Origin: Candidatus Levyibacteriota bacterium
GTDB taxonomy: Bacteria; Patescibacteriota; Microgenomatia; Levybacterales; UBA12049
Length of the DNA: 64,000 nucleotides
NCBI GenBank assembly: GCA_963722305.1
Contig: CAVRKE010000001.1
Span: forward strand, 437,549-501,548
Direction: 5' to 3'
Shown here: piece by piece, positions 1-64,000 of the stretch
Layout of the letters: each line of letters begins with the position of its first letter
Position numbering within the stretch: the stretch's first letter is position 1
Made by a program: the position numbers and the translations under genes
The notes under the pieces: generated by a model
Told to the model about the DNA's origin: nothing
Databases searched by the model: none
The model's input: only the letters and a program-made list of their open reading frames with translations

Positions 1-579
1 ACCTAACAGCCCTTGATAGAAAGTGGCTCTTGGCACACCGCCTTTATCCGGCGATGCTACCACCAGATTTTCCAAATGTTTCTTTTTAATAGCCGGAATT
101 AATGAATAACTGGCGTAAACATTGTCCCAGGGACGCTGGATAAAACCCTCTTCTTGTTCTGCGTGAATATCCAAAGTTAAAATTCTGTCAGCCCCGGTGT
201 GTTCGATTAAGGAAGCAATAACTGCGGAACTGATTGGTACTCTGGCCATTTCTTTTCTATCCTGCCTCGAATAGCCGAAATATGGCATGACGACAATTAC
301 CTCGCTTGAGGAAGCCCTTTTGGCCGCATCAATCATTAACAAAAGCTCAACGATGTGGTCGTTAACCGGCGGACAAGTTGGTTGGATGATAAAGACGTGG
401 CGTCTCCTCAGATTTGGGGCGATTTTAATTCTGATTTCTCCGTCGGCAAAAACGCTGACCGGATTGTTAATAGGTGATTTTAAAAGTTTAGCAATCTTTT
501 TCGCCAAGGGTTCGTTTGCACGACCCGTCAGAAGCACAAAATCCGTAGGGACCGAATTGTTTATCTGTGTGTTTACCAT
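1..579 (-). CDS. prs: Ribose-phosphate pyrophosphokinase (PRPP synthetase); 3' end lies beyond the window start
   Basis: My minus-strand translation from the ATG at 579: MVNTQINNSVPTDFVLLTGRANEPLAKKIAKLL...FADGEIRIKIAPNLRRRHVFIIQPTCPPVNDHIVELLLMIDAAKRASSSEVIVVMPYFGYSRQDRKE...SPDKGGVPRA. This matches the canonical Prs N-terminus and PRPP-binding motifs. The supplied + strand ORF 287..595 is the spurious opposite strand. Confidence 0.8.
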   Translation of the reverse strand, partial: MVNTQINNSVPTDFVLLTGRANEPLAKKIAKLLKSPINNPVSVFADGEIRIKIAPNLRRRHVFIIQPTCPPVNDHIVELLLMIDAAKRASSSEVIVVMPYFGYSRQDRKEMARVPISSAVIASLIEHTGADRILTLDIHAEQEEGFIQRPWDNVYASYSLIPAIKKKHLENLVVASPDKGGVPRATFYQGLLG

Positions 580-640
580 CAGAGTAACGTTTTGATATTA
601 CCAGGAATTGTCTTGATAATCAAGTTTTATTTAAACACGA

Positions 641-928
641 TTACTGCCCGCCGCCGCCCAAAAGCCCGGAAAGACCGCCTTGCATTGAGGCCAATTTTTT
701 GGCTGCAACTTCCTGAGATTTTTTAACCGCTTCATTGACCGCCTCTTTGACATCGTTGTCCGACCGACCGTTAACTTTAATTTCTTTGATTTTTTGGTCG
801 CCGGTAATCACAATTTGGACCCCGTTTTTATCAACGCTGACTTCTTCGGCCTGTAATTCTCTTTGGATTTGCATTGCCTGGTCGCGCATTTTTTTTAGTT
901 CTCCCAGTTGAGAAAATGGATTATTCAT
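641..928 (-). CDS. ybaB: YbaB/EbfC nucleoid-associated DNA-binding protein
   Basis: 95 aa with the typical YbaB sequence (MNNPFSQLGELKKMRDQAMQIQRELQ...) and a Gly-rich tail. Lies immediately downstream of dnaX, as in most bacteria. Confidence 0.85.
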   Translation of the reverse strand: MNNPFSQLGELKKMRDQAMQIQRELQAEEVSVDKNGVQIVITGDQKIKEIKVNGRSDNDVKEAVNEAVKKSQEVAAKKLASMQGGLSGLLGGGGQ

Positions 929-2431
929 TCATTTATCACCTCCTAGTGACACAGTTACGCTGACTTCTTTTCCGAATACTTTTGTTGCCGCTTCCTCCAA
1001 GAGCTTCAGATTTTTTGCTTCTTCCAATTTTTCTTTGTGGAAGTTTGACTTGGCAATAATCTTCAATTTGTTTTTTTGAATTTCATCCGCCGAGCAGCTC
1101 CGTAGCACTCCGGCAACAAGATGATTTTGAAGTTTCACTTCATTGATCAATTTTGTAAAAAAATTATTTGTTAAAACTTGATGTGAAGCGCGGGGAGATA
1201 CAAAATTTTCGTTGCTTTCATTATCTAAAATATGAGGGGTGACGCCGGAGGAAGAGCTCCCGGCAGCGCGGACTTCGTTCGCAGCGCCAGCAAGACTAGA
1301 AGGAGCACTGACGGGAAGGAAACCGGCGGCAGGACCCCGTCCTTGACCTTCTTTCTCTCCCCACTCCAGAATTGCCAACTCCAAAGGCATCTGTGGTAAA
1401 ACCGCGGTTTTTGTTTCCTGGTAAGCCACTGTTAAGATTTCAAACAACTGTTGTATCTCCAAAAGACTGAATTGAAAACTTCCCTCTTTTTTCTCCACCC
1501 CAACCTCTTGCAAAAGCAACAGATGTAACCTTTCCACCAGCTGCTCGATAAAGAATTTAAAATCCATTCCCTGCTTGACTAATTCTTTGCAAATCGTGAG
1601 CCCTTTTTTGACGTCTTTTTGCACCAAAGCGTCAAGCATTGCCGCCAAATTTTCCGAAATGCCCAAAGTATTAAACTTTTCATTCACCAAATCTGCCGTA
1701 ACGGTCTTTCTGCCGGCAAAAACCGCTACTTCTTCCAAGATTTTTGTCGCATCCCTAAAACTACCGTCGGCAATTTTGGCAATCTCCAAAAGCGCCTCTT
1801 TGTCGGCTTTTATTCCTTCCGCTTTCGTAATCCTTTGCATTGACCGAACTAATTCTTCGGCAGTGGCCCGGGTGAAATTTATCCTAAAGCAGCGAGAAGC
1901 AATCGTGGCCGGAACTTTATGTGGTTCGGTGGTACAAAGAATAAACAGCGCATGGCTGGGCGGCTCTTCCAAAGTTTTTAGAAGCGCATTGAACGCTTCG
2001 GTTGTCAACATGTGCACTTCATCAATAATGTAAACTTTTTTGCTGGCTTTGAACGGCGCCAGCTTAATTTTTTCTCGTAAATCCCTGATTTCATCAATGC
2101 CTCTGTTTGACGCTCCGTCAATTTCTAAAACATCCAAATTGTTTCCGTTGGCAATCGATAAACACTGTTCGCATTTATTGCACGGCTCAATCTCTTTTTC
2201 TGTCCGTTGCCCTTTTAAAGCTTTGTGTTTTTCGCAGTTTATAACCTTGGCGATAATTCTGGCGGTTGAGGTTTTTCCCAAACCTTTCGGTCCCGTGAAT
2301 AAAAAGGCATGGGCAAAACCGCCCTTGGAAAAAATTGAATAAAGATTACTCCTTACTTCCTCATTGTCCAGTTCTTCTATTTTTTGGGGCCTATACTTTC
2401 TGTAAAAAACCATAATGTCACTTCGCTCCAA
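929..2431 (-). CDS. dnaX: DNA polymerase III subunit gamma/tau; contains an in-frame MITE-like insertion
   Basis: Walker A in the context FTGPKGLGKTSTARIIAKVIN, the Cys zinc module CNKCEQC, and an AAA+ clamp-loader core. The linker region carries a 51-codon insertion ending ...NESNENFVSPRA, encoded by repeat copy 1188..1340. Confidence 0.9.
   Translation of the reverse strand: MERSDIMVFYRKYRPQKIEELDNEEVRSNLYSIFSKGGFAHAFLFTGPKGLGKTSTARIIAKVINCEKHKALKGQRTEKEIEPCNKCEQCLSIANGNNLDVLEIDGASNRGIDEIRDLREKIKLAPFKASKKVYIIDEVHMLTTEAFNALLKTLEEPPSHALFILCTTEPHKVPATIASRCFRINFTRATAEELVRSMQRITKAEGIKADKEALLEIAKIADGSFRDATKILEEVAVFAGRKTVTADLVNEKFNTLGISENLAAMLDALVQKDVKKGLTICKELVKQGMDFKFFIEQLVERLHLLLLQEVGVEKKEGSFQFSLLEIQQLFEILTVAYQETKTAVLPQMPLELAILEWGEKEGQGRGPAAGFLPVSAPSSLAGAANEVRAAGSSSSGVTPHILDNESNENFVSPRASHQVLTNNFFTKLINEVKLQNHLVAGVLRSCSADEIQKNKLKIIAKSNFHKEKLEEAKNLKLLEEAATKVFGKEVSVTVSLGGDK
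1188..1340. repeat. MITE-like dispersed repeat, copy A; in-frame inside dnaX
   Basis: Begins GCGCGGGGAGATACAAAATTTTCG. About 150 bp are near-identical to copy B (9643..9780), including ...GGGGTGACGCCGGAGGAAGAGCTCCCGGCAGCGCG...CAGGACCCCG. Confidence 0.7.
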
Positions 2432-2530
2432 TTTTCAATTCACAATTTTTAATTTTCAATACTCTAATTTTTAATAATTTAGATTTAGGATTTGATTAGA
2501 AATTAAGAATTAGAAATCAGAAATTTTTTA
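2430..2530. repeat. AT-rich short-period intergenic repeat tract of the TTAGAAAT/TTAGGAAT type
   Basis: caattttcaattcacaatttttaattttcaat...gatttaggatttgattagaaattaagaattagaaatcagaaatt; period about 7-8 bp. The same motif family recurs in many spacers. Confidence 0.5.
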
Positions 2531-2917
2531 TTATTCATGATGCAATCCCAGTAAGTGCATCAAACCGTGCTCGACCAGCTGGTCTACTTTATCGTCGACC
2601 AACATTTCGTCCCTTACCGCATCATTAATGACTTGCGGATAAGAAAGGACAATGTCACCAAGTCTTAAAAAATTATTCGGCATTTTGAGCGTCTCCCCTT
2701 CGGTTTGCGAAAACGATAAAATGTTTCTGGTTTTATCTTCGCCCTTATATTTTTTAGAGAGTTCGCGCATTTTCCGGTCTCCGACAATGGCCACCGAAAC
2801 TTCAACTGCTCCGCCTATCTCATTTTTATCAAGCACGTTTTTGATAACTTGTTTGATGCGTTTCCGGCTGACTTTATACCTGCTTTCCACAAAAATTAAA
2901 ACCGAAATTCTATCCAT
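2531..2917 (-). CDS. ybeY: rRNA maturation RNase YbeY
   Basis: 128 aa ending with the His triad EHGLMHLLGLHHE (H3xH5xH zinc site), with a matching size. Confidence 0.8.
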   Translation of the reverse strand: MDRISVLIFVESRYKVSRKRIKQVIKNVLDKNEIGGAVEVSVAIVGDRKMRELSKKYKGEDKTRNILSFSQTEGETLKMPNNFLRLGDIVLSYPQVINDAVRDEMLVDDKVDQLVEHGLMHLLGLHHE

Positions 2918-2929
2918 ATGTTATTTTCT

Positions 2930-3115
2930 TTAAGCGTTAGACATCCTCTTGGCTCTTCTTGCATCCTCGGCTTTTTGCTTGCGGGCCAGTGATGGCTTCA
3001 AATAAAACTCCCGCCTTTTTGCCTCCTGAAGAATCCCTTCGGACATTACCTTTCGGGAAAACTTGCGGATAAGTGCATCGTCGCTATCTCCCGGCTGTTT
3101 TTTAACTACTACCAT
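2930..3115 (-). CDS. rpsU: 30S ribosomal protein S21
   Basis: 61 aa basic protein (...IRKFSRKVMSEGILQEAKRREFYLKPSLARKQK...) matching the S21 consensus. Confidence 0.85.
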   Translation of the reverse strand: MVVVKKQPGDSDDALIRKFSRKVMSEGILQEAKRREFYLKPSLARKQKAEDARRAKRMSNA

Positions 3116-3120
3116 AAAAT

Positions 3121-3204
3121 AAAAACACCTCCTTCGATTAATTATTCATTACAAATGATAAATGATTAATCTGTCTTAATTAATCACTAATCATTAATCC
3201 TTAA
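3121..3204. repeat. AT-rich short-period repeat tract (TAATCAC/TAATCAT, 7-mer period)
   Basis: aatgataaatgattaatctgtcttaattaatcactaatcattaatccttaatcattc. A very similar tract lies at 4478..4540. Confidence 0.5.
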
Positions 3205-3531
3205 TCATTCCGTCTGGGATATCGGTCCCATTAAATGGAAATGCACGTGTCTGACAATCTGCGCGCCCCCACCATTTACCGAAACCCGATAGCCTTTTCC
3301 GTCTTCCAGTTTCTTTTCCACAATCATTTCGTTAAGGATGAGTTTAACTTTAGCGGCCAAATCGGAATCGTTAAATTCCAAATAGTCTTCAATGTGTTTT
3401 TTGGGTACCACCAGAAGGTGAATCGGTTTAAATGGACGGATGTCCGGAAAAACCATCACTTCGTCATCTTCGTAAGTAAACTCTTTGGGAATTACTCTGT
3501 CTCTTATTTTGCAAAAAACACAATCCGGCAT
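3205..3531 (-). CDS. HIT-family (histidine triad) nucleotide hydrolase
   Basis: Histidine triad HVHFHLM near the C-terminus; 108 aa. Confidence 0.8.
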   Translation of the reverse strand: MPDCVFCKIRDRVIPKEFTYEDDEVMVFPDIRPFKPIHLLVVPKKHIEDYLEFNDSDLAAKVKLILNEMIVEKKLEDGKGYRVSVNGGGAQIVRHVHFHLMGPISQTE

Positions 3532-3556
3532 AATTTTGAATTATAAATTTTGAATT

Positions 3557-4459
3557 TTAAATTGTTTTAAGTACCTCTATTATAACACTCAACGGCAATT
3601 TGGTCGGCTTCATTTTGGGATTTTTTGGACTGCCGTTTAACAGCATCTTTCGTGAGACATGCAAAAACCAGGTGGCCTGCGGATCCATTTTGCTCAGTTT
3701 TTCCGAGACTAGGCTTAAATCAACACCTTTATCTTCATCGCTTCTATTTGGCCTGGCTTTAATGCGCAAGTAGCCTTTTCGCGGGTCACGTCTGACTACC
3801 ACCACGTATCCCATCATCTGGGCCAGTTTGACGACCGAATCATTGATGCTTTCAATCCCCAAGCCTTTCCCCCATCTGGTCTTAAACTCAATTCCCTTTT
3901 CCTTAATTTCTTTTTCCGCCCAAATTTTATTTTCAAAATCGTGCAACAGCGCATCCAAACACTGGGAAATAAAATCTACATAATACTGGTCGCTGTTTGG
4001 CCTTTGCAATTTTAATCCATCCAAAATATTTACAACTGAGAAATCATGATAGTCTGCCAATGGTTCGCTTCTAAAGATTTCCTGAAAATGGTCAACTGCC
4101 AAAACGTAATTGACCATTCTTTGCAGGGCTTCCAGTCTTTCCGGATTAACCGAAGGCTGATGTGCCATCAGGTCTTTTTTAACAAAATCAAAAGTCAGGG
4201 TGGTTCCGCAAACTTTAATACTTTGGGTTTGATGATGGTCCAAGGGTCCCATTCCGGTATCAACTTGCATATATTCATCTTCCCCGTGTTTTTCAATAGC
4301 AAAATCTTCAGTCTGGCCTTTTGGTAACGGGCCGATGCGCTCTCCCGCAGGAACAAATTTAACTTCGGCATCTTCCCAGCCGGTTAAAAATTTTTTAATC
4401 AGCCAGACAGAGGTGATGGCGTCCATGTCCGGTGATGTATGTGTAACTACGTATCTCAT
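3557..4459 (-). CDS. DHH-family phosphoesterase (NrnA-like nanoRNase/pAp phosphatase)
   Basis: N-terminal HTSPDMDAITS and the GPLDHHQ (DHH) motif; ~300 aa with a DHHA1-like C-terminus. Confidence 0.65.
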   Translation of the reverse strand: MRYVVTHTSPDMDAITSVWLIKKFLTGWEDAEVKFVPAGERIGPLPKGQTEDFAIEKHGEDEYMQVDTGMGPLDHHQTQSIKVCGTTLTFDFVKKDLMAHQPSVNPERLEALQRMVNYVLAVDHFQEIFRSEPLADYHDFSVVNILDGLKLQRPNSDQYYVDFISQCLDALLHDFENKIWAEKEIKEKGIEFKTRWGKGLGIESINDSVVKLAQMMGYVVVVRRDPRKGYLRIKARPNRSDEDKGVDLSLVSEKLSKMDPQATWFLHVSRKMLLNGSPKNPKMKPTKLPLSVIIEVLKTI

Positions 4460-4477
4460 GATTTACGATTTATGATT

Positions 4478-4540
4478 TAAGGTTTATGAAGTTTTCATTA
4501 ATCACTAATCCTTAATCATTAATCCTTTCGCTATTGTACC
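4478..4540. repeat. AT-rich short-period repeat tract (TAATCAC/TAATCCT)
   Basis: ttcattaatcactaatccttaatcattaatcctttcg; same flavour as 3121..3204. Confidence 0.45.
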
Positions 4541-4565
4541 TTTTCTGGGCTTCAAAAAAAAGTGC

Positions 4566-5318
4566 CTAAACCATACTCCAAGATAACTCAAAAACTGCTT
4601 TTTGCGCCGAAGACAGCGGTTCGCTTTGGATTATCACACCAATAATGTCTTTTTTATAATCGAGCATGGCGATTTTGTCGTCATAGATATAAGTCTCCGG
4701 ACTAAAACTCCTATTTTTGGGCAGCAGCCTAGTCTCCCTTAGACTTCCCTTGTCCGTAGATTGCAAAAGTCTACCTTTCTTATTGTTCACTGCCAGAACC
4801 CGAATGAAAATTCCTTTTCTCTTTCTAATTTCGATGAACTGGTTATGAAACTGTTTGGAAAAAAAATTATTTTCCGTTTCCTGGTTTGTCCAAAGCAGTA
4901 TTTCTTTTTTGGCGCTTAAGATATCTTTCTCAACTGCCGAAAGACCATTAATTCCCTCAAAAACCCGCACCTTCGGCCGCACATCCGAAGCGTTGTATAC
5001 TGCCTGTAAATCGGCCAATTTTTCCTTTAATTCAAGCTCCTGCCGCCCGATTGCCCTTTGTTTGGCCGAAAGCATCCTTAAAAGTGTTTTTGGCTCGACT
5101 GTCACTATTTTCTTTTTATAATGATGTAAATCTTCTTCAATCAGTTGTTTTTGCAGTAAGGTTTCCGCTATTAAGTAAGCGGTGGAACGCCTGATCCTGG
5201 CTTTTCTGGCTATTTCGTTAATTGTGGCAGGCCCGATTTTAAAACAAATCAGAAAAAATTTGCTTTCTTTAGCCGATAATCCAAATTGGCTTAATGAATC
5301 TTGTATTAGTTTATCCAT
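4566..5318 (-). CDS. TrmB-family HTH transcriptional regulator
   Basis: N-terminal winged-HTH (LSAKESKFFLICFKIGPATINEIARKARIRRSTAYLIAETL) followed by a coiled coil and a C-terminal domain. This architecture is typical of TrmB-like regulators. Confidence 0.5.
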   Translation of the reverse strand: MDKLIQDSLSQFGLSAKESKFFLICFKIGPATINEIARKARIRRSTAYLIAETLLQKQLIEEDLHHYKKKIVTVEPKTLLRMLSAKQRAIGRQELELKEKLADLQAVYNASDVRPKVRVFEGINGLSAVEKDILSAKKEILLWTNQETENNFFSKQFHNQFIEIRKRKGIFIRVLAVNNKKGRLLQSTDKGSLRETRLLPKNRSFSPETYIYDDKIAMLDYKKDIIGVIIQSEPLSSAQKAVFELSWSMV

Positions 5319-5466
5319 AGTAAGTAGACGTATTATAACCTTAATTTAAGCTCATGTCTAATAAAATTGGAATAATTGTTACTTGTAGCTGACTTAAGCC
5401 TGAACCACTCTTGCTTATTCTCAAGTTTTGACTAATCAAAAACAATCAGCTAAACTTTAACAGCAG

Positions 5467-6360
5467 ATGAAAATTTTAGTTATCACCGGCGGCGATTCTT
5501 CGGAAAGAGAAATTTCTTTGCTTTCGGCAAATGAAGTCAAAAATGCACTGTTAAAAGATAAATATGAAGTTGAACTTTACGACCTACGACAAGGTTACGA
5601 ACCGCTAAAGAAAATAGGCAAAGAATTTGATGTCCTCTTCCCTGTTCTGCACGGAGAGGAAGGCGAAGGTGGAATGCTGCATGAATTTTTGGCTAAGCTG
5701 AACAAGCCCGTTGTTGGCAGTAAAAATTATCAGGGTTTCAGAAATGCCTGGTATAAAATTCCGCTGAAAAAGTTTTGTGATGCAAATAATATTTTGACTC
5801 CGCCATGGCAGCTTATCGAAAAACCGGAAGATATAATTGGTTTCGGCTTTCCCTGTGTTGCCAAAACCTCCAGCGGCGGCTCATCAAGGGAGGTATTTAT
5901 TTTAAAATCCAAAGCGGATTTAGACAAAAACAGTCAGGAAATTTTCCAATATCAAGATTTGTTTGTCGAAAAATATATTCCGGGTACGGAAGTAACGGTT
6001 GGAATTTTCAACGATAAAGCTTTACCGGTGATTGAGATTATTCCGCCAAACGGAGGCTGGTTTGATTATAAAAATAAGTATTCGGGAGAAACACAAGAAA
6101 TTCTTAACGCTCCGTCTTTAAGCGAAGACGTCAGAAGAAAAATTCAGGAAATTGCCTTGCGGTTACACCGTCATTTCGAGCTTGGTTCATATTCCAGAAT
6201 TGATTTTATGGTGGACGAAAACGGTAATCCGTATGTGATGGACATAAACACTATTCCCGGGCTAACCAGCACCAGCTTATTGCCAAAAGAAACCGGCATG
6301 CCTTTTGGGCAGTTCGTTAACCTCTTGGTTAAACTTTCCCTTGACAACAATCCTGATTAA
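5467..6360 (+). CDS. ddl: D-alanine--D-alanine ligase
   Basis: N-terminal KILVITGGDSSEREISLLSA and ATP-grasp core motifs (VLHGEEGEGG, FVEKYIPGTEVTVG, RIDFMVDENGNPYVMDINTIPG). Confidence 0.85.
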   Translation: MKILVITGGDSSEREISLLSANEVKNALLKDKYEVELYDLRQGYEPLKKIGKEFDVLFPVLHGEEGEGGMLHEFLAKLNKPVVGSKNYQGFRNAWYKIPLKKFCDANNILTPPWQLIEKPEDIIGFGFPCVAKTSSGGSSREVFILKSKADLDKNSQEIFQYQDLFVEKYIPGTEVTVGIFNDKALPVIEIIPPNGGWFDYKNKYSGETQEILNAPSLSEDVRRKIQEIALRLHRHFELGSYSRIDFMVDENGNPYVMDINTIPGLTSTSLLPKETGMPFGQFVNLLVKLSLDNNPD

Positions 6361-6386
6361 AGGGATATAATAATTGTAGCTGCCCT

Positions 6387-6785
6387 ATGAATCCTAAAAG
6401 CATTAACGATTTGGACCCAAAACTCAAAGAAACTTATGAAAGAGTCATGGGAACTTCTTTTAGTCCTCGTTCTGCTCCTCCCCAGCGTCCTCTACAAACA
6501 ACCGTTGTCCAGCAGACCGAAACAATTTCTCCCCAACCGTTAACGCCTGCCCAAACAATTCCCCAACAACCGGTTGCCAGCGGTCCGGAGATGGTTGCTT
6601 CTCCACAAGGACCAAAAATGGGAGATCCGTTTACAGAGGTTGAGGCACCTCCGGCGACCATCTTAATCAAAGCCACTAAAACCCAAAAAAAACTGCCCTT
6701 GATGCCAATATTTGTGTTCGTTGGAGGCGTAATTTTCTTTATTGTTTATGCGCTAGTGTGGGCTAAGGTTTTCGGACTTTTTTAG
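6387..6785 (+). CDS. Hypothetical Pro/Gln-rich protein with a C-terminal transmembrane anchor
   Basis: Low-complexity PQ-rich segment, then a hydrophobic tail IFVFVGGVIFFIVYALVWA. No recognisable catalytic motif. Confidence 0.35.
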   Translation: MNPKSINDLDPKLKETYERVMGTSFSPRSAPPQRPLQTTVVQQTETISPQPLTPAQTIPQQPVASGPEMVASPQGPKMGDPFTEVEAPPATILIKATKTQKKLPLMPIFVFVGGVIFFIVYALVWAKVFGLF

Positions 6786-8050
6786 GCTTTGAGCTTTTTT
6801 AAAACTGCATCAAAAGAAAGCATCTCTATCTTATCGCTTGCTCTTTCTTTCCATTCAATCTTATCCCCAGCTTCTTGCCCTGAACCTTGCTGAAGGGTTT
6901 TTGGACTAACCACCAAGCGAACCGGAATGCCGATTAAATCCGCATCGGCAAATTTTTGCCCGGGAGGAGCCTCTCTGTCGTCATACAAAACTTCAATACC
7001 GGCTTTTTCTAAATTTTGATAAATTTCATCCGCTTTTTGATTACTTTGAATTGAAATTAAATGAGCTGAATATGGCGCTACGCTTTTCGGCCAGATGATG
7101 CCCTTGTCGTCATGGAAAAGCTCAACCAGCGTTCCGATCATGCGCGTAATCCCGATGCCGTATGCGCCGAAATGGACCAATTTCCTAGCTCCGTCTTTAT
7201 CGGTGTAATAAACGCCCATTTTCTGTGAATAAACTGTCCCGTACTTAAAGATGTTACCAACCTCAATCGCTTTCGCTTCCTTAACTATGCAATCCTTGCA
7301 ATCAGGGCATTTATCGCCCGCTTTGACAGTGGCAATTTCTTTATTCTCGGCAAACTTACAGTCGCACGAGCTTTTGCAGTCGCAATAGAAAATTGTATCT
7401 TCACCCTGATCGCAAAGCACTTGGAATTCATGGGTATGCGAGTCTGTGAATACTCCGCCGGCTGCTTCAACTATTTTGACTGCAAAACCCAAGCGCCTAA
7501 AGATTTTGATATAAGCATCCGCCACTTCCCAATAATATTTATCTAAACCTTCGGCCGTGGTATGAGCGCTATATAAATCCTTCATTAAAAATTCCCGGCC
7601 CCTTAAAATTCCCGACTTAGCCCGTGGTTCGTCCCTGAATTTGGTGGAAAAATGGTAAACCCTTACCGGCAAATCCTTGTAGCCTGAAATTTTTCTGCGG
7701 ATAATATCTAAAACAATTTCTTCATGCGTAAATGAGAGCGCGTATTCCTTATTATCTATTTTAAACTGGTACATAACACTGCGGGCGCTGTCCCAACGGC
7801 CGGTTTCGTTCCAGATTTCTTTGGGATGCAGCAAAGGCATTAACATTTCGTTGGCGCCGGTTGCATCCATTTCTTCCCTGATAATTTGTTCGATTTTTTC
7901 TTTGACCCTATATCCCAATGGCAAAAGCGTAAATGAACCGGCCATCAGTTTGTCGATGAAACCCGCCTTGATAAGAAGTTTGGCATTAGTGGAAACTTCC
8001 TCTTTTGGGAAATCGCGGACAGTTTTACCGAATAATTTCGAATATCTCAT
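6782..8050 (-). CDS. proS: Proline--tRNA ligase, bacterial-type core without the INS editing domain; carries a Cys-rich insertion
   Basis: LLIKAGFIDKLMAGSFTLLPLGYRV...FTHEEIV...TKFRDEPRAKSGILRGREFLMKD...HTHEFQVL matches ProRS class II motifs. It is only 422 aa, and the insert CDCKSSCDCKFAENKEIATVKAGDKCPDCKDC has four Cys pairs where the editing domain would sit. Confidence 0.85.
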   Translation of the reverse strand: MRYSKLFGKTVRDFPKEEVSTNAKLLIKAGFIDKLMAGSFTLLPLGYRVKEKIEQIIREEMDATGANEMLMPLLHPKEIWNETGRWDSARSVMYQFKIDNKEYALSFTHEEIVLDIIRRKISGYKDLPVRVYHFSTKFRDEPRAKSGILRGREFLMKDLYSAHTTAEGLDKYYWEVADAYIKIFRRLGFAVKIVEAAGGVFTDSHTHEFQVLCDQGEDTIFYCDCKSSCDCKFAENKEIATVKAGDKCPDCKDCIVKEAKAIEVGNIFKYGTVYSQKMGVYYTDKDGARKLVHFGAYGIGITRMIGTLVELFHDDKGIIWPKSVAPYSAHLISIQSNQKADEIYQNLEKAGIEVLYDDREAPPGQKFADADLIGIPVRLVVSPKTLQQGSGQEAGDKIEWKERASDKIEMLSFDAVLKKLKA

Positions 8051-8083
8051 TTCCTAAAGTATAGCATTTTTAAAATACTATAA

Positions 8084-8902
8084 CTAGGAGATAGCTTTGA
8101 CAAATTTTTTAATCAGTTTTGCGTTTCCGGCAATTACCTGCTTTGAAGTAAAATCAACTTTTTCTCCGTTATGATTAGCAATCATTCCTCCGGCTTCCTC
8201 AACAATTAGAAATCCGGCGGCGTTATCCCACGGTTTTAGATTGCGATTTAGATATAAATCCGCTCTCCCTGCCGCAACGTCGCACAGCGCCAATACAGCA
8301 CTCCCCATTAACATAAGCCAGGGAGTTTGCGGCAACTTCAGTATTGTTTCCAAATTAAGTCTCGTTCCTTTTGGATCGTAGTTATTGTCTGTATAAATAG
8401 TTGCTTTTGCAATCTCCGTCTGATTACTGACGTGAATTTTCTTGTCATCAACAAACGCTCCTTTTCCTTTTTCGGCATGAAAAAATTCATTTCTGAAGGG
8501 ATTTAAAATCATGCCCACCTGTAATTCGCCTCTCTCAACATAAGCAAGCGAAATTCCGGAAAAATTTCTTTCATATCTAAAATTGACAGTTCCGTCAATC
8601 GGATCCATTACCCATAAGCGGTCAACCGATAGCAGGTCTTTAGTGCCCGACTTTGTCTCTTCCGACAAAATTGCGTGTCCCGGAAAATTTTCTTGAATTG
8701 TTTTTTTAAGTATTTTTTCGACTTCTAAATCTGTGGCGGTAACAAAATTTAATCTTCCCTCATGTTTAGCAACGATTCCTTTTGTCGGATCGGCATTTCT
8801 GACAACTTTTCCGGCTGCAAATATTGCGTCTTTTATCGGTTGCAAATTCATGTGTTTATTATAACACTCTCTACCCTTTAACCTCGTGGCCGCCGAAGAC
8901 AT
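8084..8902 (-). CDS. suhB: Inositol monophosphatase-family protein (SuhB/IMPase)
   Basis: Metal-binding motifs WVMDPIDGTVNF and ...GSAVLALCDVAAGRADLY. Confidence 0.8.
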   Translation of the reverse strand: MSSAATRLKGRECYNKHMNLQPIKDAIFAAGKVVRNADPTKGIVAKHEGRLNFVTATDLEVEKILKKTIQENFPGHAILSEETKSGTKDLLSVDRLWVMDPIDGTVNFRYERNFSGISLAYVERGELQVGMILNPFRNEFFHAEKGKGAFVDDKKIHVSNQTEIAKATIYTDNNYDPKGTRLNLETILKLPQTPWLMLMGSAVLALCDVAAGRADLYLNRNLKPWDNAAGFLIVEEAGGMIANHNGEKVDFTSKQVIAGNAKLIKKFVKAIS

Positions 8903-9908
8903 TTCTTAAAGCGTTAAGCATTCTGGCGGTAAATGAATTTTGGATTTTCTGGTCTGTTTGCGATTTTGTTCTGTAATTAAGAGAACTTTCGATAACTTGA
9001 GTCTGAACACCTTCTTTTTTTGCTTCTTTCACCGTCCAGCGCGCTTCACCCGACTCGCTGATCGGACCCTCCATATTTTTCAATTTTGGGCTTTGCGTTA
9101 AAGCGTCCGCTACCCGATCGAGCATAAATCCGGAAACCAAACTCCCCTTTTGCCAAAGCGCTGCAACTTTTTGCAGATTAAACTTATACTGCGATTTTTC
9201 CAAGACTGCGAATCCTTCGCCCAAAGACTGCATTATTCCGTACTCAATGCCGTTATGCACCATTTTGACAAAATGCCCTGCTCCGCCTTCACCGAAAAAT
9301 GCATGTCCGCCGTTTGGTTTGGCTAGTGAATCTAGAATTGGTGTGATGTATTGATAGGCTTTTTTTGAACCGCCAACCATTAAGGAATAACCGTTTTCAA
9401 AGGCAACCACTCCTCCACTGACGCCAATACCCAAGAATTCAATTCCCAAATCACGAAGGTACTGATATCGTTTTTCCGAGTCAGAGAAATGCGCATTTCC
9501 GCCGTCAACGACAATGTCGCCTTTTTGTAAGTATTTTCGAACTTCGTCTAGAACACTCTGCGTTGGCTCGCCCGCCGGAAGCATTAACCACAAGACCCGC
9601 GGTTTGGGAAACACTGAGATTAATTCCTGAATAGTTTTGAAAGCGCGGGGAGATACAAAATTTTCGCTGCTAGTTGCATTTTCTTTAAGGGGTGGCGCGG
9701 GTGGAAGGGCTCCCGACAGCGCGTAGTCAGTGAGTCGTGAACGAGCACTGGCGGGAGGGAAACCCGAGACAGGACCCCGCAGTGATTTAATGAAGTCCTG
9801 ACTAACTTTGAAAGTCCGGTTCCAGACAACAATTTCGTGCCCTTCTTCGTACAGTTTTTGGGCGATGCGTGAACCCATTTTCCCAAGACCTAATATTCCA
9901 ATCTTCAT
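8871..9908 (-). CDS. gnd: 6-phosphogluconate dehydrogenase (decarboxylating, short form) with an in-frame MITE-like insertion
   Basis: Rossmann N-terminus MKIGILGLGKMGSRIAQKL, KPRVLWLMLPAGE, IVVDGGNAHF, and a 6PGDH C-terminal domain. A ~45-aa insertion ...PPAPPLKENATSSENFVSPRA is encoded by repeat copy 9643..9780. Confidence 0.8.
   Translation of the reverse strand: MKIGILGLGKMGSRIAQKLYEEGHEIVVWNRTFKVSQDFIKSLRGPVSGFPPASARSRLTDYALSGALPPAPPLKENATSSENFVSPRAFKTIQELISVFPKPRVLWLMLPAGEPTQSVLDEVRKYLQKGDIVVDGGNAHFSDSEKRYQYLRDLGIEFLGIGVSGGVVAFENGYSLMVGGSKKAYQYITPILDSLAKPNGGHAFFGEGGAGHFVKMVHNGIEYGIMQSLGEGFAVLEKSQYKFNLQKVAALWQKGSLVSGFMLDRVADALTQSPKLKNMEGPISESGEARWTVKEAKKEGVQTQVIESSLNYRTKSQTDQKIQNSFTARMLNALRNVFGGHEVKG
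9643..9780. repeat. MITE-like dispersed repeat, copy B; in-frame inside gnd
   Basis: GCGCGGGGAGATACAAAATTTTCGCTGCT...GGGGTGGCGCGGGTGGAAGGGCTCCCGACAGCGCG...CAGGACCCCG; near-identical to copy A. Confidence 0.7.
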
Positions 9909-10225
9909 ACAACCTCTGTTCCGGGAGAAACTTGGGCGGCAGGTTCTAAAAGAACCGTTTTGCCTTCAAAATCAATCGCCATTAACATTCCCTGACTCTC
10001 TTCGCCTTTAAACTTCCTATATTCTAAATTAACGATGAACGGTAGGTTTTTGCCGACCAATTCTTCGGGAGTAAAGGATTCCGCAATGCCCGAAACAATC
10101 TGCCGCTGAAACTCACCAAAATCAACCTGCAGTTTCAACAGCTTATCGGCGCCTACCACTTTCTCACAAGCAGTAATTTTCCCGATTCTTATTTCTACCT
10201 TTTTGAATTCCTCGAATGTAATCAT
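9905..10225 (-). CDS. tRNA-binding protein (CsaA/Trbp111-like EMAP/OB-fold domain)
   Basis: MITFEEFKKVEIRIGKITACEKVVGADKLLKLQVDFGE...GMLMA is a classic Myf/tRNA-binding domain. Confidence 0.75.
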   Translation of the reverse strand: MITFEEFKKVEIRIGKITACEKVVGADKLLKLQVDFGEFQRQIVSGIAESFTPEELVGKNLPFIVNLEYRKFKGEESQGMLMAIDFEGKTVLLEPAAQVSPGTEVV

Positions 10226-10319
10226 AAATTAATTACTAATTATTCTAATTGATCTAATTACTCTAATCAAACCCCAAATCCCAATTATTTAGAAATTAGG
10301 AATTAGGAATTAGAAATTT
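10226..10319. repeat. AT-rich short-period repeat tract (CTAATTNNNC and TTAGGAAT flavours)
   Basis: ttaattactaattattctaattgatctaattactctaatcaaaccccaaatcccaattatttagaaattaggaattaggaattagaaatt. Confidence 0.5.
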
Positions 10320-11780
10320 TTACCCTATCCACTTTCTCCCGTCTTTTTCAATCAGCACGTTTGCTTCTTTTGGTCCCCAGGTGCCGGGCTCATAAACGGC
10401 TATTTCTTCCTGCTCACTTTCTCCGGCGGAGCTGGATCGCGCTTCGCTTGACCAACTGTTTAGAATTTCCGTAATTAACCTCCATGAACTTTCCAATTCA
10501 TCGCTCCGGTTAAACAGCATTTGGTCGCCGGCAAAAATATCCAAAAGAATTCTTTGGTAGGCCTCAAGTCCTTGGGTACCGAAATCCTCTTTGTAATTAA
10601 ATTTCATATCGACCGACCCAAGTCCCAGTTTTGCCCCCGGTTTTTTAGCAATAAATCTAAGCTTTATTCCCTCGTTTGGCTGAATCCTAAACGTAATCAC
10701 ATTACCGATCTCCGGACAACCGTATTCTTTAAATAGAATGTGACAGGTCTGAATAAAAACGACGGAGATTTCGACTATTTCCTTGGGCATTTTTTTGCCT
10801 GCCCTAACGTAAAACGGCACACCGGAAAACCTTGGAGTATCAATAAATAACTTCATTCCGACAAAGGTTTCCGTTTGCGACTTAGAAGCAACGTCTTTTT
10901 CCTGACGGTATCCCTTATATTGTCCTTTCACCACCGATTTGCCTTCGACACATTTGATTGAATCGATGACTTGAGCTCTGGCGTCACGCAGGTCTTCTTT
11001 GGTAAAGCTTCTTGGTTGTTCCATTGCCACTGCGGCCAAAAGCTGCATTAAATGATTTTGCGCAATGTCTCTTAGCTCTCCGATGCCATCAAAAAACTTC
11101 CCCCTGGCGCCAACTCCTTCTTCTTCGGCAAAAGTGATTTGCACATGGTCAATAAAATTTTTATTCCAGACCGGCTCAAAAATTCCGTTGGCAAAACGAA
11201 AAGCCAACATATTCTGCACCGTTTCTTTACCAAGGTAATGGTCCACCCGGAAAATTTGTTTTTCCTCAAAAATCTCGGCCAATTTTTTGTCCAAATTCCT
11301 GGCAGTCTCCAAATCTTTACCAAACGGCTTTTCGATTACTACTCTGGTCCACTTACTCTTTCCAAAGTCTTTAGAGTCATACCCACATCCTTCGGATAAT
11401 TTTGTTTCAACTAATTTATTTAAAATAATTTGGTAATGATCCGGCGGAGTGGCCAGGTAGAAAAAACGGGTGATGCAGGCGCCCATTTTCGCATCAATTT
11501 CCTGCAGTTTATTAGACAATTCTCGATAACCTTTCTCTTCTTCGAAACTTCCCGATTGATAAAAAAGGTGCTTAGCAAAATTTTCCCATTTTGGATCATC
11601 TTTTTGATTTTGAAAGTAATTACGGAATTCTTCTTGACTAATGTCACGCCTGGAAAAACCGATAATAAAAAACTGTTCCGGTAATTGTCCTTCTTTGAAA
11701 AGACTAAATAGCGCCGGAATTAGCTTATTTTGCGCCAGATCGCCGGTGCCCCCAAAAATTATCATGATGAATGGTGTCAT
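10320..11780 (-). CDS. zwf: Glucose-6-phosphate 1-dehydrogenase
   Basis: IFGGTGDLAQNKLIPALF, RVVIEKPFGKDLETA and DHYLGKE are the G6PD signature motifs. Confidence 0.9.
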   Translation of the reverse strand: MTPFIMIIFGGTGDLAQNKLIPALFSLFKEGQLPEQFFIIGFSRRDISQEEFRNYFQNQKDDPKWENFAKHLFYQSGSFEEEKGYRELSNKLQEIDAKMGACITRFFYLATPPDHYQIILNKLVETKLSEGCGYDSKDFGKSKWTRVVIEKPFGKDLETARNLDKKLAEIFEEKQIFRVDHYLGKETVQNMLAFRFANGIFEPVWNKNFIDHVQITFAEEEGVGARGKFFDGIGELRDIAQNHLMQLLAAVAMEQPRSFTKEDLRDARAQVIDSIKCVEGKSVVKGQYKGYRQEKDVASKSQTETFVGMKLFIDTPRFSGVPFYVRAGKKMPKEIVEISVVFIQTCHILFKEYGCPEIGNVITFRIQPNEGIKLRFIAKKPGAKLGLGSVDMKFNYKEDFGTQGLEAYQRILLDIFAGDQMLFNRSDELESSWRLITEILNSWSSEARSSSAGESEQEEIAVYEPGTWGPKEANVLIEKDGRKWIG

Positions 11781-11843
11781 AGTTAAGAAATTATAGAACT
11801 TGAGATGCTAAATATAAAGGGCTATTCTTAAAATAAGCTTTGA

Positions 11844-12548
11844 CTAAACTGACTGATCGGTAATCAGAGTAACTTTTCTCGCAATTTTTTCTTGACTTAA
11901 AAATCGCGCCGGAATTTCGGTGATTGAACCGGGTTTGAAGATTAACTTTAAGGCTTTCTTTTTATCATTGCCAAAAGCTATCACGATTATTTGGTCCAGT
12001 TTCGCCAGTCCCGAAAAAGTCAGCGTAATTCTTTCTTTACACTCTCCCGGAAAATCAGCGAAACAGGTTACTAAGTCAGTGTTATTTGACATTTGAAATT
12101 GGGCACTAGTCATTCCGACCGGTATGCCCGCTGTGTGTCCGTCCGTTCCGATCCCCAAAATCCCCACGCTTTTGGGAAAATGGTTAAACAAAAATCTGAC
12201 GGTTTCATCATAGTCTTTCACTGTTTGCTCGAAATTTTTATTTTCTAAAATCGGATAAAATTTTGTGTTCGATTTTTGTAAATACGACAACAGTTGAGTA
12301 TTTTTTATCATTTCCTCGTTCGTTTGGAATTTGTGATTTGTCATTTGTGATTTGGAGAAATATCTTTCGTCCACCATTGCCACCGCTCCGGGGTTGATTT
12401 TTTTCTCCTTTGCTAATTTTTGATACAAATCTTTCGGAGTGGAACCGCCTGACAAAAACAGCACCGTATTTTTCAACACTAATTTATAAAGCAGCTGTTT
12501 ACAAACCTGAACGCTCTCCTCGGGATTTCTGACATTGATTATTTTCAT
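11844..12548 (-). CDS. pgl: 6-phosphogluconolactonase (SOL/NagB superfamily)
   Basis: LSGGSTPKDLYQKL motif and a NagB/Pgl fold size. Sits adjacent to zwf and gnd. Confidence 0.65.
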   Translation of the reverse strand: MKIINVRNPEESVQVCKQLLYKLVLKNTVLFLSGGSTPKDLYQKLAKEKKINPGAVAMVDERYFSKSQMTNHKFQTNEEMIKNTQLLSYLQKSNTKFYPILENKNFEQTVKDYDETVRFLFNHFPKSVGILGIGTDGHTAGIPVGMTSAQFQMSNNTDLVTCFADFPGECKERITLTFSGLAKLDQIIVIAFGNDKKKALKLIFKPGSITEIPARFLSQEKIARKVTLITDQSV

Positions 12549-13666
12549 TTTGGAATTAGGGGCTGGCCGGTAAAAATCCTGAAGAGATCGTGAAGCGTAA
12601 TTAGGGCGATTAAACCAAGCAAAATTGCCATTCCGATCGCGTGTGCATATCCTTCAATTGTCTGATTAACTTTCTTGCGGAAAATTCCTTCGATTAAAAT
12701 AAACAATAACCTTCCGCCGTCGAGTGCCGGAATCGGCAAAACATTAATGATTGCCAGATTTAAAGATAACAACGACACAAAAGACAGCACCGCAAACGGC
12801 CCGATACTAACAACTGTTCCGGTAAGCTCCGCTATCCCCACCGGTCCGGCCACATCGGAAGGGATGGAACCCTTGGTAAAAATTTGCACCACAATCATTA
12901 CCAAACCGTTAATAATTAAATCTGTTTCGTGCAAAGCTTCTCCTGTTCCGACAAACGGCGCCTGGTACCAGGGATATTTTTTAATGGTCGAGTTTTGTGA
13001 AATTGCTACTCCCATCGGTCCCTCATTGGAAGGATATTTGACTCTCGGTGTTATTTCGACAGTTTTGAGCTTTGAGTTTTGGTTTTTGACCTCAAGTGTC
13101 AGCTTCTGACCAAGATGTTTTTTGGTAATGCTAATTAGCTGGTCTGTGCTGGTTATTGCAGCTCCGTTGATTGACAAAACCGTGTCCCCTACTTTTAGGC
13201 CCGCTTTTTCTGCCGGAGAATTTGGGGCTACTACATCAACACCAACCTTATTACCGGGAATTGGCACACCAACCAGCGAAAATAAAAAGGAAAGTATTAC
13301 TACCGCCAGGGCGAAATTCATAAATACCCCGGCAAAAACCACTACCGCCCTTTGCCAAACCGGCCTTGAGAAGAACGCTCTATCCTCGTCTTTACTTTTT
13401 AACTTTAAACTTTCAACTTTTAAACTTGGTTTGCCCGCTCCTGCTTGGTCTTCCCCGTAAAGTTTGACAAATCCGCCAATCGGTAACCAGTTTATGGAAT
13501 AAATTGTTTCGCCGATTTTTTTGCCAAAGGCGCGGGGCGGAATTCCAAAACCAAATTCTTCAACTTTTATGCCGAAGATTTTGGCGGTAATAAAATGGCC
13601 TGCTTCATGCACCAGTACCAAAACCGAAAGAATGAGGATAAAAACGATTATCGTAACTACTAACAT
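12545..13666 (-). CDS. rseP: RIP zinc metalloprotease RseP (site-2 protease)
   Basis: HEAGHF (HExxH) in the first TM helix, a PDZ domain, and the C-terminal LDGG motif (ALDGGRLLF). Confidence 0.85.
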   Translation of the reverse strand: MLVVTIIVFILILSVLVLVHEAGHFITAKIFGIKVEEFGFGIPPRAFGKKIGETIYSINWLPIGGFVKLYGEDQAGAGKPSLKVESLKLKSKDEDRAFFSRPVWQRAVVVFAGVFMNFALAVVILSFLFSLVGVPIPGNKVGVDVVAPNSPAEKAGLKVGDTVLSINGAAITSTDQLISITKKHLGQKLTLEVKNQNSKLKTVEITPRVKYPSNEGPMGVAISQNSTIKKYPWYQAPFVGTGEALHETDLIINGLVMIVVQIFTKGSIPSDVAGPVGIAELTGTVVSIGPFAVLSFVSLLSLNLAIINVLPIPALDGGRLLFILIEGIFRKKVNQTIEGYAHAIGMAILLGLIALITLHDLFRIFTGQPLIPK

Positions 13667-13701
13667 TATTTAGAGAGTATAGCAGAATAAAGAAGATAAT
13701 C

Positions 13702-14406
13702 TCAAGCCGTTTTGGGAAAAGGGATAATTTCTCTGTATTGCGCTACATTTTGATATCTCCCGCCAAATCTTACCCGGCTTAAAATCTTATCCCCACCATT
13801 AAAACCTCCTGACATTCCGTTCATTTCTCGCGCAATTATGTGTCTTGCAAGCGCTAGCGACAATTCGTCTCCATATACTCCTTCAAAGAAATCGCATGTA
13901 TCCGGATCTTTAAAAGCTTTTGCATAAATTCCGTCTTCTCCGCGTGCCAGACTAAATATACCGTTCCCGTTGTCAAAGGCAAATATTCTTCCTTCTCCTT
14001 TAGAGATGCCAATTTGGGTTGGATAAATAATTCCCACTGTCATTAACGCTTCAGGATTGCCTAAGGGATCCGAAATTGTTACTACGGCACCCGGAGTTTG
14101 TCTGGCTACGCCCATAAATAAATCTACTATTCCTCCTGCCTGAAATTCAGCTAGAATTTCTTGTTGTGCCAGAAGAATTTCAGTCGACTTTGCTGACTTT
14201 TCATGTCTCATAGATCTTCTGACTGCCATTGCCGCTTCATTGGCTTCTCTGTCATCTATTCTGTGCGCCATCATGGGGTGTTTTTTGGTCAGCTTAACTC
14301 CATTTTCAATTAGAGGAACGGACCTCGCTCCTTTATGCGCCATTAAATGATGTCCGCGTTTGTGAGCCAACTCGTAGAACTTTTCTGCTTCTGTTGCTCT
14401 TGCCAT
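13702..14406 (-). CDS. Hypothetical protein, no function recognised; occupies the position where pyrH usually lies between frr and tsf
   Basis: 234-aa ORF with plausible coding character. It lacks the UMP-kinase GGGN motifs. I recognise no motif. Confidence 0.4.
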   Translation of the reverse strand: MARATEAEKFYELAHKRGHHLMAHKGARSVPLIENGVKLTKKHPMMAHRIDDREANEAAMAVRRSMRHEKSAKSTEILLAQQEILAEFQAGGIVDLFMGVARQTPGAVVTISDPLGNPEALMTVGIIYPTQIGISKGEGRIFAFDNGNGIFSLARGEDGIYAKAFKDPDTCDFFEGVYGDELSLALARHIIAREMNGMSGGFNGGDKILSRVRFGGRYQNVAQYREIIPFPKTA

Positions 14407-14456
14407 ATGTAGCCGGAATTATACACTAGAGGACGCTTTATGTAAAGCCAGGGGGG

Positions 14457-15011
14457 TTATATCGCCATCAGTTCTTCTTCTTTTTTCTTACCCATTGCTT
14501 CCAGTTCCGCAATGGTTTCGTCGGTTATTCTTTGGATTTCTTTTTCGGCGTGGAACATTTCGTCTTCGGAAATTGTTTTGTCGTTGAGCTGTTTTTTATA
14601 ATCATTGATGGCTTCATGCCGCACTTGTCTGATTTGGATTTTCCCGCCTTCCAGTTTTTGGTTAACCAAACCCACTAATTGCTGTCTTCTTTCTTCGGTC
14701 AGGGGCGGAATCGAAATCCGGATAATTTGCCCGTCAATCACCGGCGTCAAACCGATATTCCCTTCCATTAATCCCTTGTGGATTTCACCGATAATTGATT
14801 GGTCATACGGGGTAATCACAATTGTCTGCGAATCCTGGGCCGCGATTTGCGCCAGCTCGACCACTTTTAATTTTTGCGTACCGCCGTAGGCGGCGATTAC
14901 CACATTTTCGACCAGTGAAGGCGATGCCCTGCCGGTCCTAACCGTTCCCATGTCAATTTTTATGATATCGACCACCTTCTGCATATTCTGTTTAACCAAA
15001 TCCAAATTCAT
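14457..15011 (-). CDS. frr: Ribosome recycling factor
   Basis: 184 aa; MNLDLVKQNMQKVVDIIKIDMGTVRTGRASPSLVENVVIAAYG... is the canonical RRF sequence. Confidence 0.9.
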   Translation of the reverse strand: MNLDLVKQNMQKVVDIIKIDMGTVRTGRASPSLVENVVIAAYGGTQKLKVVELAQIAAQDSQTIVITPYDQSIIGEIHKGLMEGNIGLTPVIDGQIIRISIPPLTEERRQQLVGLVNQKLEGGKIQIRQVRHEAINDYKKQLNDKTISEDEMFHAEKEIQRITDETIAELEAMGKKKEEELMAI

Positions 15012-15240
15012 AACAGATAAATAATAACAACTAATTAGTGAAAATACAATTGAAAAAATATCAAGGGGTGACGGAGGAAGACAATCTGCTTACAAATGAA
15101 TCGAAAGCCGTCAGATCAAACACTGAATTTATCTAGAGTTTAAAAAAGGCTTTCGTTTAGCGAGCGAGATTTTATGAAATTAAAGCCTGGCGAGCGTCAT
15201 TTGTGAAGCATGATTGCGACCGACGGCAGGACCCGAATTT

Positions 15241-15693
15241 TTAGATTTCGAACCTGGAGAAATCCTGAATGCGGATATTTTCACCCAACTTACCGATAGT
15301 TTGTTTGACTAATTCCTCGATGGTTACCGAGCCATCCCTAATATATTCCTGTTTTAAAAGCGCCTCAACGTTTTTTGGACTCATTGCCGCAATTTGCATC
15401 GCAATTTCGTGGACTAAATGTTTAAAATCATCGGTTCTGGCGACAAAATCGGTTTCACACAGCACTTTAACCAACACCCCGACTTTGCCGTTTTGATGGA
15501 TGTAACTTTCCACCAGTCCCGACGCGGTTTCGCGGTTGGCTTTTTTCTCGGCTCTTTCCACGCCTTTTTTCTTAAGGATTGCAATCGCTTTTTCGTAATT
15601 GCCTTTGGCCTCTTCCAAAGCACTGCGGCAATCCGCGATTGAAACTTGCGTTTCTTCCCTTAACTTTTTAATTTGTCCAATGTCAATTTTCAT
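15241..15693 (-). CDS. tsf: Elongation factor Ts (short form)
   Basis: N-terminal UBA-like IKKLREETQVSIADCRSALEEAKGNYEKAIAILKKKG and the core motif LVKVLCETDFVART. Confidence 0.85.
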   Translation of the reverse strand: MKIDIGQIKKLREETQVSIADCRSALEEAKGNYEKAIAILKKKGVERAEKKANRETASGLVESYIHQNGKVGVLVKVLCETDFVARTDDFKHLVHEIAMQIAAMSPKNVEALLKQEYIRDGSVTIEELVKQTIGKLGENIRIQDFSRFEI

Positions 15694-15719
15694 AATTCTA
15701 TTTTAACATTTATTTAATG

Positions 15720-15837
15720 TGAAGAGGATAAGATTTTCGCAATTCGCACCTTTATACCTTAATAAAAAACGGAATCGCAATAACATAAATTACGAATAAG
15801 AAAATTTTATCATCGAGCAAGTTAGCGACCTCAGCGC
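15720..15837. repeat. MITE-like dispersed repeat, copy G (degenerate)
   Basis: ...GATTTTCGCAATTCGCACCTTTATACCTTAATAAAAAACGGAATCGCAATAACATAAATTACGAATAAGAAAATTTTATCATCGA...GACCTCAGCGC aligns with copy E (46427..46535) and has the same right terminus. Confidence 0.5.
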
Positions 15838-15842
15838 TAAGT

Positions 15843-16763
15843 CTATTCTTTCTTTTTGCTCCTTGTCCCAACTTTTGATTTTTGAACTTTGACTTTTGCC
15901 TTAGGTTCTTTTTTATCGACGGGTTTTTGAATTTTTGCTTTTACCTTCGCAGGTTTTTCACCTTCCGGAATTTCAGTCCCCTTCGGGGATTTCGTCTCCT
16001 TCGGAGCTTCGGCTTTCGCCTCAATTTTCGGCAGCTTTTGCTGCTTAACTCCTTCCACCCAGGCATCCATGATGGCCGAAACAATCAATTTAATTGAGCC
16101 AACCGCGTCATCATTGGAAGGAATCGGATGGTCGATTAAATACGGGTCGGCGTTGGTGTCAACCATCGCAACCGTCGGAACACCGACACTTGAAGCTTCT
16201 CTGACCGCCAAATTTTCCAAGTGCGAATCAACAATAAACAGACAATCGGGTTTTTGTTGCATGCCGACAATTCCTTGGTAGAACGAATCCAGCCTTTGTC
16301 TTTCTTTTTCCCATTGCCCGATTTCTTTTTTTGTATACTTGGCTTTTTCTTCCGGATTTCTAAGTTTTTCTTCCAGGTCCGTCAGTTTTTTAAAATTTTT
16401 GGAAACCTCGCCAAAATTGGTTAACACTCCGCCAATCCATCTTTGGGTAATATAAAATAGTTTGCTAACGCTGTTAAATTTATCATCTTTGAGTAATTCT
16501 TTTACTCTAGTGATTTCCTCATCAATAATTGGTTTTGCCTGTCTTTTTGTTCCCACCACCAGCAAACTCTCTCCTCTTTCGCCCAAACGCCTCACGAATT
16601 CAATCGCTTCGTCCAAGCCTTCCTTGGTTTTGGTCAGGTCAATAATCTGGATATTGTCGCGGTTTTCAAAAACAAAATCCCGCGATTTCGGATTTGAGCG
16701 TGTGACCTGATGGCCAAAATGGCAACCGGCCTCAAGAAGTTCTTCAAGTGTAATTTGTTTCAT
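15843..16763 (-). CDS. rpsB: 30S ribosomal protein S2 with a Lys/Pro-rich C-terminal extension
   Basis: MKQITLEELLEAGCHFGHQVTRSNPK... is the canonical S2 N-terminus. The last ~60 aa are KPEAK-rich. Confidence 0.9.
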   Translation of the reverse strand: MKQITLEELLEAGCHFGHQVTRSNPKSRDFVFENRDNIQIIDLTKTKEGLDEAIEFVRRLGERGESLLVVGTKRQAKPIIDEEITRVKELLKDDKFNSVSKLFYITQRWIGGVLTNFGEVSKNFKKLTDLEEKLRNPEEKAKYTKKEIGQWEKERQRLDSFYQGIVGMQQKPDCLFIVDSHLENLAVREASSVGVPTVAMVDTNADPYLIDHPIPSNDDAVGSIKLIVSAIMDAWVEGVKQQKLPKIEAKAEAPKETKSPKGTEIPEGEKPAKVKAKIQKPVDKKEPKAKVKVQKSKVGTRSKKKE

Positions 16764-16904
16764 AAAGTTTTGTGTTCCTTATTCCCTCGGCTCCGCTCGG
16801 GACCTAAGGGACCGCCACCCGGACGAAGCTTTTAAACTCAGGAACATCTGTCCGGATGTGAGTGATTGCCCTATTATATCTAAAGCTGCGAACAGATGCA
16901 AGAC

Positions 16905-17030
16905 TAAATTCCTAATTGCTCTAATTGACCTAATTATTCTAATCAAATCCCAAATCGTTAATCTTTAATCATTTGGCCATTGGTCATTGATTAGAAATTA
17001 AGAATTAGAAATTAGGAATTATCCTTCCTT
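16905..17030. repeat. AT-rich short-period repeat tract at the left edge of the surface-protein island
   Basis: cctaattgctctaattgacctaattattctaatcaaatcccaaatcgttaatctttaatcatttggccattggtcattgattagaaattaagaattagaaattaggaatt. Confidence 0.5.
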
Positions 17031-17084
17031 CCACCCTTGACAATCTTTTCCCAATCTACTACCTTTAGTTCATAAGCTATTATT

Positions 17085-18392
17085 TTGATGAGAAAAACTC
17101 TTCTTAAATTTTTATTGTCTGCCCTCTTTTTACTGGTCGCCTTCTCATTCTTTTCGCAAAAAACAATTGGCAACGGTAGTGGTAGCTCCGCTAGTGATAA
17201 CACTTGTACCGGGACTAATAATGTTTGCAAACAATACTCTGCTACCGGTTACACCGATTGCACTCTAGATGATAATAATGGCACCTCTAGTCAAGGCGCT
17301 TCTTGCGGTGCTTCCGACGAACAAAATGGCATTCGCTGTTACACCTGCACCGGCTGCGGTAAAGCGCCTGTCACCTGTGGCAACGGACAAACAAATGTTA
17401 ACGGAAAATGTGTGCCAAACTGCCCGACAAGTGGCACAAGCCCCACTGCCTATTGTAGTTATGGCACTCCGACTGACCCCCAAGCAAAAGCCTTAACTCA
17501 ATACACCTGCGATTATCAAGCCGGTGGCAGCAGCAGCATGATATGTTATGGCTGCAATACTGGATATAACCTGGTCAATAACGTCTGCACTAAACCGCCT
17601 GTAAATAATCCCACCCCCACTCCTACTTCTAAGCCCACTCCTACATCTACCCCCACTCCCACTTCTATGCCAACCCCTACTGCTAACCCTACTCCCACCC
17701 CAACCCTTACCCCTACTCCAACCGTCACTCCCACGCCGACTCTTACTCCTACCCCGACTCTTACTCCCACTCCCACCATCCCTCCTACACATACAATTTT
17801 AAATCTGACTGTCGGGCTGGACGGAATTGGCCATGTCGGCGACCGGGCCAACCCGGACTGGACTGCAAAATATAATGCCGCCGGCTCCAACCAAAATCCA
17901 CTCACCAATCCGCGGACTTTTACGATTAACGTTAGTGGTACCAACTACACCACCTCACTAAGTTTTGACCAAACCAACGGCGTTTATACGGGCACCGCTG
18001 ATTTAGGTACGGCTTTTACCACCGGCGATTATATTGTTAAGATTTCCACCGACGGGCATTTGGTAAAAGCAGTCACGGGCTCTGTCAGCGGCGGGCTAAT
18101 GCATATTGTCTCCGGAGTTTCTACTAATACCGCTCCCCAAGTCAACTTGGTTACCGGAGATATTACGGGAGACAACAGTACAACCCCCGACAATAAACTT
18201 GATGTTTTAGATTATAATATTCTTATCAGTTGTATTAAGGACCCTGATATCAATGATTTTGATAATCAGGCAACTTGCGACGAAAATGCAAATTATATTA
18301 AACGATCTGATTTGGAAGACAACGGCGTAGTTGATAAATACGATTATAATTTATTTATCCGGGAATATTCGGAAGTACAAAATGGGGATTGA
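17085..18392 (+). CDS. Secreted Cys-rich protein with a Pro-Thr linker and a C-terminal dockerin-like Ca-binding repeat pair
   Basis: Signal peptide; ~150-aa Cys-rich N-domain; a (PTPT)n linker of ~60 aa; C-terminal [27 protein letters not shown] and [21 protein letters not shown] segments resembling two dockerin repeats. Confidence 0.5.
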
Positions 18393-18533
18393 GCGAAGCC
18401 GAGTCTGACTCGGCGAAAGCAAAATTCTGAGCGAACGAAGTGAGTCGAAGAACTGATATAATGATAAAGGATTAATAATGAATGAATTCTTTAATCTGTA
18501 ATCAAAAATCATTAATCAAAAAAGGACTGCCCT

Positions 18534-19175
18534 ATGAAAGACGAAAAAAGTAATTTGAGCGAAGCGGAGTCCAGCTCAGCTGGACAAAAGCAAACCGCCT
18601 GGATGCCGCAAAAAACCCTGATTTTAATTATTGTGCTGGCAATAATCACCGCTGTACTGCTTGTTTTGGCTTTATACACAAAAATCCCTACCAAAAGCGC
18701 TCATATTGTCACTACCAAAACCCCGGTCGTTGTTGTCCATGCTTATACCACTTTGACTATTGCCCAAGCGGTTGCTTCCAATTCTGCCTATGGGCATACT
18801 TATGCAGCCGACATTAATATTTCCACCAAATCGAACAAAGTAACCGCAGTGCAACTGCAAATAGCTTATAACCCAAATAGTGTCACTATTACCGATATCA
18901 CTGCCGGCTCCTTTTTTAACAATCCCGATATACTGTTTGAAAAAATCGACCCGGAAGCCGGAATCATTACCTATTCACTCGGTGTCGGTCTTGGCCAAAA
19001 ACCGGTTAGCGGCAGCGGAACCGTTGCAACCATTAAGTTTATTCCCATATCCGGCCAAAAATCTGTTGTCCTCAGTGTTTTGCCAACCAGCGAAGTTGCC
19101 GCCCAAGGTGAAGTGAAATCCGTCTTAAAATCAGCTTCCAAAGCAACCCTACAACTGGTCTCCCCTACACAGTAG
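18534..19175 (+). CDS. Membrane-anchored protein with a cohesin-like beta-sandwich domain
   Basis: N-terminal TM helix. The domain TLTIAQAV...AVQLQIAYNPNSVTITDITAGSFF...IDPEAGIITYSLGVGLGQKPVSGSGTVATIKF fits a cohesin-like pattern. Sits directly downstream of the dockerin-like gene. Confidence 0.4.
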   Translation: MKDEKSNLSEAESSSAGQKQTAWMPQKTLILIIVLAIITAVLLVLALYTKIPTKSAHIVTTKTPVVVVHAYTTLTIAQAVASNSAYGHTYAADINISTKSNKVTAVQLQIAYNPNSVTITDITAGSFFNNPDILFEKIDPEAGIITYSLGVGLGQKPVSGSGTVATIKFIPISGQKSVVLSVLPTSEVAAQGEVKSVLKSASKATLQLVSPTQ

Positions 19176-19244
19176 ACTGGATTACTTGAAGTTAGAAACT
19201 CTTGATCTTTTTGATTTTGATTATTTGAAGATTTGAAACTTTGA

Positions 19245-19613
19245 TTACTTGAAGTTTTGCCAGTTATTTTTAAGGTTCGAGAGCTTTTTGCCTAATCTAT
19301 TATATCTTTCAATCAATTCGTCAACATATCCCGGCTTTTTGATATAACCTTTGTGTTTCGATAAGAGTAAATGATTAATCATTTCATTGGATTCTCCAAT
19401 GCAATCTCTAATATATCTTTGAAAGTCTTTTATCGATTCTCTTCTTGCATAACCCTCTGCTATTTGTGCAGGTATAGACCTCGAGGCTCTTCTCATCTGA
19501 TCAGACAAAAGGAATTTTTCAGAAGACGGATAGGTCTTAAGAAGTTCTTCTATTTCAAGCGATAATTGAAAAGATTCTTTATAGACTTCAAGATCTAAAA
19601 AACTTGTAATCAC
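19245..19613 (-). CDS. Four-helix-bundle protein (Avd-like / 23S rRNA intervening-sequence protein family)
   Basis: LEVYKESFQLSLEIEELLKTYP...LSDQMRRASRSIPAQIAEGYARRESIKDFQRYIRDCIGESNEMINHL matches the TIGR02436/PF05635 pattern. Confidence 0.7.
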   Translation of the reverse strand: MITSFLDLEVYKESFQLSLEIEELLKTYPSSEKFLLSDQMRRASRSIPAQIAEGYARRESIKDFQRYIRDCIGESNEMINHLLLSKHKGYIKKPGYVDELIERYNRLGKKLSNLKNNWQNFK

Positions 19614-19774
19614 TATTTAATTCTAGCCCTCAAGTTATCAATTTATCAAGTATTCATGTTCAAGAATATCTAATTTCTAACGTCAAAATATCTAGCACAA
19701 GAATCTCACACTTCCAACTTCAAAAACTCCAAAGAAATATTGCATTAATTCAATATTTCTTCTATTATTACTTT

Positions 19775-20482
19775 ATGCCCGAAATCGCTCAACAAGACAT
19801 CGCTTATCAACCTGCAGCCAAGGGATATGCTTTTTCGAACAATTCCCGCACCCCCATCAGTGAACAACCGCCGAGGAAAAAATCCAATCCGTTTTTACTG
19901 CTATTTTTTGAAATCTTGGGGCTTCTGGCAATATTTGCCATATTTTTGGTGATTCTGAATTTCTTCGGCGTCATTTCCCTTTCCGCGATTTATCCAAAAA
20001 GCTTAGGTTTTCTCCCGCACGTAAACCAATCAACCAACACCAGCTCAAAAACGCAAAACAATCCGACTAACACCAGCAACCAGTATTTTAGTCCTGTTAA
20101 TTTTATAAAACTGCAAAATCAAGCTACGGATAGCAAAATGCAGGCATATCTAGCCTACGCTGTCCGTTTTACCAAACCCAGTCAAAGTGTTACTTCCAAC
20201 GACTACACATCTGCCGGAGTTTTTTCCGGCTACGATAGTAAAACTATCCAGGTTGTTACCAAAGATGGCGTTTTAAATTTAAATTTTGACCAAAATACCC
20301 TTTTCCAAAAATACTCTGCACCACCATCAAACGGCACCGGCGTTATCGCACCGTCTTCTTCTTCATCGACAGATTTCTTTAAAAACGTTGCTTTTGGCAG
20401 TGTCATCCAAGTCTTTTATTCCAAAGCTGATTTGAAAGCAACCCAGGTAAACTATAGTGAGTTAACAAAACCCGTCCTTTAG
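19775..20482 (+). CDS. Single-pass membrane protein with C-terminal 'domain X', shared with the 21907..22830 protein
   Basis: TM helix LLLFFEILGLLAIFAIFLVILNFF. The C-terminal ~90 aa (FSGYDSKTIQVVTKDGVLNLNFDQNTLFQKY...VFYSKADLKATQVNYSELTKPVL) are ~65% identical to the C-terminus of 21907..22830. Confidence 0.45.
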   Translation: MPEIAQQDIAYQPAAKGYAFSNNSRTPISEQPPRKKSNPFLLLFFEILGLLAIFAIFLVILNFFGVISLSAIYPKSLGFLPHVNQSTNTSSKTQNNPTNTSNQYFSPVNFIKLQNQATDSKMQAYLAYAVRFTKPSQSVTSNDYTSAGVFSGYDSKTIQVVTKDGVLNLNFDQNTLFQKYSAPPSNGTGVIAPSSSSSTDFFKNVAFGSVIQVFYSKADLKATQVNYSELTKPVL

Positions 20483-20533
20483 CTTGACTTTAAAAACTAA
20501 AGGGAATAGCATTAGCTTAAAGAAAGGGGCAAA

Positions 20534-21910
20534 ATGATAGCAGAGAGATTAACGATGGAAAAGCCAATAGAAAAAACGACGGGACCAGCACCAAGACCTT
20601 TCGGCCCACCCGAGTTAAGAGTTATGCTTGGTAAAGTGCAAGATAAAGGCACGGTGCCGACGGTCCCGGAATTTGGACAAGAAGCATTACAGAAACCAAA
20701 ATCGGATATGCCGGCGCAAACAATCGGAGAACGACCTTCCTGGGGAGGAAGCGCCATACCAACGGCACAAGAGGCAACAGAAGCATTAGATAGTGTTAAA
20801 GAAGGAACCCTCGCGCACAAGAAAGCAAAAGTCACTTTAGAAACTGCGCAGGCGATTAAGAACTCCGAGATTCCTCTGGATCAATTGAACATGGGAGTAT
20901 CTACCCCAGTTAAAGAAACACCAACTAAAACAGACGATGGTCATGACAATACAGGCGGACGACGCGGACAACATCGAGGAAAATTTGCTATCGCTATGGG
21001 AGCATTAGCAGCAGTGACTGTTGCTGCCTGCAACCGCCTTGGCATTACCTGGCCGCTTGGTCAACCTTCTCCGGCTCCATCAGCAACTCCGGCTGCCGAA
21101 GTCAGCCCGGTTGCAACCGAAACGCCCGGGGCATCGGTTGTAGTAACCGAACCGCCTAGCGCTTCTGCATCAGCCTCAGTCGGACCTTCCCAAACCAAAT
21201 CTCCAACTGCAGAGATAACCACCTCTCCCGAACAACAAAGCGCACTAAAGAAAGCTATTAACGAATGGAATAATAAAGGAACCTATGATAGCAAAGAACC
21301 ACAATTATTTCATAACAGTCCTGCAGACAATTCTGTCCTACATTTAGATTGCTTAGCTTCTGAAGCACAAGTTAATACACAAACAGATCCTTTTTACTCA
21401 GGAGTATTTCTAGGTTATGCTATTGTTGATAATCACGCGATTGTTATCATGGGCGAGAAAGATATTAACCAGAATCCTTATGCCATCGCGCTCAATGGCG
21501 GCAATGTTAAAGATCCTGATGTTTATGTAAAGATTGCTAATAATATAGCCTACTTTAGCAATATTAATGGAAAACAAAAAATCAATTTTTACAATTTTCC
21601 TGAAGCCGCAAGTGAATTCGATAAATACATAGGTCAAACCGTTATCTTTAATCCTAATACTCCTTTAGTAGGACAACCACCAGACTCAAGCTGGGATAAT
21701 TATGTAAACGAAATTAAAGCACAACAAGGTATCTCAAATAAGTTAAATCATTTAGCCGCCTTTGCGGGGCACAATGGTTCCTACACCGATGCTCCATATT
21801 ATCAGGAATTATTGTCCGCCGGCGTAATTATATCTGATGCTTCTAAAATAGCGAGTCTTAAATTACCTCTTCCATATCTGGAAGATATCTATACCAAAAC
21901 TGCCTCATGA
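20534..21910 (+). CDS. Hypothetical membrane/surface protein; paralog of 22882..24129
   Basis: Shares with 22882..24129 the N-terminus MI(A/T)ER..., an internal hydrophobic segment (AACNRLGITWPLG vs AGCQFFGISLPIG) and a P/S/A-rich linker. The upstream 50 bp are also conserved. Confidence 0.45.
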   Translation: MIAERLTMEKPIEKTTGPAPRPFGPPELRVMLGKVQDKGTVPTVPEFGQEALQKPKSDMPAQTIGERPSWGGSAIPTAQEATEALDSVKEGTLAHKKAKVTLETAQAIKNSEIPLDQLNMGVSTPVKETPTKTDDGHDNTGGRRGQHRGKFAIAMGALAAVTVAACNRLGITWPLGQPSPAPSATPAAEVSPVATETPGASVVVTEPPSASASASVGPSQTKSPTAEITTSPEQQSALKKAINEWNNKGTYDSKEPQLFHNSPADNSVLHLDCLASEAQVNTQTDPFYSGVFLGYAIVDNHAIVIMGEKDINQNPYAIALNGGNVKDPDVYVKIANNIAYFSNINGKQKINFYNFPEAASEFDKYIGQTVIFNPNTPLVGQPPDSSWDNYVNEIKAQQGISNKLNHLAAFAGHNGSYTDAPYYQELLSAGVIISDASKIASLKLPLPYLEDIYTKTAS

Positions 21911-22830
21911 AATTTAAAAAAATTATTATTGCGGCAATATTAATAGCTATTGGAGCACTTCTCGTAAACAAACCTGTTAACGTTAACGCTGAAGTCTATG
22001 GCGCGTATTACGGCTGTACTGGAACCACCACCAACACTTATAACGCTTGGGCTTGCCAAATATCTTATCCCTACGATCCAACTACGCCATACGCTATATG
22101 CTTAACTAATAATGTAAGCAACAAACTAACCTGTATTCCAGACCCTGATCATGGCACCGGTGATGCTGATACTGTTAATCTCTGTGGAGCATGCGGCACT
22201 ATTGGTAAAACCTGTAGTCCTCAAACACTAAGTCCTGGATCAGATTGCAATATAGCAAACATAACCCAGTTAAACGAACCGCAATGCGGTGGACATATTA
22301 GCGCCGCACAAATCTGGCAAGGCACAGGTTGTGGAGTCACTTGCTCGGGGTACTATTGGTGCAACTCGGATGGACTCGCCTATGATACTCATTATACAGG
22401 TAGCGGAGGAAGTGGCTCATGCACCAATAATGGAGTACGCGACCCGGCCGGAGACTCTCTTTGTGGCGGTGGCGGTCCCGACACCTGCACGGTTAGTTTC
22501 AGCGGCTTGCCTGCGAATCCAACTGCAGGTCAGGCTTATACTATTTCCATATCCGACGCCGTATTTTCCGGCTATGATGCTCATACAATTCAGGTGGTTA
22601 CATCCGATGGTGTTTTAAATTTAAGTTTTGACCAAACTACCCTTTTCCAAAAATACGCAGCGATCAAACAACCGATTACTAACGGACCTGTTGGCCCAAC
22701 TCCTTACGCATCTTCGCAGGATTTTTTCAATAATGTTTCCTTTGGCAGCACTCTTTTAGTATTCTACTCAAAAACAAACCTTACGGTTAGTCAAGCAAGT
22801 TATATTGAATCCATAAAACCTATCCTTTAA
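21907..22830 (+). CDS. Secreted Cys-rich protein with C-terminal 'domain X'
   Basis: Signal peptide; the Cys-rich domain (...GCGVTCSGYYWCNSDGLAYDTHYTGSGGSGSCTNNGVRDPAGDSLCGG) is homologous to the N-terminus of the 24156..27239 protein; C-terminus is paralogous to 19775..20482. Confidence 0.5.
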   Translation: MKFKKIIIAAILIAIGALLVNKPVNVNAEVYGAYYGCTGTTTNTYNAWACQISYPYDPTTPYAICLTNNVSNKLTCIPDPDHGTGDADTVNLCGACGTIGKTCSPQTLSPGSDCNIANITQLNEPQCGGHISAAQIWQGTGCGVTCSGYYWCNSDGLAYDTHYTGSGGSGSCTNNGVRDPAGDSLCGGGGPDTCTVSFSGLPANPTAGQAYTISISDAVFSGYDAHTIQVVTSDGVLNLSFDQTTLFQKYAAIKQPITNGPVGPTPYASSQDFFNNVSFGSTLLVFYSKTNLTVSQASYIESIKPIL

Positions 22831-22881
22831 CTTGACTTTTGAAGCTCAGAGGAATAGCATAAGGCTTGGAAAGGGGCCAAA

Positions 22882-24129
22882 ATGATAACAGAACGTATGG
22901 AGGGACAAGGAGATCAAGTCAAATTACCGACAATAGGAAAACGGCCATTAGAACGGGTAGTAAGGCCCGTAGGCCAAGCAGCCAAAAAAACAAGGGAAGA
23001 TACAACGGCTGCCTGGGCACCTCCAGTTGCTGAAGCGACCGAAAATGTCGCAAATTATCAACCTGGAACTTTAGGGAGACAAAAAGCCGAAAGTACTCTT
23101 GAAATCAGTAGAATCCTTGAGACTACAGGTATTTCTGCAGGAAGACAACATCCAACGGAGAAAGCACCAACTTCTCAAGCAGTAGTCAAAACAGAAGACG
23201 CAGATGCGACGCGACCAAAGGATCGCCAGCGCGGTTTTAGAAGATTTACTAGAACTGCTGGCCTAGTAGCTACGTCTATAATTGTGGCTGGTTGTCAGTT
23301 TTTTGGTATTTCCCTACCAATAGGAAACTCTTCTGCTCCAAGCTCGGAACCATCCGGAGGAATAGTCGAACCAAGCCCAAGCGGCGGAATGCCCAGTGAA
23401 TCAGCGGGAATTAGTGAGCCACCCAGCGCTTCTCCAAATGCCAGTGCTTCCCAACCAGCGTCGCAAAGTCCCGAAGCTTCAGCATCAGCTGAAACCCAAA
23501 AGCAATTGGAACAAGCAGTCAAAGATTGGTTAAACGGAACCACCAAAACCCCAGAACCCCTTACTATTGGAACCAACAAACTTCCCTTTCATATAGGACA
23601 AGCAGCTACATATATCGAGAATACAAAAAATGACCCCGATGGAATGTGCTCTTATACCGTGGACCTACTTGGAGAACAAACTATCAATAATCATTTAGAA
23701 ATTTATGGAGGCATACAAAATGACGATAATGTAAGACATGTATTAATATTTAATCTGGGTAAAATGCAGGAAAAGTTGGAGCTTGAAACATTTGCTTCAA
23801 ACAATCTAAAAGATAATAGTACTTGGGGCTTTTTTCAACTGCCGGATGCAATAACAGTACTTGCTAAATACAACGGAAAGGCTATACAAATATATGCATC
23901 GATAGGACTCTTTGATACAGCTACTTTGCAAAAGCTCGACTATGATGCCGAGATTAACTCCGGAGTGCCAACTACTGCTGCTATTGCTCAATGGCAAGCA
24001 AATACAGCTTGGAAGGGCTCTAAAGAGACCAAACCACCGGCTAATGTCGATATTGATAAGGTACTTACATCCTTTGACATAACAAAACTATCTCAGTCTA
24101 AAAATATAATGCTTCCAGCGTTACAATAA
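22882..24129 (+). CDS. Hypothetical membrane/surface protein; paralog of 20534..21910
   Basis: See 20534..21910. Same domain order; second member of the tandemly duplicated cassette. Confidence 0.45.
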   Translation: MITERMEGQGDQVKLPTIGKRPLERVVRPVGQAAKKTREDTTAAWAPPVAEATENVANYQPGTLGRQKAESTLEISRILETTGISAGRQHPTEKAPTSQAVVKTEDADATRPKDRQRGFRRFTRTAGLVATSIIVAGCQFFGISLPIGNSSAPSSEPSGGIVEPSPSGGMPSESAGISEPPSASPNASASQPASQSPEASASAETQKQLEQAVKDWLNGTTKTPEPLTIGTNKLPFHIGQAATYIENTKNDPDGMCSYTVDLLGEQTINNHLEIYGGIQNDDNVRHVLIFNLGKMQEKLELETFASNNLKDNSTWGFFQLPDAITVLAKYNGKAIQIYASIGLFDTATLQKLDYDAEINSGVPTTAAIAQWQANTAWKGSKETKPPANVDIDKVLTSFDITKLSQSKNIMLPALQ

Positions 24130-24155
24130 ATATTTATTTTGCTATAATAATCTAT

Positions 24156-27100
24156 ATGCCCGATAAATTGTTACTTAGGGTTTTTTTAACAAGCCTCACT
24201 TTTATTTTATTCTCATTTCTAATTAGCTCTCCTGTAAGTGCTACATACCTCTGCACAGGAACAGCTACCAGCTATTGGAATAGTTACGGAGCCTGTAATG
24301 TAGTTAATGGAATTCCAGCATGTCCAGTTCCTCAACGAATAAACGTATCAAAGGCTTGTACTCAAGATTATACAACCGGAACTTGCGGAGCCTGCTTAGT
24401 CACTCCCATTTACCAAAGTTGCAGCGTTACAGACAATAATTGTGGGGTATTTGATACCCATCTTGCTAATGACCCTGAATGCGGTGCAGGCGCTGGCAAT
24501 TTTTGGATTACCAATGGCTGTAGAGTAACTTGTAGCGGATTATATTGGTGCTCAGGAGGTCTTGCCTACACGACGCATCTTACCGGCAGTGGGGCAAGCG
24601 CAGCCTGTACCAGTACCGGAGTACGTGCTCCGGCTGCCGACCATCTTTGCGGCGGAGCTCCCACTCCTACTCCTATTCCAAGTTGCACAGTTACCTGGAG
24701 TAACTTTCCTTCCGGCAATCTTACTCCCAACGCTGTATATTCAGGAGTTAAAATAAATAAAGTGAACGCTAGTCCCACCTGGAGTCAAGTTAGTGTCTAT
24801 AGAGACAATAGCACGGCCCGCGAAACAGGATTAGTAAACGGCTCTCCTTTTACATTTAGTTTTAATTCCGGAGCCGCCGGCTCTCACACTTTTAAATTTT
24901 ACAACCTTGATGCTTCCGGATACAGCAGTGGAACAGGACCGGATGCAAATGCCGTTTTGTGCAACGGCAGCCAAAGCTTTGTAACGGGGCCTGTGAACGG
25001 AGCGTGCTCTTCGCCCGCGACTCACTATACTTGCGCTACGGGCACTTCGGTGAATAATAAAAAAAATGGTACCACTTCTTACACTTGGACATGTAACGGC
25101 TCGGGCGGCGGCACCAATGCAGCCTGCACCGAAGCGATTGTGAACGGCGTCTGCGGCGCAACCCATTATCTTTGCACTGCCGGCACAAGCGCTAATAATG
25201 TCAGCGGGGCCACTTCTTACACCTGGAATTGCAATAGTCCAAATGGCGGCACCAATGCAGCCTGTACCGAAACGAAAACATACAACGCAACTGTCAACGT
25301 TTACGTTGATTATAATGCTAATGGAGTTCAGGATGCAGGCGAACCGTTATATACCGGCAGCGCAACGATTAACTATAGCGGCGGTACATCGACCGGCAGT
25401 CCGCAAACTTTTGCCGGCGGCACAACCACCATTTCCAATATCCTTGGTGGGCAAGATGAAAGTATCACCTTAAGCGGCCTGCCCGCGGGATGGACAATAA
25501 CTACCGCCAAAACCGCTACGGCTGCAGACCCGGGTGACAACAGCACTGTCACTGTCAATTTCGGCATCCAACCGCCGGCTCCAGATTGTGGTAACCCACC
25601 ACAAGGAACACTTACCGCCACTTCCCCAATTTATTTAGGGGGAGGCTCACAGGGAACTTCCAACCTAAACATTACCTGTGCTATACCACCGGGGGCCAGC
25701 GGCAGTCTTAATTATTCTTGGTCGGTAGTTGAAGACCCGTTGGACCCAACTCCACCGTACCCTTTAAGCAATTTCGGAACTATTAATAACGTTAATGCTG
25801 CCGGCACAACCTATACCTCTCCGGCCATCGGCACAACCATGTATCCGTTTACCGTTGATGCGGCCGTCACCGTTTGTAACCCCGGCGCAAACCCGACTCA
25901 AAATCCGACTGAATGCACCAGCAGGACTGCGCCGATTATTGTCAATCCCCTATTCACGGTTTCCGGTTCCGTCTTTGTTGACACCAACAAAAATAAACTC
26001 AAAGACGCGGGGGAAAGTAATTATGACACCCCGACCTTTTCCATTTCACCCAGCCCCGACCCTCTGGCCGGAACAACTATCACTACTCCCGGCGATGGCA
26101 CTTACACGATTAGTAATCTGCCGGCTTTACCTTCCGGTTCATTCTACACGCTCTCCTATACTAATCCTCCAACTGCGCCCAATGAATACACCGTCATTTA
26201 TCCGGTCGGCACTCCCCCGTCTTTTGCAATTAACACAGGTGTAAACTGCAATGCCACCACTTTTAACGGTGGCGTTTGCTCCAGCGGAAATATCAGTAAC
26301 CTTAATTTTGCAGTCACTAATTCGCACCCTTGGATCCAGACAATCGGCGGGGATATTTACGAAGCGGGTGGAATCAGTAATGCAATTATGCCCAGCGCTA
26401 ATGTTCCCAGCCAAAGCGGTGGACCAAGCGGCAAGTTGTCTGTCCCCAGTTCGGCGGTTAATTATGTTCCTGCCGACAACACCATCCACTCTTCCGGAAT
26501 AGTCTACCAGGGCAGTTCAACTACTAATTTCGGCGGAGGACAGGCAAATGCCAATAATTGGTTGGTTGGCGGAGTTTCCTATCCCGAACCGATTCAATTC
26601 TCGCCGCCAAACACGGTCCTAAGCTCTTATAGCCACATCAGCCAATTGGTTAGTGATGCCGGAATTACGCCGACAAATCTCACTCCTTATTGCAGTGGCG
26701 GTTTGAATAACTGCGATTTGCAAGCCGGAATGCCTGCCGGAGTTTATTCAGTTAACATTCCCGCCAATGGGACGTTAACCCTTAAGGCCACCAAAAATCC
26801 TTTCACTAATGGCGCTTACGTCATTTTGGTTTCCGGAGATGCAACCACCAAAGTGAATATCGACAGTAACATCAGTGTCACAAGCGGCAACACTTTACTC
26901 CTGACCAGCCAAACCGATATTCATGTTGACCCGTCGGTCGGAGTAAGTAGCCCCCTTGATTACACTTCAAATATTGAAGGATTTTATTCAAGCGACAAAA
27001 ACTTCATTATTGATCATGACCTATCCAAAACCTGCACACACGAGGATGAAAAACTCAATATCCAGGGCGCCATTGTTGCCAACGCTGCTTTAAACGGTGG

Positions 27101-27239
27101 CAGTTTCCAAATTAACAGGGACATGTGCGCAGACGATACTTCCCCGGTGGTGACGGTTAAATCAAGGCCTGATTTTGTCTTGAATGCTCCGAAGTTTTAT
27201 CTTCAGACCACGGTTGTCCAAAAAGAAGTAGCACCATAA
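24156..27239 (+). CDS. Large (1027 aa) secreted Cys-rich surface/adhesin-like protein with tandem repeats and SdrD-B/Cna-B-like domains
   Basis: Signal peptide; N-terminal Cys-rich domain related to 21907..22830; two tandem ~42-aa repeats (CxxPATHYTCATGTS...TSYTWTCNGSGGGTNAACTE); two segments (TVNVYVDYNANGVQDAGEPLYTG and VSGSVFVDTNKNKLKDAGESNYD) resembling SdrD-B/Cna-B fold repeats. Confidence 0.6.
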   Translation: MPDKLLLRVFLTSLTFILFSFLISSPVSATYLCTGTATSYWNSYGACNVVNGIPACPVPQRINVSKACTQDYTTGTCGACLVTPIYQSCSVTDNNCGVFDTHLANDPECGAGAGNFWITNGCRVTCSGLYWCSGGLAYTTHLTGSGASAACTSTGVRAPAADHLCGGAPTPTPIPSCTVTWSNFPSGNLTPNAVYSGVKINKVNASPTWSQVSVYRDNSTARETGLVNGSPFTFSFNSGAAGSHTFKFYNLDASGYSSGTGPDANAVLCNGSQSFVTGPVNGACSSPATHYTCATGTSVNNKKNGTTSYTWTCNGSGGGTNAACTEAIVNGVCGATHYLCTAGTSANNVSGATSYTWNCNSPNGGTNAACTETKTYNATVNVYVDYNANGVQDAGEPLYTGSATINYSGGTSTGSPQTFAGGTTTISNILGGQDESITLSGLPAGWTITTAKTATAADPGDNSTVTVNFGIQPPAPDCGNPPQGTLTATSPIYLGGGSQGTSNLNITCAIPPGASGSLNYSWSVVEDPLDPTPPYPLSNFGTINNVNAAGTTYTSPAIGTTMYPFTVDAAVTVCNPGANPTQNPTECTSRTAPIIVNPLFTVSGSVFVDTNKNKLKDAGESNYDTPTFSISPSPDPLAGTTITTPGDGTYTISNLPALPSGSFYTLSYTNPPTAPNEYTVIYPVGTPPSFAINTGVNCNATTFNGGVCSSGNISNLNFAVTNSHPWIQTIGGDIYEAGGISNAIMPSANVPSQSGGPSGKLSVPSSAVNYVPADNTIHSSGIVYQGSSTTNFGGGQANANNWLVGGVSYPEPIQFSPPNTVLSSYSHISQLVSDAGITPTNLTPYCSGGLNNCDLQAGMPAGVYSVNIPANGTLTLKATKNPFTNGAYVILVSGDATTKVNIDSNISVTSGNTLLLTSQTDIHVDPSVGVSSPLDYTSNIEGFYSSDKNFIIDHDLSKTCTHEDEKLNIQGAIVANAALNGGSFQINRDMCADDTSPVVTVKSRPDFVLNAPKFYLQTTVVQKEVAP

Positions 27240-27242
27240 ATC

Positions 27243-27359
27243 AAAGAAGATTCCAATTGTTAATCAATTAACAATTCACAATTTTCAATTTAGATTGAAT
27301 TTTACAATGATGCAATGAAACATTTATTGAAAATTGAGAACTGAAAATTGAAAATTAGG
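27243..27359. repeat. AT-rich short-period repeat tract at the right edge of the surface-protein island
   Basis: aagaagattccaattgttaatcaattaacaattcacaattttcaatttagattgaattttacaatgatgcaatgaaacatttattgaaaattgagaactgaaaattgaaaattagg; includes the hairpin AATTGTTAAT-CA-ATTAACAATT. Confidence 0.5.
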
Positions 27360-28694
27360 TTATGGTGTGGGGAATTTGGCGGTTAAGGCCCTGACCTCTT
27401 TGGCAATGGCGAGCAACTGCTTGTTTCTGACCACTTCGCTTCTGAATTTCTGCATGAAAGCGGACCGTTCTTCTTTAGTCGCCGGCAATTGGTAATGTTT
27501 GACTTCTTCAATAACTTCATTCATCCACTTGGCGATTTTGACCATTTCCTTTTCCTTCATGCCCCTGGTGGTGATGGCCGGTGTCCCCAGACGGATTCCC
27601 GACGGATAAAAGGGCGGATTAGTGTCGTTTGGCACACCGTTTTTATTCATGACGATACCTGCTACTTCCAGTGCAAGCGACGCCACTACGCCATTGACGT
27701 TTTTGTTTCTTAAATCGATGAGCAAAAGATGATTATCCGAGCCTCCGCTGACAAGATTAAAACCGTATTTGGTAAGTTCTTGGGCCAGTTTTTGTGAGTT
27801 TTTAATAATTTGGGCCGAATATTTTTTGAAAGCCGGTGTCGCTGCTTCTTTTAGAGCGACGGCGATCGCCGCGGTTTGGTTATCATGCGGTCCGCCTTGG
27901 ATTCCGGGAATGATGGCACTATCGATTTTTTTGCCTAGCTCCGGGTCTTTTTTTAAACCCTTGTTTGTCACCATGATGAGCGCTCCCCTTGGGCCCCTGA
28001 GCGTCTTGTGCGTCGTAGTGGTAACGATGTCGGCGTATGGCACGGGCGAGGGATGGACGCCGGCGGCGATGAGCCCCGCAATATGGGAAACATCCGCTAA
28101 AAGATAACATGGTGAACCTTTAAGTTTTCCGACTCTGTCGGCAATTTCGGCAAATTTTTTAAAGTCGATAATGCGCGGATAGGCGGTATAACCGCAGACA
28201 ATAATGTCCGGTTTTTCTTTGAGCGCCTGCTTTTCAATCGCCGCAAAGTCTAGTCTTCCGTCATCACCTAACGTATAAAGAGTCGACTGCCAGAATTTTC
28301 CGGTGGCCGATTGGGGTTGGCCGTGGGTCAAATGACCGCCGAAAGCCAGCGAAAGTCCCATGATTTTGCCTTTTAGAGGTTCTAACACTGCCACATAAAC
28401 TGCCAAATTCATCGCCGAACCACTAAGCGCCTGGACGTTAACAAACGGCACACCGAATAACTTTTTCGCCCGCTCCTGGGCCAGAATTTCTACTTCGTCG
28501 GCCACCGCATTACCCTGATAATATCGCTTGTGCGGATAGCCTTCGGAATATTTGTTGTTCAGAACCGTTCCTAATGCTTCTAAGACTTCTTTGGAGGCAT
28601 AATTTTCCGAGGCAATCATTTCCAGGACTTCTCTCTGACGCTTTTCTTCCTTTTTAATTAAATTGAAAACGGCAGGGTCCTTGGTCTTAAGCAT
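27360..28694 (-). CDS. glyA: Serine hydroxymethyltransferase
   Basis: PLP-lysine motif TTTTHKTLRGPRGA and the length and overall pattern of SHMT. Confidence 0.9.
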   Translation of the reverse strand: MLKTKDPAVFNLIKKEEKRQREVLEMIASENYASKEVLEALGTVLNNKYSEGYPHKRYYQGNAVADEVEILAQERAKKLFGVPFVNVQALSGSAMNLAVYVAVLEPLKGKIMGLSLAFGGHLTHGQPQSATGKFWQSTLYTLGDDGRLDFAAIEKQALKEKPDIIVCGYTAYPRIIDFKKFAEIADRVGKLKGSPCYLLADVSHIAGLIAAGVHPSPVPYADIVTTTTHKTLRGPRGALIMVTNKGLKKDPELGKKIDSAIIPGIQGGPHDNQTAAIAVALKEAATPAFKKYSAQIIKNSQKLAQELTKYGFNLVSGGSDNHLLLIDLRNKNVNGVVASLALEVAGIVMNKNGVPNDTNPPFYPSGIRLGTPAITTRGMKEKEMVKIAKWMNEVIEEVKHYQLPATKEERSAFMQKFRSEVVRNKQLLAIAKEVRALTAKFPTP

Positions 28695-28784
28695 TGCAAA
28701 CCCATTTTAAAATGAAAATTGTCTTGACGCAAGGGGCAAAATGCGCGATAGAGCATGATATCCTTTAGGATAGACTTGAGTTTT

Positions 28785-29297
28785 TTACTTCTCGAGGTCG
28801 AGGAATTTGAATTTGTAACCTCCGGAGGAGTAGTCTTCTTCGGAAATCACTTTTTTGAAGTTTGAATAGTCCGGGAAAAAAGTGTCGGCGCCGTAGTCCC
28901 CTTCCACAATTGTCAAATACAGCCTGTCAACCAGATTTTTCTCCAGCGCTTCTTTAAAAATTTGCCCGCCGCCGAAAATAATGATGTTGTCCGAGCCGGG
29001 AGCTTTTTTGGCTTTTTCAATTCCCTCTTCCAAAGAATGGACAATGATACACTTGGCTCTTTGCTCTTCGGTTTTGACAAACTCGGAAAACTGGTAATCG
29101 CCGTGCGTGATAATAATGCTGGTATTGCTCGGAATCACGCGGCCGATTGATTCAAAAGTCCGCCTTCCCATTACCAAAGGATGTCCGGAAATAATCTGAT
29201 GCATGCGTTTAAAATCCTCAGGGATGTGAAACAGCAAGTCATTATTCTTTCCGATTCCCCTCTTTGAGTCAAGCGCAACGATAATTGAAACTTTCAT
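28785..29297 (-). CDS. folA: Dihydrofolate reductase
   Basis: MKVSIIVALDSKRGIGKNNDLLFHIPEDFKRMHQIISGHPLVMGRRTFESIG is the DHFR signature. Confidence 0.85.
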   Translation of the reverse strand: MKVSIIVALDSKRGIGKNNDLLFHIPEDFKRMHQIISGHPLVMGRRTFESIGRVIPSNTSIIITHGDYQFSEFVKTEEQRAKCIIVHSLEEGIEKAKKAPGSDNIIIFGGGQIFKEALEKNLVDRLYLTIVEGDYGADTFFPDYSNFKKVISEEDYSSGGYKFKFLDLEK

Positions 29298-29299
29298 AC

Positions 29300-29361
29300 C
29301 TAAATCATTATAGCATTAGTCATTAATTAAAAATTAAGAATTAGAAATTGAAAATTGAAAA
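29300..29361. repeat. AT-rich short-period repeat tract (TTAGAAAT/TGAAAAT)
   Basis: cattaattaaaaattaagaattagaaattgaaaattgaaaattatttt. Confidence 0.45.
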
Positions 29362-30030
29362 TTATTTTGAGTCCCGTTTGAGCCACCTAACGCCAACGTA
29401 GACTAATGGGGTTTCGATGACCGACATAAAACATTTGAGCAGCCAATATGGCAAAATTATGCCGGAAAGAAATGAAAAGTTGGCCGCAAATGACAAATTA
29501 AGAGCATAAAAAGCCAAAGTCATAAATAAAGTTGTGTCGAAGAATTCCGAAAGAAAATTAGAAGCATTGGTCCTTAGCCAAAGCTTACGCTTGCCAAGCC
29601 TTTGTCTGATTTTATAAAAAATGAACACGTCCGAAAGCTCACCAACGGCAAAGGCAATTAGACTGGCGGCGGAGATGCGCGCCGAAAAGGTAAAAATCGC
29701 TTCATATGACTTTTCCAAGGGCATAAATCTGGCCGTGGCCGGAAGCGAAACCGCCAACAGTGAGAACAGGAAAAGGAAAAAAATCATTACCAAGCCCGAC
29801 CTGACCACGCTTTGCGCCTTATCTTTGCCGAAAACTTCGGTAATGACATCGTTAATCGCGTAAACCAACGGCACCAACAGTATTCCGACTCCGGTACTTA
29901 GCTGGAATGAGCCGATGGTTAAAAGAGGAATGGTTTTGCTACCCATTAGCTCCGACAACAGAATGCAGGCAACGTAGAAAGAAACTAGAAAGTCTAATTT
30001 TTGAATCTTAAACACCGTGTGAGTGTACAA
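29362..30030 (-). CDS. Queuosine-precursor transporter-like membrane protein (YhhQ/DUF165 family)
   Basis: Multi-TM protein whose motifs LLVPLVYAINDVITEVFGKDKAQSVV and LPYWLLKCFMSVIETPLVYVGVRWLK resemble the YhhQ family. Confidence 0.5.
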   Translation of the reverse strand: MYTHTVFKIQKLDFLVSFYVACILLSELMGSKTIPLLTIGSFQLSTGVGILLVPLVYAINDVITEVFGKDKAQSVVRSGLVMIFFLFLFSLLAVSLPATARFMPLEKSYEAIFTFSARISAASLIAFAVGELSDVFIFYKIRQRLGKRKLWLRTNASNFLSEFFDTTLFMTLAFYALNLSFAANFSFLSGIILPYWLLKCFMSVIETPLVYVGVRWLKRDSK

Positions 30031-30243
30031 AATGAACTTTCATTTTGTCAAGGATTAACTTTGGCACTTATCACCGCAAAACATGTACAAAGGCTAAGTC
30101 TTAAACTCATACTTGATATCAAGGGATAGGTGCGTTAACTTTAAAAGAATATAGAAACTAATCCCCCAACCACACAGCACTTAAGATTAAGTTATCTAGG
30201 TATCTAATGTTTAACGCTCAGCTTCCCCATATTATCATCCCCT

Positions 30244-30269
30244 GTTTCCATGTATCGATACATGGAAAC
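30244..30269. promoter_or_regulatory. Perfect 26-bp palindrome GTTTCCATGTATCGATACATGGAAAC immediately after the stop of the TrpR-like gene
   Basis: Self-complementary 13+13 bp. The core GTATCGATACAT recurs upstream of the same gene at 30707..30720. Confidence 0.5.
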
Positions 30270-30273
30270 ACGA

Positions 30274-30663
30274 TTATCTAAACCAACTCTTCACAAAAGT
30301 TGAGCCCTTCGCGGGTATTTTTGACTTTAGATATTTTTCTCTTTCTTTTTTCATTTGAGTCCTAACCCTCTCTATTGCTAATGCCAATCCCCCACGCTCT
30401 CCTTCCAAGATAGATTTAATCTTTGAAACAGTTTGCGTGCTTGTTTTAGAAGTTCTTGCAACATCACGAAGCTTCATTCCGTCATACAAAAGATTTGCAA
30501 TGTGCCAACGTCTTTTTAGCATTCTTAGCTCTGAGGGCATTAAAATATCTTTTATAAAAAGTTTAATTTCATCTGTATTTTTAAGACTTCCGATTATTTC
30601 GTATAAGAAATGTATATCTCTAAAATATTCTTTTCCCTCGATTTCCCTTTTAGCTTTTGACAT
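30274..30663 (-). CDS. TrpR-related YerC/YecD-family DNA-binding protein
   Basis: LMPSELRMLKRRWHIANLLYDGMKLRDVARTSKTSTQTVSKIKSIL is the HTH of the Trp-repressor-like family. Confidence 0.6.
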   Translation of the reverse strand: MSKAKREIEGKEYFRDIHFLYEIIGSLKNTDEIKLFIKDILMPSELRMLKRRWHIANLLYDGMKLRDVARTSKTSTQTVSKIKSILEGERGGLALAIERVRTQMKKEREKYLKSKIPAKGSTFVKSWFR

Positions 30664-30706
30664 AATATCAATATATCAAATTTCTGGAATTTTGTCCTCC
30701 GTCTCA

Positions 30707-30720
30707 GCGTATCGATACAT
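30707..30720. promoter_or_regulatory. Candidate operator: palindromic core CGTATCGATACAT upstream of the TrpR-like gene
   Basis: It is 44-57 bp upstream of the start codon at 30663 and has the same core as the downstream 26-bp palindrome. Confidence 0.35.
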
Positions 30721-30782
30721 TAAGATAATTAAACTTAAGCTAAATTGACTACTTTGTGAAAGCTTATTGAAGAAATGTAAAT

Positions 30783-31214
30783 TTATGCTATTTTTAACGC
30801 TGCTTGTATGGCATTAAACACGTTCGGCAATAATTTTCCGTCCTTTTGCAGTCGCGGCAGCTTCGAGATACTAACCCACATCGGCGTGACCTCATCGTTC
30901 CCTTTAAGTTTTCCCGAAAAATTGCTGATTCTAAAAATCCTCCACTCAAAGTTGACTGTTTCTCCGCCTTTCCGCGGAATATCGGCATGAAATAAATTAC
31001 CCGGAAATTCGGAAAAATCTTCTTTTTTTGCGGATAAACCCGTTTCTTCACTAAACTCCCTGACAGCAGCATCCAGGCAGCTTTCTCCCTCTTCAACCCT
31101 GCCTGACGGAAGCCCAATCATTCCGGTTAAATGAGCCGAACCCTCTTCCTCTCTGACTAAAATGACTTTACTGTCTTTAGTAGCAACAATTCCCACTGAA
31201 TTGGTAGATTTCAT
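30783..31214 (-). CDS. NUDIX hydrolase
   Basis: Nudix box GRVEEGESCLDAAVREFSEETGL. Confidence 0.75.
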   Translation of the reverse strand: MKSTNSVGIVATKDSKVILVREEEGSAHLTGMIGLPSGRVEEGESCLDAAVREFSEETGLSAKKEDFSEFPGNLFHADIPRKGGETVNFEWRIFRISNFSGKLKGNDEVTPMWVSISKLPRLQKDGKLLPNVFNAIQAALKIA

Positions 31215-31216
31215 GT

Positions 31217-32218
31217 TTAGAAGCCTCCGACCACCGTCACTTCGGCCTTGATGGAGTCGTAAGGATTGTAATTGACCAGTTCAAAATCTTCAATCTTAAA
31301 GTCGTCGATATTTTTGACTTTAGGATTAATTTTCATCTGCGGGAACGGCCGCGGCTTTCTTTTGAGCTGTTCTTTAACCTGTTTCATGTGGTTTGAATAA
31401 ATATGCACGTCGCCGAAAGTATGGACAAATTCCCCCGGCTTTAAACCGGTAACTTGCGCAATCATCATTGTAAACAGCGCGTATGAGGCGATGTTGAACG
31501 GAACTCCCAAAAAAACGTCGGCACTGCGGTGGTATAGTTGTAAAGACAGCCTGCCCTTATTGACATTGAATTGATAAAGCGTGTGGCAAGGAGGCAAAGC
31601 CATTGATTTTCCCGGTAGCGCCATTTCATAAATAAACTCCGGGTTCCAGGCCGAAACCACAATTGATTTACGAAACGGTGTGGTTTTTAACTCGTTAATC
31701 GCCCACGCCAACTGGTCAATGGTCCGGCCGTCGGAGGTCCTCCATTTTCGCCACTGCACTCCGTAAACGTTTCCCAAATCTCCCCATTTCTTGACAAACG
31801 GATCGTCGGCAGGCAAGCTTTTTATTTTTTCGATGAACTCGTCCTGAGAAAGTATTTTGTCTTTTAGAATTTCTTCGTCCGCTGAATTTTTAATTTTTAA
31901 TTTTAAATTTTTAATTTGGGCTACTTTGTAGCCCTTATATGCCCACTCATTCCAGATGCGGACATTCCTGTCCACCAGATATTTAATGTTTGACTCTCCT
32001 CTAATAAACCACAACAGCTCTTCAATTATGCCCCTTAAGAAGACTTTTTTAGTAGTTAAAAGCGGAAAGCCTTTTGACAGATCAAAGCGCATCTGTCTGC
32101 CAAAAACGCTTTTAATCCTTACACCCGGATTATTAAACACCGGTTTATAGATTCCGTTTTTGAGGATATCTTCTAAAAGCTCCAGATATTGATATTCTTC
32201 ACTTCTTATTTTCGCCAT
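31217..32218 (-). CDS. thyA: Thymidylate synthase (ThyA type)
   Basis: Active-site region [12 protein letters not shown]...[35 protein letters not shown]. Confidence 0.9.
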
Positions 32219-32278
32219 TTGTGCTTATCTAAGTTACTACTATTTTTTGAAAAATTCAAGAGAGATTTTTAAATATTT

Positions 32279-32316
32279 GCGCGGGGAGTCCTGTCTTCGC
32301 AGGACGACCTCAGCGC
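32279..32316. repeat. Minimal MITE-like element, copy C (termini only)
   Basis: GCGCGGGGAG-tcctgtcttcgcagga-CGACCTCAGCGC: both family termini flank an internal 16-bp palindrome. Confidence 0.55.
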
Positions 32317-32317
32317 A

Positions 32318-32851
32318 TTACACCTGTTTTTCTCTTTTGGTGGCTGAGACTCTCCCACCTTGCCATTGTCCCCGGTATTGAGAGCCCACCCCTTTTATTT
32401 CGTGGAAAATAATGTGGGCAAACCTGGCTCCCATTTCAATTTCCACCGTAATCGGCCCTTCGTTTTTGAGGCCAAATGTCAGCTCACCTTGATAGCCGGG
32501 CTGCACCGGGCCGGTTCTTAGGAAAAGTCCTGAACGGAAAGTGGTGGTCCGCGGTAAAATAATTGCCGATAGATTAACCGGCAGATTTATTTTTTCGATG
32601 GTTTTGACTAAGAAAAAATCGCCGGGTTTGATCTTGATAATTTTGTCTTTAGGATATTTTTTGAGCAAAGTGATATCGGCAGTCTGGCGGTGGGTTTCGC
32701 CAAGGAATGCCTTGCCGGAAATTTTATACACCTCACCCAGGCGCAGATCAAAGCCGGCCCCTTCCGGATTAGTCAGTTCCCTTTCCGACAATCCTTCAAC
32801 CATTTTTTTGGTTTTAACCAGTTTTAATAAATATTTTGGACTTAAAATCAT
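32318..32851 (-). CDS. dCTP deaminase/dUTPase-superfamily protein (second dcd-like paralog)
   Basis: GAGFDLRLGEVYK...IKPGDFFLVKTIEKINLPVNLSAIILPRTTTFRSGLFLRTGPVQPGYQGELTFGLKN is the dUTPase/dCTP-deaminase fold. The gene is flanked on both sides by MITE copies. Confidence 0.7.
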   Translation of the reverse strand: MILSPKYLLKLVKTKKMVEGLSERELTNPEGAGFDLRLGEVYKISGKAFLGETHRQTADITLLKKYPKDKIIKIKPGDFFLVKTIEKINLPVNLSAIILPRTTTFRSGLFLRTGPVQPGYQGELTFGLKNEGPITVEIEMGARFAHIIFHEIKGVGSQYRGQWQGGRVSATKREKQV

Positions 32852-32863
32852 ATTTTAATTAAT

Positions 32864-32974
32864 GCGCGGGGAGATACAAAATTTTCGCAGTTTTCACTCG
32901 AACTCCCGAACGTCAGGCTTATCTATTAGGACCTTGAGCTGAAAACGAGAAAATTTTCGTATCGACCTCAGCGC
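32864..32974. repeat. MITE-like dispersed repeat, copy D (complete, intergenic)
   Basis: GCGCGGGGAGATACAAAATTTTCG...GAAAATTTTCGTATCGACCTCAGCGC shows the imperfect terminal inverted repeats. Confidence 0.7.
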
Positions 32975-33633
32975 ACTTTACTAAAAATTTCTTTCTGCAC
33001 TTTTTCTATCGTTTTTTCCGCGTCAATAACCGTGAACTCTTGGGGAAATTCCCCCAAAAGCCAGTCGTAGCCTTTTTTAACCATGGTCATCTTTTCCGTA
33101 TTTTCGTAAAGCTCTTTTTCTTTAGTCGAGTCATGACGACGCGAAAGCCCGGTTGCAACCGAAACCTGAAGGTAAAAAGTGACATCCGGAACAATAAACT
33201 GGTTATACATTGACAAAACGCTTTGCGCCACTGCCTGAACCATCGCTTCGTTTTGATAATCAACGCTGTCTTTATCCGCAATTCCGTAAGCCACTGATGA
33301 CCAAAAGTAGCGGTCGGATATAACCGTCTCGCCTTTTTCCAGATGATTGAGAATTTCCAGCTGCTGGATTTGCCTGTCCGCCGAAAATAAGTATTGAAAG
33401 GAAACCATTGGCACTTCCACTTTCCCCTGCAGCGCGTTTCTGATAAATTTACCGATTTCGCTGTCGGTCGGGTTTTTGGTTAAGAAAACTTTTCTACCCT
33501 GTTTGGTGAGGTTTTGAGCCAGAAGCTGTGACTGGACTGTTTTGCCGCTACCGTCAATCCCCTCCAAGACAATTAGCTTTCCGGGATAAGGGTTGCGCTT
33601 AAAATCAAGGTCAAAGCTGACGTGGTAGTTCAT
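32968..33633 (-). CDS. tmk: Thymidylate kinase
   Basis: P-loop LIVLEGIDGSGKTVQSQLL and the DRY-like SDRYFWSS motif. The annotated 3' end overlaps repeat copy D by a few bp. Confidence 0.85.
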   Translation of the reverse strand: MNYHVSFDLDFKRNPYPGKLIVLEGIDGSGKTVQSQLLAQNLTKQGRKVFLTKNPTDSEIGKFIRNALQGKVEVPMVSFQYLFSADRQIQQLEILNHLEKGETVISDRYFWSSVAYGIADKDSVDYQNEAMVQAVAQSVLSMYNQFIVPDVTFYLQVSVATGLSRRHDSTKEKELYENTEKMTMVKKGYDWLLGEFPQEFTVIDAEKTIEKVQKEIFSKVR

Positions 33634-33744
33634 AATTTAATTTTTAATTGTAAATTGTCAATTTTTAATTAAGGTTAATATACCACACGCTTGTGTCTTT
33701 GGAAATTGGCAATATTTGTGCTAAAATAGCAAGATTGTAAAACT

Positions 33745-34761
33745 ATGAGACCAGAAGTGAGACCATCAATACCGCAAAAATTAGCTAAGGGAATCGAAAA
33801 CGCTAAATGTGCTGCTGTCGAAAACGTATTTATTCCAGCTGCTGCATGGATTATGAGAACCCCTGCCACCCGCTGGGCCGAAATGATCGGAGGCGAACAA
33901 ACTGTTGAATTCGCTCCTGATTTTTGGGATAAGTTTATTCCTGCCGCTAAAGAGGGTTGCATACCTGTAATTGTATCCGGCCCGCATGCTTCGGATACGG
34001 AAATGTTACCAATGGCTTTTGCGATAAGAGATATTTTAAATGTTTATAACGAACACGCTCCTCAAGGTAAACGGCTAAAAGGCATTTTAATGATAACCGC
34101 AGCCTCTCTAGCTGAAGGCGGCCAACGCCCGGGAGAAGAAATAATTTTAAGCGCAATCCAGCCCACGTTTCTTAAAGACCGCTATGTTGAACCTTTGTTT
34201 ACGGAGACAGATAACGACAAAAACAGGAGACGTATGGAAAAACATCCCCATAAATTCGCCGCTGATTTAGGCTCGCTTATAAGTAGCGGAGAATATGGCG
34301 TTTTCGTCTTCGCGGAAAGCACTACCGACTCGGGAAGATTAGATAACAAAGGGAAGCGCAAAGGAATGCGACAGTTTAGACAAGGCTCTGTCAGTACTCA
34401 TATTATTACGATTGAAGAAACAACACAAAGAAATGCTGTAGTTTTACCGGTAGCCGCAATCGGTGGAGAGAAAGTTTATGACCACGCAAGGGCAAGACCT
34501 TCTTTAAGAATGGTTTTTGCAGGACTTTGGAGCCGTAATATTCCAAAAGTTATTCATTTAAAATTCTTAACGCCTAAAAAATCAAACGAAGAGCCCTTAA
34601 AATCTATGGTTGCAAATGAAAAAACTATTAAAGCTGGTACGCAAAAAGGAAGGGTAATTGAAAATCATTTCGCCTTAATTATTGCTGCTGAAACACCTGA
34701 AGAAATGCAAGGTATTTATAAAAAACAATTAGAAAATAAAGATTCGGAAACTACAGTCTGA
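33745..34761 (+). CDS. Hypothetical protein; weak resemblance to a lysophospholipid-acyltransferase (PlsC-like) fold
   Basis: FAESTTDSGRL (vs FPEGTRS) and VVLPVAAIGG (vs VPIVPV) are suggestive. Motif I is atypical (GPHASD). Confidence 0.3.
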   Translation: MRPEVRPSIPQKLAKGIENAKCAAVENVFIPAAAWIMRTPATRWAEMIGGEQTVEFAPDFWDKFIPAAKEGCIPVIVSGPHASDTEMLPMAFAIRDILNVYNEHAPQGKRLKGILMITAASLAEGGQRPGEEIILSAIQPTFLKDRYVEPLFTETDNDKNRRRMEKHPHKFAADLGSLISSGEYGVFVFAESTTDSGRLDNKGKRKGMRQFRQGSVSTHIITIEETTQRNAVVLPVAAIGGEKVYDHARARPSLRMVFAGLWSRNIPKVIHLKFLTPKKSNEEPLKSMVANEKTIKAGTQKGRVIENHFALIIAAETPEEMQGIYKKQLENKDSETTV

Positions 34762-35328
34762 CTATTTTTCCTCGTCGATTTTGGATTCGCCGGGTCCTTT
34801 CTGGTTTAAATATTTGGCAGATTTTTTCTTGTAATACGGCACTTCTGCCGGAGAAGAAAGTTGTTCAAAAGATATCGAACAGATTCTCATATTAGGATAA
34901 AGTGCTACGGGTAATTTTCCCATATTTGCCAGCTCTAACGTGATATGGCCTTTAAAGCCGCATTCAATGTTGGCGGCTGTAGAATGGATGACAATCCCCA
35001 GTCTTCCGATACTTGAACGGCCCTCAAGCCTTCCGGTTAAGTCGTCCGGCACTTCAATTCTCTCAACCGTTGTTCCCAGCACAAAATCTCCGGGTTGCAT
35101 AATAAACGGTTTCCCCTCCTCAACCGTTATTTCTTTGGTAAATTCGGCGGCCGAATTTTTGCGCGGGTCAATTACTCCGTGCACGCCCGCTTCGAAAACT
35201 CTGAACGTATTCCCTAAACGCAAGTCGATGGAACACGAACCCAACTGGACAGCCAAATCGGGAAAAGGCTGAATAATTATTTTTTTTGAGGCCAAGGCTG
35301 TTTTTAAATCCCTATCTGAAAGCAGCAT
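34762..35328 (-). CDS. dcd: dCTP deaminase
   Basis: SIDLRLGNTFRVF...GRLEGRSSIGRLGIVIH...ISFEQLSSPAEVPY matches canonical Dcd. Confidence 0.85.
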   Translation of the reverse strand: MLLSDRDLKTALASKKIIIQPFPDLAVQLGSCSIDLRLGNTFRVFEAGVHGVIDPRKNSAAEFTKEITVEEGKPFIMQPGDFVLGTTVERIEVPDDLTGRLEGRSSIGRLGIVIHSTAANIECGFKGHITLELANMGKLPVALYPNMRICSISFEQLSSPAEVPYYKKKSAKYLNQKGPGESKIDEEK

Positions 35329-35378
35329 AAACTATTCCCTAGTTTAACACTTGAGGCCAAACTTTGCAAAAAGCGCTC

Positions 35379-36194
35379 TCATTGAAGCGGAGGGACTTTG
35401 CCCTGGTAATTCAAAATAAAGCTGCCTTCCGCATCATCAAACTGTACTGCAAAAATAGGCTTTCCTGCTGCCAAAACACTGGATATTCTTTCCATCTGAG
35501 ATCTGTACTGCTCGACTAAATCACTAAGCTCCAAACCTTCTATCCCCAAATGTTCATGTACCCTTCCCAAGAATGCGACATTTCTATCGTCATCGACCAC
35601 AAAATTCATTTCGCCCGTTTCGGGGTCGAAAGAGTTTACCGACCACATTTGTCCACGGATAATCAATACTGCGTCTTCTTTGTGACTTCCTTGTAAAACA
35701 ACTTCCTCATGCGGATTAGTCATCACTACTTCATGAATTGCTTTTACATCCTGTGCACTTAAATTTTTATGAAGGTTAGAGATTTTGTAGGCGTTATTTA
35801 CATAACCGCAGCCGGAAATATCTCCTTCGTGTTTTTGATGGTTATCGTCGTGCACGCCAAACGGAGAATCCGATTCTCTTGAATTAATTACGGCAGATGC
35901 AATCTTAGGTACTAAATTGTCGTTAGAAATGTCTATGCCCTTTTTGTTAAGAGCCCCTTTTACTATCATTGCCACGCCTTCTTCTCCACCGAACATTCTA
36001 ATATACCCTTTGTGCTGTTCGTCTTGGCTTTGCTCCGGGGTGAATCTTCCGTCACCACAAACTACTTTTTTGTTACTTGCCTTAACTTTATTTCTTTTTA
36101 TAAATTTTTCCGCCCTTTCTTTGGCGGCAATAATATCCGGAGTCATAGTTTTTTCTGCCCTATGCTGGTGTCTTGAACGATGCCGTTTCTCCAT
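35379..36194 (-). CDS. Hypothetical protein
   Basis: 271-aa ORF with CGDGR and H...GCG motifs faintly reminiscent of beta-carbonic anhydrase zinc ligands. Not confidently assignable. Confidence 0.35.
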   Translation of the reverse strand: MEKRHRSRHQHRAEKTMTPDIIAAKERAEKFIKRNKVKASNKKVVCGDGRFTPEQSQDEQHKGYIRMFGGEEGVAMIVKGALNKKGIDISNDNLVPKIASAVINSRESDSPFGVHDDNHQKHEGDISGCGYVNNAYKISNLHKNLSAQDVKAIHEVVMTNPHEEVVLQGSHKEDAVLIIRGQMWSVNSFDPETGEMNFVVDDDRNVAFLGRVHEHLGIEGLELSDLVEQYRSQMERISSVLAAGKPIFAVQFDDAEGSFILNYQGKVPPLQ

Positions 36195-36252
36195 AAAAAA
36201 GAATTATACAAAATCCGGATTAATTGAACAAGAGGCTGGTTAGTATAATTAG

Positions 36253-36324
36253 TGGGTAGCGATGGAGTCGAACCATCCGCCTCTTCTTTATCAGAGAAGC
36301 GTTCTACCGATGAACTAGCTACCC
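36253..36324 (-). tRNA. tRNA-Ile (anticodon GAU)
   Basis: I folded it manually: acceptor GGGTAGC/GCTACCC, D stem GTTC/GAAC, anticodon stem CTTCT/AGAAG with loop CTGATAA, T arm GATGG-TTCGACT-CCATC, discriminator A. No encoded CCA. Confidence 0.8.
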
Positions 36325-36377
36325 GAATGTTGTGTATTATCTCAAAAACCTTGAACTTTTAAAAGATTGGGTTAGTT

Positions 36378-36450
36378 GAGGCGCGAAGGGGACTCGAACC
36401 CCTGAATGACTGTTCTGCAAACAGCTGTGTTAGCCGCTTCACCACCGCGC
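36378..36450 (-). tRNA. tRNA-Cys (anticodon GCA)
   Basis: I folded it manually: acceptor GGCGCGG/TCGCGCC, anticodon stem GCTGT/ACAGT with loop TTGCAGA, T arm AGGGG-TTCGAGT-CCCCT. Confidence 0.8.
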
Positions 36451-36554
36451 CACGTAAAATTTCTTTAAAATTAACGTGGCTGAAACGTTTAAATTCTATT
36501 TATTACGTTTCGCCACAAGCTCAAGTATAGCAAATCGGAGATGGTTTTGAAAGA

Positions 36555-37262
36555 TTATCTAATCGGTTTTTGGTTGGCGGGAGGTGGTTTTCGCAGCCAA
36601 ATCGTCCAAAAATAACCTTTCGCATAGACCGAAAATGCTGCTCCCGGCGTCTCCTGCCAACGCCTGAATGAAGTTAAAGCCTTTAGTTTGGTAGAAAAAA
36701 CAATCTTTCCTTTTTTGGCCAGGCGCAAACCTAAATCGACATCCGGACTCATGGTGAATTTTTCATCGATGCCGCCGATTTCGTCATAAACTTTTTTGCG
36801 GGCCATCATGTTAAAGCCGGTCATGTGCGGTTTGCCGACTAAGAAATTGAAGCCGATGAACACTTCGTAGAGCTTGCGGTAGAGAAAGTCCAAGAACCGG
36901 TTTCCGCTTTTAACGTAAGCCGTCCCGGTGGCCGCCATCACCTTTTCGTCTTTGAAAATTTCCTTGATGGTTGCCAGCCAGTCCGGGAAAACCACCGTAT
37001 CGGCATCGGTATTGGCGATTATTTCGTAAGTTGCGCTGTCCATGCCCTTTTTGACGGCAAACGTATTCCCCTGCTTGATCTCTTGAACCACCCGCGCGCC
37101 GAAACTCTTCGCAATTTCCGCGGTTTTGTCGGTGGAATTATTATCGACCACAATAATTTCGTAATCATCTTTGGGAAAATCCTGAGTAGTGATAGCGGTT
37201 AAACAATGCGGTAAATCTTTTTCTTCGTTATAAGCGGCAATAACCACTGAAATTAATTTCAT
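36555..37262 (-). CDS. Family 2 glycosyltransferase
   Basis: MKLISVVIAAYNEEKDL... and the DxD region (NTDADT) form the GT-A fold signature. Confidence 0.8.
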   Translation of the reverse strand: MKLISVVIAAYNEEKDLPHCLTAITTQDFPKDDYEIIVVDNNSTDKTAEIAKSFGARVVQEIKQGNTFAVKKGMDSATYEIIANTDADTVVFPDWLATIKEIFKDEKVMAATGTAYVKSGNRFLDFLYRKLYEVFIGFNFLVGKPHMTGFNMMARKKVYDEIGGIDEKFTMSPDVDLGLRLAKKGKIVFSTKLKALTSFRRWQETPGAAFSVYAKGYFWTIWLRKPPPANQKPIR

Positions 37263-38392
37263 CTTATCTGTTTATACAGGTTTTCAAATTTTTTCGCAAT
37301 CTCATCAAGCGAAAATTGTTCAGCTTTAACCCTTGCGTTTCTACCCATTTTCGCTCCTAAATTTTCATCCCGCAGAAGCATATCTAAATGAGCGTTGAAT
37401 ATCTGTTCGTCTTTTTCGACCAAAAATCCGTCTTTGCCCGACTCGATAAACTGCTCAAACACCCTGTCTCTAACCGCCAACACCGGCAGTCCTGAGGCCA
37501 TGGCCTCAGGAACAATCATTCCTTCGGTTTCGGTTTGCGAAGCGAAAACAAAGACGTCGGCTCCGTTATAAATTTGCGGAATTTCATTATACGGAATCAT
37601 TCCCAGCAAGAAAATTTTATTTCCGATTTTTAAACTGTTTATTAATTTTTGGATGTTCTCTTTTTCCGGCCCGTCACCCGCGATTGCAAAATAGACATTG
37701 GGGTGGTCTTTTGCGAATTTGGCAAAGGCTTTAATCAAAAAATCCAGTGATTTCTCTTTAGCCAGTCTGGCAACACATAAAACAATTTTGTCATTCTCAG
37801 AAAGTTTCAATTTCTCCCGAAGGTCATTATTCTTAACCGGTTTGAATTTGGCAATATTGACGCCGTTGGGAATAACCGTAATCGGCTTTCTGACTCCGAA
37901 ACTAATTAACTCATCTTTAACATACTGGGCCGGCGCAATAATGTGAGTACAAACATTGCAATATAATTTGACCATTTGCTCCATGGCTTTGGGCTTAATC
38001 ACTCTGCCATTGAGAATATAGTGCGTGTATTTATTCCACCTGGTATTGTAAGTAAAAACATAAGGCTTGCGTTTGAGCTTAGCCAAGGTGAGGCCTAAAG
38101 ACGGTGTTGCCCCGCCGGAAAAGCCATGAATAATATCAACGTCCAACTGTAAAACTTTTTGCAGAATTTTGTCCGGAAACATATAGGAAACCCGCAGTTC
38201 CGGATTTTTCCACAAACGCACCGAGCGTAGCCTTAAAACGTTGGAACAGGTGTCTTTAAATTTTGGGTAGGCCGGAGCAACAATATAAACTTGATGATCT
38301 CTGCTAACTAAAGAGCTTCTTAGTTCCTCAACCGTGGTGGCAACACCGTTAATTTGCGGCGGATAAGCATCGGTAAAAAAAGCTATGCGCAT
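37259..38392 (-). CDS. Family 4 glycosyltransferase (GT-B, 'group 1')
   Basis: MRIAFFTDAYPPQINGVATTV... and the C-terminal motif FVFASQTETEGMIVPEAMASGLPVLA. Confidence 0.8.
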   Translation of the reverse strand: MRIAFFTDAYPPQINGVATTVEELRSSLVSRDHQVYIVAPAYPKFKDTCSNVLRLRSVRLWKNPELRVSYMFPDKILQKVLQLDVDIIHGFSGGATPSLGLTLAKLKRKPYVFTYNTRWNKYTHYILNGRVIKPKAMEQMVKLYCNVCTHIIAPAQYVKDELISFGVRKPITVIPNGVNIAKFKPVKNNDLREKLKLSENDKIVLCVARLAKEKSLDFLIKAFAKFAKDHPNVYFAIAGDGPEKENIQKLINSLKIGNKIFLLGMIPYNEIPQIYNGADVFVFASQTETEGMIVPEAMASGLPVLAVRDRVFEQFIESGKDGFLVEKDEQIFNAHLDMLLRDENLGAKMGRNARVKAEQFSLDEIAKKFENLYKQIR

Positions 38393-39280
38393 ATTGGATA
38401 ATTTCTAGAGCCTATTATAGCAGGAATTGGTTTTGAAGACGACTTTGCCACCAAAAATACGTTCGGCTACGCTCAGTATTTTTGTGGTGAGCGGAGTCGA
38501 ATCCACCAAAAAACCACCCTTCGGCTTCGCTCAGGACCTCGCTTGCGCTCGACCCCGTGTGCCTTGAGATGGTTTAAAAATGAAAAGTAACTAGAGGGTG
38601 CTGAATAGCGCCCTCCAACCAAAAAGTGGTAGGAAACCCCTCCTCCGCTAAAGCTTCGGAAGGGCAAGTGAATAAGTGAGATTTACAAGAGTTATTCTCT
38701 CTTGGTGTTACGAGTTAATTGGTATTGAAAACTAAAAGTGTGAACCTTTAATCTTTTGCCAACTTCGCCGTTCATCCCCTATTCCTACTCTGTAAATTGG
38801 GACGCGCCCAATTTAATTTTAGAAAGGAGGTGATCCATCCCCACCTTCGGGTAGGGATACCTTGTTACGACTTAAGCCTTATCGCCGATTTTTATCTCTA
38901 TCGCAAAAAGCAATATTCGATAACTACCGACTTTACTGCCTTGACGGGCGGTGTGTACAAGACCCGAGAACGTATTCACCGCAGCATGCTGATCTGCGAT
39001 TACTACCGATTCCGACTTCATGAGGTCAGGTTGCAGACCTCAATCTGAACTGAGGCGAAATTTAAGGGATTGGCTTGCCGTTGCCGGCTTGCAACCCGTT
39101 GTTTTTCGCCATTGTAGTGTGTGTGTAGCCCAGGGTATAAGGGCCGTGCTGACTTGACGTCTTCCGCTCCTTCCTTCCCAATAAAATTGGGACCGTCTCC
39201 AATGAATATTCAACATTGGACGCGGGTTGCGCTCGTTTCCCCACTTAAGGGAACACCTCACGGCACGAGCTGACGACCAT

Positions 39281-40061
39281 ATTCTTCCATGTATTTCTAC
39301 AGGTATGGACTATACCTTCTTCCTTTCTTTAAGGAAGCCAACCGTCTGAATATCTAATTAGACATTCTCACCTTACCTTAATAAGGATCAGTCTCTACGG
39401 GGCAAGTTTTACAGAATAAAGCTTTACTCTTGGTAAAACCTCATCTCTAAAATGCTTTTTCAGATAAAGAACATAAGTTCTTGCAACGGTATATTGGTAC
39501 AAACTCATATTGGCTTTGCCAAACATTAATTGATCTCTTAAAGCATCTTCTTTGCTTGAATAAGCAATTCTAATGCCTGATCTATGCTTGGTATCTATAT
39601 GTCCATCTCCATCAATTCTACCTGCTAAATAAGCAAGTTGATATTTTAAGGGAATGGACAATTCTCCAGTTTTTGTAGACATAAATAAACGTGTCAAAAT
39701 CCTATTATTAATATAAATTTGAACGGCTGTTTGTTTACGCTTACTTTTTCCATCTGGCTGATAAATCCTTTTCTTTATTGGATAGTCTAATTTTACTCTT
39801 AAAAGAAATTTGTTGAATTTATCAATCAGTTTTAGATTAACTGAAGTAAGTCCAATTGAACTTGATCGCCAATAACCATCTGCTAACCAAAGACCTAAAA
39901 TGTAAAAGTCTTCGGCTGATTTAAAAGCAAACTTGCTTCCCACGGTATTACCCATTAATAATATAATACTACATTATTAGCTAGGGCTTCACCGTTTTGG
40001 GTTGGTTATTTCTCCCAGATATTACTACCTGAGCGGCCATCTTCCCGATTAATTCGGGACT
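39281..40061 (-). other. Intervening sequence (intron-like insertion) in 16S rRNA at about E. coli position 1055-1060; encodes a LAGLIDADG endonuclease
   Basis: Exon sequence ...ACAGGTGCTGCATGG (+ strand 40064..40078) resumes as GTCGTCAGCTCGTG... at + strand ~39276. The intervening ~780 bp contain ORF 39395..39955. Confidence 0.6.
39395..39955 (-). CDS. LAGLIDADG homing endonuclease encoded inside the 16S rRNA insertion
   Basis: Two LAGLIDADG motifs: FYILGLWLADGYW and LAYLAGRIDGDGHI. Same strand as the rRNA. Confidence 0.8.
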   Translation of the reverse strand: MGNTVGSKFAFKSAEDFYILGLWLADGYWRSSSIGLTSVNLKLIDKFNKFLLRVKLDYPIKKRIYQPDGKSKRKQTAVQIYINNRILTRLFMSTKTGELSIPLKYQLAYLAGRIDGDGHIDTKHRSGIRIAYSSKEDALRDQLMFGKANMSLYQYTVARTYVLYLKKHFRDEVLPRVKLYSVKLAP

Positions 40062-40187
40062 AGCCATGCAGCACCTGTGCAATCATCCTTACGGATTTGC
40101 TAATCTTTCAAAAAGCATAAACGATTGCATGTCAAACCCTGGTGAGGTTCTTCGTTTTGTCTCGAATTGAACCACACGCTCCACCGG

Positions 40188-40247
<60 letters not shown>

Positions 40248-41024
40248 CCTGCTTAACGTGTTAACTTGCGCCTCATCCTCCGAGGGAGGAGAAAGCTAGC
40301 AGGCATTGTTTACGGCTAGGACTACACAGGTATCTAATCTGTTTCGCTACCCTAGCTTTCGTGCCTCAGCGTCAGGAATATTCCAGATGCTTGCCTTCGC
40401 CTTTGGTGTTCCAGTTAATATCAACGCATTTCACTGCTACACTAACTGTTCCAGCATCCCTAACAATCCTCAATCCCGATAGTTTCTTTCCCAGTTCCGA
40501 AGGTAAGCTTCGGTATTTAAGAAAAGACATATCGGGACGCCTACGCACACTTTACGCCCAATGAATCCGGATAACGCTTGCCTCCTACGTATTACCGAGA
40601 CTTCTGGCACGTAGTTAGTAGAGGCTTATTCTATAGTCCGTGAAGGGACTATCAAAAGGAGTTTACAACCCTAAGGCTGTCTTCCTCCACGCGGCGTCGC
40701 TGGGTCAGGCTTTCGCCCATTGCCCAATATTCCTAGTTGCTGCCATCCGTAGATGTACTGCCCGTGTCTCAGTGCAGTTGTGGCTGATCGACCTCTCAGT
40801 CCAGCTACCCGTCATCGCCTTGGTGGGCTTTTACCCCGCCAACAAGCTGATAGGACGCAGGCTCATCTCTTGGCGCAAAGTTAATTGCTTTACAATAAAT
40901 TGATTATGGACTATTACCCACTCTTTCGAGAGGCTATGGTCCACCTAGAGGTAGATTCCTACGCGTTACTCACCCGTCTGCCAGTTACTTGTCTTGCGAC
41001 AAATCCCTTTGACTTGCATGCTTA

Positions 41025-41067
<43 letters not shown>

Positions 41068-41312
41068 AAAAAAAATTGATGTTAGATTTTCTTTTAGGAA
41101 TTAATCTAACAAAAAATTCCTACCACTTTTTGGTTGAGAAACTTGTTTCGAAACCAACCCTCCAGCAATCGCTCCGTGAGCCGCAGTAGAAATCTACTAA
41201 GGCGAACGGTAAGATGCGGACGGGTTGATTAAAACAGCTTCTAATTACAAAAAGCTCCTTCTCATTCTGTGCTGTATGTGATAACGAATTTTTAAAGTGC
41301 GATTGGCTATTA

Positions 41313-41339
41313 AAACGAAAAATCCCGCCAAAGGCGGGC
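41313..41339 (-). terminator. Rho-independent terminator (minus strand) downstream of the 41444..41821 gene
   Basis: Minus-strand reading CCCGCC-TTT-GGCGGG followed by ATTTTTCGTTTT. Confidence 0.5.
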
Positions 41340-41443
41340 CGCTAGGTCCAAAATCTTTGGTGCATTCGTTTACATAGCTTTAATCATTATAGCTATTCTG
41401 AGGCTTTTGTCAAGGATTAGAATGGGGATTTTAGAAAGCTAAC

Positions 41444-41821
41444 TTATCTTCCAGGAACGCTCGGAGCAGCTGTTGCCGGTGTGTTATCAATGGCCGAAAA
41501 ATTATCAACAGTGAATGTTCCTGAAACGGGATTTTTCGGAGGAATTCCAATACTGGCTTTACCACCTTCACCACCATAATCAACACAGGTGGCATAAAAA
41601 ATCGTAACTTGTTCTTTTAAAGAGGGTGTTTGAGTTACTATTGGAGAATCTTTTACATAACAAGTTGCACCTTTCTCCTGGTTTCCGTCACCAACGGCTA
41701 ATGTTGCCTGATAATTTGCTTCACTTGCTAAAATCGGCCGAGGAAGAGCTGCTCCACTAAGCCCACTAAAAGCTATTGCTGCGCAAGATATTAATCTACT
41801 AAATTCTCCTCCAATTTTCAT
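41444..41821 (-). CDS. Small secreted hypothetical protein
   Basis: N-terminal signal peptide (MKIGGEFSRLISCAAIAFSGLSGAALPRPILA), 125 aa. Confidence 0.4.
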   Translation of the reverse strand: MKIGGEFSRLISCAAIAFSGLSGAALPRPILASEANYQATLAVGDGNQEKGATCYVKDSPIVTQTPSLKEQVTIFYATCVDYGGEGGKASIGIPPKNPVSGTFTVDNFSAIDNTPATAAPSVPGR

Positions 41822-41900
41822 AGAGGCCTATATTACTAGCAAGACCCGCATTTGTCAAGGATGTAAATAAGAATTTTCTGATATATGCTAAACTAAATTT

Positions 41901-42740
41901 ATGGCGGGTTTATCCCAAGATTATCAACGGATTGAAGTTGAAAGCGCCCCGAACACCAAAGCTTATTGTTGGACAGTTGGCAATGAACAAAACCCTCCCC
42001 TTCTTTTGATGCCTGGATTTACCGGTACACATGTTGATTTAATGAAACTGGCCGGACTTTTGACATCGAGATATTTTGTGATTGTTCCCGACATGCCAGG
42101 CTGGGGCGAATCGCCAAAGTTTAACAAAGAACTGACGATTGAAAACTACACTCTTTACATAAAGTCACTTCTTGAACAATTGAAGATTTCTAAAATCACC
42201 TATGTTGGCCACTGCATGGGCGCAACTTTAGGCATTGAACTGGGAATAAAAATTCCTGAGAAATTAGAACAGATTTTTTTAATCAGTACTCCAAATTTAG
42301 GCAACACTCTTTACCACAAACTGCTGCTGTTCGCCGCCGACACTGCAGTGAAATTTCCAAAATCGGTCAGGCCTTTATTTTATCTTTGGCGAAACCGCTT
42401 TTCTGCTGCACTGGTCAACATTTTCGTGATTAGAATTCGCGGTAAAATGCACAAACTGAAGCTAATCTGGCATTACGTTGTCGTCCAGGGTGAGCCGGAT
42501 GAAAACTCCATTGAAGAAGCCTGGCGCGATATGATTCATTTTGACTACGCAAAAATAAAAAACGTGAAAATTCCCGTACATTTAGTCCATGGCAATGAAG
42601 ACTTGCTGATTCCCAGAAGCAGGGTTCGCGAAGTTCTTGAATTTCAGCCAAAAGCGACAATTGATTATGTCAAGGATTGTGGCCATATGCCGCCTGTCGA
42701 AAACCCCGAAGGTGTCGCCGAGGCTATTTTGAGGTATTGA
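41901..42740 (+). CDS. Alpha/beta-fold hydrolase with a Cys in the nucleophile elbow (G-H-C-M-G)
   Basis: LLLMPGFTGTHVD...IVPDMPGWGESPK...YVGHCMGATLG...VHGNEDLLIP...GHMPPVENPE is the typical alpha/beta hydrolase layout. Confidence 0.7.
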   Translation: MAGLSQDYQRIEVESAPNTKAYCWTVGNEQNPPLLLMPGFTGTHVDLMKLAGLLTSRYFVIVPDMPGWGESPKFNKELTIENYTLYIKSLLEQLKISKITYVGHCMGATLGIELGIKIPEKLEQIFLISTPNLGNTLYHKLLLFAADTAVKFPKSVRPLFYLWRNRFSAALVNIFVIRIRGKMHKLKLIWHYVVVQGEPDENSIEEAWRDMIHFDYAKIKNVKIPVHLVHGNEDLLIPRSRVREVLEFQPKATIDYVKDCGHMPPVENPEGVAEAILRY

Positions 42741-42758
42741 AAATTTCCAAGAATAAAT

Positions 42759-43427
42759 TTAAATGGCTTTTCTTCCCTCGGAGCGTCCATTAAGATGAGG
42801 CATGGCAATTCTACCATCCAAATCAGGCACTATAACTATTGTCCCATCAACCGCACAAATGACTCCGATGGCATGATTATCATAAGATGAACCTATCAAG
42901 CGTGAGGAGTGGAAATTTGAATCAAAAGTTTTTCCTGTTAATAATTTGCTAAAAAGCGAGCCAATAATATACGTAGCCAGTCTCTGGCCGGTTCTTCCTT
43001 GTTCGTCAAACAGTCTTTTTAACTCTGTTTCTGTTAAATTGGGATTAGGATTGTCCCCCATTTCAACATCAATTGTTCCTCCCCGATTGTCGTAATTTAT
43101 AATTTCTCTGATTGCTGATTCTCTCCAAAGTATTCCGCTCGGAGCAGACTTATGGGGAATAAGCTTGCCCAGCAAAACTAATCCTTCCGGAGTCATAACC
43201 TTATCCGGAACTAAGAGAACATGTTTTCCTTGCTGTTTTAGTTCTTCTAATCCCAAAGCGCTTCGGTCACAAGAAGGAACTTCAAACCGATGCCCTCCCA
43301 AATTATTTCCCCAGGAATTCCATATTGTTTGCCAAGTCGCGTCAACAAGTTCGGGAGTTAATAATCCGGTTGTATATTCACTAATTGCCCTGACTAAGGG
43401 ATCTTGAGGTAAAACTCCTTCTGTCAT
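42759..43427 (-). CDS. Hypothetical protein
   Basis: 222-aa ORF with plausible coding character. I recognise no motif. Confidence 0.35.
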   Translation of the reverse strand: MTEGVLPQDPLVRAISEYTTGLLTPELVDATWQTIWNSWGNNLGGHRFEVPSCDRSALGLEELKQQGKHVLLVPDKVMTPEGLVLLGKLIPHKSAPSGILWRESAIREIINYDNRGGTIDVEMGDNPNPNLTETELKRLFDEQGRTGQRLATYIIGSLFSKLLTGKTFDSNFHSSRLIGSSYDNHAIGVICAVDGTIVIVPDLDGRIAMPHLNGRSEGRKAI

Positions 43428-43480
43428 GCGGGAATTATATAGGCCTTTTCGCCCGTTGTCAAATTAATGAGTTTATTTCC

Positions 43481-44074
43481 TTACTTTTCCAAAAGGAGCA
43501 TGGTCCAGGCGAAGGGAAATCTTTTGGCCAAGATGCGAACTTTCGCGTTTTTTTTGACTAATTTTGGAAAACCAAACATTGTCCAGTGGTTAATATGTTC
43601 AATGTCATTGCCAAACCGCGACCAGTTTTTACCTCGCAGAAGCTGTGCCAGCATAAAAAACGGCTCGTTCGGCACGGAAATCACCAGATATTTATTCGAC
43701 ACTCTAACTAATTCCTTTAAAGCATTTTGAGGCTTTTCCAAATGTTCCAAAACTTCGGTACACAACACTAAATCGAATGCGTTGTCTTTGTACGGCAACT
43801 CATAAATACTGCCCTGGATTATTTTGATGTCGGGATAAGTTGTTTTACCAAGCACAATCGCCTCTTTTGCATACTCAACTCCCTCCAGTTTTTTACCGAT
43901 CCCCTTTTCTTTTAAACGGTTAAGCGTAAAACCTTCTCCACAGCCGACATCCAAAATCGAATCGACTTTTTTGGCGGCAGTGAGACTAGTGAGATGCCGG
44001 AAGAAATTCCACAGCAGCAATCTCTGAATCGGATTGCGATGGGTATGCTTTTTGTAATTGTCCGTTTGTTTCAT
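43481..44074 (-). CDS. Class I SAM-dependent methyltransferase
   Basis: SAM motif I ILDVGCGEGFTL. The start was moved to the internal Met (MKQTDNYKK...) to avoid a 79-bp overlap with the upstream gene. Confidence 0.65.
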   Translation of the reverse strand: MKQTDNYKKHTHRNPIQRLLLWNFFRHLTSLTAAKKVDSILDVGCGEGFTLNRLKEKGIGKKLEGVEYAKEAIVLGKTTYPDIKIIQGSIYELPYKDNAFDLVLCTEVLEHLEKPQNALKELVRVSNKYLVISVPNEPFFMLAQLLRGKNWSRFGNDIEHINHWTMFGFPKLVKKNAKVRILAKRFPFAWTMLLLEK

Positions 44075-44700
44075 TATTTTAGGTTTTGAACGGCGTGATA
44101 AGAGACTATACCAAGTGAAATGATAACATTCAAGCTTTTGTTGACCCCCCACATCGGAATTTCGGCGATAGCATCACAAGCTTTGAGAGTTTCTTTTGAA
44201 CAGCCTTCTGTTTCGTTACCCACCACAAAAGCAATCGGTAGTCTATAGTCGATTTCCGTATACGGAACGCTTTTTTTGTCCTGTTCTACAGCGATAACTT
44301 GAATATCCTTAATCTTTAATCTTAAATCTTTAATCGCATGTTTCGCCGAAGGCGAATACTGCCATTTGACCCATTCGGTGGTGTTTATCGAAGCTTTTTT
44401 AATCCGCGTATTCGGCGGTGTTTCCGTCACTCCACACAGAAATATTTTTTTGACGCCCAAAGCGTCTGCTAACCGAAAAATTCCGCCGGTATTATAAGTG
44501 TCCAGAATATTATCCAGAATAAAATAAATTTCCCTTCTTTTGATTTTTTTTAAATCCTCTTTCGTCGGCTCTGAATTTCGAAGTTCCGCCGCCTTTAACT
44601 TAACTTGTGCTGAGCTTATCGAATGTATCATGCTTGCTATTATACTAAAACAAGAGTAGAATTCCCAATTTCTAATTACTAATATCAAATCAAGTCTCAA
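44074..44700 (-). CDS. SpoU/TrmH-family RNA 2'-O-methyltransferase
   Basis: YFILDNILDTYNTGGIFRLADALG...VVGNETEGCS...IPMWGVNKSLNV are the SPOUT motifs. The N-terminal ~25 aa of the ORF may not be translated. Confidence 0.7.
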   Translation of the reverse strand: MRLDLILVIRNWEFYSCFSIIASMIHSISSAQVKLKAAELRNSEPTKEDLKKIKRREIYFILDNILDTYNTGGIFRLADALGVKKIFLCGVTETPPNTRIKKASINTTEWVKWQYSPSAKHAIKDLRLKIKDIQVIAVEQDKKSVPYTEIDYRLPIAFVVGNETEGCSKETLKACDAIAEIPMWGVNKSLNVIISLGIVSYHAVQNLK

Positions 44701-44760
44701 TTCTTAAATTTCAAAAATAAAACATTGAAGCATTTATTAAAAATTAAAAATTAGAAATTT
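44701..44760. repeat. AT-rich short-period repeat tract
   Basis: aaatttcaaaaataaaacattgaagcatttattaaaaattaaaaattagaaatttgagc. Confidence 0.4.
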
Positions 44761-44787
44761 GAGCTTGGAACATGTATAATACCAGTT

Positions 44788-46371
44788 ATGCCGCCAGATT
44801 TAACCAATAATTCTCTTTCTCCTATGGCCGATGCCCTGGTCAAGGCTTTTGAAATCAGGCCGACTGTCAATTCCGAGAAGAAAATTACCGTCAATATCCT
44901 CGTCTCCAAAGTCGCCGCCTGGTACGAAAAATTCAGAACCGCCATGGATTACGGCAACGAGGAAACCATACTAAGGCGCGCCATCGAAAGAATTTTAAAA
45001 AGAATGCTCTTTTTGGACGAGGAACCCAAATCCTTGGCCCAAGACTTGGTGCGGGAATTGGTTTGGGCCGGATACTTTGAAGATGCCACTGTGCCGGAAT
45101 CAATTGTTTCAGAGGTTGCCTCATCAATTAAGCTCTATTTAAAGCTGAAAGAAACTATTCTTAGCAAAAAGACTGTCCCCAACGAAAACGTTACCGAATG
45201 CATAATTCAGCTTCTCTCCTGTGAAATCCACTATATCTTAAAACCGAACAAAGAAAAGGAAGCAATGTCCAATTTTATGTTCCGCATTTTCCGAAACAGC
45301 GTTGATATCACCGATGATTCAAAGCAAACCCGCGATGTCCAGGTTTTTATTGCCGTCAGGAAAAATTTCGCCCGGGACGATATTGCCTTTTTAAGGTATC
45401 AGCTGTTTTCGCAAATTTTCGGAAAACTGACCGAGCAAAACTTTAATCACGTGATCGCAAACTTTGCCAGCGCCTACAAAGAAGTCAAATATCAGCTCAA
45501 TTACCCCCGGAAAGACCGTATTTTTAACCATGTCAAGAAAAAAACTCCGGCCTTTTTGGTGCTTTACGATATCTTAATGCAAAACAGAGGGCAAATCAGG
45601 GCCTTAGTCAAAAACAATGAGGAATTTAAGGATAACGTCTTTGCCGACTGTGAAAAAAGATATCGAAGTATCAGAAGCAAAATCACCACCGCCATTATCC
45701 GCAGCTTCGTCTTTATTCTGGTAACCAAAGCGGTTATTGCCCTGGCGTTTGAAGGCACTTTTGAAAACCTGTTTTACGGAAAAATCCAATGGGGCTCGAT
45801 GGGCTTAAACATTATTGTTCCTCCCTTGTTGATGGTTTTTGCGGGAGTTTTAATTAGAACTCCAAATTCCAAAAATTCGGAAAAGATATTTGCCGACATG
45901 CAACGAATTTTGTTTGAGGAAAACCCCCAGCTTATCCCAACGCTATCTTTAAAGCTTAAACCCGATAAAACCGGCAGCGCCAAGGATTTTATCTTTTCGG
46001 TGCTGTGGATTTTAATTACCGTTTTGCTTTTTGGTCTGGTTGTCACTATTCTTAACAAACTCCAATTTAATCCTTTAAGCCAAGTAGTTTTCCTTTTCTT
46101 TATTGCCATTATTTCTTTTTTGACCTACCGCATTTACCAAACAGCCAATATCTATACGGTTATTTCCAGGCAAGGAGTGGTTGGCACAATCGTTGATTTT
46201 TTCTTTGTCCCGGTAATTAGGGTCGGCCGAAAACTGACCGAAGGAATTGCCCAGATTAATTTTATTTTGATTATTGTCGATTTTATAATTGAAGCTCCCT
46301 TCAAGGGTCTGGTCGGATTTTTTGAACAATGGTTCCTGTTTGTGGCTAATAAAAGAGAAGAACTGGAGTAA
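44788..46371 (+). CDS. Hypothetical polytopic membrane protein (527 aa)
   Basis: Soluble N-terminal half, then several hydrophobic helices (VFILVTKAVIALAF, IIVPPLLMVFAGVLI, FIFSVLWILITVLLFGLVVTIL, VVFLFFIAIISFLTY). No motif recognised. Confidence 0.4.
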   Translation: MPPDLTNNSLSPMADALVKAFEIRPTVNSEKKITVNILVSKVAAWYEKFRTAMDYGNEETILRRAIERILKRMLFLDEEPKSLAQDLVRELVWAGYFEDATVPESIVSEVASSIKLYLKLKETILSKKTVPNENVTECIIQLLSCEIHYILKPNKEKEAMSNFMFRIFRNSVDITDDSKQTRDVQVFIAVRKNFARDDIAFLRYQLFSQIFGKLTEQNFNHVIANFASAYKEVKYQLNYPRKDRIFNHVKKKTPAFLVLYDILMQNRGQIRALVKNNEEFKDNVFADCEKRYRSIRSKITTAIIRSFVFILVTKAVIALAFEGTFENLFYGKIQWGSMGLNIIVPPLLMVFAGVLIRTPNSKNSEKIFADMQRILFEENPQLIPTLSLKLKPDKTGSAKDFIFSVLWILITVLLFGLVVTILNKLQFNPLSQVVFLFFIAIISFLTYRIYQTANIYTVISRQGVVGTIVDFFFVPVIRVGRKLTEGIAQINFILIIVDFIIEAPFKGLVGFFEQWFLFVANKREELE

Positions 46372-46426
46372 ATTTCTAATTTCTAATTCTTAATTTCTAA
46401 TCAAATCCAAATATTTAAATTTAAAA
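46372..46426. repeat. AT-rich short-period repeat tract (opposite orientation, ATTTCTAAT)
   Basis: atttctaatttctaattcttaatttctaatcaaatccaaatatttaaatttaaaa. Confidence 0.45.
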
Positions 46427-46535
46427 GCGCGGGAAGATACAAAATTTTCGAATTCGCGTTTTATACTTTAGTAAAAAACGGGCTAGCGATAATATAAATT
46501 GCGGATGAGAAAATTTTCGTATCGATCTTAAGCGC
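46427..46535. repeat. MITE-like dispersed repeat, copy E (intergenic)
   Basis: GCGCGGGAAGATACAAAATTTTCG...GAAAATTTTCGTATCGATCTTAAGCGC. Confidence 0.65.
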
Positions 46536-46585
46536 ACCGCTGGCCTCTCTTGACAACTCTTGAGCATTGTGAACTATAATTAACT

Positions 46586-47035
46586 ATGACCGCCACCGGA
46601 CACGCCATAATTGGAACCGTCATCGCCGCCAAAATTGGCAATCCCGCTCTGGCCATCCCGATTGCCCTGGCTTCGCATTTTTTAGCCGATGCCCTACCCC
46701 ACTGGGACACCGGCACAAACAGAGAAAAGAAAAGTAAAACAAGATTTGTTGCCGAAACTTTCATTGATATCGCTGCCGGTTTTATTTTATCCTGGATTTT
46801 GATTGTTTGGCTCTTCCCGTCAACCAACCTCTTGTATGTATTTATCGTCATTATTGTTTCACAATTGCCCGACTGGTTAACCGCCCCGTATTTATTCTTA
46901 AACTGGAATTTTCCCCCATTTACCTGGATTTATGAATTACAAAAAAAATTCGACACCGAAAAACAGCTTCCCTGGGGACTAATAAATCAGGTGGTAGTAT
47001 TAATTGCCATTATTTTCCTCGCCAAAATGTTGTAA
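46586..47035 (+). CDS. Small polytopic membrane protein (DUF457/YdjM-like metal-dependent hydrolase family suspected)
   Basis: ASHFLADALPHWD and 3-4 TM helices; 149 aa. Confidence 0.4.
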   Translation: MTATGHAIIGTVIAAKIGNPALAIPIALASHFLADALPHWDTGTNREKKSKTRFVAETFIDIAAGFILSWILIVWLFPSTNLLYVFIVIIVSQLPDWLTAPYLFLNWNFPPFTWIYELQKKFDTEKQLPWGLINQVVVLIAIIFLAKML

Positions 47036-47044
47036 AATAGACTA

Positions 47045-47734
47045 GTGGAAAATCAACCTGCCGATCAATTCCGAGTACCGGTCCAATCACAGAATTTTGT
47101 GGCCGCGAATACCAACCCTAATCCGGCCCAACCCGCAAATCGGCCAAAACCAAAACCTAATCTGAAATTATTTCTGATTGTCATTGTGGTTTTACTCTTA
47201 ATTACTCTTTCGACCGAAGCTTATTTGCTTGGGAAACAAAGCGCGCCAGCCTCTCGAAATGCCACCGTTGCCCAAACCATGAACTCTTTCGGCGCCGTCA
47301 ATTCCAACTTGACCCCTACTCCGACGTTGATACCGACTCCGATCGCCTCACCAACCTCTGAATTAGTCGGAGAAGTTGTTTGGAATATTCAAAAAACAAA
47401 TCTGACCCCCACAGAAATGGCAATAGAGAATGCTTTTGTTACTTATAAGGCTACCCCTACCGCCGAATTCGATAGCAACCGCCGACTGGCGGTAACAAGT
47501 GTTGAGGTCTCAACCATTTCCGCTAATTTCGCCATCACAGACATGGAACTCGTTGATGCCAATAATAAAGTTATCCCTACCGACGGATTTGCATATTATC
47601 TTTATAAGGCAAATAGTTTGTGGAATATTATGACCGGAAGCGAAGGAGATTTTTGTCAAACAATCAAAACTTTTCCCAGCGACCTTCTTACCGATAATCT
47701 AAAGGCATATTTGGGTGGCTGTTTCCCCAAATAA
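47045..47734 (+). CDS. Pro-rich single-pass membrane protein, member 1 of a three-gene tandem paralog array
   Basis: Pro/Gln-rich N-terminus, one TM helix (LFLIVIVVLLLITL), a PTPTLIPTP linker and a C-terminal globular domain. Confidence 0.4.
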   Translation: MENQPADQFRVPVQSQNFVAANTNPNPAQPANRPKPKPNLKLFLIVIVVLLLITLSTEAYLLGKQSAPASRNATVAQTMNSFGAVNSNLTPTPTLIPTPIASPTSELVGEVVWNIQKTNLTPTEMAIENAFVTYKATPTAEFDSNRRLAVTSVEVSTISANFAITDMELVDANNKVIPTDGFAYYLYKANSLWNIMTGSEGDFCQTIKTFPSDLLTDNLKAYLGGCFPK

Positions 47735-47781
47735 ATATTAGGTTCGTTGACATGCTGACAATTTCCTGAAAGAATAAACTA

Positions 47782-48585
47782 ATGGAACAAAATATTGTCC
47801 TGAGTCCTGAACCGTTAGCGCCCGTCCAGCCGGCTCCTCAATCAACGCAAACTCTTGAATCAAAAAATCCCCTTTCCAGGTGGTTACTTATTTTTACCGG
47901 CCTTGTTCTCTTGGCTATTCTTTTTTCAGGAGTTTACTTCTTAGGCATTTATCAGGGAATGAACCAAAAACCAACCTCAAAAACCCCGATTGCTCAAGCC
48001 GTAGCTAAAACCACACCAACCCCAACTTTGATACCACTAGCAACAACTTCGGAAACACTGACCGCTACCGACACCGCCGGTTGGAAAACGTATACATCAA
48101 GTTCCGAGGGCTTGAGCTTTAAATACCCTCAAGAGTGGACGCTGGATGACGTTCCTTGCGTAAATGCAGCTACTCAACAGAAAGCCGAATGCGTTCAGCT
48201 ACACTCACCTAAGGATAAAAACGGTGTGCCGATGACGGTATATTATCAATACAATGATCCGGGTCAAGATTATGCCGGAGGACTTAAAGTCGAAGAAATT
48301 CAATCATTAAATGTTACAAACAGTAAAAAACCTTTATTTCTAATTATTGCTTCGGATCAAGGTGATCAAACAAGTCAAATTATTTTATATGATAAACAAG
48401 TTTCCTTAGGCGATACAATTTCTAATTTAGCAATTACCAGCCAAACAAATAATTCCGTGTTAATTAAAATGATTGCGTATCTTCAGACAGGAGTCCAAAA
48501 TTCTTTGCCATACACCCTAACGGAACTGAAAAGTCATCCCTATTATAATGACGCAATAGCTATTTTTAAAAGTCTCTCGTATTGA
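47782..48585 (+). CDS. Pro-rich single-pass membrane protein, member 2
   Basis: Same architecture (PLAPVQPAPQ..., TM, TPTPTLIPLATTS, then WKTYTSSSEGLSFKYPQEW). Confidence 0.4.
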   Translation: MEQNIVLSPEPLAPVQPAPQSTQTLESKNPLSRWLLIFTGLVLLAILFSGVYFLGIYQGMNQKPTSKTPIAQAVAKTTPTPTLIPLATTSETLTATDTAGWKTYTSSSEGLSFKYPQEWTLDDVPCVNAATQQKAECVQLHSPKDKNGVPMTVYYQYNDPGQDYAGGLKVEEIQSLNVTNSKKPLFLIIASDQGDQTSQIILYDKQVSLGDTISNLAITSQTNNSVLIKMIAYLQTGVQNSLPYTLTELKSHPYYNDAIAIFKSLSY

Positions 48586-49391
48586 CTGAAACTTTAAATT
48601 TATACCGTATGGAAAACCAAACGCAACCAACAATTCAACCGCTTACGCCGGTTCAACCCCCGGCTCCTCAGCCGTCTGAACCGCCGATGAAACTCAAAAA
48701 ACCGCTGCCGAGATTACCGTTGATAATTACCGCTGTTATGCTGGTTTTGGCCATTTCTCTGCCGTTTGGCGGCTATTTATTGTTGGGAAGACTAGGTATT
48801 CATCCAAAACCGTCAACCGTAACTATCAAAATAACCGCTCCAAGCCCAACTCCTACCTCAATTAAAAATCTAGGGAAAATTTCAGTTATTTCATTGAATC
48901 CTAAGTCGACTTCATCAGGTTCATGGAAAACATATACCAATACCGAATTTGGCTTCGCAATAAAATATCCCGCGCAAGGAGATATCGTACTAAATATACC
49001 CGATAGTGCGTATAATCCCGATAAAACTTACATTGGTGATTGTGGGGACACTATAAAAGAAACCACAGATCCAATCCTTACTCATGTAAGTATTGACAGC
49101 CTTTTTACTATAGCAATTTACAATTCAACAAAATCGATAGCTGACTGGATTAAAGATCAACCTGTGGATTTTAGGCCAGATTTATCTTATTACATACCCT
49201 TTTCCGGCGTTAATGCCGATGAGGCCTACCGTGAAAAAACAGGTCTCAGTTTAATGAATTTCGCGTTTTATAGAAAAAACAACCACATTATTATCCTATC
49301 TAATGTTCAAAATCTGGCAGATGGATGCATAAACTACGACACAAAAATATATAACTGGGATATCCCAACTAGTTTTAAATTCGTCCAGTAG
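48582..49391 (+). CDS. Pro-rich single-pass membrane protein, member 3
   Basis: Same architecture (QPLTPVQPPAPQPSEPP..., TM, APSPTPTS, then WKTYTNTEFGFAIKYP). Confidence 0.4.
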   Translation: MTETLNLYRMENQTQPTIQPLTPVQPPAPQPSEPPMKLKKPLPRLPLIITAVMLVLAISLPFGGYLLLGRLGIHPKPSTVTIKITAPSPTPTSIKNLGKISVISLNPKSTSSGSWKTYTNTEFGFAIKYPAQGDIVLNIPDSAYNPDKTYIGDCGDTIKETTDPILTHVSIDSLFTIAIYNSTKSIADWIKDQPVDFRPDLSYYIPFSGVNADEAYREKTGLSLMNFAFYRKNNHIIILSNVQNLADGCINYDTKIYNWDIPTSFKFVQ

Positions 49392-49404
49392 TTTTCGCGG
49401 GGGC

Positions 49405-51531
49405 TTATTCCTCCGAAGCGGTAGGTTGTGCGGAAGCTCCTGCTGTTTTTTCTTTTAATTTATCCTGACTTTTTCCCTCGACTGCGCTCGGGATTTCGCT
49501 TCGCTCAACTTTTGGATTCTTAATATCTTCTAACTTCCAGGCGGCGAAGGTACATTTTGGGTAATTAGAACAACCATAAAATCGGCGGCCTTTTTTAGTC
49601 TTTTTGAGTATAATTTTTGCACCATCTTTGGGGCAGATTAAGTTAGTTTCTACCACAAAAGGCTTGGTAAATTTGCAGGCCGGAAAGTTTTCGCAAGCCA
49701 GGAATTTCCCAAATCGACCGATTCTAATTATCAAATGTCCTTGGTCTTGCGGACAAATTTCGTCAGTCTTCTCCACCTCAATCTTAACCCGAGCCGCATC
49801 TTTAACGTTTTCCAAAGTTTGGGCAAACGGCGTATAAAATTCTTTAATTACCGGCACCCATTTTTTTTCGCCGCTAGCAATTTGGTCCAAACCGTCTTCC
49901 ATTGCGGCAGTAAACGGAATATCATCAACGGTTGAAAAATTGGCTACCAGAAAATCATTAACCGCAATTCCTACCGTTGTCGGTTGGAACCTTCCTTCAA
50001 CTCTTTCGATATATTGCCTGCCCTCAATCGTTGAAATAATCGTGGCGTAAGTTGAGGGCCGGCCAATTCCCTCTTCCTCCAAAGCGGCGATTAAAGACGC
50101 ATCGTTATACCTTGGCGGCGGTAGAGTTTCATGCTCTTTTTCTTCGATTTTTGAGGCTGATAAAACATCTGCAACTGCAAATTCAGGCAAGATGTTATCA
50201 TTTAAAGCCTGAACATTTACTTTGAGGAATCCGTCGAAAATCAGCACCGAACCGTTGGCTTTTAGTCTGTAAACTTTATTTTCGCTGTCAACCATTACCG
50301 TTGTCGACTCCACCACGGCATCGCTCATTTGCGACGCTACCGCCCTTCTCCAAATTAGCTCGTAAATTTTAGCGTAATCCCTGCCAATTTGAGTAGCCAC
50401 TTCTTCGGTTAAAACCTGCACTTTTGTTGGCCTAATTGCTTCGTGTGCTTCCTGCGCTAATTTTTGTTTGGCCTTGTAAAATCTTGAGCTTTCGGGAATA
50501 TATTTGCCGCCGTAAGTTTTGGCAACATAATTTCTAATTGACGTAACCGCCGATTGAGCCATCGAAACCGAATCGGTTCTATGGTAAGTAATGTAACCTT
50601 CTTCGTACAGTTTTTGCGCCAAACTCATGGTGCGCTTGCCGGAAAAACCGAATCTTCGCGAAGCATCTTGTTGTAAGGTTGAGGTCGTAAACGGCGCCAA
50701 AGGTGCTCGTTTGCTTTCTTTCTTGAGGACATCGGCCACAATCAGTTTTTGAGTAGACAGATCCGCAACAATCTGCTTGGCTTTTTCTAAATTGTCAATT
50801 GTGGTTTTGCTAAAAGTATATTCGCCGTCATAAAGTTTGAGCTTTTCGGAAATTTCAATTTTACTCTGATTGATTTCGATTAGCTCAAACTCCGTTCCTT
50901 CAGATTTGAGATTTGGGATTTGGGATTTGGGATTTACCATCAGCGTACTGATAGTGTAGTATTTTTCCTTTTTAAACTTTTCGATTTCCCTTTCCCTTTC
51001 GACAATCAATCTTAAAGCCACCGACTGGACTCGGCCGGCAGACAGCCCACGTCTGACTTTTTGCCACAAAATTGGCGACAGTTTGTAACCAACCAATCTA
51101 TCCAAAACTCTGCGGGCGGTTTGGGCGTCAACCAAATTTACATCCACTTCCCGCGGGGTTTTTAGTGCTTCGTCAATTGCTTCTTTAGTGATTTCGTGGA
51201 AAACAATTCTTTGGAACTTTTTGCTCTTGTCTGCTTTTTGCAAAACGTCCTGAACATGCGCCGCAATCGCTTCTCCTTCTCTGTCAGGGTCGGTGGCCAG
51301 GATGATATTTTCGGCACTCTTTCCGGCGGCTTTTAATTCGGCTAAAACTTTTTTCTTATCCTCCATCATGACATATTCCGGCGTAAAATCATGCTCGACA
51401 TCAATCCCCAGGGTTGACTTTGGCAAATCCATAATATGCCCCATCGAAGCTTTAATTTGGTAATCCTCGCCTAAGAAACGCGAAATAGTTTTGGCTTTTG
51501 TTGGAGATTCGACTATTACCAAGTTTTTCAT
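49405..51531 (-). CDS. topA: DNA topoisomerase I
   Basis: TOPRIM N-terminus MKNLVIVESPTKAKTI, the GYITYHRTDS active-site Tyr region, and C-terminal C4 zinc ribbons (CPKDG...C..C, C...C). Confidence 0.9.
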   Translation of the reverse strand: MKNLVIVESPTKAKTISRFLGEDYQIKASMGHIMDLPKSTLGIDVEHDFTPEYVMMEDKKKVLAELKAAGKSAENIILATDPDREGEAIAAHVQDVLQKADKSKKFQRIVFHEITKEAIDEALKTPREVDVNLVDAQTARRVLDRLVGYKLSPILWQKVRRGLSAGRVQSVALRLIVEREREIEKFKKEKYYTISTLMVNPKSQIPNLKSEGTEFELIEINQSKIEISEKLKLYDGEYTFSKTTIDNLEKAKQIVADLSTQKLIVADVLKKESKRAPLAPFTTSTLQQDASRRFGFSGKRTMSLAQKLYEEGYITYHRTDSVSMAQSAVTSIRNYVAKTYGGKYIPESSRFYKAKQKLAQEAHEAIRPTKVQVLTEEVATQIGRDYAKIYELIWRRAVASQMSDAVVESTTVMVDSENKVYRLKANGSVLIFDGFLKVNVQALNDNILPEFAVADVLSASKIEEKEHETLPPPRYNDASLIAALEEEGIGRPSTYATIISTIEGRQYIERVEGRFQPTTVGIAVNDFLVANFSTVDDIPFTAAMEDGLDQIASGEKKWVPVIKEFYTPFAQTLENVKDAARVKIEVEKTDEICPQDQGHLIIRIGRFGKFLACENFPACKFTKPFVVETNLICPKDGAKIILKKTKKGRRFYGCSNYPKCTFAAWKLEDIKNPKVERSEIPSAVEGKSQDKLKEKTAGASAQPTASEE

Positions 51532-51664
51532 AATATGTTCTCTATGAACAAAATTGTAGTCTAAATTATACAGTAGTTGTCAAGAGGCAAACGCCACGCG
51601 ATGCTGGGCGCGGAGCGCGGCACGCATCAAGGGTCAAAAAATTTTGACCCGCAGATCCTGAGCG

Positions 51665-52873
51665 TTAGCGAATGGATTGAAAAAGGCCGTCGGAGTTTTT
51701 GATGATTCCTTTTATTTCCATCATCGAAAGCAAACTGCCAATTTGAGATGGATCGAGATTTGAGCGCCTGACGATTTCGTCAAAACCGAGTCCTTCGTTT
51801 TCCAATAGTTGCATTATTCTGAGTTCATTTTTTGATAGATTCTGAAACTTCGGGTTTGTTTTTTCCATTCTTAATTCATAATTCTTAATTCCTAATTCTT
51901 TTTGAATGTCCTGCGCGGACGTCACCAACTTTGCTCCCTTCTCTATTAATTTAAGTGGTGCGACTGATAATGAAGAAGTCACCGGCCCCGGCACCGCAAA
52001 CACCGGACGGTGAATTTTGAACGCCTCATCGGCCGTAATTAATGCTCCGCTGTCAATTGCTCCTTCGGTTACCAAAACTCCGTCCGAGATGCCGGCCACA
52101 ATCCTATTTCGGGCCGGAAACGAACCCATTGAAGGCGGCTCTCCCGGCTTATATTCCGAAACCACTGCCCCACCGCAATCCAAAATTTCTTCGTAAAGTT
52201 TTTGGTTTTCTCGGGGGTATGCCATATCTACACCGTTTCCTAAAACAGCAATCGTTTTCCCGTGTGCGTTGATGGCTGACTGATGTGCCACACCATCTAC
52301 GCCATAAGCCATTCCCGAAACAATCGTTAAACCGGCTCTGGCTAAATCTCCTGCGAACATTTCGGTAATTTCTCTACCGTAGTTGGTAATACGCCTTGTC
52401 CCGACGATTGCAATGAAAAGAGAATTTTTATTGGCGCGGGAAGATACAAAATTTTCGCTGCTTTCATTCGAACCTTCAGACTTCAGGTTTAACTTTTTAG
52501 AACCTTGAGCTGAAAGCGAGAAAATTTTCGTATCGACCTCAGCGCCACGAAAAATATTAATGTTCCCTTTTGCGTATAAGCCAATTGGCGGATTGGGAAT
52601 TTGTTTAAGAAGCGGCGGGTATTCTGCGTCGAGAAGGCAGATGAATTTGATTTTTTGTTTTTGAAGCCTTAACTGATATTCTGCAAAATTAAACTGTTCT
52701 CGAAACTGGGTAAATTTTGCTGTAAGAGCCGGTTTTAGAATATCGATTAGTTTTGACTCGTCTGCCTTCCAGGCATTTCCCAATGAACCGAAATTCTTAA
52801 GCAACAAATCCAGTTTTTTCGGCCCAATCCCCGGCGCTTGAGAAAATCCTAAATAATATTCTTGTTCGCTCAT
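51665..52873 (-). CDS. dprA: DNA-processing protein DprA (Smf) with an in-frame MITE-like insertion
   Basis: The true N-terminus is MSEQEYYLGFSQAPGIGPKK; the ORF track starts 29 codons earlier. Rossmann-like core GTRRITNYGREITEMFAGDLARAGLTIVSGMAYGVDGVAHQ. The insertion ...SEGSNESSENFVSSRANKNS is encoded by repeat copy 52434..52545. Confidence 0.85.
   Translation of the reverse strand: MSEQEYYLGFSQAPGIGPKKLDLLLKNFGSLGNAWKADESKLIDILKPALTAKFTQFREQFNFAEYQLRLQKQKIKFICLLDAEYPPLLKQIPNPPIGLYAKGNINIFRGAEVDTKIFSLSAQGSKKLNLKSEGSNESSENFVSSRANKNSLFIAIVGTRRITNYGREITEMFAGDLARAGLTIVSGMAYGVDGVAHQSAINAHGKTIAVLGNGVDMAYPRENQKLYEEILDCGGAVVSEYKPGEPPSMGSFPARNRIVAGISDGVLVTEGAIDSGALITADEAFKIHRPVFAVPGPVTSSLSVAPLKLIEKGAKLVTSAQDIQKELGIKNYELRMEKTNPKFQNLSKNELRIMQLLENEGLGFDEIVRRSNLDPSQIGSLLSMMEIKGIIKNSDGLFQSIR
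52434..52545. repeat. MITE-like dispersed repeat, copy F; in-frame inside dprA
   Basis: GCGCGGGAAGATACAAAATTTTCG...GAAAATTTTCGTATCGACCTCAGCGC, with both termini intact. Confidence 0.7.
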
Positions 52874-52940
52874 TAGACTTATGATATACGATTTAAGATT
52901 TATGAACAAATATAGTCTGGTAGGTTCTAAAACGAAGTGC

Positions 52941-54004
52941 AACACTTGAGGTAAAATCAATTACCGAAAGGAGGTGTTGCGCTATGTATAATCATTTAAC
53001 TCTTGTAGAGCGGGAAGAGCTTTATGCGCTTAAGCATGCAGGACTAAGTCTGGGAGATATTGCAGATAAATTAGGACGAAACAAAGGCACTCTGTCTCGT
53101 GAACTCAAAAGAAACAGAACATATACCAAGGGATTGGAGAAAACTTCAGCCGTATATATTCCCTGCCGTGCACAACAAAAAGCTGATAAGAGAGCAGCTA
53201 TTCAACGCTCTCAAGCATCCTGGAAAGGACCGGAGGTCTACTCTTATGTTAAAAAGAAACTAATAGAGAAACAGTGGTCTCCTGAAACAATTGCCGGAAG
53301 ATTGTCAAAAGATCATCCCGATCTTTCAATTGTCCATGAAACTATTTATCAGGCAATCTACAAACCACAGAACAAGCAATTTAAGCTCTGGCAATATCTA
53401 ACAGTAAAACGCAAGAAAAGAATGAAAAAGCTGGGAAGAAGGGTTAATAGAGATAGCCGTATTCCTGAAGCTATTTCGATTGATAGTAGACCCAAATCGA
53501 TTGACACAAGATTACAACTTGGCCATTGGGAGACAGATAATGTGATAGGCCGCCAAACTGACAAGACTGCCCTGTCAGTAACGGTTGAAAGAAAACTAAG
53601 GCTTACTGTTATGTCAAAGCTAGCTGCTAAAACAGCAGATGAAAAAACTAAGAAACTGTTTGCTAGAATGAGTCGTTTTCCTGACAAAATCAGAAAAACT
53701 CTGACTGCTGACAATGGAGCTGAAAATACCAAACATAAACAAATTACGGAGAGCTTAGACATGTCTGTATATTTCTGTCATGCATATCACTCCTGGGAAA
53801 AAGGAACGGTTGAAAATATGAATGGAAGAATCAGGCGTTTTATTCCTAAAGGCATAAGCATGGATCTAATTACCGAAAGAGACGTTGCTTTAATTGAATG
53901 GGAACTGAATAATACGCCCAGAAAATGTTTGGATTGGAAAACACCACTTGAAGTTTTAGGAGAAATCATGCAGAATACAAAAACCTCAAATCGTTGCACT
54001 TCGA
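52941..54004 (+). mobile_element. IS30-family insertion sequence
   Basis: Terminal inverted repeats CGAAGTGCAACACTTGAGGT (52943..52962) and the reverse complement of AACCTCAAATCGTTGCACTTCG (53977..54002) bracket the transposase gene. Confidence 0.6.
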
Positions 54005-54009
54005 GCTAG
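52984..54009 (+). CDS. IS30-family transposase
   Basis: N-terminal HTH (LTLVEREELYALKHAGLSLGDIADKLGRNKGTLSRELKRNR) and a DDE core with HWETDNVIG. Confidence 0.85.
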   Translation: MYNHLTLVEREELYALKHAGLSLGDIADKLGRNKGTLSRELKRNRTYTKGLEKTSAVYIPCRAQQKADKRAAIQRSQASWKGPEVYSYVKKKLIEKQWSPETIAGRLSKDHPDLSIVHETIYQAIYKPQNKQFKLWQYLTVKRKKRMKKLGRRVNRDSRIPEAISIDSRPKSIDTRLQLGHWETDNVIGRQTDKTALSVTVERKLRLTVMSKLAAKTADEKTKKLFARMSRFPDKIRKTLTADNGAENTKHKQITESLDMSVYFCHAYHSWEKGTVENMNGRIRRFIPKGISMDLITERDVALIEWELNNTPRKCLDWKTPLEVLGEIMQNTKTSNRCTSS

Positions 54010-54022
54010 AATGTACCTCTGC

Positions 54023-54051
54023 TTGACAGCTAAAATTGTTAACCCTATAAT
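54023..54051 (+). promoter_or_regulatory. Consensus sigma70-type promoter TTGACA-N17-TATAAT driving the 54058 small gene
   Basis: TTGACA at 54023..54028, a 17-nt spacer, TATAAT at 54046..54051. The start codon is 7 nt downstream. Confidence 0.55.
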
Positions 54052-54057
54052 ATTGGA

Positions 54058-54480
54058 ATGGAAGAAGGCCAACCTTATCCAAGTGCTTATGATCGGGGCA
54101 AAACACATAGTATACAAGCAAGGACAATTGAACATAACAATATGGCAGTTGGCAGTCTCCCCAACATCATCCGCTATGTTTCAAGAAGAGATGAAATCAG
54201 GGTTCTCCCACCAAAAATTTTGTCAGAATTTATAAGTGTAGGCGGAGCCCCTCTTTTTGAAGTAACTTTAAAACACGGATATTTTCAAAGAGAAACGTCT
54301 CTATGCTTAACTTCTACGGAAATTGTAAGATTGGTAGGTTGGGTTGACCAAGGCCGTAGTTGGCGAACAAACAAGGGCTTTTTAAGAGTACAACGAGTTT
54401 CCGATGCTATTGTAGAAAGAATCAGGCGTACTCCTGGTATTGTAAATTTCGATGAACATGCCCCTCTCGGCAATCCTTAA
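54058..54480 (+). CDS. Small hypothetical protein (140 aa); paralog of 55772..56212
   Basis: Shares GG(A/L)PLF(E/N)VTL...E(I/L)...(R/K)L..WV..G..WR(T/S)...FL(R/K) with the 55772 protein, and a conserved downstream CTTTACTTCATTGACA box. Confidence 0.45.
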   Translation: MEEGQPYPSAYDRGKTHSIQARTIEHNNMAVGSLPNIIRYVSRRDEIRVLPPKILSEFISVGGAPLFEVTLKHGYFQRETSLCLTSTEIVRLVGWVDQGRSWRTNKGFLRVQRVSDAIVERIRRTPGIVNFDEHAPLGNP

Positions 54481-54671
54481 CCGTAGTGCAGAAAACCAAC
54501 ATCGTCATCAATCACTATGCATAAACCTTTACTTCATTGACAGAACCCCCCTTCACCACCGCAAACCCCAAATAATAATCCCGTTCTTCCATTAAATTAA
54601 TAATATATGATTTGCAATTCATGAACAATGCAACTGTATAAGTTACGAAACATATTCGACATTTCGTAACT

Positions 54672-55736
54672 ATGGATCATTACGCCAGAGCATACCCAAT
54701 CTTTAGTAGAATACGAGGACTTGAGGAGGTGAAAAAAGTGGTAGCAAGTCTTAAAAGGTTCTCTAAAGATGAAATAGCTAAAGAAAGACTTAGAATCATT
54801 GAGTTCTACGATCTACATGGCGAGAAAACAACACGTGAAGCATTTAAGGTTGGCAGAGATACTATTTGGATATGGAAGAAACGGTTAAAAGAGAGTCACA
54901 ATAGTATTTCCTCATTAATCCCAACACTAACAACGCCTAAAACCAGAAGAACTATGATAACTAACCCAAAGGTAATCTTGTATGTTAAATCCTTGCGGGA
55001 AAAACACCCAAGACTTGGAAAAGAGAAGATTAAACCTCTTTTAGATAAGTATTGTCTTAAAGAAGGACTTCCGGCTATAGAAGTATCAACCATCGGTAAG
55101 GTAATCAAGAGAAATAACTTCTTTTTTCAACAGTCAGGCAAGATTTACCATAATCCCGGTAGCGGCTTTGCTAAAAGAAAGAGAACAAGGCGAATAAGAG
55201 TAAGATATGCTCCTAAACCTACCAAGATAGGATATGTTGAAATGGACACTGTTTTAAGGTTTGTGGATGGTATTCGATACTACTTCTACCAGGCAGTTGA
55301 TGTTAAAGGTAAATTTGCCTTCTCCTTAATGTACAAACACTTAAATAGCCAGAATACGGTAGATTTCTTCAAGAAACTTGAGGTAGTGTATCCTTACAGG
55401 ATTAAGACTGTCCAAACAGATAATGGTCTTGAATTCCTGGGAGACTTTGAGGATTATCTTAAAAAGCATCAAATCTCCCAAGTATTTATCTATCCCCGCT
55501 GCTGTAGAATCAACGGGGTTGTGGAAAGATTCAATAGAACCATTCAGGAAGAGTTTATTGACAATAATCTGGAATACATCCATAACCCCGTACTTTTTAC
55601 TGGAAAACTGATTGATTATCTGATATTCTACAATACAGAAAGAGTGCATAAGTCTTTGGGGTTAATTTCTCCAATGGACCACCTCATTCTAAAAGAAGGA
55701 TTGTCGAATAACTCCGTAACCTATACAGCAACTTGA
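54672..55736 (+). CDS. IS481-family (rve integrase core) transposase
   Basis: N-terminal HTH plus DDE core VQTDNGLEFLG...ERFNRTIQEEF...YNTERVHKSLGLISP. Element termini were not confidently identified. Confidence 0.75.
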   Translation: MDHYARAYPIFSRIRGLEEVKKVVASLKRFSKDEIAKERLRIIEFYDLHGEKTTREAFKVGRDTIWIWKKRLKESHNSISSLIPTLTTPKTRRTMITNPKVILYVKSLREKHPRLGKEKIKPLLDKYCLKEGLPAIEVSTIGKVIKRNNFFFQQSGKIYHNPGSGFAKRKRTRRIRVRYAPKPTKIGYVEMDTVLRFVDGIRYYFYQAVDVKGKFAFSLMYKHLNSQNTVDFFKKLEVVYPYRIKTVQTDNGLEFLGDFEDYLKKHQISQVFIYPRCCRINGVVERFNRTIQEEFIDNNLEYIHNPVLFTGKLIDYLIFYNTERVHKSLGLISPMDHLILKEGLSNNSVTYTAT

Positions 55737-55761
55737 CAATTACATTCATCTCTGATATTAT
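55733..55761 (+). promoter_or_regulatory. Near-consensus promoter TTGACA-N17-TATTAT driving the second small gene
   Basis: The TTG of the -35 box was picked as the ORF start in the six-frame track. The more plausible start is the ATG at 55772. Confidence 0.5.
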
Positions 55762-55771
55762 AGGCCGCAAT

Positions 55772-56212
55772 ATGACAGACGGCCCATTTAAACCCTCTCC
55801 ACAAGATGTCGCCAACGCGGCAATATCTATTGATTTACAAAGAAGAATGGATACACACGATCAAATGGCAGGCCAATATCTTGGTGATACCATTTACACT
55901 CTCCAAGAAGGAATTATCGCTGTTGGGAAACCAAGCTTATTACCAACGAATTTATCATTTGGCGGCTTACCGTTATTCAATGTGACTTTAACCAGAACTA
56001 GAGAGAATCCTCAAGGCGGAGCACCCTTAATCGACTCTATTGAATTAACAGCTCCTAAAGTTTTACGACTGGCAGACTGGGTTGCTTATGGACTTGGTTG
56101 GCGAAGCGATGAACGATTTTTAAAAACCCTAACTGTCACCATGGGAATCTTAGCATCGGTGCGTCAAGCCGTTGGAGGAGATTCATCTGATTCAGCAGCC
56201 CCGCAGAATTAA
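55772..56212 (+). CDS. Small hypothetical protein (146 aa); paralog of 54058..54480
   Basis: See 54058..54480. Start reassigned to the internal Met (MTDGPFKP...). Confidence 0.45.
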   Translation: MTDGPFKPSPQDVANAAISIDLQRRMDTHDQMAGQYLGDTIYTLQEGIIAVGKPSLLPTNLSFGGLPLFNVTLTRTRENPQGGAPLIDSIELTAPKVLRLADWVAYGLGWRSDERFLKTLTVTMGILASVRQAVGGDSSDSAAPQN

Positions 56213-56381
56213 CAATCCTTCCTCGAGCTCATCGTTTTGTTCACAGGCTAGTTCATTCCCTATGTTCTATGGCTAAATTTTCTCCATGGAATTTACCCCC
56301 AATCCCGTCTTTACTTCATTGACAACAATCCCCCAAAAATGAAATACTAAGATTAACAAAAGCTCTGCCTTTTGATCCATT

Positions 56382-58064
56382 ATGCTGCTCAATGATGATC
56401 AATTAAAAAAATTGCTCTTGGAACATCGCGTTGTCGATGAAGCAAAACTGGCCGTAATCGAAAATTATGCCCGGAACACCAACTCCACCCTCTCTGACGC
56501 TTTAGTCGAAAATAACGTTATTGCCGATGAAGACCTAGGCTTAATGATTGCCAACTATCTACGGCTCCCATTTGTTAATTTAGCCAAAATCCAAATCCCG
56601 GAAGACGCTTTTCATATTGTTCCGGAAAGAATTGCCAGACGCCAAAAAGTAGTGGCTTATGCCAAAGACGGAAACGGCGTCAAACTGGCTATGGCAGACC
56701 CGCATAACATCCTGGTTCAGGAAATGATTGCCAAAAAAATCGGCCTATCCGTGACCGCTACGATGGCCACCGAAAGGGACATCTACGGGGTGATCAGAAT
56801 TTACCGCCGCGATTTGCAAAAAACACTTGACCGACTGATTAAGGAAAGTTTTTTAATTACCGGCAGCCAAGACAGCGCGCCGGTCGGAAAAATTGTGGAC
56901 CTAATTATAGATTATGCCTACCAAGATAAAGCCTCTGATGTTCATATCGAACCCGAAGAACAAGAATCGTTAATTAGGTTTAGAATTGACGGAATTTTAC
57001 ACGATTTTGCCACTGTCCCTAAGAATTTGCATGAGCAGATAATCACCAGAATTAAGGTCCTCTCAAGGCTTCGAACCGATGAGCATTTGGCGCCGCAGGA
57101 CGGAAAAATGCAGATGAAGCTGGAGGAAGAAAATCTTGACATCCGTGTTTCCCTGGTGCCGATTGTCGAAGGAGAAAAGGCGGTCTTAAGGCTTTTGGCT
57201 TCAAAATTCAGGCAGTTTTCGCTAATGGACCTTGGCATGTCGGAAAAAGATTTACAAAAAATGATTAAGGCTTACGGTAAGTCTTTCGGCATGATTTTAT
57301 CCACCGGGCCAACCGGCTCCGGAAAGACTACTTCAATTTATGCCATTTTGAAGATTTTGAACACCCGGGAGAAAAATATCACTACCATTGAAGACCCGGT
57401 CGAATACAAAATTAAAGGCGTTAACCAAATCCAAACCAATACCAAAGCCGATTTGACTTTTGCCTCCGGTTTAAGGTCGATTTTAAGACAGGACCCCAAT
57501 ATTATCTTTGTCGGAGAAATCAGAGATAACGAAACTGCCAATATCGCCGTTAACGCTGCCTTAACCGGCCATTTGGTCGTCTCGACCCTGCATACCAATG
57601 ACGCCGCCACTGCCCTACCAAGACTGACGGATATGAAAGTCGAACCGTTTTTGGTGGCTTCTACCGTCAATATAATAGTAGCCCAAAGGTTGGTCCGTAA
57701 GATTTGTGATAACTGCAAAACGCCGGTTAAAATCCCCTACCGCGATTTAGCCGCACATTTATCTCCGGCGACAATCAGCGCGCATTTTGGCGAGGAAGCC
57801 AGAGAACTTCAAGTTTACCAGGGACAAGGCTGTAAAGTCTGCCACATGTCAGGCTTTCAGGGACGAGTCGGTGTATTCGAAGTATTGGAAGTCAGCGAAA
57901 AAATCCGCAAACTGATTGTCGAAAAAAACGATTCGGACGTTATCTTAAAAAAAGCCATCGAAGAAGGCATGACCACGATGCTTGACGATGGACTGGATAA
58001 AGTTGCCAAAGGCGTCACCACTCTTAGTGAAGTCTTAAGAGTGACTAAAACCGAAACAGCATGA
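56382..58064 (+). CDS. pilB: Type IV pilus assembly ATPase PilB (GspE family)
   Basis: GspII_E N-domain, Walker A GPTGSGKTT, Asp and His boxes, and the tetracysteine CDNC...CKVC motif. Confidence 0.9.
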   Translation: MLLNDDQLKKLLLEHRVVDEAKLAVIENYARNTNSTLSDALVENNVIADEDLGLMIANYLRLPFVNLAKIQIPEDAFHIVPERIARRQKVVAYAKDGNGVKLAMADPHNILVQEMIAKKIGLSVTATMATERDIYGVIRIYRRDLQKTLDRLIKESFLITGSQDSAPVGKIVDLIIDYAYQDKASDVHIEPEEQESLIRFRIDGILHDFATVPKNLHEQIITRIKVLSRLRTDEHLAPQDGKMQMKLEEENLDIRVSLVPIVEGEKAVLRLLASKFRQFSLMDLGMSEKDLQKMIKAYGKSFGMILSTGPTGSGKTTSIYAILKILNTREKNITTIEDPVEYKIKGVNQIQTNTKADLTFASGLRSILRQDPNIIFVGEIRDNETANIAVNAALTGHLVVSTLHTNDAATALPRLTDMKVEPFLVASTVNIIVAQRLVRKICDNCKTPVKIPYRDLAAHLSPATISAHFGEEARELQVYQGQGCKVCHMSGFQGRVGVFEVLEVSEKIRKLIVEKNDSDVILKKAIEEGMTTMLDDGLDKVAKGVTTLSEVLRVTKTETA

Positions 58065-59119
58065 AAACCGAAAATATTAGTCTTTCTACCAATGACAAAC
58101 TGGCGATAATCAGCAATTTGGCCACCATGCTTAAGGCCGGAATTCCAATTTTAGAAGCGGTCCAATCGCTGCAAGAAGATTCAAAAGGCAACCAGAAGAA
58201 GGTCCTCGATACCTTAGCCGAAGATTTAATCCAGGGGAAAGGGGTTAATTTTACCTTTGCCCGTTTTCCCAGAGTTTTTGACCAAGTAACGGTCAATGTT
58301 ATTAAAGCCTCCGAGAACGCCGGTACGCTCGATACCACCTTAAATGATTTAAAAGCCAGCATTAAAAGAGACATTGAGTTTAACGACAAAATAAGGGAAG
58401 CCATGGTCTACCCGGTTTTAATTTTTATCGTTTTTATCGGCATTTCTTTAATGATTTTGACTTTCGTCATCCCGAAAATCGCGGTTGTTTTTAAAAACTT
58501 AAACGTAAACATGCCGTTTGTCACTAAAGTAATGATTTTTATGTCAAACCTAATCTTGCAGCAAACGATTCCGGTCATCATTGCCCTGGTGGCGATTATT
58601 TCCGGTTTGGTCTTTTTCTACAAAAAACAAAAAAAGAATATTTTTAACCTAATTTCAAAACTGCCGTATATTTCCGACTTAACCAAAAAAATTGATGTTA
58701 CCCGGTTTGCCAGAACTCTTTACCTTTTATTAAGCTCCGGCATTCCCATCACCTCCGCTTTACAACTCAGCGAAGAGGTAGTTCTGCGAAAAGACGTCAT
58801 TAAAGCGATTAAGCATTTGTATGAAGTTGTCCTTTCCGGTAAGAAAATTTCCGGCGGCTTAAAAGACTACAGAAATATCTTTCCGACAATTTTAATTAAA
58901 ATCACCGAAGCCGGAGAAAAAACCGGCACTTTGGATAAATCGATGCAGGAAGCCTCCGAATACATGGATTACGAAGTTGAGGGCTCACTCAAAACCGTTG
59001 TCACCTTAATTGAACCTGTAATGTTAATTCTCGTCGGTATTGCTGTCGGCGGAATGATCATGTCGATTATTTCTCCAATTTACGGCATGGTGGGACAACT
59101 CGGAGGCGCAGGTGGATAA
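58061..59119 (+). CDS. pilC: Type IV pilus platform protein PilC (GspF family)
   Basis: Two GspF repeats with the characteristic AGIPIL/SGIPIT motifs, and 3-4 TM helices. Confidence 0.85.
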   Translation: MKTENISLSTNDKLAIISNLATMLKAGIPILEAVQSLQEDSKGNQKKVLDTLAEDLIQGKGVNFTFARFPRVFDQVTVNVIKASENAGTLDTTLNDLKASIKRDIEFNDKIREAMVYPVLIFIVFIGISLMILTFVIPKIAVVFKNLNVNMPFVTKVMIFMSNLILQQTIPVIIALVAIISGLVFFYKKQKKNIFNLISKLPYISDLTKKIDVTRFARTLYLLLSSGIPITSALQLSEEVVLRKDVIKAIKHLYEVVLSGKKISGGLKDYRNIFPTILIKITEAGEKTGTLDKSMQEASEYMDYEVEGSLKTVVTLIEPVMLILVGIAVGGMIMSIISPIYGMVGQLGGAGG

Positions 59120-59195
59120 AATGCAATCTCTAGACCAAAAAGGGCTTATCCGGCATTATTGTAAATTCAAACAGTTGCTACTAAACAGGAAGCTG

Positions 59196-59672
59196 ATGAA
59201 TAATGCTGGGTTCACTATTCTGGAAGTAGTTTTGGCAATGGCGGTACTGGCAATTCTGATGGGGATAGCCGCCATGAACTTATTGGGATTGGCCAACCGA
59301 ACCTACCAAAATACTACTGCCCAAACTTTATATGCCGATTTAAAGTCACAGCAAGTCAAAGCGATGAACGGCGACACTCAAGGCTCGGGAACAACCGGAG
59401 CTTACGGTGTTTATTTTCAAGCAAATCAATATATCCTTTTTCAGGGAAACACTTATTTATCCTCTAACCCGACAAACTTTACGGTAAAAATTCCCGATGA
59501 TGTCACCTTTACCAACATTACTTTTCCTAACTCGCAAATAATTTTTGCTTCCGGATCCGGGGCGTTTGCCAATTTTGCTACCAACCACAATTCAGTAACC
59601 ATTTCCGCCATTAACGGCACTACTCAAAAAACTGTGACTTTGAACCGTTTCGGAGTAGTAACGTCGAACTGA
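59196..59672 (+). CDS. Prepilin-type N-terminal cleavage/methylation-domain pilin
   Basis: Class III signal MNNAG|FTILEVVLAMAVLAILMGIA. Start moved to the internal Met preceded by AGGAAG. Confidence 0.7.
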   Translation: MNNAGFTILEVVLAMAVLAILMGIAAMNLLGLANRTYQNTTAQTLYADLKSQQVKAMNGDTQGSGTTGAYGVYFQANQYILFQGNTYLSSNPTNFTVKIPDDVTFTNITFPNSQIIFASGSGAFANFATNHNSVTISAINGTTQKTVTLNRFGVVTSN

Positions 59673-59726
59673 GGCTCGAGCGAGCAGAGCGAAGCGAGAT
59701 CCCGAGCGTAGCCGAGGGAGAAATAC

Positions 59727-62723
59727 TTGAATAAAATGAAAGCAAAACTAAAACTAAACTTAAAAATCTTAAAACTGCACAGTAATTTAGGACAATCTTT
59801 AATTGAGCTTTTAATGGTCATCGGCCTGGCTTCGGTCATTCTGCCGACAGTATTTATGGCAGTAATGTCTGCGCAGGAAGGAAGAGTTCAACAAAGAAGC
59901 CGCATGCAGGCACTATCTTTACTGCGCGAGGCTGAAGACGCCACCAGGTCCTACCGTGACAACGACTGGAAGACTTTCGCAGTTGACGGTACATATCATC
60001 CGACTGCTTCCGGTAATGCCTGGATATTAGCCCCAAACGCGGAAGTAATTAACGGTTTTACCAGACAAGTGGTAATTACCGATGCTTACAGAGACGCCAA
60101 CGGAAATGCTTCTTCTAGCGGAACGCTTGACAATTCAACCAAACTGGTAACAATCACGGTTTCATGGAGCACTATATTTCCTTCTTCTGTCCAATCGCAA
60201 ATGTATTTAACCCGCCATGACAATTTGGCTTATACGCAAACCACTGTGGCTGATTTTAACGCAGGAGTTTTGTTTCAATCGCAGACGACGAGAATCAACA
60301 ATGATGATGGTGATGTAATATTAGGCAATAACAATAAAGCCAAGTGGTGTTCACCGGCTTTTTCCTCGGCCACCATCAACCTGCCCGACGGGCCGCCGGT
60401 GGCGGTGGCCGCCACTGCCAGCGCCGTTTCAAATGATATTCCCAACGATGTTTTTACCGCTACCGCACCTTATGCCACCAGTTCGGTAAAACTGGCCTAT
60501 TTGAATGTCAGCGCCGACACCGATCCGCCAATTGCCACACTTGAGGGAACTTTTACGCTGGATTCCACTAAGTATAGCAGCCCGTCATATTTTCCGACAA
60601 ACATCGGCGGTCTTGATAATAATTTTCGCACTAACGACGTCAAATACTATAAATCTTCCGGGGGGAAACTTTATGCGCTTCTGGCAACCGATAATCCAAA
60701 CAAAGAAGTAGTCGTTGTCCAAATCAATGACGGAACTTCACCAACTTTTCAGGATCCTGTCAACAAAATTTACAAATACTGGACTTACTTCAATACAAAA
60801 ATCTATGCCCCGCCTCCACCAACTCTAGTCAATGCGGATTTTGAAACCAATAATATTTCGCCCTACACAACGGTAATCAATAGCGGTTCGGGATCTACGG
60901 TAAGCTCACCCGTACACTCCGGCACTTATGCCGCTAAGGTCACGACTACCAAAAACAGCGTCAGCGGCGTTGGTGGAGGCGGCGGTTGTTCGGGAGGCAA
61001 AAGAGTTTCGGTCAATGCTAATACCACCTACACCTGGTCCGGTTATGTCAATGTGCCAACTAGCGGCAATTCAAAATTTAAAGATGCCAGAATTAGAGTA
61101 GTTTACTATTCTGCTTGCACCGGAGGCTCAACGGTCAGCACCAACGACAGTAATACCATTACCACTACCGGTTCCGCTTGGACACAAGTAACCGGCGCTG
61201 CCAATTCCGGTACCGCCACTTATGCCGAAATTCAGTTATTGCTGGAATCATCATCCAACGGAACGACTTCTACCGCTTATTTTGACGATATTGCGATGAG
61301 CGCTGCCACCAGCTTTAACGACCAGTCCCCTTTTGGTTATGGAGCATCGGCAATTACCATTCTTGGCAACACCGGCTACGTTGATTCGGGAGGATATTTG
61401 TATGCTTTCGATTTAAGTAATATTGACGCTAAATCACCCACTGTTGAGTTGGACCAGGTTGGCTGCCGGATTTTACTTGACGGTTATGATTGTCAACCGG
61501 GAAACGGAACCGATAAGAAGTACAGCTCCGGAGAAACCGGAACCAACTGGAGCACTACAACCTCCCCTGCTCATAATAATTGCTCTGACGGTGGAAATAT
61601 TGAGATCAACGCAGACCATCAACTTTCCGGCGTACAAACCAGCGACGGCAAAAAATATATTTATGTCGCGGTTGGTGCCGGAACCAATCCTGAATTAGAT
61701 ATTGCTGAAGTCACCACTCCTCCAGGCAATTTGAGCGCCACCACTTGCGGAAGAGGCAACGATACCGGCTGGAAAGTCACTGGCACCTTAGACTTTGACA
61801 ACTATTCTGATCCTCAGGGAAGATTTTCGACTGAAGAAGCAGCCAATTCGGTTTACGCTAAACAGGATGCAACCGGCTCAAGGGCTTATATGTCATCGAA
61901 TGGCGGAATTATTTCCGGCAACGGCATCCCTGACAGCGACCAATTCTATATTATAGATACAACCAATAAATCAGCGCCACAATTTTTGTATACTTGGCCT
62001 TCAACACAATTGAACCCTCCCGCTCCAACTCCGCCGCATTACGCCAACACGGCGGGAACTGGTTATTACAACGGTAACTCAACCAATATTGAACTTTATC
62101 CCAGGCGCGCCCTAACAGTTTTGAATGGCGGACGCGCGGTTTTAATCGGACAGGACGGTATTCCCAATGACGGCATTGAACCGGACGAATATCAAGTGCT
62201 AAACCTGGATAATGAACAGTCCCCCATATTTTGCAACGGCTTGAATTTTCTGCCGGGATTCAACGATATGACTTCCGTCACCGAGGCTAATAACGACAGT
62301 TATGTTTATTTGGTCGCCAACACGATGGACCACCAACTGAAAATTATCCAGGGTGGTCCGGACAGCGGAATATATATCAATGCCGGACAAATTACCTCAA
62401 GTAACTTTGATGCCGGAAAAGCAACAGCCTTTAATGGTTTTAATGCCACAGTTGTGCAAAATCCGCCGACCACCAGTGTGCAATTTCAAGTGGCAGTGGG
62501 CGGAGACGACAATGCCAACTGCGCGACCGTCAATTATCAATACGTCGGCCCCGATGGAACCGCTAACACCCAATTTGCCACCACCAGTGCTGCAATTCCC
62601 CTTTCCGGTCCTTCGGGCTACCAAAATCCGGGCAGGTGCTTTAGCTATAAAGCGTTTTTAACCACCACCGACAACAATCAAACGCCAATTTTAGATGACT
62701 TTACGGTCAATTATTCACCATGA
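59727..62723 (+). CDS. Giant (998 aa) pilin-like protein with a prepilin N-terminus and a CBM4/9-like carbohydrate-binding module
   Basis: N-terminal ...LGQSLIELLMVIGLASVILPTVFMAV is a pseudopilin helix. Residues ~365-530 (NADFETNNISPYT...SPVHSGTYAAKVT...YTWSGYV...YFDDIAMS) resemble CBM_4_9. Confidence 0.6.
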   Translation: MNKMKAKLKLNLKILKLHSNLGQSLIELLMVIGLASVILPTVFMAVMSAQEGRVQQRSRMQALSLLREAEDATRSYRDNDWKTFAVDGTYHPTASGNAWILAPNAEVINGFTRQVVITDAYRDANGNASSSGTLDNSTKLVTITVSWSTIFPSSVQSQMYLTRHDNLAYTQTTVADFNAGVLFQSQTTRINNDDGDVILGNNNKAKWCSPAFSSATINLPDGPPVAVAATASAVSNDIPNDVFTATAPYATSSVKLAYLNVSADTDPPIATLEGTFTLDSTKYSSPSYFPTNIGGLDNNFRTNDVKYYKSSGGKLYALLATDNPNKEVVVVQINDGTSPTFQDPVNKIYKYWTYFNTKIYAPPPPTLVNADFETNNISPYTTVINSGSGSTVSSPVHSGTYAAKVTTTKNSVSGVGGGGGCSGGKRVSVNANTTYTWSGYVNVPTSGNSKFKDARIRVVYYSACTGGSTVSTNDSNTITTTGSAWTQVTGAANSGTATYAEIQLLLESSSNGTTSTAYFDDIAMSAATSFNDQSPFGYGASAITILGNTGYVDSGGYLYAFDLSNIDAKSPTVELDQVGCRILLDGYDCQPGNGTDKKYSSGETGTNWSTTTSPAHNNCSDGGNIEINADHQLSGVQTSDGKKYIYVAVGAGTNPELDIAEVTTPPGNLSATTCGRGNDTGWKVTGTLDFDNYSDPQGRFSTEEAANSVYAKQDATGSRAYMSSNGGIISGNGIPDSDQFYIIDTTNKSAPQFLYTWPSTQLNPPAPTPPHYANTAGTGYYNGNSTNIELYPRRALTVLNGGRAVLIGQDGIPNDGIEPDEYQVLNLDNEQSPIFCNGLNFLPGFNDMTSVTEANNDSYVYLVANTMDHQLKIIQGGPDSGIYINAGQITSSNFDAGKATAFNGFNATVVQNPPTTSVQFQVAVGGDDNANCATVNYQYVGPDGTANTQFATTSAAIPLSGPSGYQNPGRCFSYKAFLTTTDNNQTPILDDFTVNYSP

Positions 62724-63238
62724 AAATAATTCATAATTCAAAATTCATAATTCATAATTCCCGTAAGGGCTTTACGCTGATTGAACTCGCCATTTATATG
62801 GGGATTTTAGCCATTTTGCTTTTGGTTCTTTCAAGTTTTTTCAATAGCGCCATGGATACCTTGCTTTCGTCCCAGGCAACTTCCCCCACCGAACAGGACT
62901 CTAAATTTATTTTGAACCGGCTTTTTTATGATATTACCAACGCGGACAGCCTGACAATGCCCGTCAACCCCGGCGATTCGGGCCAAACCATGCAGCTTGT
63001 CCACAACGGCATCACCTATACCTATACCCTAACCGGCAATAATTTAACTTTGGCGGACAATGTCGGTACCGATGTTTTAAACAGCCCGCAGACAACAATT
63101 TCCAATTTGAGTTTTAAACGCATCGGCTATGCGGGAGAAATTCCAACCGTGCAAATCCAGTTTACAATCACCAGCGTCACCACAGCCAAATCGGGCAAGG
63201 ATTCGCAAAATTTTGAAACAACCGTTAGTTTAAGATGA
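62720..63238 (+). CDS. Prepilin-type pilin/pseudopilin
   Basis: Leader MKIIHNSKFIIHNSRKG|FTLIELAIYMGILAILLLV. Confidence 0.65.
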   Translation: MKIIHNSKFIIHNSRKGFTLIELAIYMGILAILLLVLSSFFNSAMDTLLSSQATSPTEQDSKFILNRLFYDITNADSLTMPVNPGDSGQTMQLVHNGITYTYTLTGNNLTLADNVGTDVLNSPQTTISNLSFKRIGYAGEIPTVQIQFTITSVTTAKSGKDSQNFETTVSLR

Positions 63239-63642
63239 TATCAAAAATTAAAAATTTAAATTTAAAAATTAATAATTCAGGCGGGCAGGCCCTAATCAGT
63301 TTGATATTTTTCTCTTTGGCCGCGATGGCGATTGCCACCGCCGCCATTATCGCCACACTTTCATCGACTATTGCCTCGAGTAAGTTACAAAGCGGCACTT
63401 TGACTTTTTCCGAAGCCGAATCCGGCGCCGAAAATGCCTATCTTCGGCTCCTGCGAAACCCTAATTATAAAGGCGAAACCATGACTATCAACGGCGCCAC
63501 CGTTGTTGCCACTGTTTCCGGCTCAACCAACATTACTATCAACTCTCAAGCTAGTTCCGGAACATTTATCAGAACCGTGCAAGTAATATTGCAATACACT
63601 AATGGTAAATATGTTATACAATCATGGAAGGAGGTATTTTAA
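63235..63642 (+). CDS. Minor pilin-like protein (prepilin-like N-terminus without Glu5)
   Basis: ...NNSGGQALISLIFFSLAAMAIATAAIIA is a hydrophobic pilin-like helix. Confidence 0.45.
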   Translation: MISKIKNLNLKINNSGGQALISLIFFSLAAMAIATAAIIATLSSTIASSKLQSGTLTFSEAESGAENAYLRLLRNPNYKGETMTINGATVVATVSGSTNITINSQASSGTFIRTVQVILQYTNGKYVIQSWKEVF

Positions 63643-63644
63643 GA

Positions 63645-64000
63645 GTGGCAGCTAAAAAATTACCAACCGGCATACTTTTTATCGACGCGAATCGGATTGA
63701 TATTTATAGCGCAACCAAAAATGCGGTTTTTTCCTTGGATATTCCCCAAGAAATTATTAAATATTGCGAAGTCCTGGACAGAGAAAAACTGCATCTTTTA
63801 GTAAAATCTTTTATTGAAACCAACAAACTTCCCCCTTCTTCCTTGATTGTAATTTTGGCAAAACCGATTTTATTCCAAAAAGATTTTGTGAAAGCTCAGG
63901 AAGGTGAAGCCGAAGACCAGCAGAAACTGCAAGCGCAGGAATTTGTCGATAACGTACCGTTTGAATCTGTCGGCAGCAAAATCGTGCCATTGGAAAAAGG
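63645..64000 (+). CDS. Hypothetical protein (partial; GTG start, runs off the window end); probably part of the pilus operon
   Basis: The strong SD GGAAGGAGG lies 9 nt upstream of the GTG. The open frame continues to the window end. Not present in the ORF track. Confidence 0.4.
   Translation, partial: MAAKKLPTGILFIDANRIDIYSATKNAVFSLDIPQEIIKYCEVLDREKLHLLVKSFIETNKLPPSSLIVILAKPILFQKDFVKAQEGEAEDQQKLQAQEFVDNVPFESVGSKIVPLEK

Follow-up and report, generated by a model that had tools for sequence, protein, structure and literature searches.

A putative modular tip adhesin with a predicted beta-propeller and a nested CBM-type insert, encoded in a conserved type IV pilus operon of Patescibacteria

We analysed a 64-kb stretch (64,000 nt; the window) from the genome of a tiny symbiotic bacterium of the Patescibacteria (CPR), for which a preliminary description had listed dprA, an IS-disrupted spacer and a type IV pilus operon that includes a prepilin of 998 aa. 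The genes were confirmed as real and lie at the positions that had been given for them. The features are as follows (strand between brackets, where assigned):

49405-51531 (-): topA, co-oriented with dprA
51665-52960 (-): dprA (Pfam DNA_processg_A, E 2e-71)
52984-54009: transposase gene 1 (HTH_38 and rve)
54672-55736: transposase gene 2 (rve_3/rve)
56319-56348 (+): promoter-like site, TTGACA-18-AATACT, TG-extended (consensus scan; 34 nt upstream of pilB)
56382-58064 (+): pilB, pilus extension ATPase, 560 aa (Pfam T2SSE 1.8e-127, MshEN 1.7e-13)
58061-59119 (+): pilC, platform protein, 352 aa (Pfam T2SSF 5e-44, two stretches)
59112-59672 (+): minor prepilin 1, 186 aa as longest ORF (Pfam N_methyl 2.8e-6)
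59727-62723 (+): giant pilin gene, 998 aa (ORF including the stop codon)
59727-59792 (+): giant pilin, putative leader peptide, residues 1-22, the last being Gly-1 (read from the sequence)
59793-60326 (+): giant pilin, predicted pilin module, residues 23-200, starting QSLIE (AlphaFold2 secondary structure)
60339-60797 (+): giant pilin, predicted first two propeller blades, residues ~205-357 (AlphaFold2 four-strand units)
60798-61319 (+): giant pilin, CBM_4_9-like jelly-roll insert, residues 358-531 (Pfam in relatives, AlphaFold2, Foldseek)
61320-62381 (+): giant pilin, remaining ~5 predicted blades, residues 532-885 (AlphaFold2, pLDDT mostly 80-97)
62382-62723 (+): giant pilin, predicted C-terminal beta-sandwich, residues 886-998, and stop codon (AlphaFold2)
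62720-63238 (+): minor prepilin 2, 172 aa (Pfam N_methyl 2e-7; motif RKG/FTLIE)
63235-63642 (+): p135, pilin-like protein of 135 aa that lacks Glu5 (SGG/QALISL...AESGAENA)
63646-64000 (+): p228, 5' part of the gene for a 228-aa membrane protein (sequence and translation; full gene at 7948-8634 of related locus L001)

The pilus operon runs on the plus strand from 56382 to past 64000 in the order pilB, pilC, prepilin, 998-aa pilin, second prepilin, 135-aa pilin-like protein and 228-aa membrane protein. Its genes are tightly coupled, and the overlaps of 4 to 8 nt between successive genes (4 nt both between the pilB stop and the pilC start and between the giant pilin gene and minor prepilin 2) argue for a reading as one operon. 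The site at 56319-56348 is called promoter-like solely on account of its position; in the surrounding region 29 such sites were found where 21.6 ± 3.7 were expected, which means that they are not enriched. A regular expression for the prepilin motif, applied to all six frames of the window, returned three matches only, all of them inside the pilus operon, and the motifs are therefore not a chance pattern. The preliminary description was right about the IS-disrupted spacer, as two transposase genes are found there, the first bounded by 25-nt inverted repeats (52919-52943 and 53993-54017). It had also let the operon follow on dprA: both are present at their positions, but dprA lies on the minus strand, is paired with topA and is divergent from the pilus operon, and it does not form one transcription unit with pilB.

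The identification of pilB, pilC and the first prepilin was borne out by the profile matches given above, with pilC matching both GspF (9.5e-67) and PilC (1.5e-61) among the NCBIfam models. Minor prepilin 1 carries the cleavage motif NAG/FTILE and also matches TIGR02532 (3e-5) and, weakly, GspH (5.9e-4). The two genes behind the giant pilin had both been taken for prepilins or pseudopilins, which is correct for minor prepilin 2; p135 lacks Glu5 and has no match to any Pfam or NCBIfam model, pilin models included. Among the 40 p135 homologues listed, position +5 is occupied by T, S, L or M and never by E, an AE(S/T)GAE motif is common, and one homologue has a weak match to PilX_N (E 0.22). HIJK tip complexes have a K subunit that likewise lacks E5 (PMC9934059), and on the basis of this shared absence p135 is a candidate PilX/GspK-type cap subunit. 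The further gene with a strong Shine-Dalgarno sequence is indeed present: p228 starts with GTG at 63646, 10 nt downstream of GGAGG, and a hydrophobic segment around residues 205-225 forms a predicted C-terminal membrane helix, from which the topology was deduced. Longer p228 homologues have an extracellular LytR_C domain in addition (5 of 28).

As had been noticed, the giant protein has a prepilin-like N-terminus (...HSNLG/QSLIELLMVIGLA), with Gly at -1, Glu at +5 and a predicted N-terminal helix; residue +1 is a non-canonical Gln, neither Phe nor Met. Both G22 and E27 are kept in at least 90% of 120 homologues. The AlphaFold2 model of the pilin module shows a helix (24-79) and an antiparallel beta-sheet (88-171), with a pLDDT of 83-95 over residues 51-160. 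No Pfam match to N_methyl was obtained for the window copy; among 40 relatives, N_methyl matches 20 and ComGE 5. The assignment of the giant protein as a pilin thus holds only at the level of the family and by the predicted fold. The full-length model has a mean pLDDT of 79, reaches 90 or more at 500 residues and is ordered as a 56-residue N-terminal helix, a small pilin sheet, a propeller and, at the C-terminus, a sandwich. The propeller is predicted to have approximately seven blades, the first two with a pLDDT of mostly 84-98. Pfam LVIVD repeats were matched in 11 of the 40 relatives, and Foldseek on the full model returned generic propellers, none of them a specific structural relative (TM below 0.25). 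Cysteines 580, 589, 619, 674 and 836 of the propeller are invariant, and so are many of its charged and aromatic residues. The predicted sandwich strands (894-910, 916-925, 969-980 and 988-997; pLDDT 83-97) are accompanied by the invariant C932 and C971. In total the protein has ten cysteines, eight invariant ones in the scaffold and two invariant ones in the insert, and Gly, Ala, Ser and Thr make up 38.6% of its residues, a composition that suggests an extracellular character. Neither the protein nor the family profile had a match in sequence searches of the PDB.

The insert is placed in the propeller loop after blade 2 and includes the segment NADFETNN...YFDDIAMS (residues ~368-527). The preliminary description had likened a segment of ~160 aa to CBM4/9, and for the internal segment, here put at ~170 aa, this likeness is upheld by several lines of evidence. 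The Pfam model CBM_4_9 does not match the window copy but gives matches for 8 of the 11 orthologous inserts (lowest E 1.8e-7). Homology is also transitive via protein P0132, which is matched by the insert profile at 7.9e-20 and itself scores 51 bits against CBM_4_9 (cut-off 25.9 bits), and the insert matches the NCBIfam NTTRR-F1 domain at 7.4e-5. A CBM fold was also recovered by structure prediction: the AlphaFold2 model of the insert is of moderate confidence (pLDDT 72, pTM 0.74), and Foldseek connects it to CBM70, CBM16, CBM22 and CBM4 (E down to 2e-6, TM 0.5-0.6, probability 1.0), the best matches being mostly solved CBMs, with MAM domains and phage tailspikes also among the matches. The insert is a CBM_4_9-type jelly roll, an assignment that again holds only for the family and by predicted fold. 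Of the two outcomes that had been named as refuting the preliminary reading, a structure prediction without CBM fold and an N-terminus unlike a prepilin-peptidase site, neither was obtained. CBM-like jelly rolls with non-glycan ligands occur too.

More than 300 relatives of the giant pilin were found; all those with meaningful taxon labels belong to Patescibacteria, and the family is centred on Microgenomates. The gene order is kept in about 70 of 80 related loci, and pilB, pilC, the pilins, the giant pilin, p135 and p228 are each present in 62-76 of these (minor prepilin 1 in 76, at the same position, minor prepilin 2 in 72, p135 in 70 and p228 in 62). Mostly one gene order is seen among the related loci listed, with which the called genes on L002, L004 and L005 agree; L002 and L004 have an additional pilin of ~155 aa downstream of the p228 homologue. 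The propeller loop was found in three states in 120 homologues: without insert (44), with the CBM (11) and with a type B insert of ~180 aa that is unrelated to the CBM (65), and at least 20 changes of state were counted on the scaffold tree. Judged from these sequences, the CBM site is an insertion hot spot and the CBM a cassette within it. A hot spot that is empty or filled with a CBM or type B insert across the family suggests that ligand specificity is exchanged while the scaffold stays constant.

The operon is best explained as coding for the motor, the platform and the set of minor pilins of a type IVa-like pilus; the genome is of the Microgenomates type within Patescibacteria. Neither PilT, PilM/N/O nor a major pilin was noticed within the window (ORF translations read by eye; prepilin-motif regular expression). 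No prepilin peptidase turned up in the window, where the ORF translations of at least 150 aa in 1-49000 were read by eye only, nor in the genes called on L002, L004 and L005. The giant pilin is most likely a pilus-tip adhesin, and we consider it probable that it acts as a modular minor pilin at the tip of a type IVa-like pilus, with a propeller and a nested CBM. A prepilin peptidase would cut it after Gly22, upon which helix 24-79 and the pilin sheet would allow its entry into a tip complex that also contains the two ordinary minor pilins and p135, the cap-like subunit without Glu5. This complex would prime pilus assembly and finish at the pilus tip. The propeller, the CBM-type jelly roll and the C-terminal sandwich together would be too bulky for the filament body and therefore be displayed at the tip, where they may work as an adhesin, the CBM adding recognition of a glycan that is probably a host cell-wall polysaccharide or an environmental polymer.

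CBM_4_9 modules are usually attached to carbohydrate-active enzymes, and the tip protein might accordingly cut host or environmental polysaccharide rather than just bind it, with a catalytic propeller (glycoside hydrolase, lyase or sialidase-like) that is targeted to its substrate by the CBM. The many invariant charged and aromatic propeller residues fit such an enzyme, as do the GH181 and GH33-type sialidases that Foldseek retrieved with the full model (E about 5e-6), but the TM-scores with these sialidases, relative to the query, are very low (0.12-0.16) and DDB1 and phage tail propellers rank as well. The type B insert has an Asp-box-like SWDGGTTW and a weak sialidase match, whereas the scaffold has neither an Asp-box nor a glycoside-hydrolase match in Pfam or among PDB sequences. 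Given also the 44 homologues that do without any insert and the nearest relatives of the insert, found on surface proteins of the Kelch, SLH and dockerin kinds and not on recognisable enzymes, we regard a pilus-borne enzyme as unlikely. It is very improbable that the protein is a cell-surface adhesin which keeps its N-terminal helix uncleaved as a membrane anchor and just shares a transcript with the pilus genes. The Gln at +1 and the missing N_methyl match of the window copy would agree with this, as would the failure to find a PilD gene nearby, but a plain membrane anchor would not need the conserved G-1 and E+5, half of the relatives tested match N_methyl, the gene has a fixed position within a four-gene pilin set and the predicted fold, a long helix followed by a sheet, is pilin-type.

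Many bacteria take up DNA by means of type IV pili, and the locus had been labelled as competence-type. A Com-type DNA-uptake pilus linked to dprA, in which the giant pilin would capture DNA or contact donor cells, is nevertheless improbable. The distance between dprA and pilB is 3.4 kb and the ComGE matches in the relatives, though weak, point the same way, but the label is unsupported since dprA lies on the opposite strand, with topA, behind two transposase genes, and only 3 of 80 related loci have dprA no further than 10 kb from the operon. PilB moreover scores 537 bits against the NCBIfam model of T4aP PilB (511 against GspE) and only 255 against ComGA. DNA uptake by the essential Saccharibacteria pilus has been hinted at only, and no defect in competence was seen in TM7x T4P-2 mutants (PMC11623550). 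The pilus studied here may still take up DNA, but the locus gives no indication of it.

Returning to the tip adhesin, lectin-bearing modular pilins are already known, in Streptococcus sanguinis (PilC) and Saccharibacteria (PilX1/PilX2), and the earlier remark that the protein could not be placed in a known family was overstated, as modular type IV pilins are a described class (PMC8179133). The insert itself resembles CBM families 4, 9, 16 and 22 (Pfam clan CBM_4_9) in predicted fold, in the motifs that frame it (N-x-x-F-E close to the start, Y-F-D-D close to the end), and in the sub-threshold to significant Pfam matches of its relatives. It resides in a pilin instead of a glycoside hydrolase, and its invariant Gly-rich loop (SGV-GGG-x-C-x-GG-x-R) and conserved Cys pair mark a subfamily that also occurs on Sec-secreted surface proteins of the Kelch, SLH and dockerin kinds. 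The PilY1/PilC tip adhesins of the T4aP of diderm bacteria have, as proposed for the giant pilin, a large beta-propeller at the tip, with a HIJK-type minor-pilin complex, and their N-terminal modules are variable (PMC8179133). PilY1 is a non-pilin that docks non-covalently on minor pilins, whereas the propeller of the giant pilin is fused to its pilin module; the PilY1 Pfam family is absent from the matches of the window protein and 40 relatives, and no PilY1 entry is among the 50 Foldseek matches listed for the full model.

In the S. sanguinis PilC (ConA-like lectin) and PilB (vWA), a functional module has been grafted on a small pilin module that is preceded by a class III signal peptide (PMC9934059, PMC8179133), and the lectin module of PilC was experimentally shown to bind glycans (PMC9934059). 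Both were modelled as members of a tip complex that includes further minor pilins, as proposed here for the giant pilin. They differ from it in their modules (ConA-like with Ig, or vWA), which are appended C-terminally, without propeller or nested insertion, and in their origin from a monoderm Firmicute instead of Patescibacteria; no sequence similarity was found by PDB sequence searches with the protein and the family profile. Lectin-like minor pilins were reported earlier in Saccharibacteria, also a CPR lineage, where the type IV pilus of Nanosynbacter lyticus TM7x has oversized minor pilins (Grossman et al., PMC11623550). These are PilX2, a seven-bladed beta-propeller pilin that is required for efficient host binding, which its deletion lowers, and PilX1, a jelly-roll pilin, both proposed as glycan-binding tip adhesins (PMC11623550). 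Like the giant pilin, each combines a pilin module with an accessory domain, and the Gly, Ala, Ser and Thr content of PilX1 is similar (36.5%; PMC11623550). The likeness to PilX1 and PilX2 is taken from their descriptions, and any closer relationship of the propeller to that of PilX2 or PilY1 is hypothetical, as Foldseek gave only generic propellers. The giant pilin, from a Microgenomates-centred family, differs in that it unites a propeller and a CBM-like jelly roll in a single polypeptide, with the CBM nested in a loop, in its additional C-terminal sandwich, in its LVIVD-type repeats (those of PilX2 are reported as RCC1) and in the location of its gene right behind pilB-pilC, pilX2 being part of a separate pilin locus.

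The pilus operon and its surroundings comprise the following features (window positions):

49405-51531, minus strand, topA
51665-52960, minus strand, dprA (Pfam DNA_processg_A 2e-71, DprA_WH 1.6e-8)
52984-54009, plus strand, transposase 1 (HTH_38 and rve), within an IS30-like element at 52919-54017
54058-54480, plus strand, small ORF of 140 aa, 3' of transposase 1
54672-55736, plus strand, transposase 2 (rve_3/rve)
55733-56212, plus strand, small ORF of 159 aa (orf159), 3' of transposase 2
56382-58064, plus strand, pilB (Pfam T2SSE 1.8e-127)
58061-59119, plus strand, pilC (Pfam T2SSF 5e-44)
59112-59672, plus strand, first prepilin (Pfam N_methyl)
59727-62723, plus strand, 998-aa ORF (the giant pilin)
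62720-63238, plus strand, second prepilin (Pfam N_methyl)
63235-63642, plus strand, 135-aa pilin-like ORF (p135)
63646 to beyond the window end, plus strand, last operon gene (p228), GTG start with GGAGG upstream

The pilus operon with a giant pilin that was proposed in the preliminary description is real: pilB, pilC and two prepilins were recovered by HMM matches, the other ORFs lie at the positions listed, and a prepilin-motif regular expression, applied to all six frames of the 64-kb window, matched three times only, each time within this operon. Between neighbouring operon genes there is either an overlap of 4-8 nt or a gap of a few bases, and a TTGACA-18-AATACT site is located 34 nt 5' of pilB. 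An identical copy of the operon is found on a public 8.7-kb contig (L001), where the last gene is complete (228 aa) and a convergent gene comes after it. Homologues of pilB, pilC, the first pilin, the giant pilin, the second pilin, p135 and p228 were each recovered in 62-76 of 80 related loci; the gene order is mostly one and the same among the loci listed, and the Pfam-annotated calls on L002, L004 and L005 concur, with an extra N_methyl pilin of ~155 aa 3' of the p228 homologue in L002 and L004. PilB scores highest with the T4aP PilB model (537 bits), followed by GspE (511) and ComGA (255, cut-off 300), all three scores being below the equivalog cut-off. Reading the ORF translations of the window by eye, we saw no prepilin peptidase (PilD), no PilT and no obvious major pilin; PilD was likewise not identified among the called genes of L002, L004 and L005.

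The spacer 5' of pilB holds the two transposase genes and the two small ORFs. The IS30-like element is bounded by 25-nt imperfect inverted repeats (52919-52943 and 53993-54017). Disruption of dprA by this element was considered and rejected, as its left repeat reaches no further than an N-terminal extension of the longest ORF that is itself doubtful; the true dprA start is probably Met30, at ~52873. L001 begins just 5' of orf159, where a repeated IS could have broken the assembly. The 140-aa and 159-aa ORFs are paralogous (32% identical, BLASTP E 1e-17), and match no Pfam or NCBIfam family; around the operon in the 79 other loci, neither has a homologue. Downstream of both ORFs lies a conserved 25-nt sequence that includes TTGACA (54527-54551 and 56309-56333). 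The -35 box of the promoter-like site 5' of pilB falls within the second copy.

The giant pilin has the N-terminus of a prepilin: HSNLG followed by QSLIELLMVIGLASVILP, with Gly at -1, Glu at +5 and a hydrophobic stretch, so that the proposed prepilin-peptidase site withstood a check that could have discarded it. At least 90% of the 120 aligned homologues retain G22, and the same holds for E27. Residue +1 is Gln (QSLIE) rather than Phe or Met; this unusual Gln is shared by most of the family. The window copy is not matched by the N_methyl or IV_pilin_GFxxxE HMMs; PF07963 matches 20 of 40 relatives (best E 4.5e-5). An AlphaFold2 model of the full-length protein, built from the 120-sequence alignment, has a mean pLDDT of 79, with 500 residues at 90 or higher. 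In this model a helix (24-79) is followed by antiparallel strands (88-171), together constituting a predicted pilin module, for which the pLDDT is 83-95 from residue 51 onwards and lower (58-71) for residues 21-50, in which the helix begins with its hydrophobic part. Four-strand units are then repeated from ~226 to ~885, suggesting a beta-propeller of about seven blades, a count that is a reading of the DSSP string rather than a measurement, and a predicted C-terminal beta-sandwich (886-997) completes the chain. LVIVD propeller repeats were found in 11 of the 40 relatives. When the full model was compared with the PDB in Foldseek, all that matched were propellers of a generic kind (DDB1, sialidases, phage tail proteins), with very low TM, and nothing meaningful came from PDB sequence searches with the single protein or with the 120-sequence profile. 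The ten cysteines, eight of which are invariant in the scaffold (the giant pilin without its loop insert), and the 38.6% Gly+Ala+Ser+Thr fit an exposed extracellular protein.

The family is large and well conserved (mean column identity 47%): the candidates scored comprise more than 310 clusters at 90% identity, and at least 75 distinct loci derive from a genome collection with one genome per species. Many genome records bear placeholder 'Gammaproteobacteria' labels; where a relative of the giant pilin has an informative taxon name, it is Woesebacteria, Levybacteria, Shapirobacteria, Roizmanbacteria, Microgenomates, Saccharimonadales or 'Patescibacteria group'.

The segment that had been likened to a carbohydrate-binding module corresponds to residues 358-531, between the predicted propeller blades two and three. 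The HMM check gave a divided answer: no Pfam family matched the window insert, CBM_4_9 (PF02018, gathering score 25.9 bits) being absent even at E up to 10, but CBM_4_9 did match 8 of 11 orthologous inserts (best E 1.8e-7), and a precomputed PF02018 match exists on one full-length homologue. Used alone in a word-indexed homologue search, the insert had no matches, probably as a result of its composition. A profile of the 11 inserts, run against 1.84 billion cluster representatives, recovered 188 proteins at E ≤0.001, the best of which are surface proteins with a Sec signal and PT-rich linkers, Kelch propellers, SLH or dockerin domains. Nine of the ten best profile matches themselves match CBM_4_9, one at 51 bits, well over the gathering score; a transitive link thus runs from the insert profile to the homologous protein P0132 (7.9e-20) and from P0132 to CBM_4_9 (51.2 bits).

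In the full-length AlphaFold run the insert came out without a resolved structure (pLDDT <50), because most of the aligned sequences carry the other insert or none. With an insert-only alignment an all-beta domain was predicted (pLDDT 72, pTM 0.74), and the 50 best PDB matches of that model in Foldseek were mostly solved carbohydrate-binding modules: CBM70 (4d0q, hyaluronan-binding), CBM16 (2zew, 2zey, 2zez), CBM22 (4xup), CBM4 (1gui, 1gu3, 3p6b) and a porphyran-binding CBM (8xmz), at E 2e-6 to 1e-3, probability 1.0 and TM 0.5-0.6. The others were phage tailspikes, glycosidases bearing such modules and MAM domains. The proposed CBM fold thus survived structure prediction, and the insert is predicted to adopt the beta-jelly-roll fold of the CBM4/9/16/22 type. 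The framing motifs of this fold family, N-x-x-F-E and Y-F-D-D, which may form a structural calcium site in CBM4/22-type modules, are invariant in the inserts. Together, the homology and the predicted fold suggest that the insert may bind carbohydrate. The CBM subfamily to which it belongs, marked by the invariant loop SGVAGGGxCxGGxR, is found N-terminally in Sec-secreted proteins as well (P0121-P0147), where its partners are PT-rich linkers, Kelch propellers, SLH domains or dockerins; the pairing of CBM and propeller therefore recurs outside pilins.

The position of the CBM is occupied in three ways within the family. Among the 120 aligned sequences, 44 have only a loop of 9-13 residues, 11 have the CBM (type A) and 65 have another domain of ~180 aa (type B; e.g. 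P0013, P0019 and L002:10001-12982). Type B has the conserved motifs DKDKH, SWDGGTTW (Asp-box-like) and NFRVRV; it matches no Pfam family, its sole match being an Asp-box-like one to sialidases, and no relationship with the CBM insert was detected (hhalign probability 0.6%). On a neighbour-joining tree of the scaffold, which is rough and does not separate repeated loss from lateral exchange, at least 20 changes of insert state are found, versus 45 with shuffled labels. The nearest relatives of the window copy are mixed: P0001 carries the CBM (83% identical), and P0003, P0009 and P0012 (69-77%) lack an insert. What the tree does show is that the loop after blade two is labile in evolution, a variable socket in a scaffold that stays constant. 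We tentatively entertain, as a joint proposition that we hold to be possible but rather doubtful, that Patescibacteria swap, gain and lose unrelated ligand-binding cassettes in this loop and that the cassette sets which host cell-wall glycan is recognized, and hence the host of the epibiont. Such cassette swapping would be a pilus-tip analogue of the swapping of receptor-binding proteins in phage.

The giant pilin is encoded within a run of four consecutive minor-pilin genes (59112-63642), the last of which lacks Glu5. This is a gene pattern of the HIJK type, and the set is kept in about 70 of the 80 loci. In p135 and the 40 homologues listed, residue +5 is T, S, L or M and never E, within a pilin-like N-terminus (G followed by Q-A-L-I-T/S) and before a frequent AE(S/T)GAE motif. 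The Glu5-less pattern is that of the PilX/GspK-type cap subunits of HIJK tip complexes (PMC9934059). Matches to the GspH/I/J/K or FimU/PilV/PilW/PilX families were weak and sub-threshold only (GspH 5.9e-4, 19.9 bits versus a cut-off of 80; PilX_N E 0.22 in one p135 homologue). In the membrane protein p228, a candidate for a reduced alignment component of the PilM/PilN type, the hydrophobic helix lies at ~205-225 and would leave the N-terminal part in the cytoplasm. The protein (complete on L001:7948-8634; homologues at L002:13865-14701 and L004:13530-14633) is conserved and has one hydrophobic helix; an extracellular C-terminus is absent from the 228-aa form of the window, and longer homologues (367 aa) have a LytR_C domain there. 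The searches did not identify it as PilM, PilN or PilO: one of 28 homologues matches PilM_2 (0.0034), and no NCBIfam or meaningful PDB profile match was obtained.

We think that the 998-aa protein is a modular minor pilin. What the analysis shows is the gene content, the synteny, the pilin signature, the predicted folds and the CBM homology; the mechanism built on them is proposed. By analogy with PilC of S. sanguinis, PilX2/PilX1 of TM7x (Nanosynbacter lyticus, Saccharibacteria) and PilY1, from which we infer processing, tip location, adhesion and ligand, the prepilin would be processed after Gly22; the giant pilin, the two small minor pilins and the Glu5-less subunit would form a priming complex on the PilC platform; and PilB would polymerize the major pilin underneath, which would bring the giant pilin to the pilus tip. 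The tip head, consisting of propeller, CBM and sandwich, would then bind a surface polymer, the glycan being recognized probably in part by the CBM.

The same domains could instead make up an enzyme carried on the pilus, a glycosidase or lyase that the CBM directs to its target. Enzymes are the usual company of CBMs, and there are weak matches to sialidases, but no catalytic signature was found and we consider this reading unlikely. It is less probable again that the pilus is a competence pilus, as the preliminary description had it by calling the region a competence-type locus with dprA followed by the pilus operon. Both elements are present, but dprA is co-oriented with topA and divergent from the operon, not 5' of it in the same direction, and is 3.4 kb away from pilB with two transposase genes between them. 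Of the 80 related loci, only 3 have a dprA homologue 10 kb or less from the operon, and PilB does not score as a ComGA-type ATPase. The competence label thus depended on bare adjacency, which is neither operonic nor conserved, and we rejected dprA as a part of the pilus system; for annotation, dprA beside a pilus operon is by itself no sign of a competence locus. The pilus may nevertheless take up DNA as well. A membrane-anchored adhesin outside any pilus, a reading that has to be set beside the prepilin signature of the 998-aa protein and its place in the operon, seems to us the most improbable of these alternatives. The tip adhesin borne by a modular minor pilin is the reading that we retain.

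Elsewhere the window contains housekeeping genes. The 16S rRNA gene (38823-41073, minus strand) measures 2251 nt versus 1533 nt for the model; within the extra ~700 nt, an ORF (39395-39955, minus strand) encodes 186 aa with a LAGLIDADG-like motif (LAYLAGRIDGDGHI), so that the extra sequence resembles an intron or other insertion that encodes a homing endonuclease. Interruptions of this kind are known in the 16S genes of CPR bacteria. At 17085-27239 (plus strand) there is a cluster of secreted, Cys-rich or PT-linker proteins with internal paralogy, which may be further surface or host-interaction proteins. The products of 20534-21910 and 22882-24129 resemble one another, those of 19775-20482 and 21907-22830 have a common C-terminus (TIQVVT(K/S)DGVLNL(N/S)FDQ(N/T)TLFQKY), and those of 21907-22830 and 24156-27239 (1027 aa) have a Cys-rich N-terminal domain in common.

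Host finding and attachment by the ultrasmall CPR/Patescibacteria is a largely unknown field. To our knowledge, type IV pili and 'lectin-like' minor pilins have so far been implicated only in oral Saccharibacteria, and the giant-pilin family would carry the idea to environmental Microgenomates. One conserved scaffold, more than 300 sequence clusters and two unrelated alternative cassettes plus an empty state at a single site provide a natural experiment for tying adhesin modules to host or substrate specificity, and defined domains, e.g. residues 358-531, are suited to expression and glycan arrays. The interest would be higher if the cassette sets that specificity.

Various aspects appear undescribed in the literature that we searched: i) the giant-pilin family itself; ii) its architecture, which unites pilin, propeller, nested CBM and C-terminal sandwich in a single polypeptide; iii) the strict position of the giant pilin after pilB-pilC; and iv) the three-state insertion socket. 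The earlier view that the protein could not be placed was nevertheless too strong, and the giant pilin is not categorically new, since modular pilins are an established class of more than 1,200 proteins with 264 architectures, many from CPR (PMC8179133), and for Saccharibacteria lectin-like minor pilins are on record (PMC11623550). In PilY1/PilC tip adhesins a C-terminal PilY1-type propeller (PF05567 / IPR008707) is carried by a non-pilin protein, an arrangement that the giant pilin does not have. For the lectin pilin PilC of S. sanguinis, glycan binding is reported and a tip position has been modelled (PMC9934059). In TM7x, PilX2 is a propeller pilin and PilX1 a jelly-roll pilin, and host binding is reduced by pilX2 deletion and inhibited by rhamnose (PMC11623550); going solely by that published description, we liken the giant pilin to PilX2 and PilX1.
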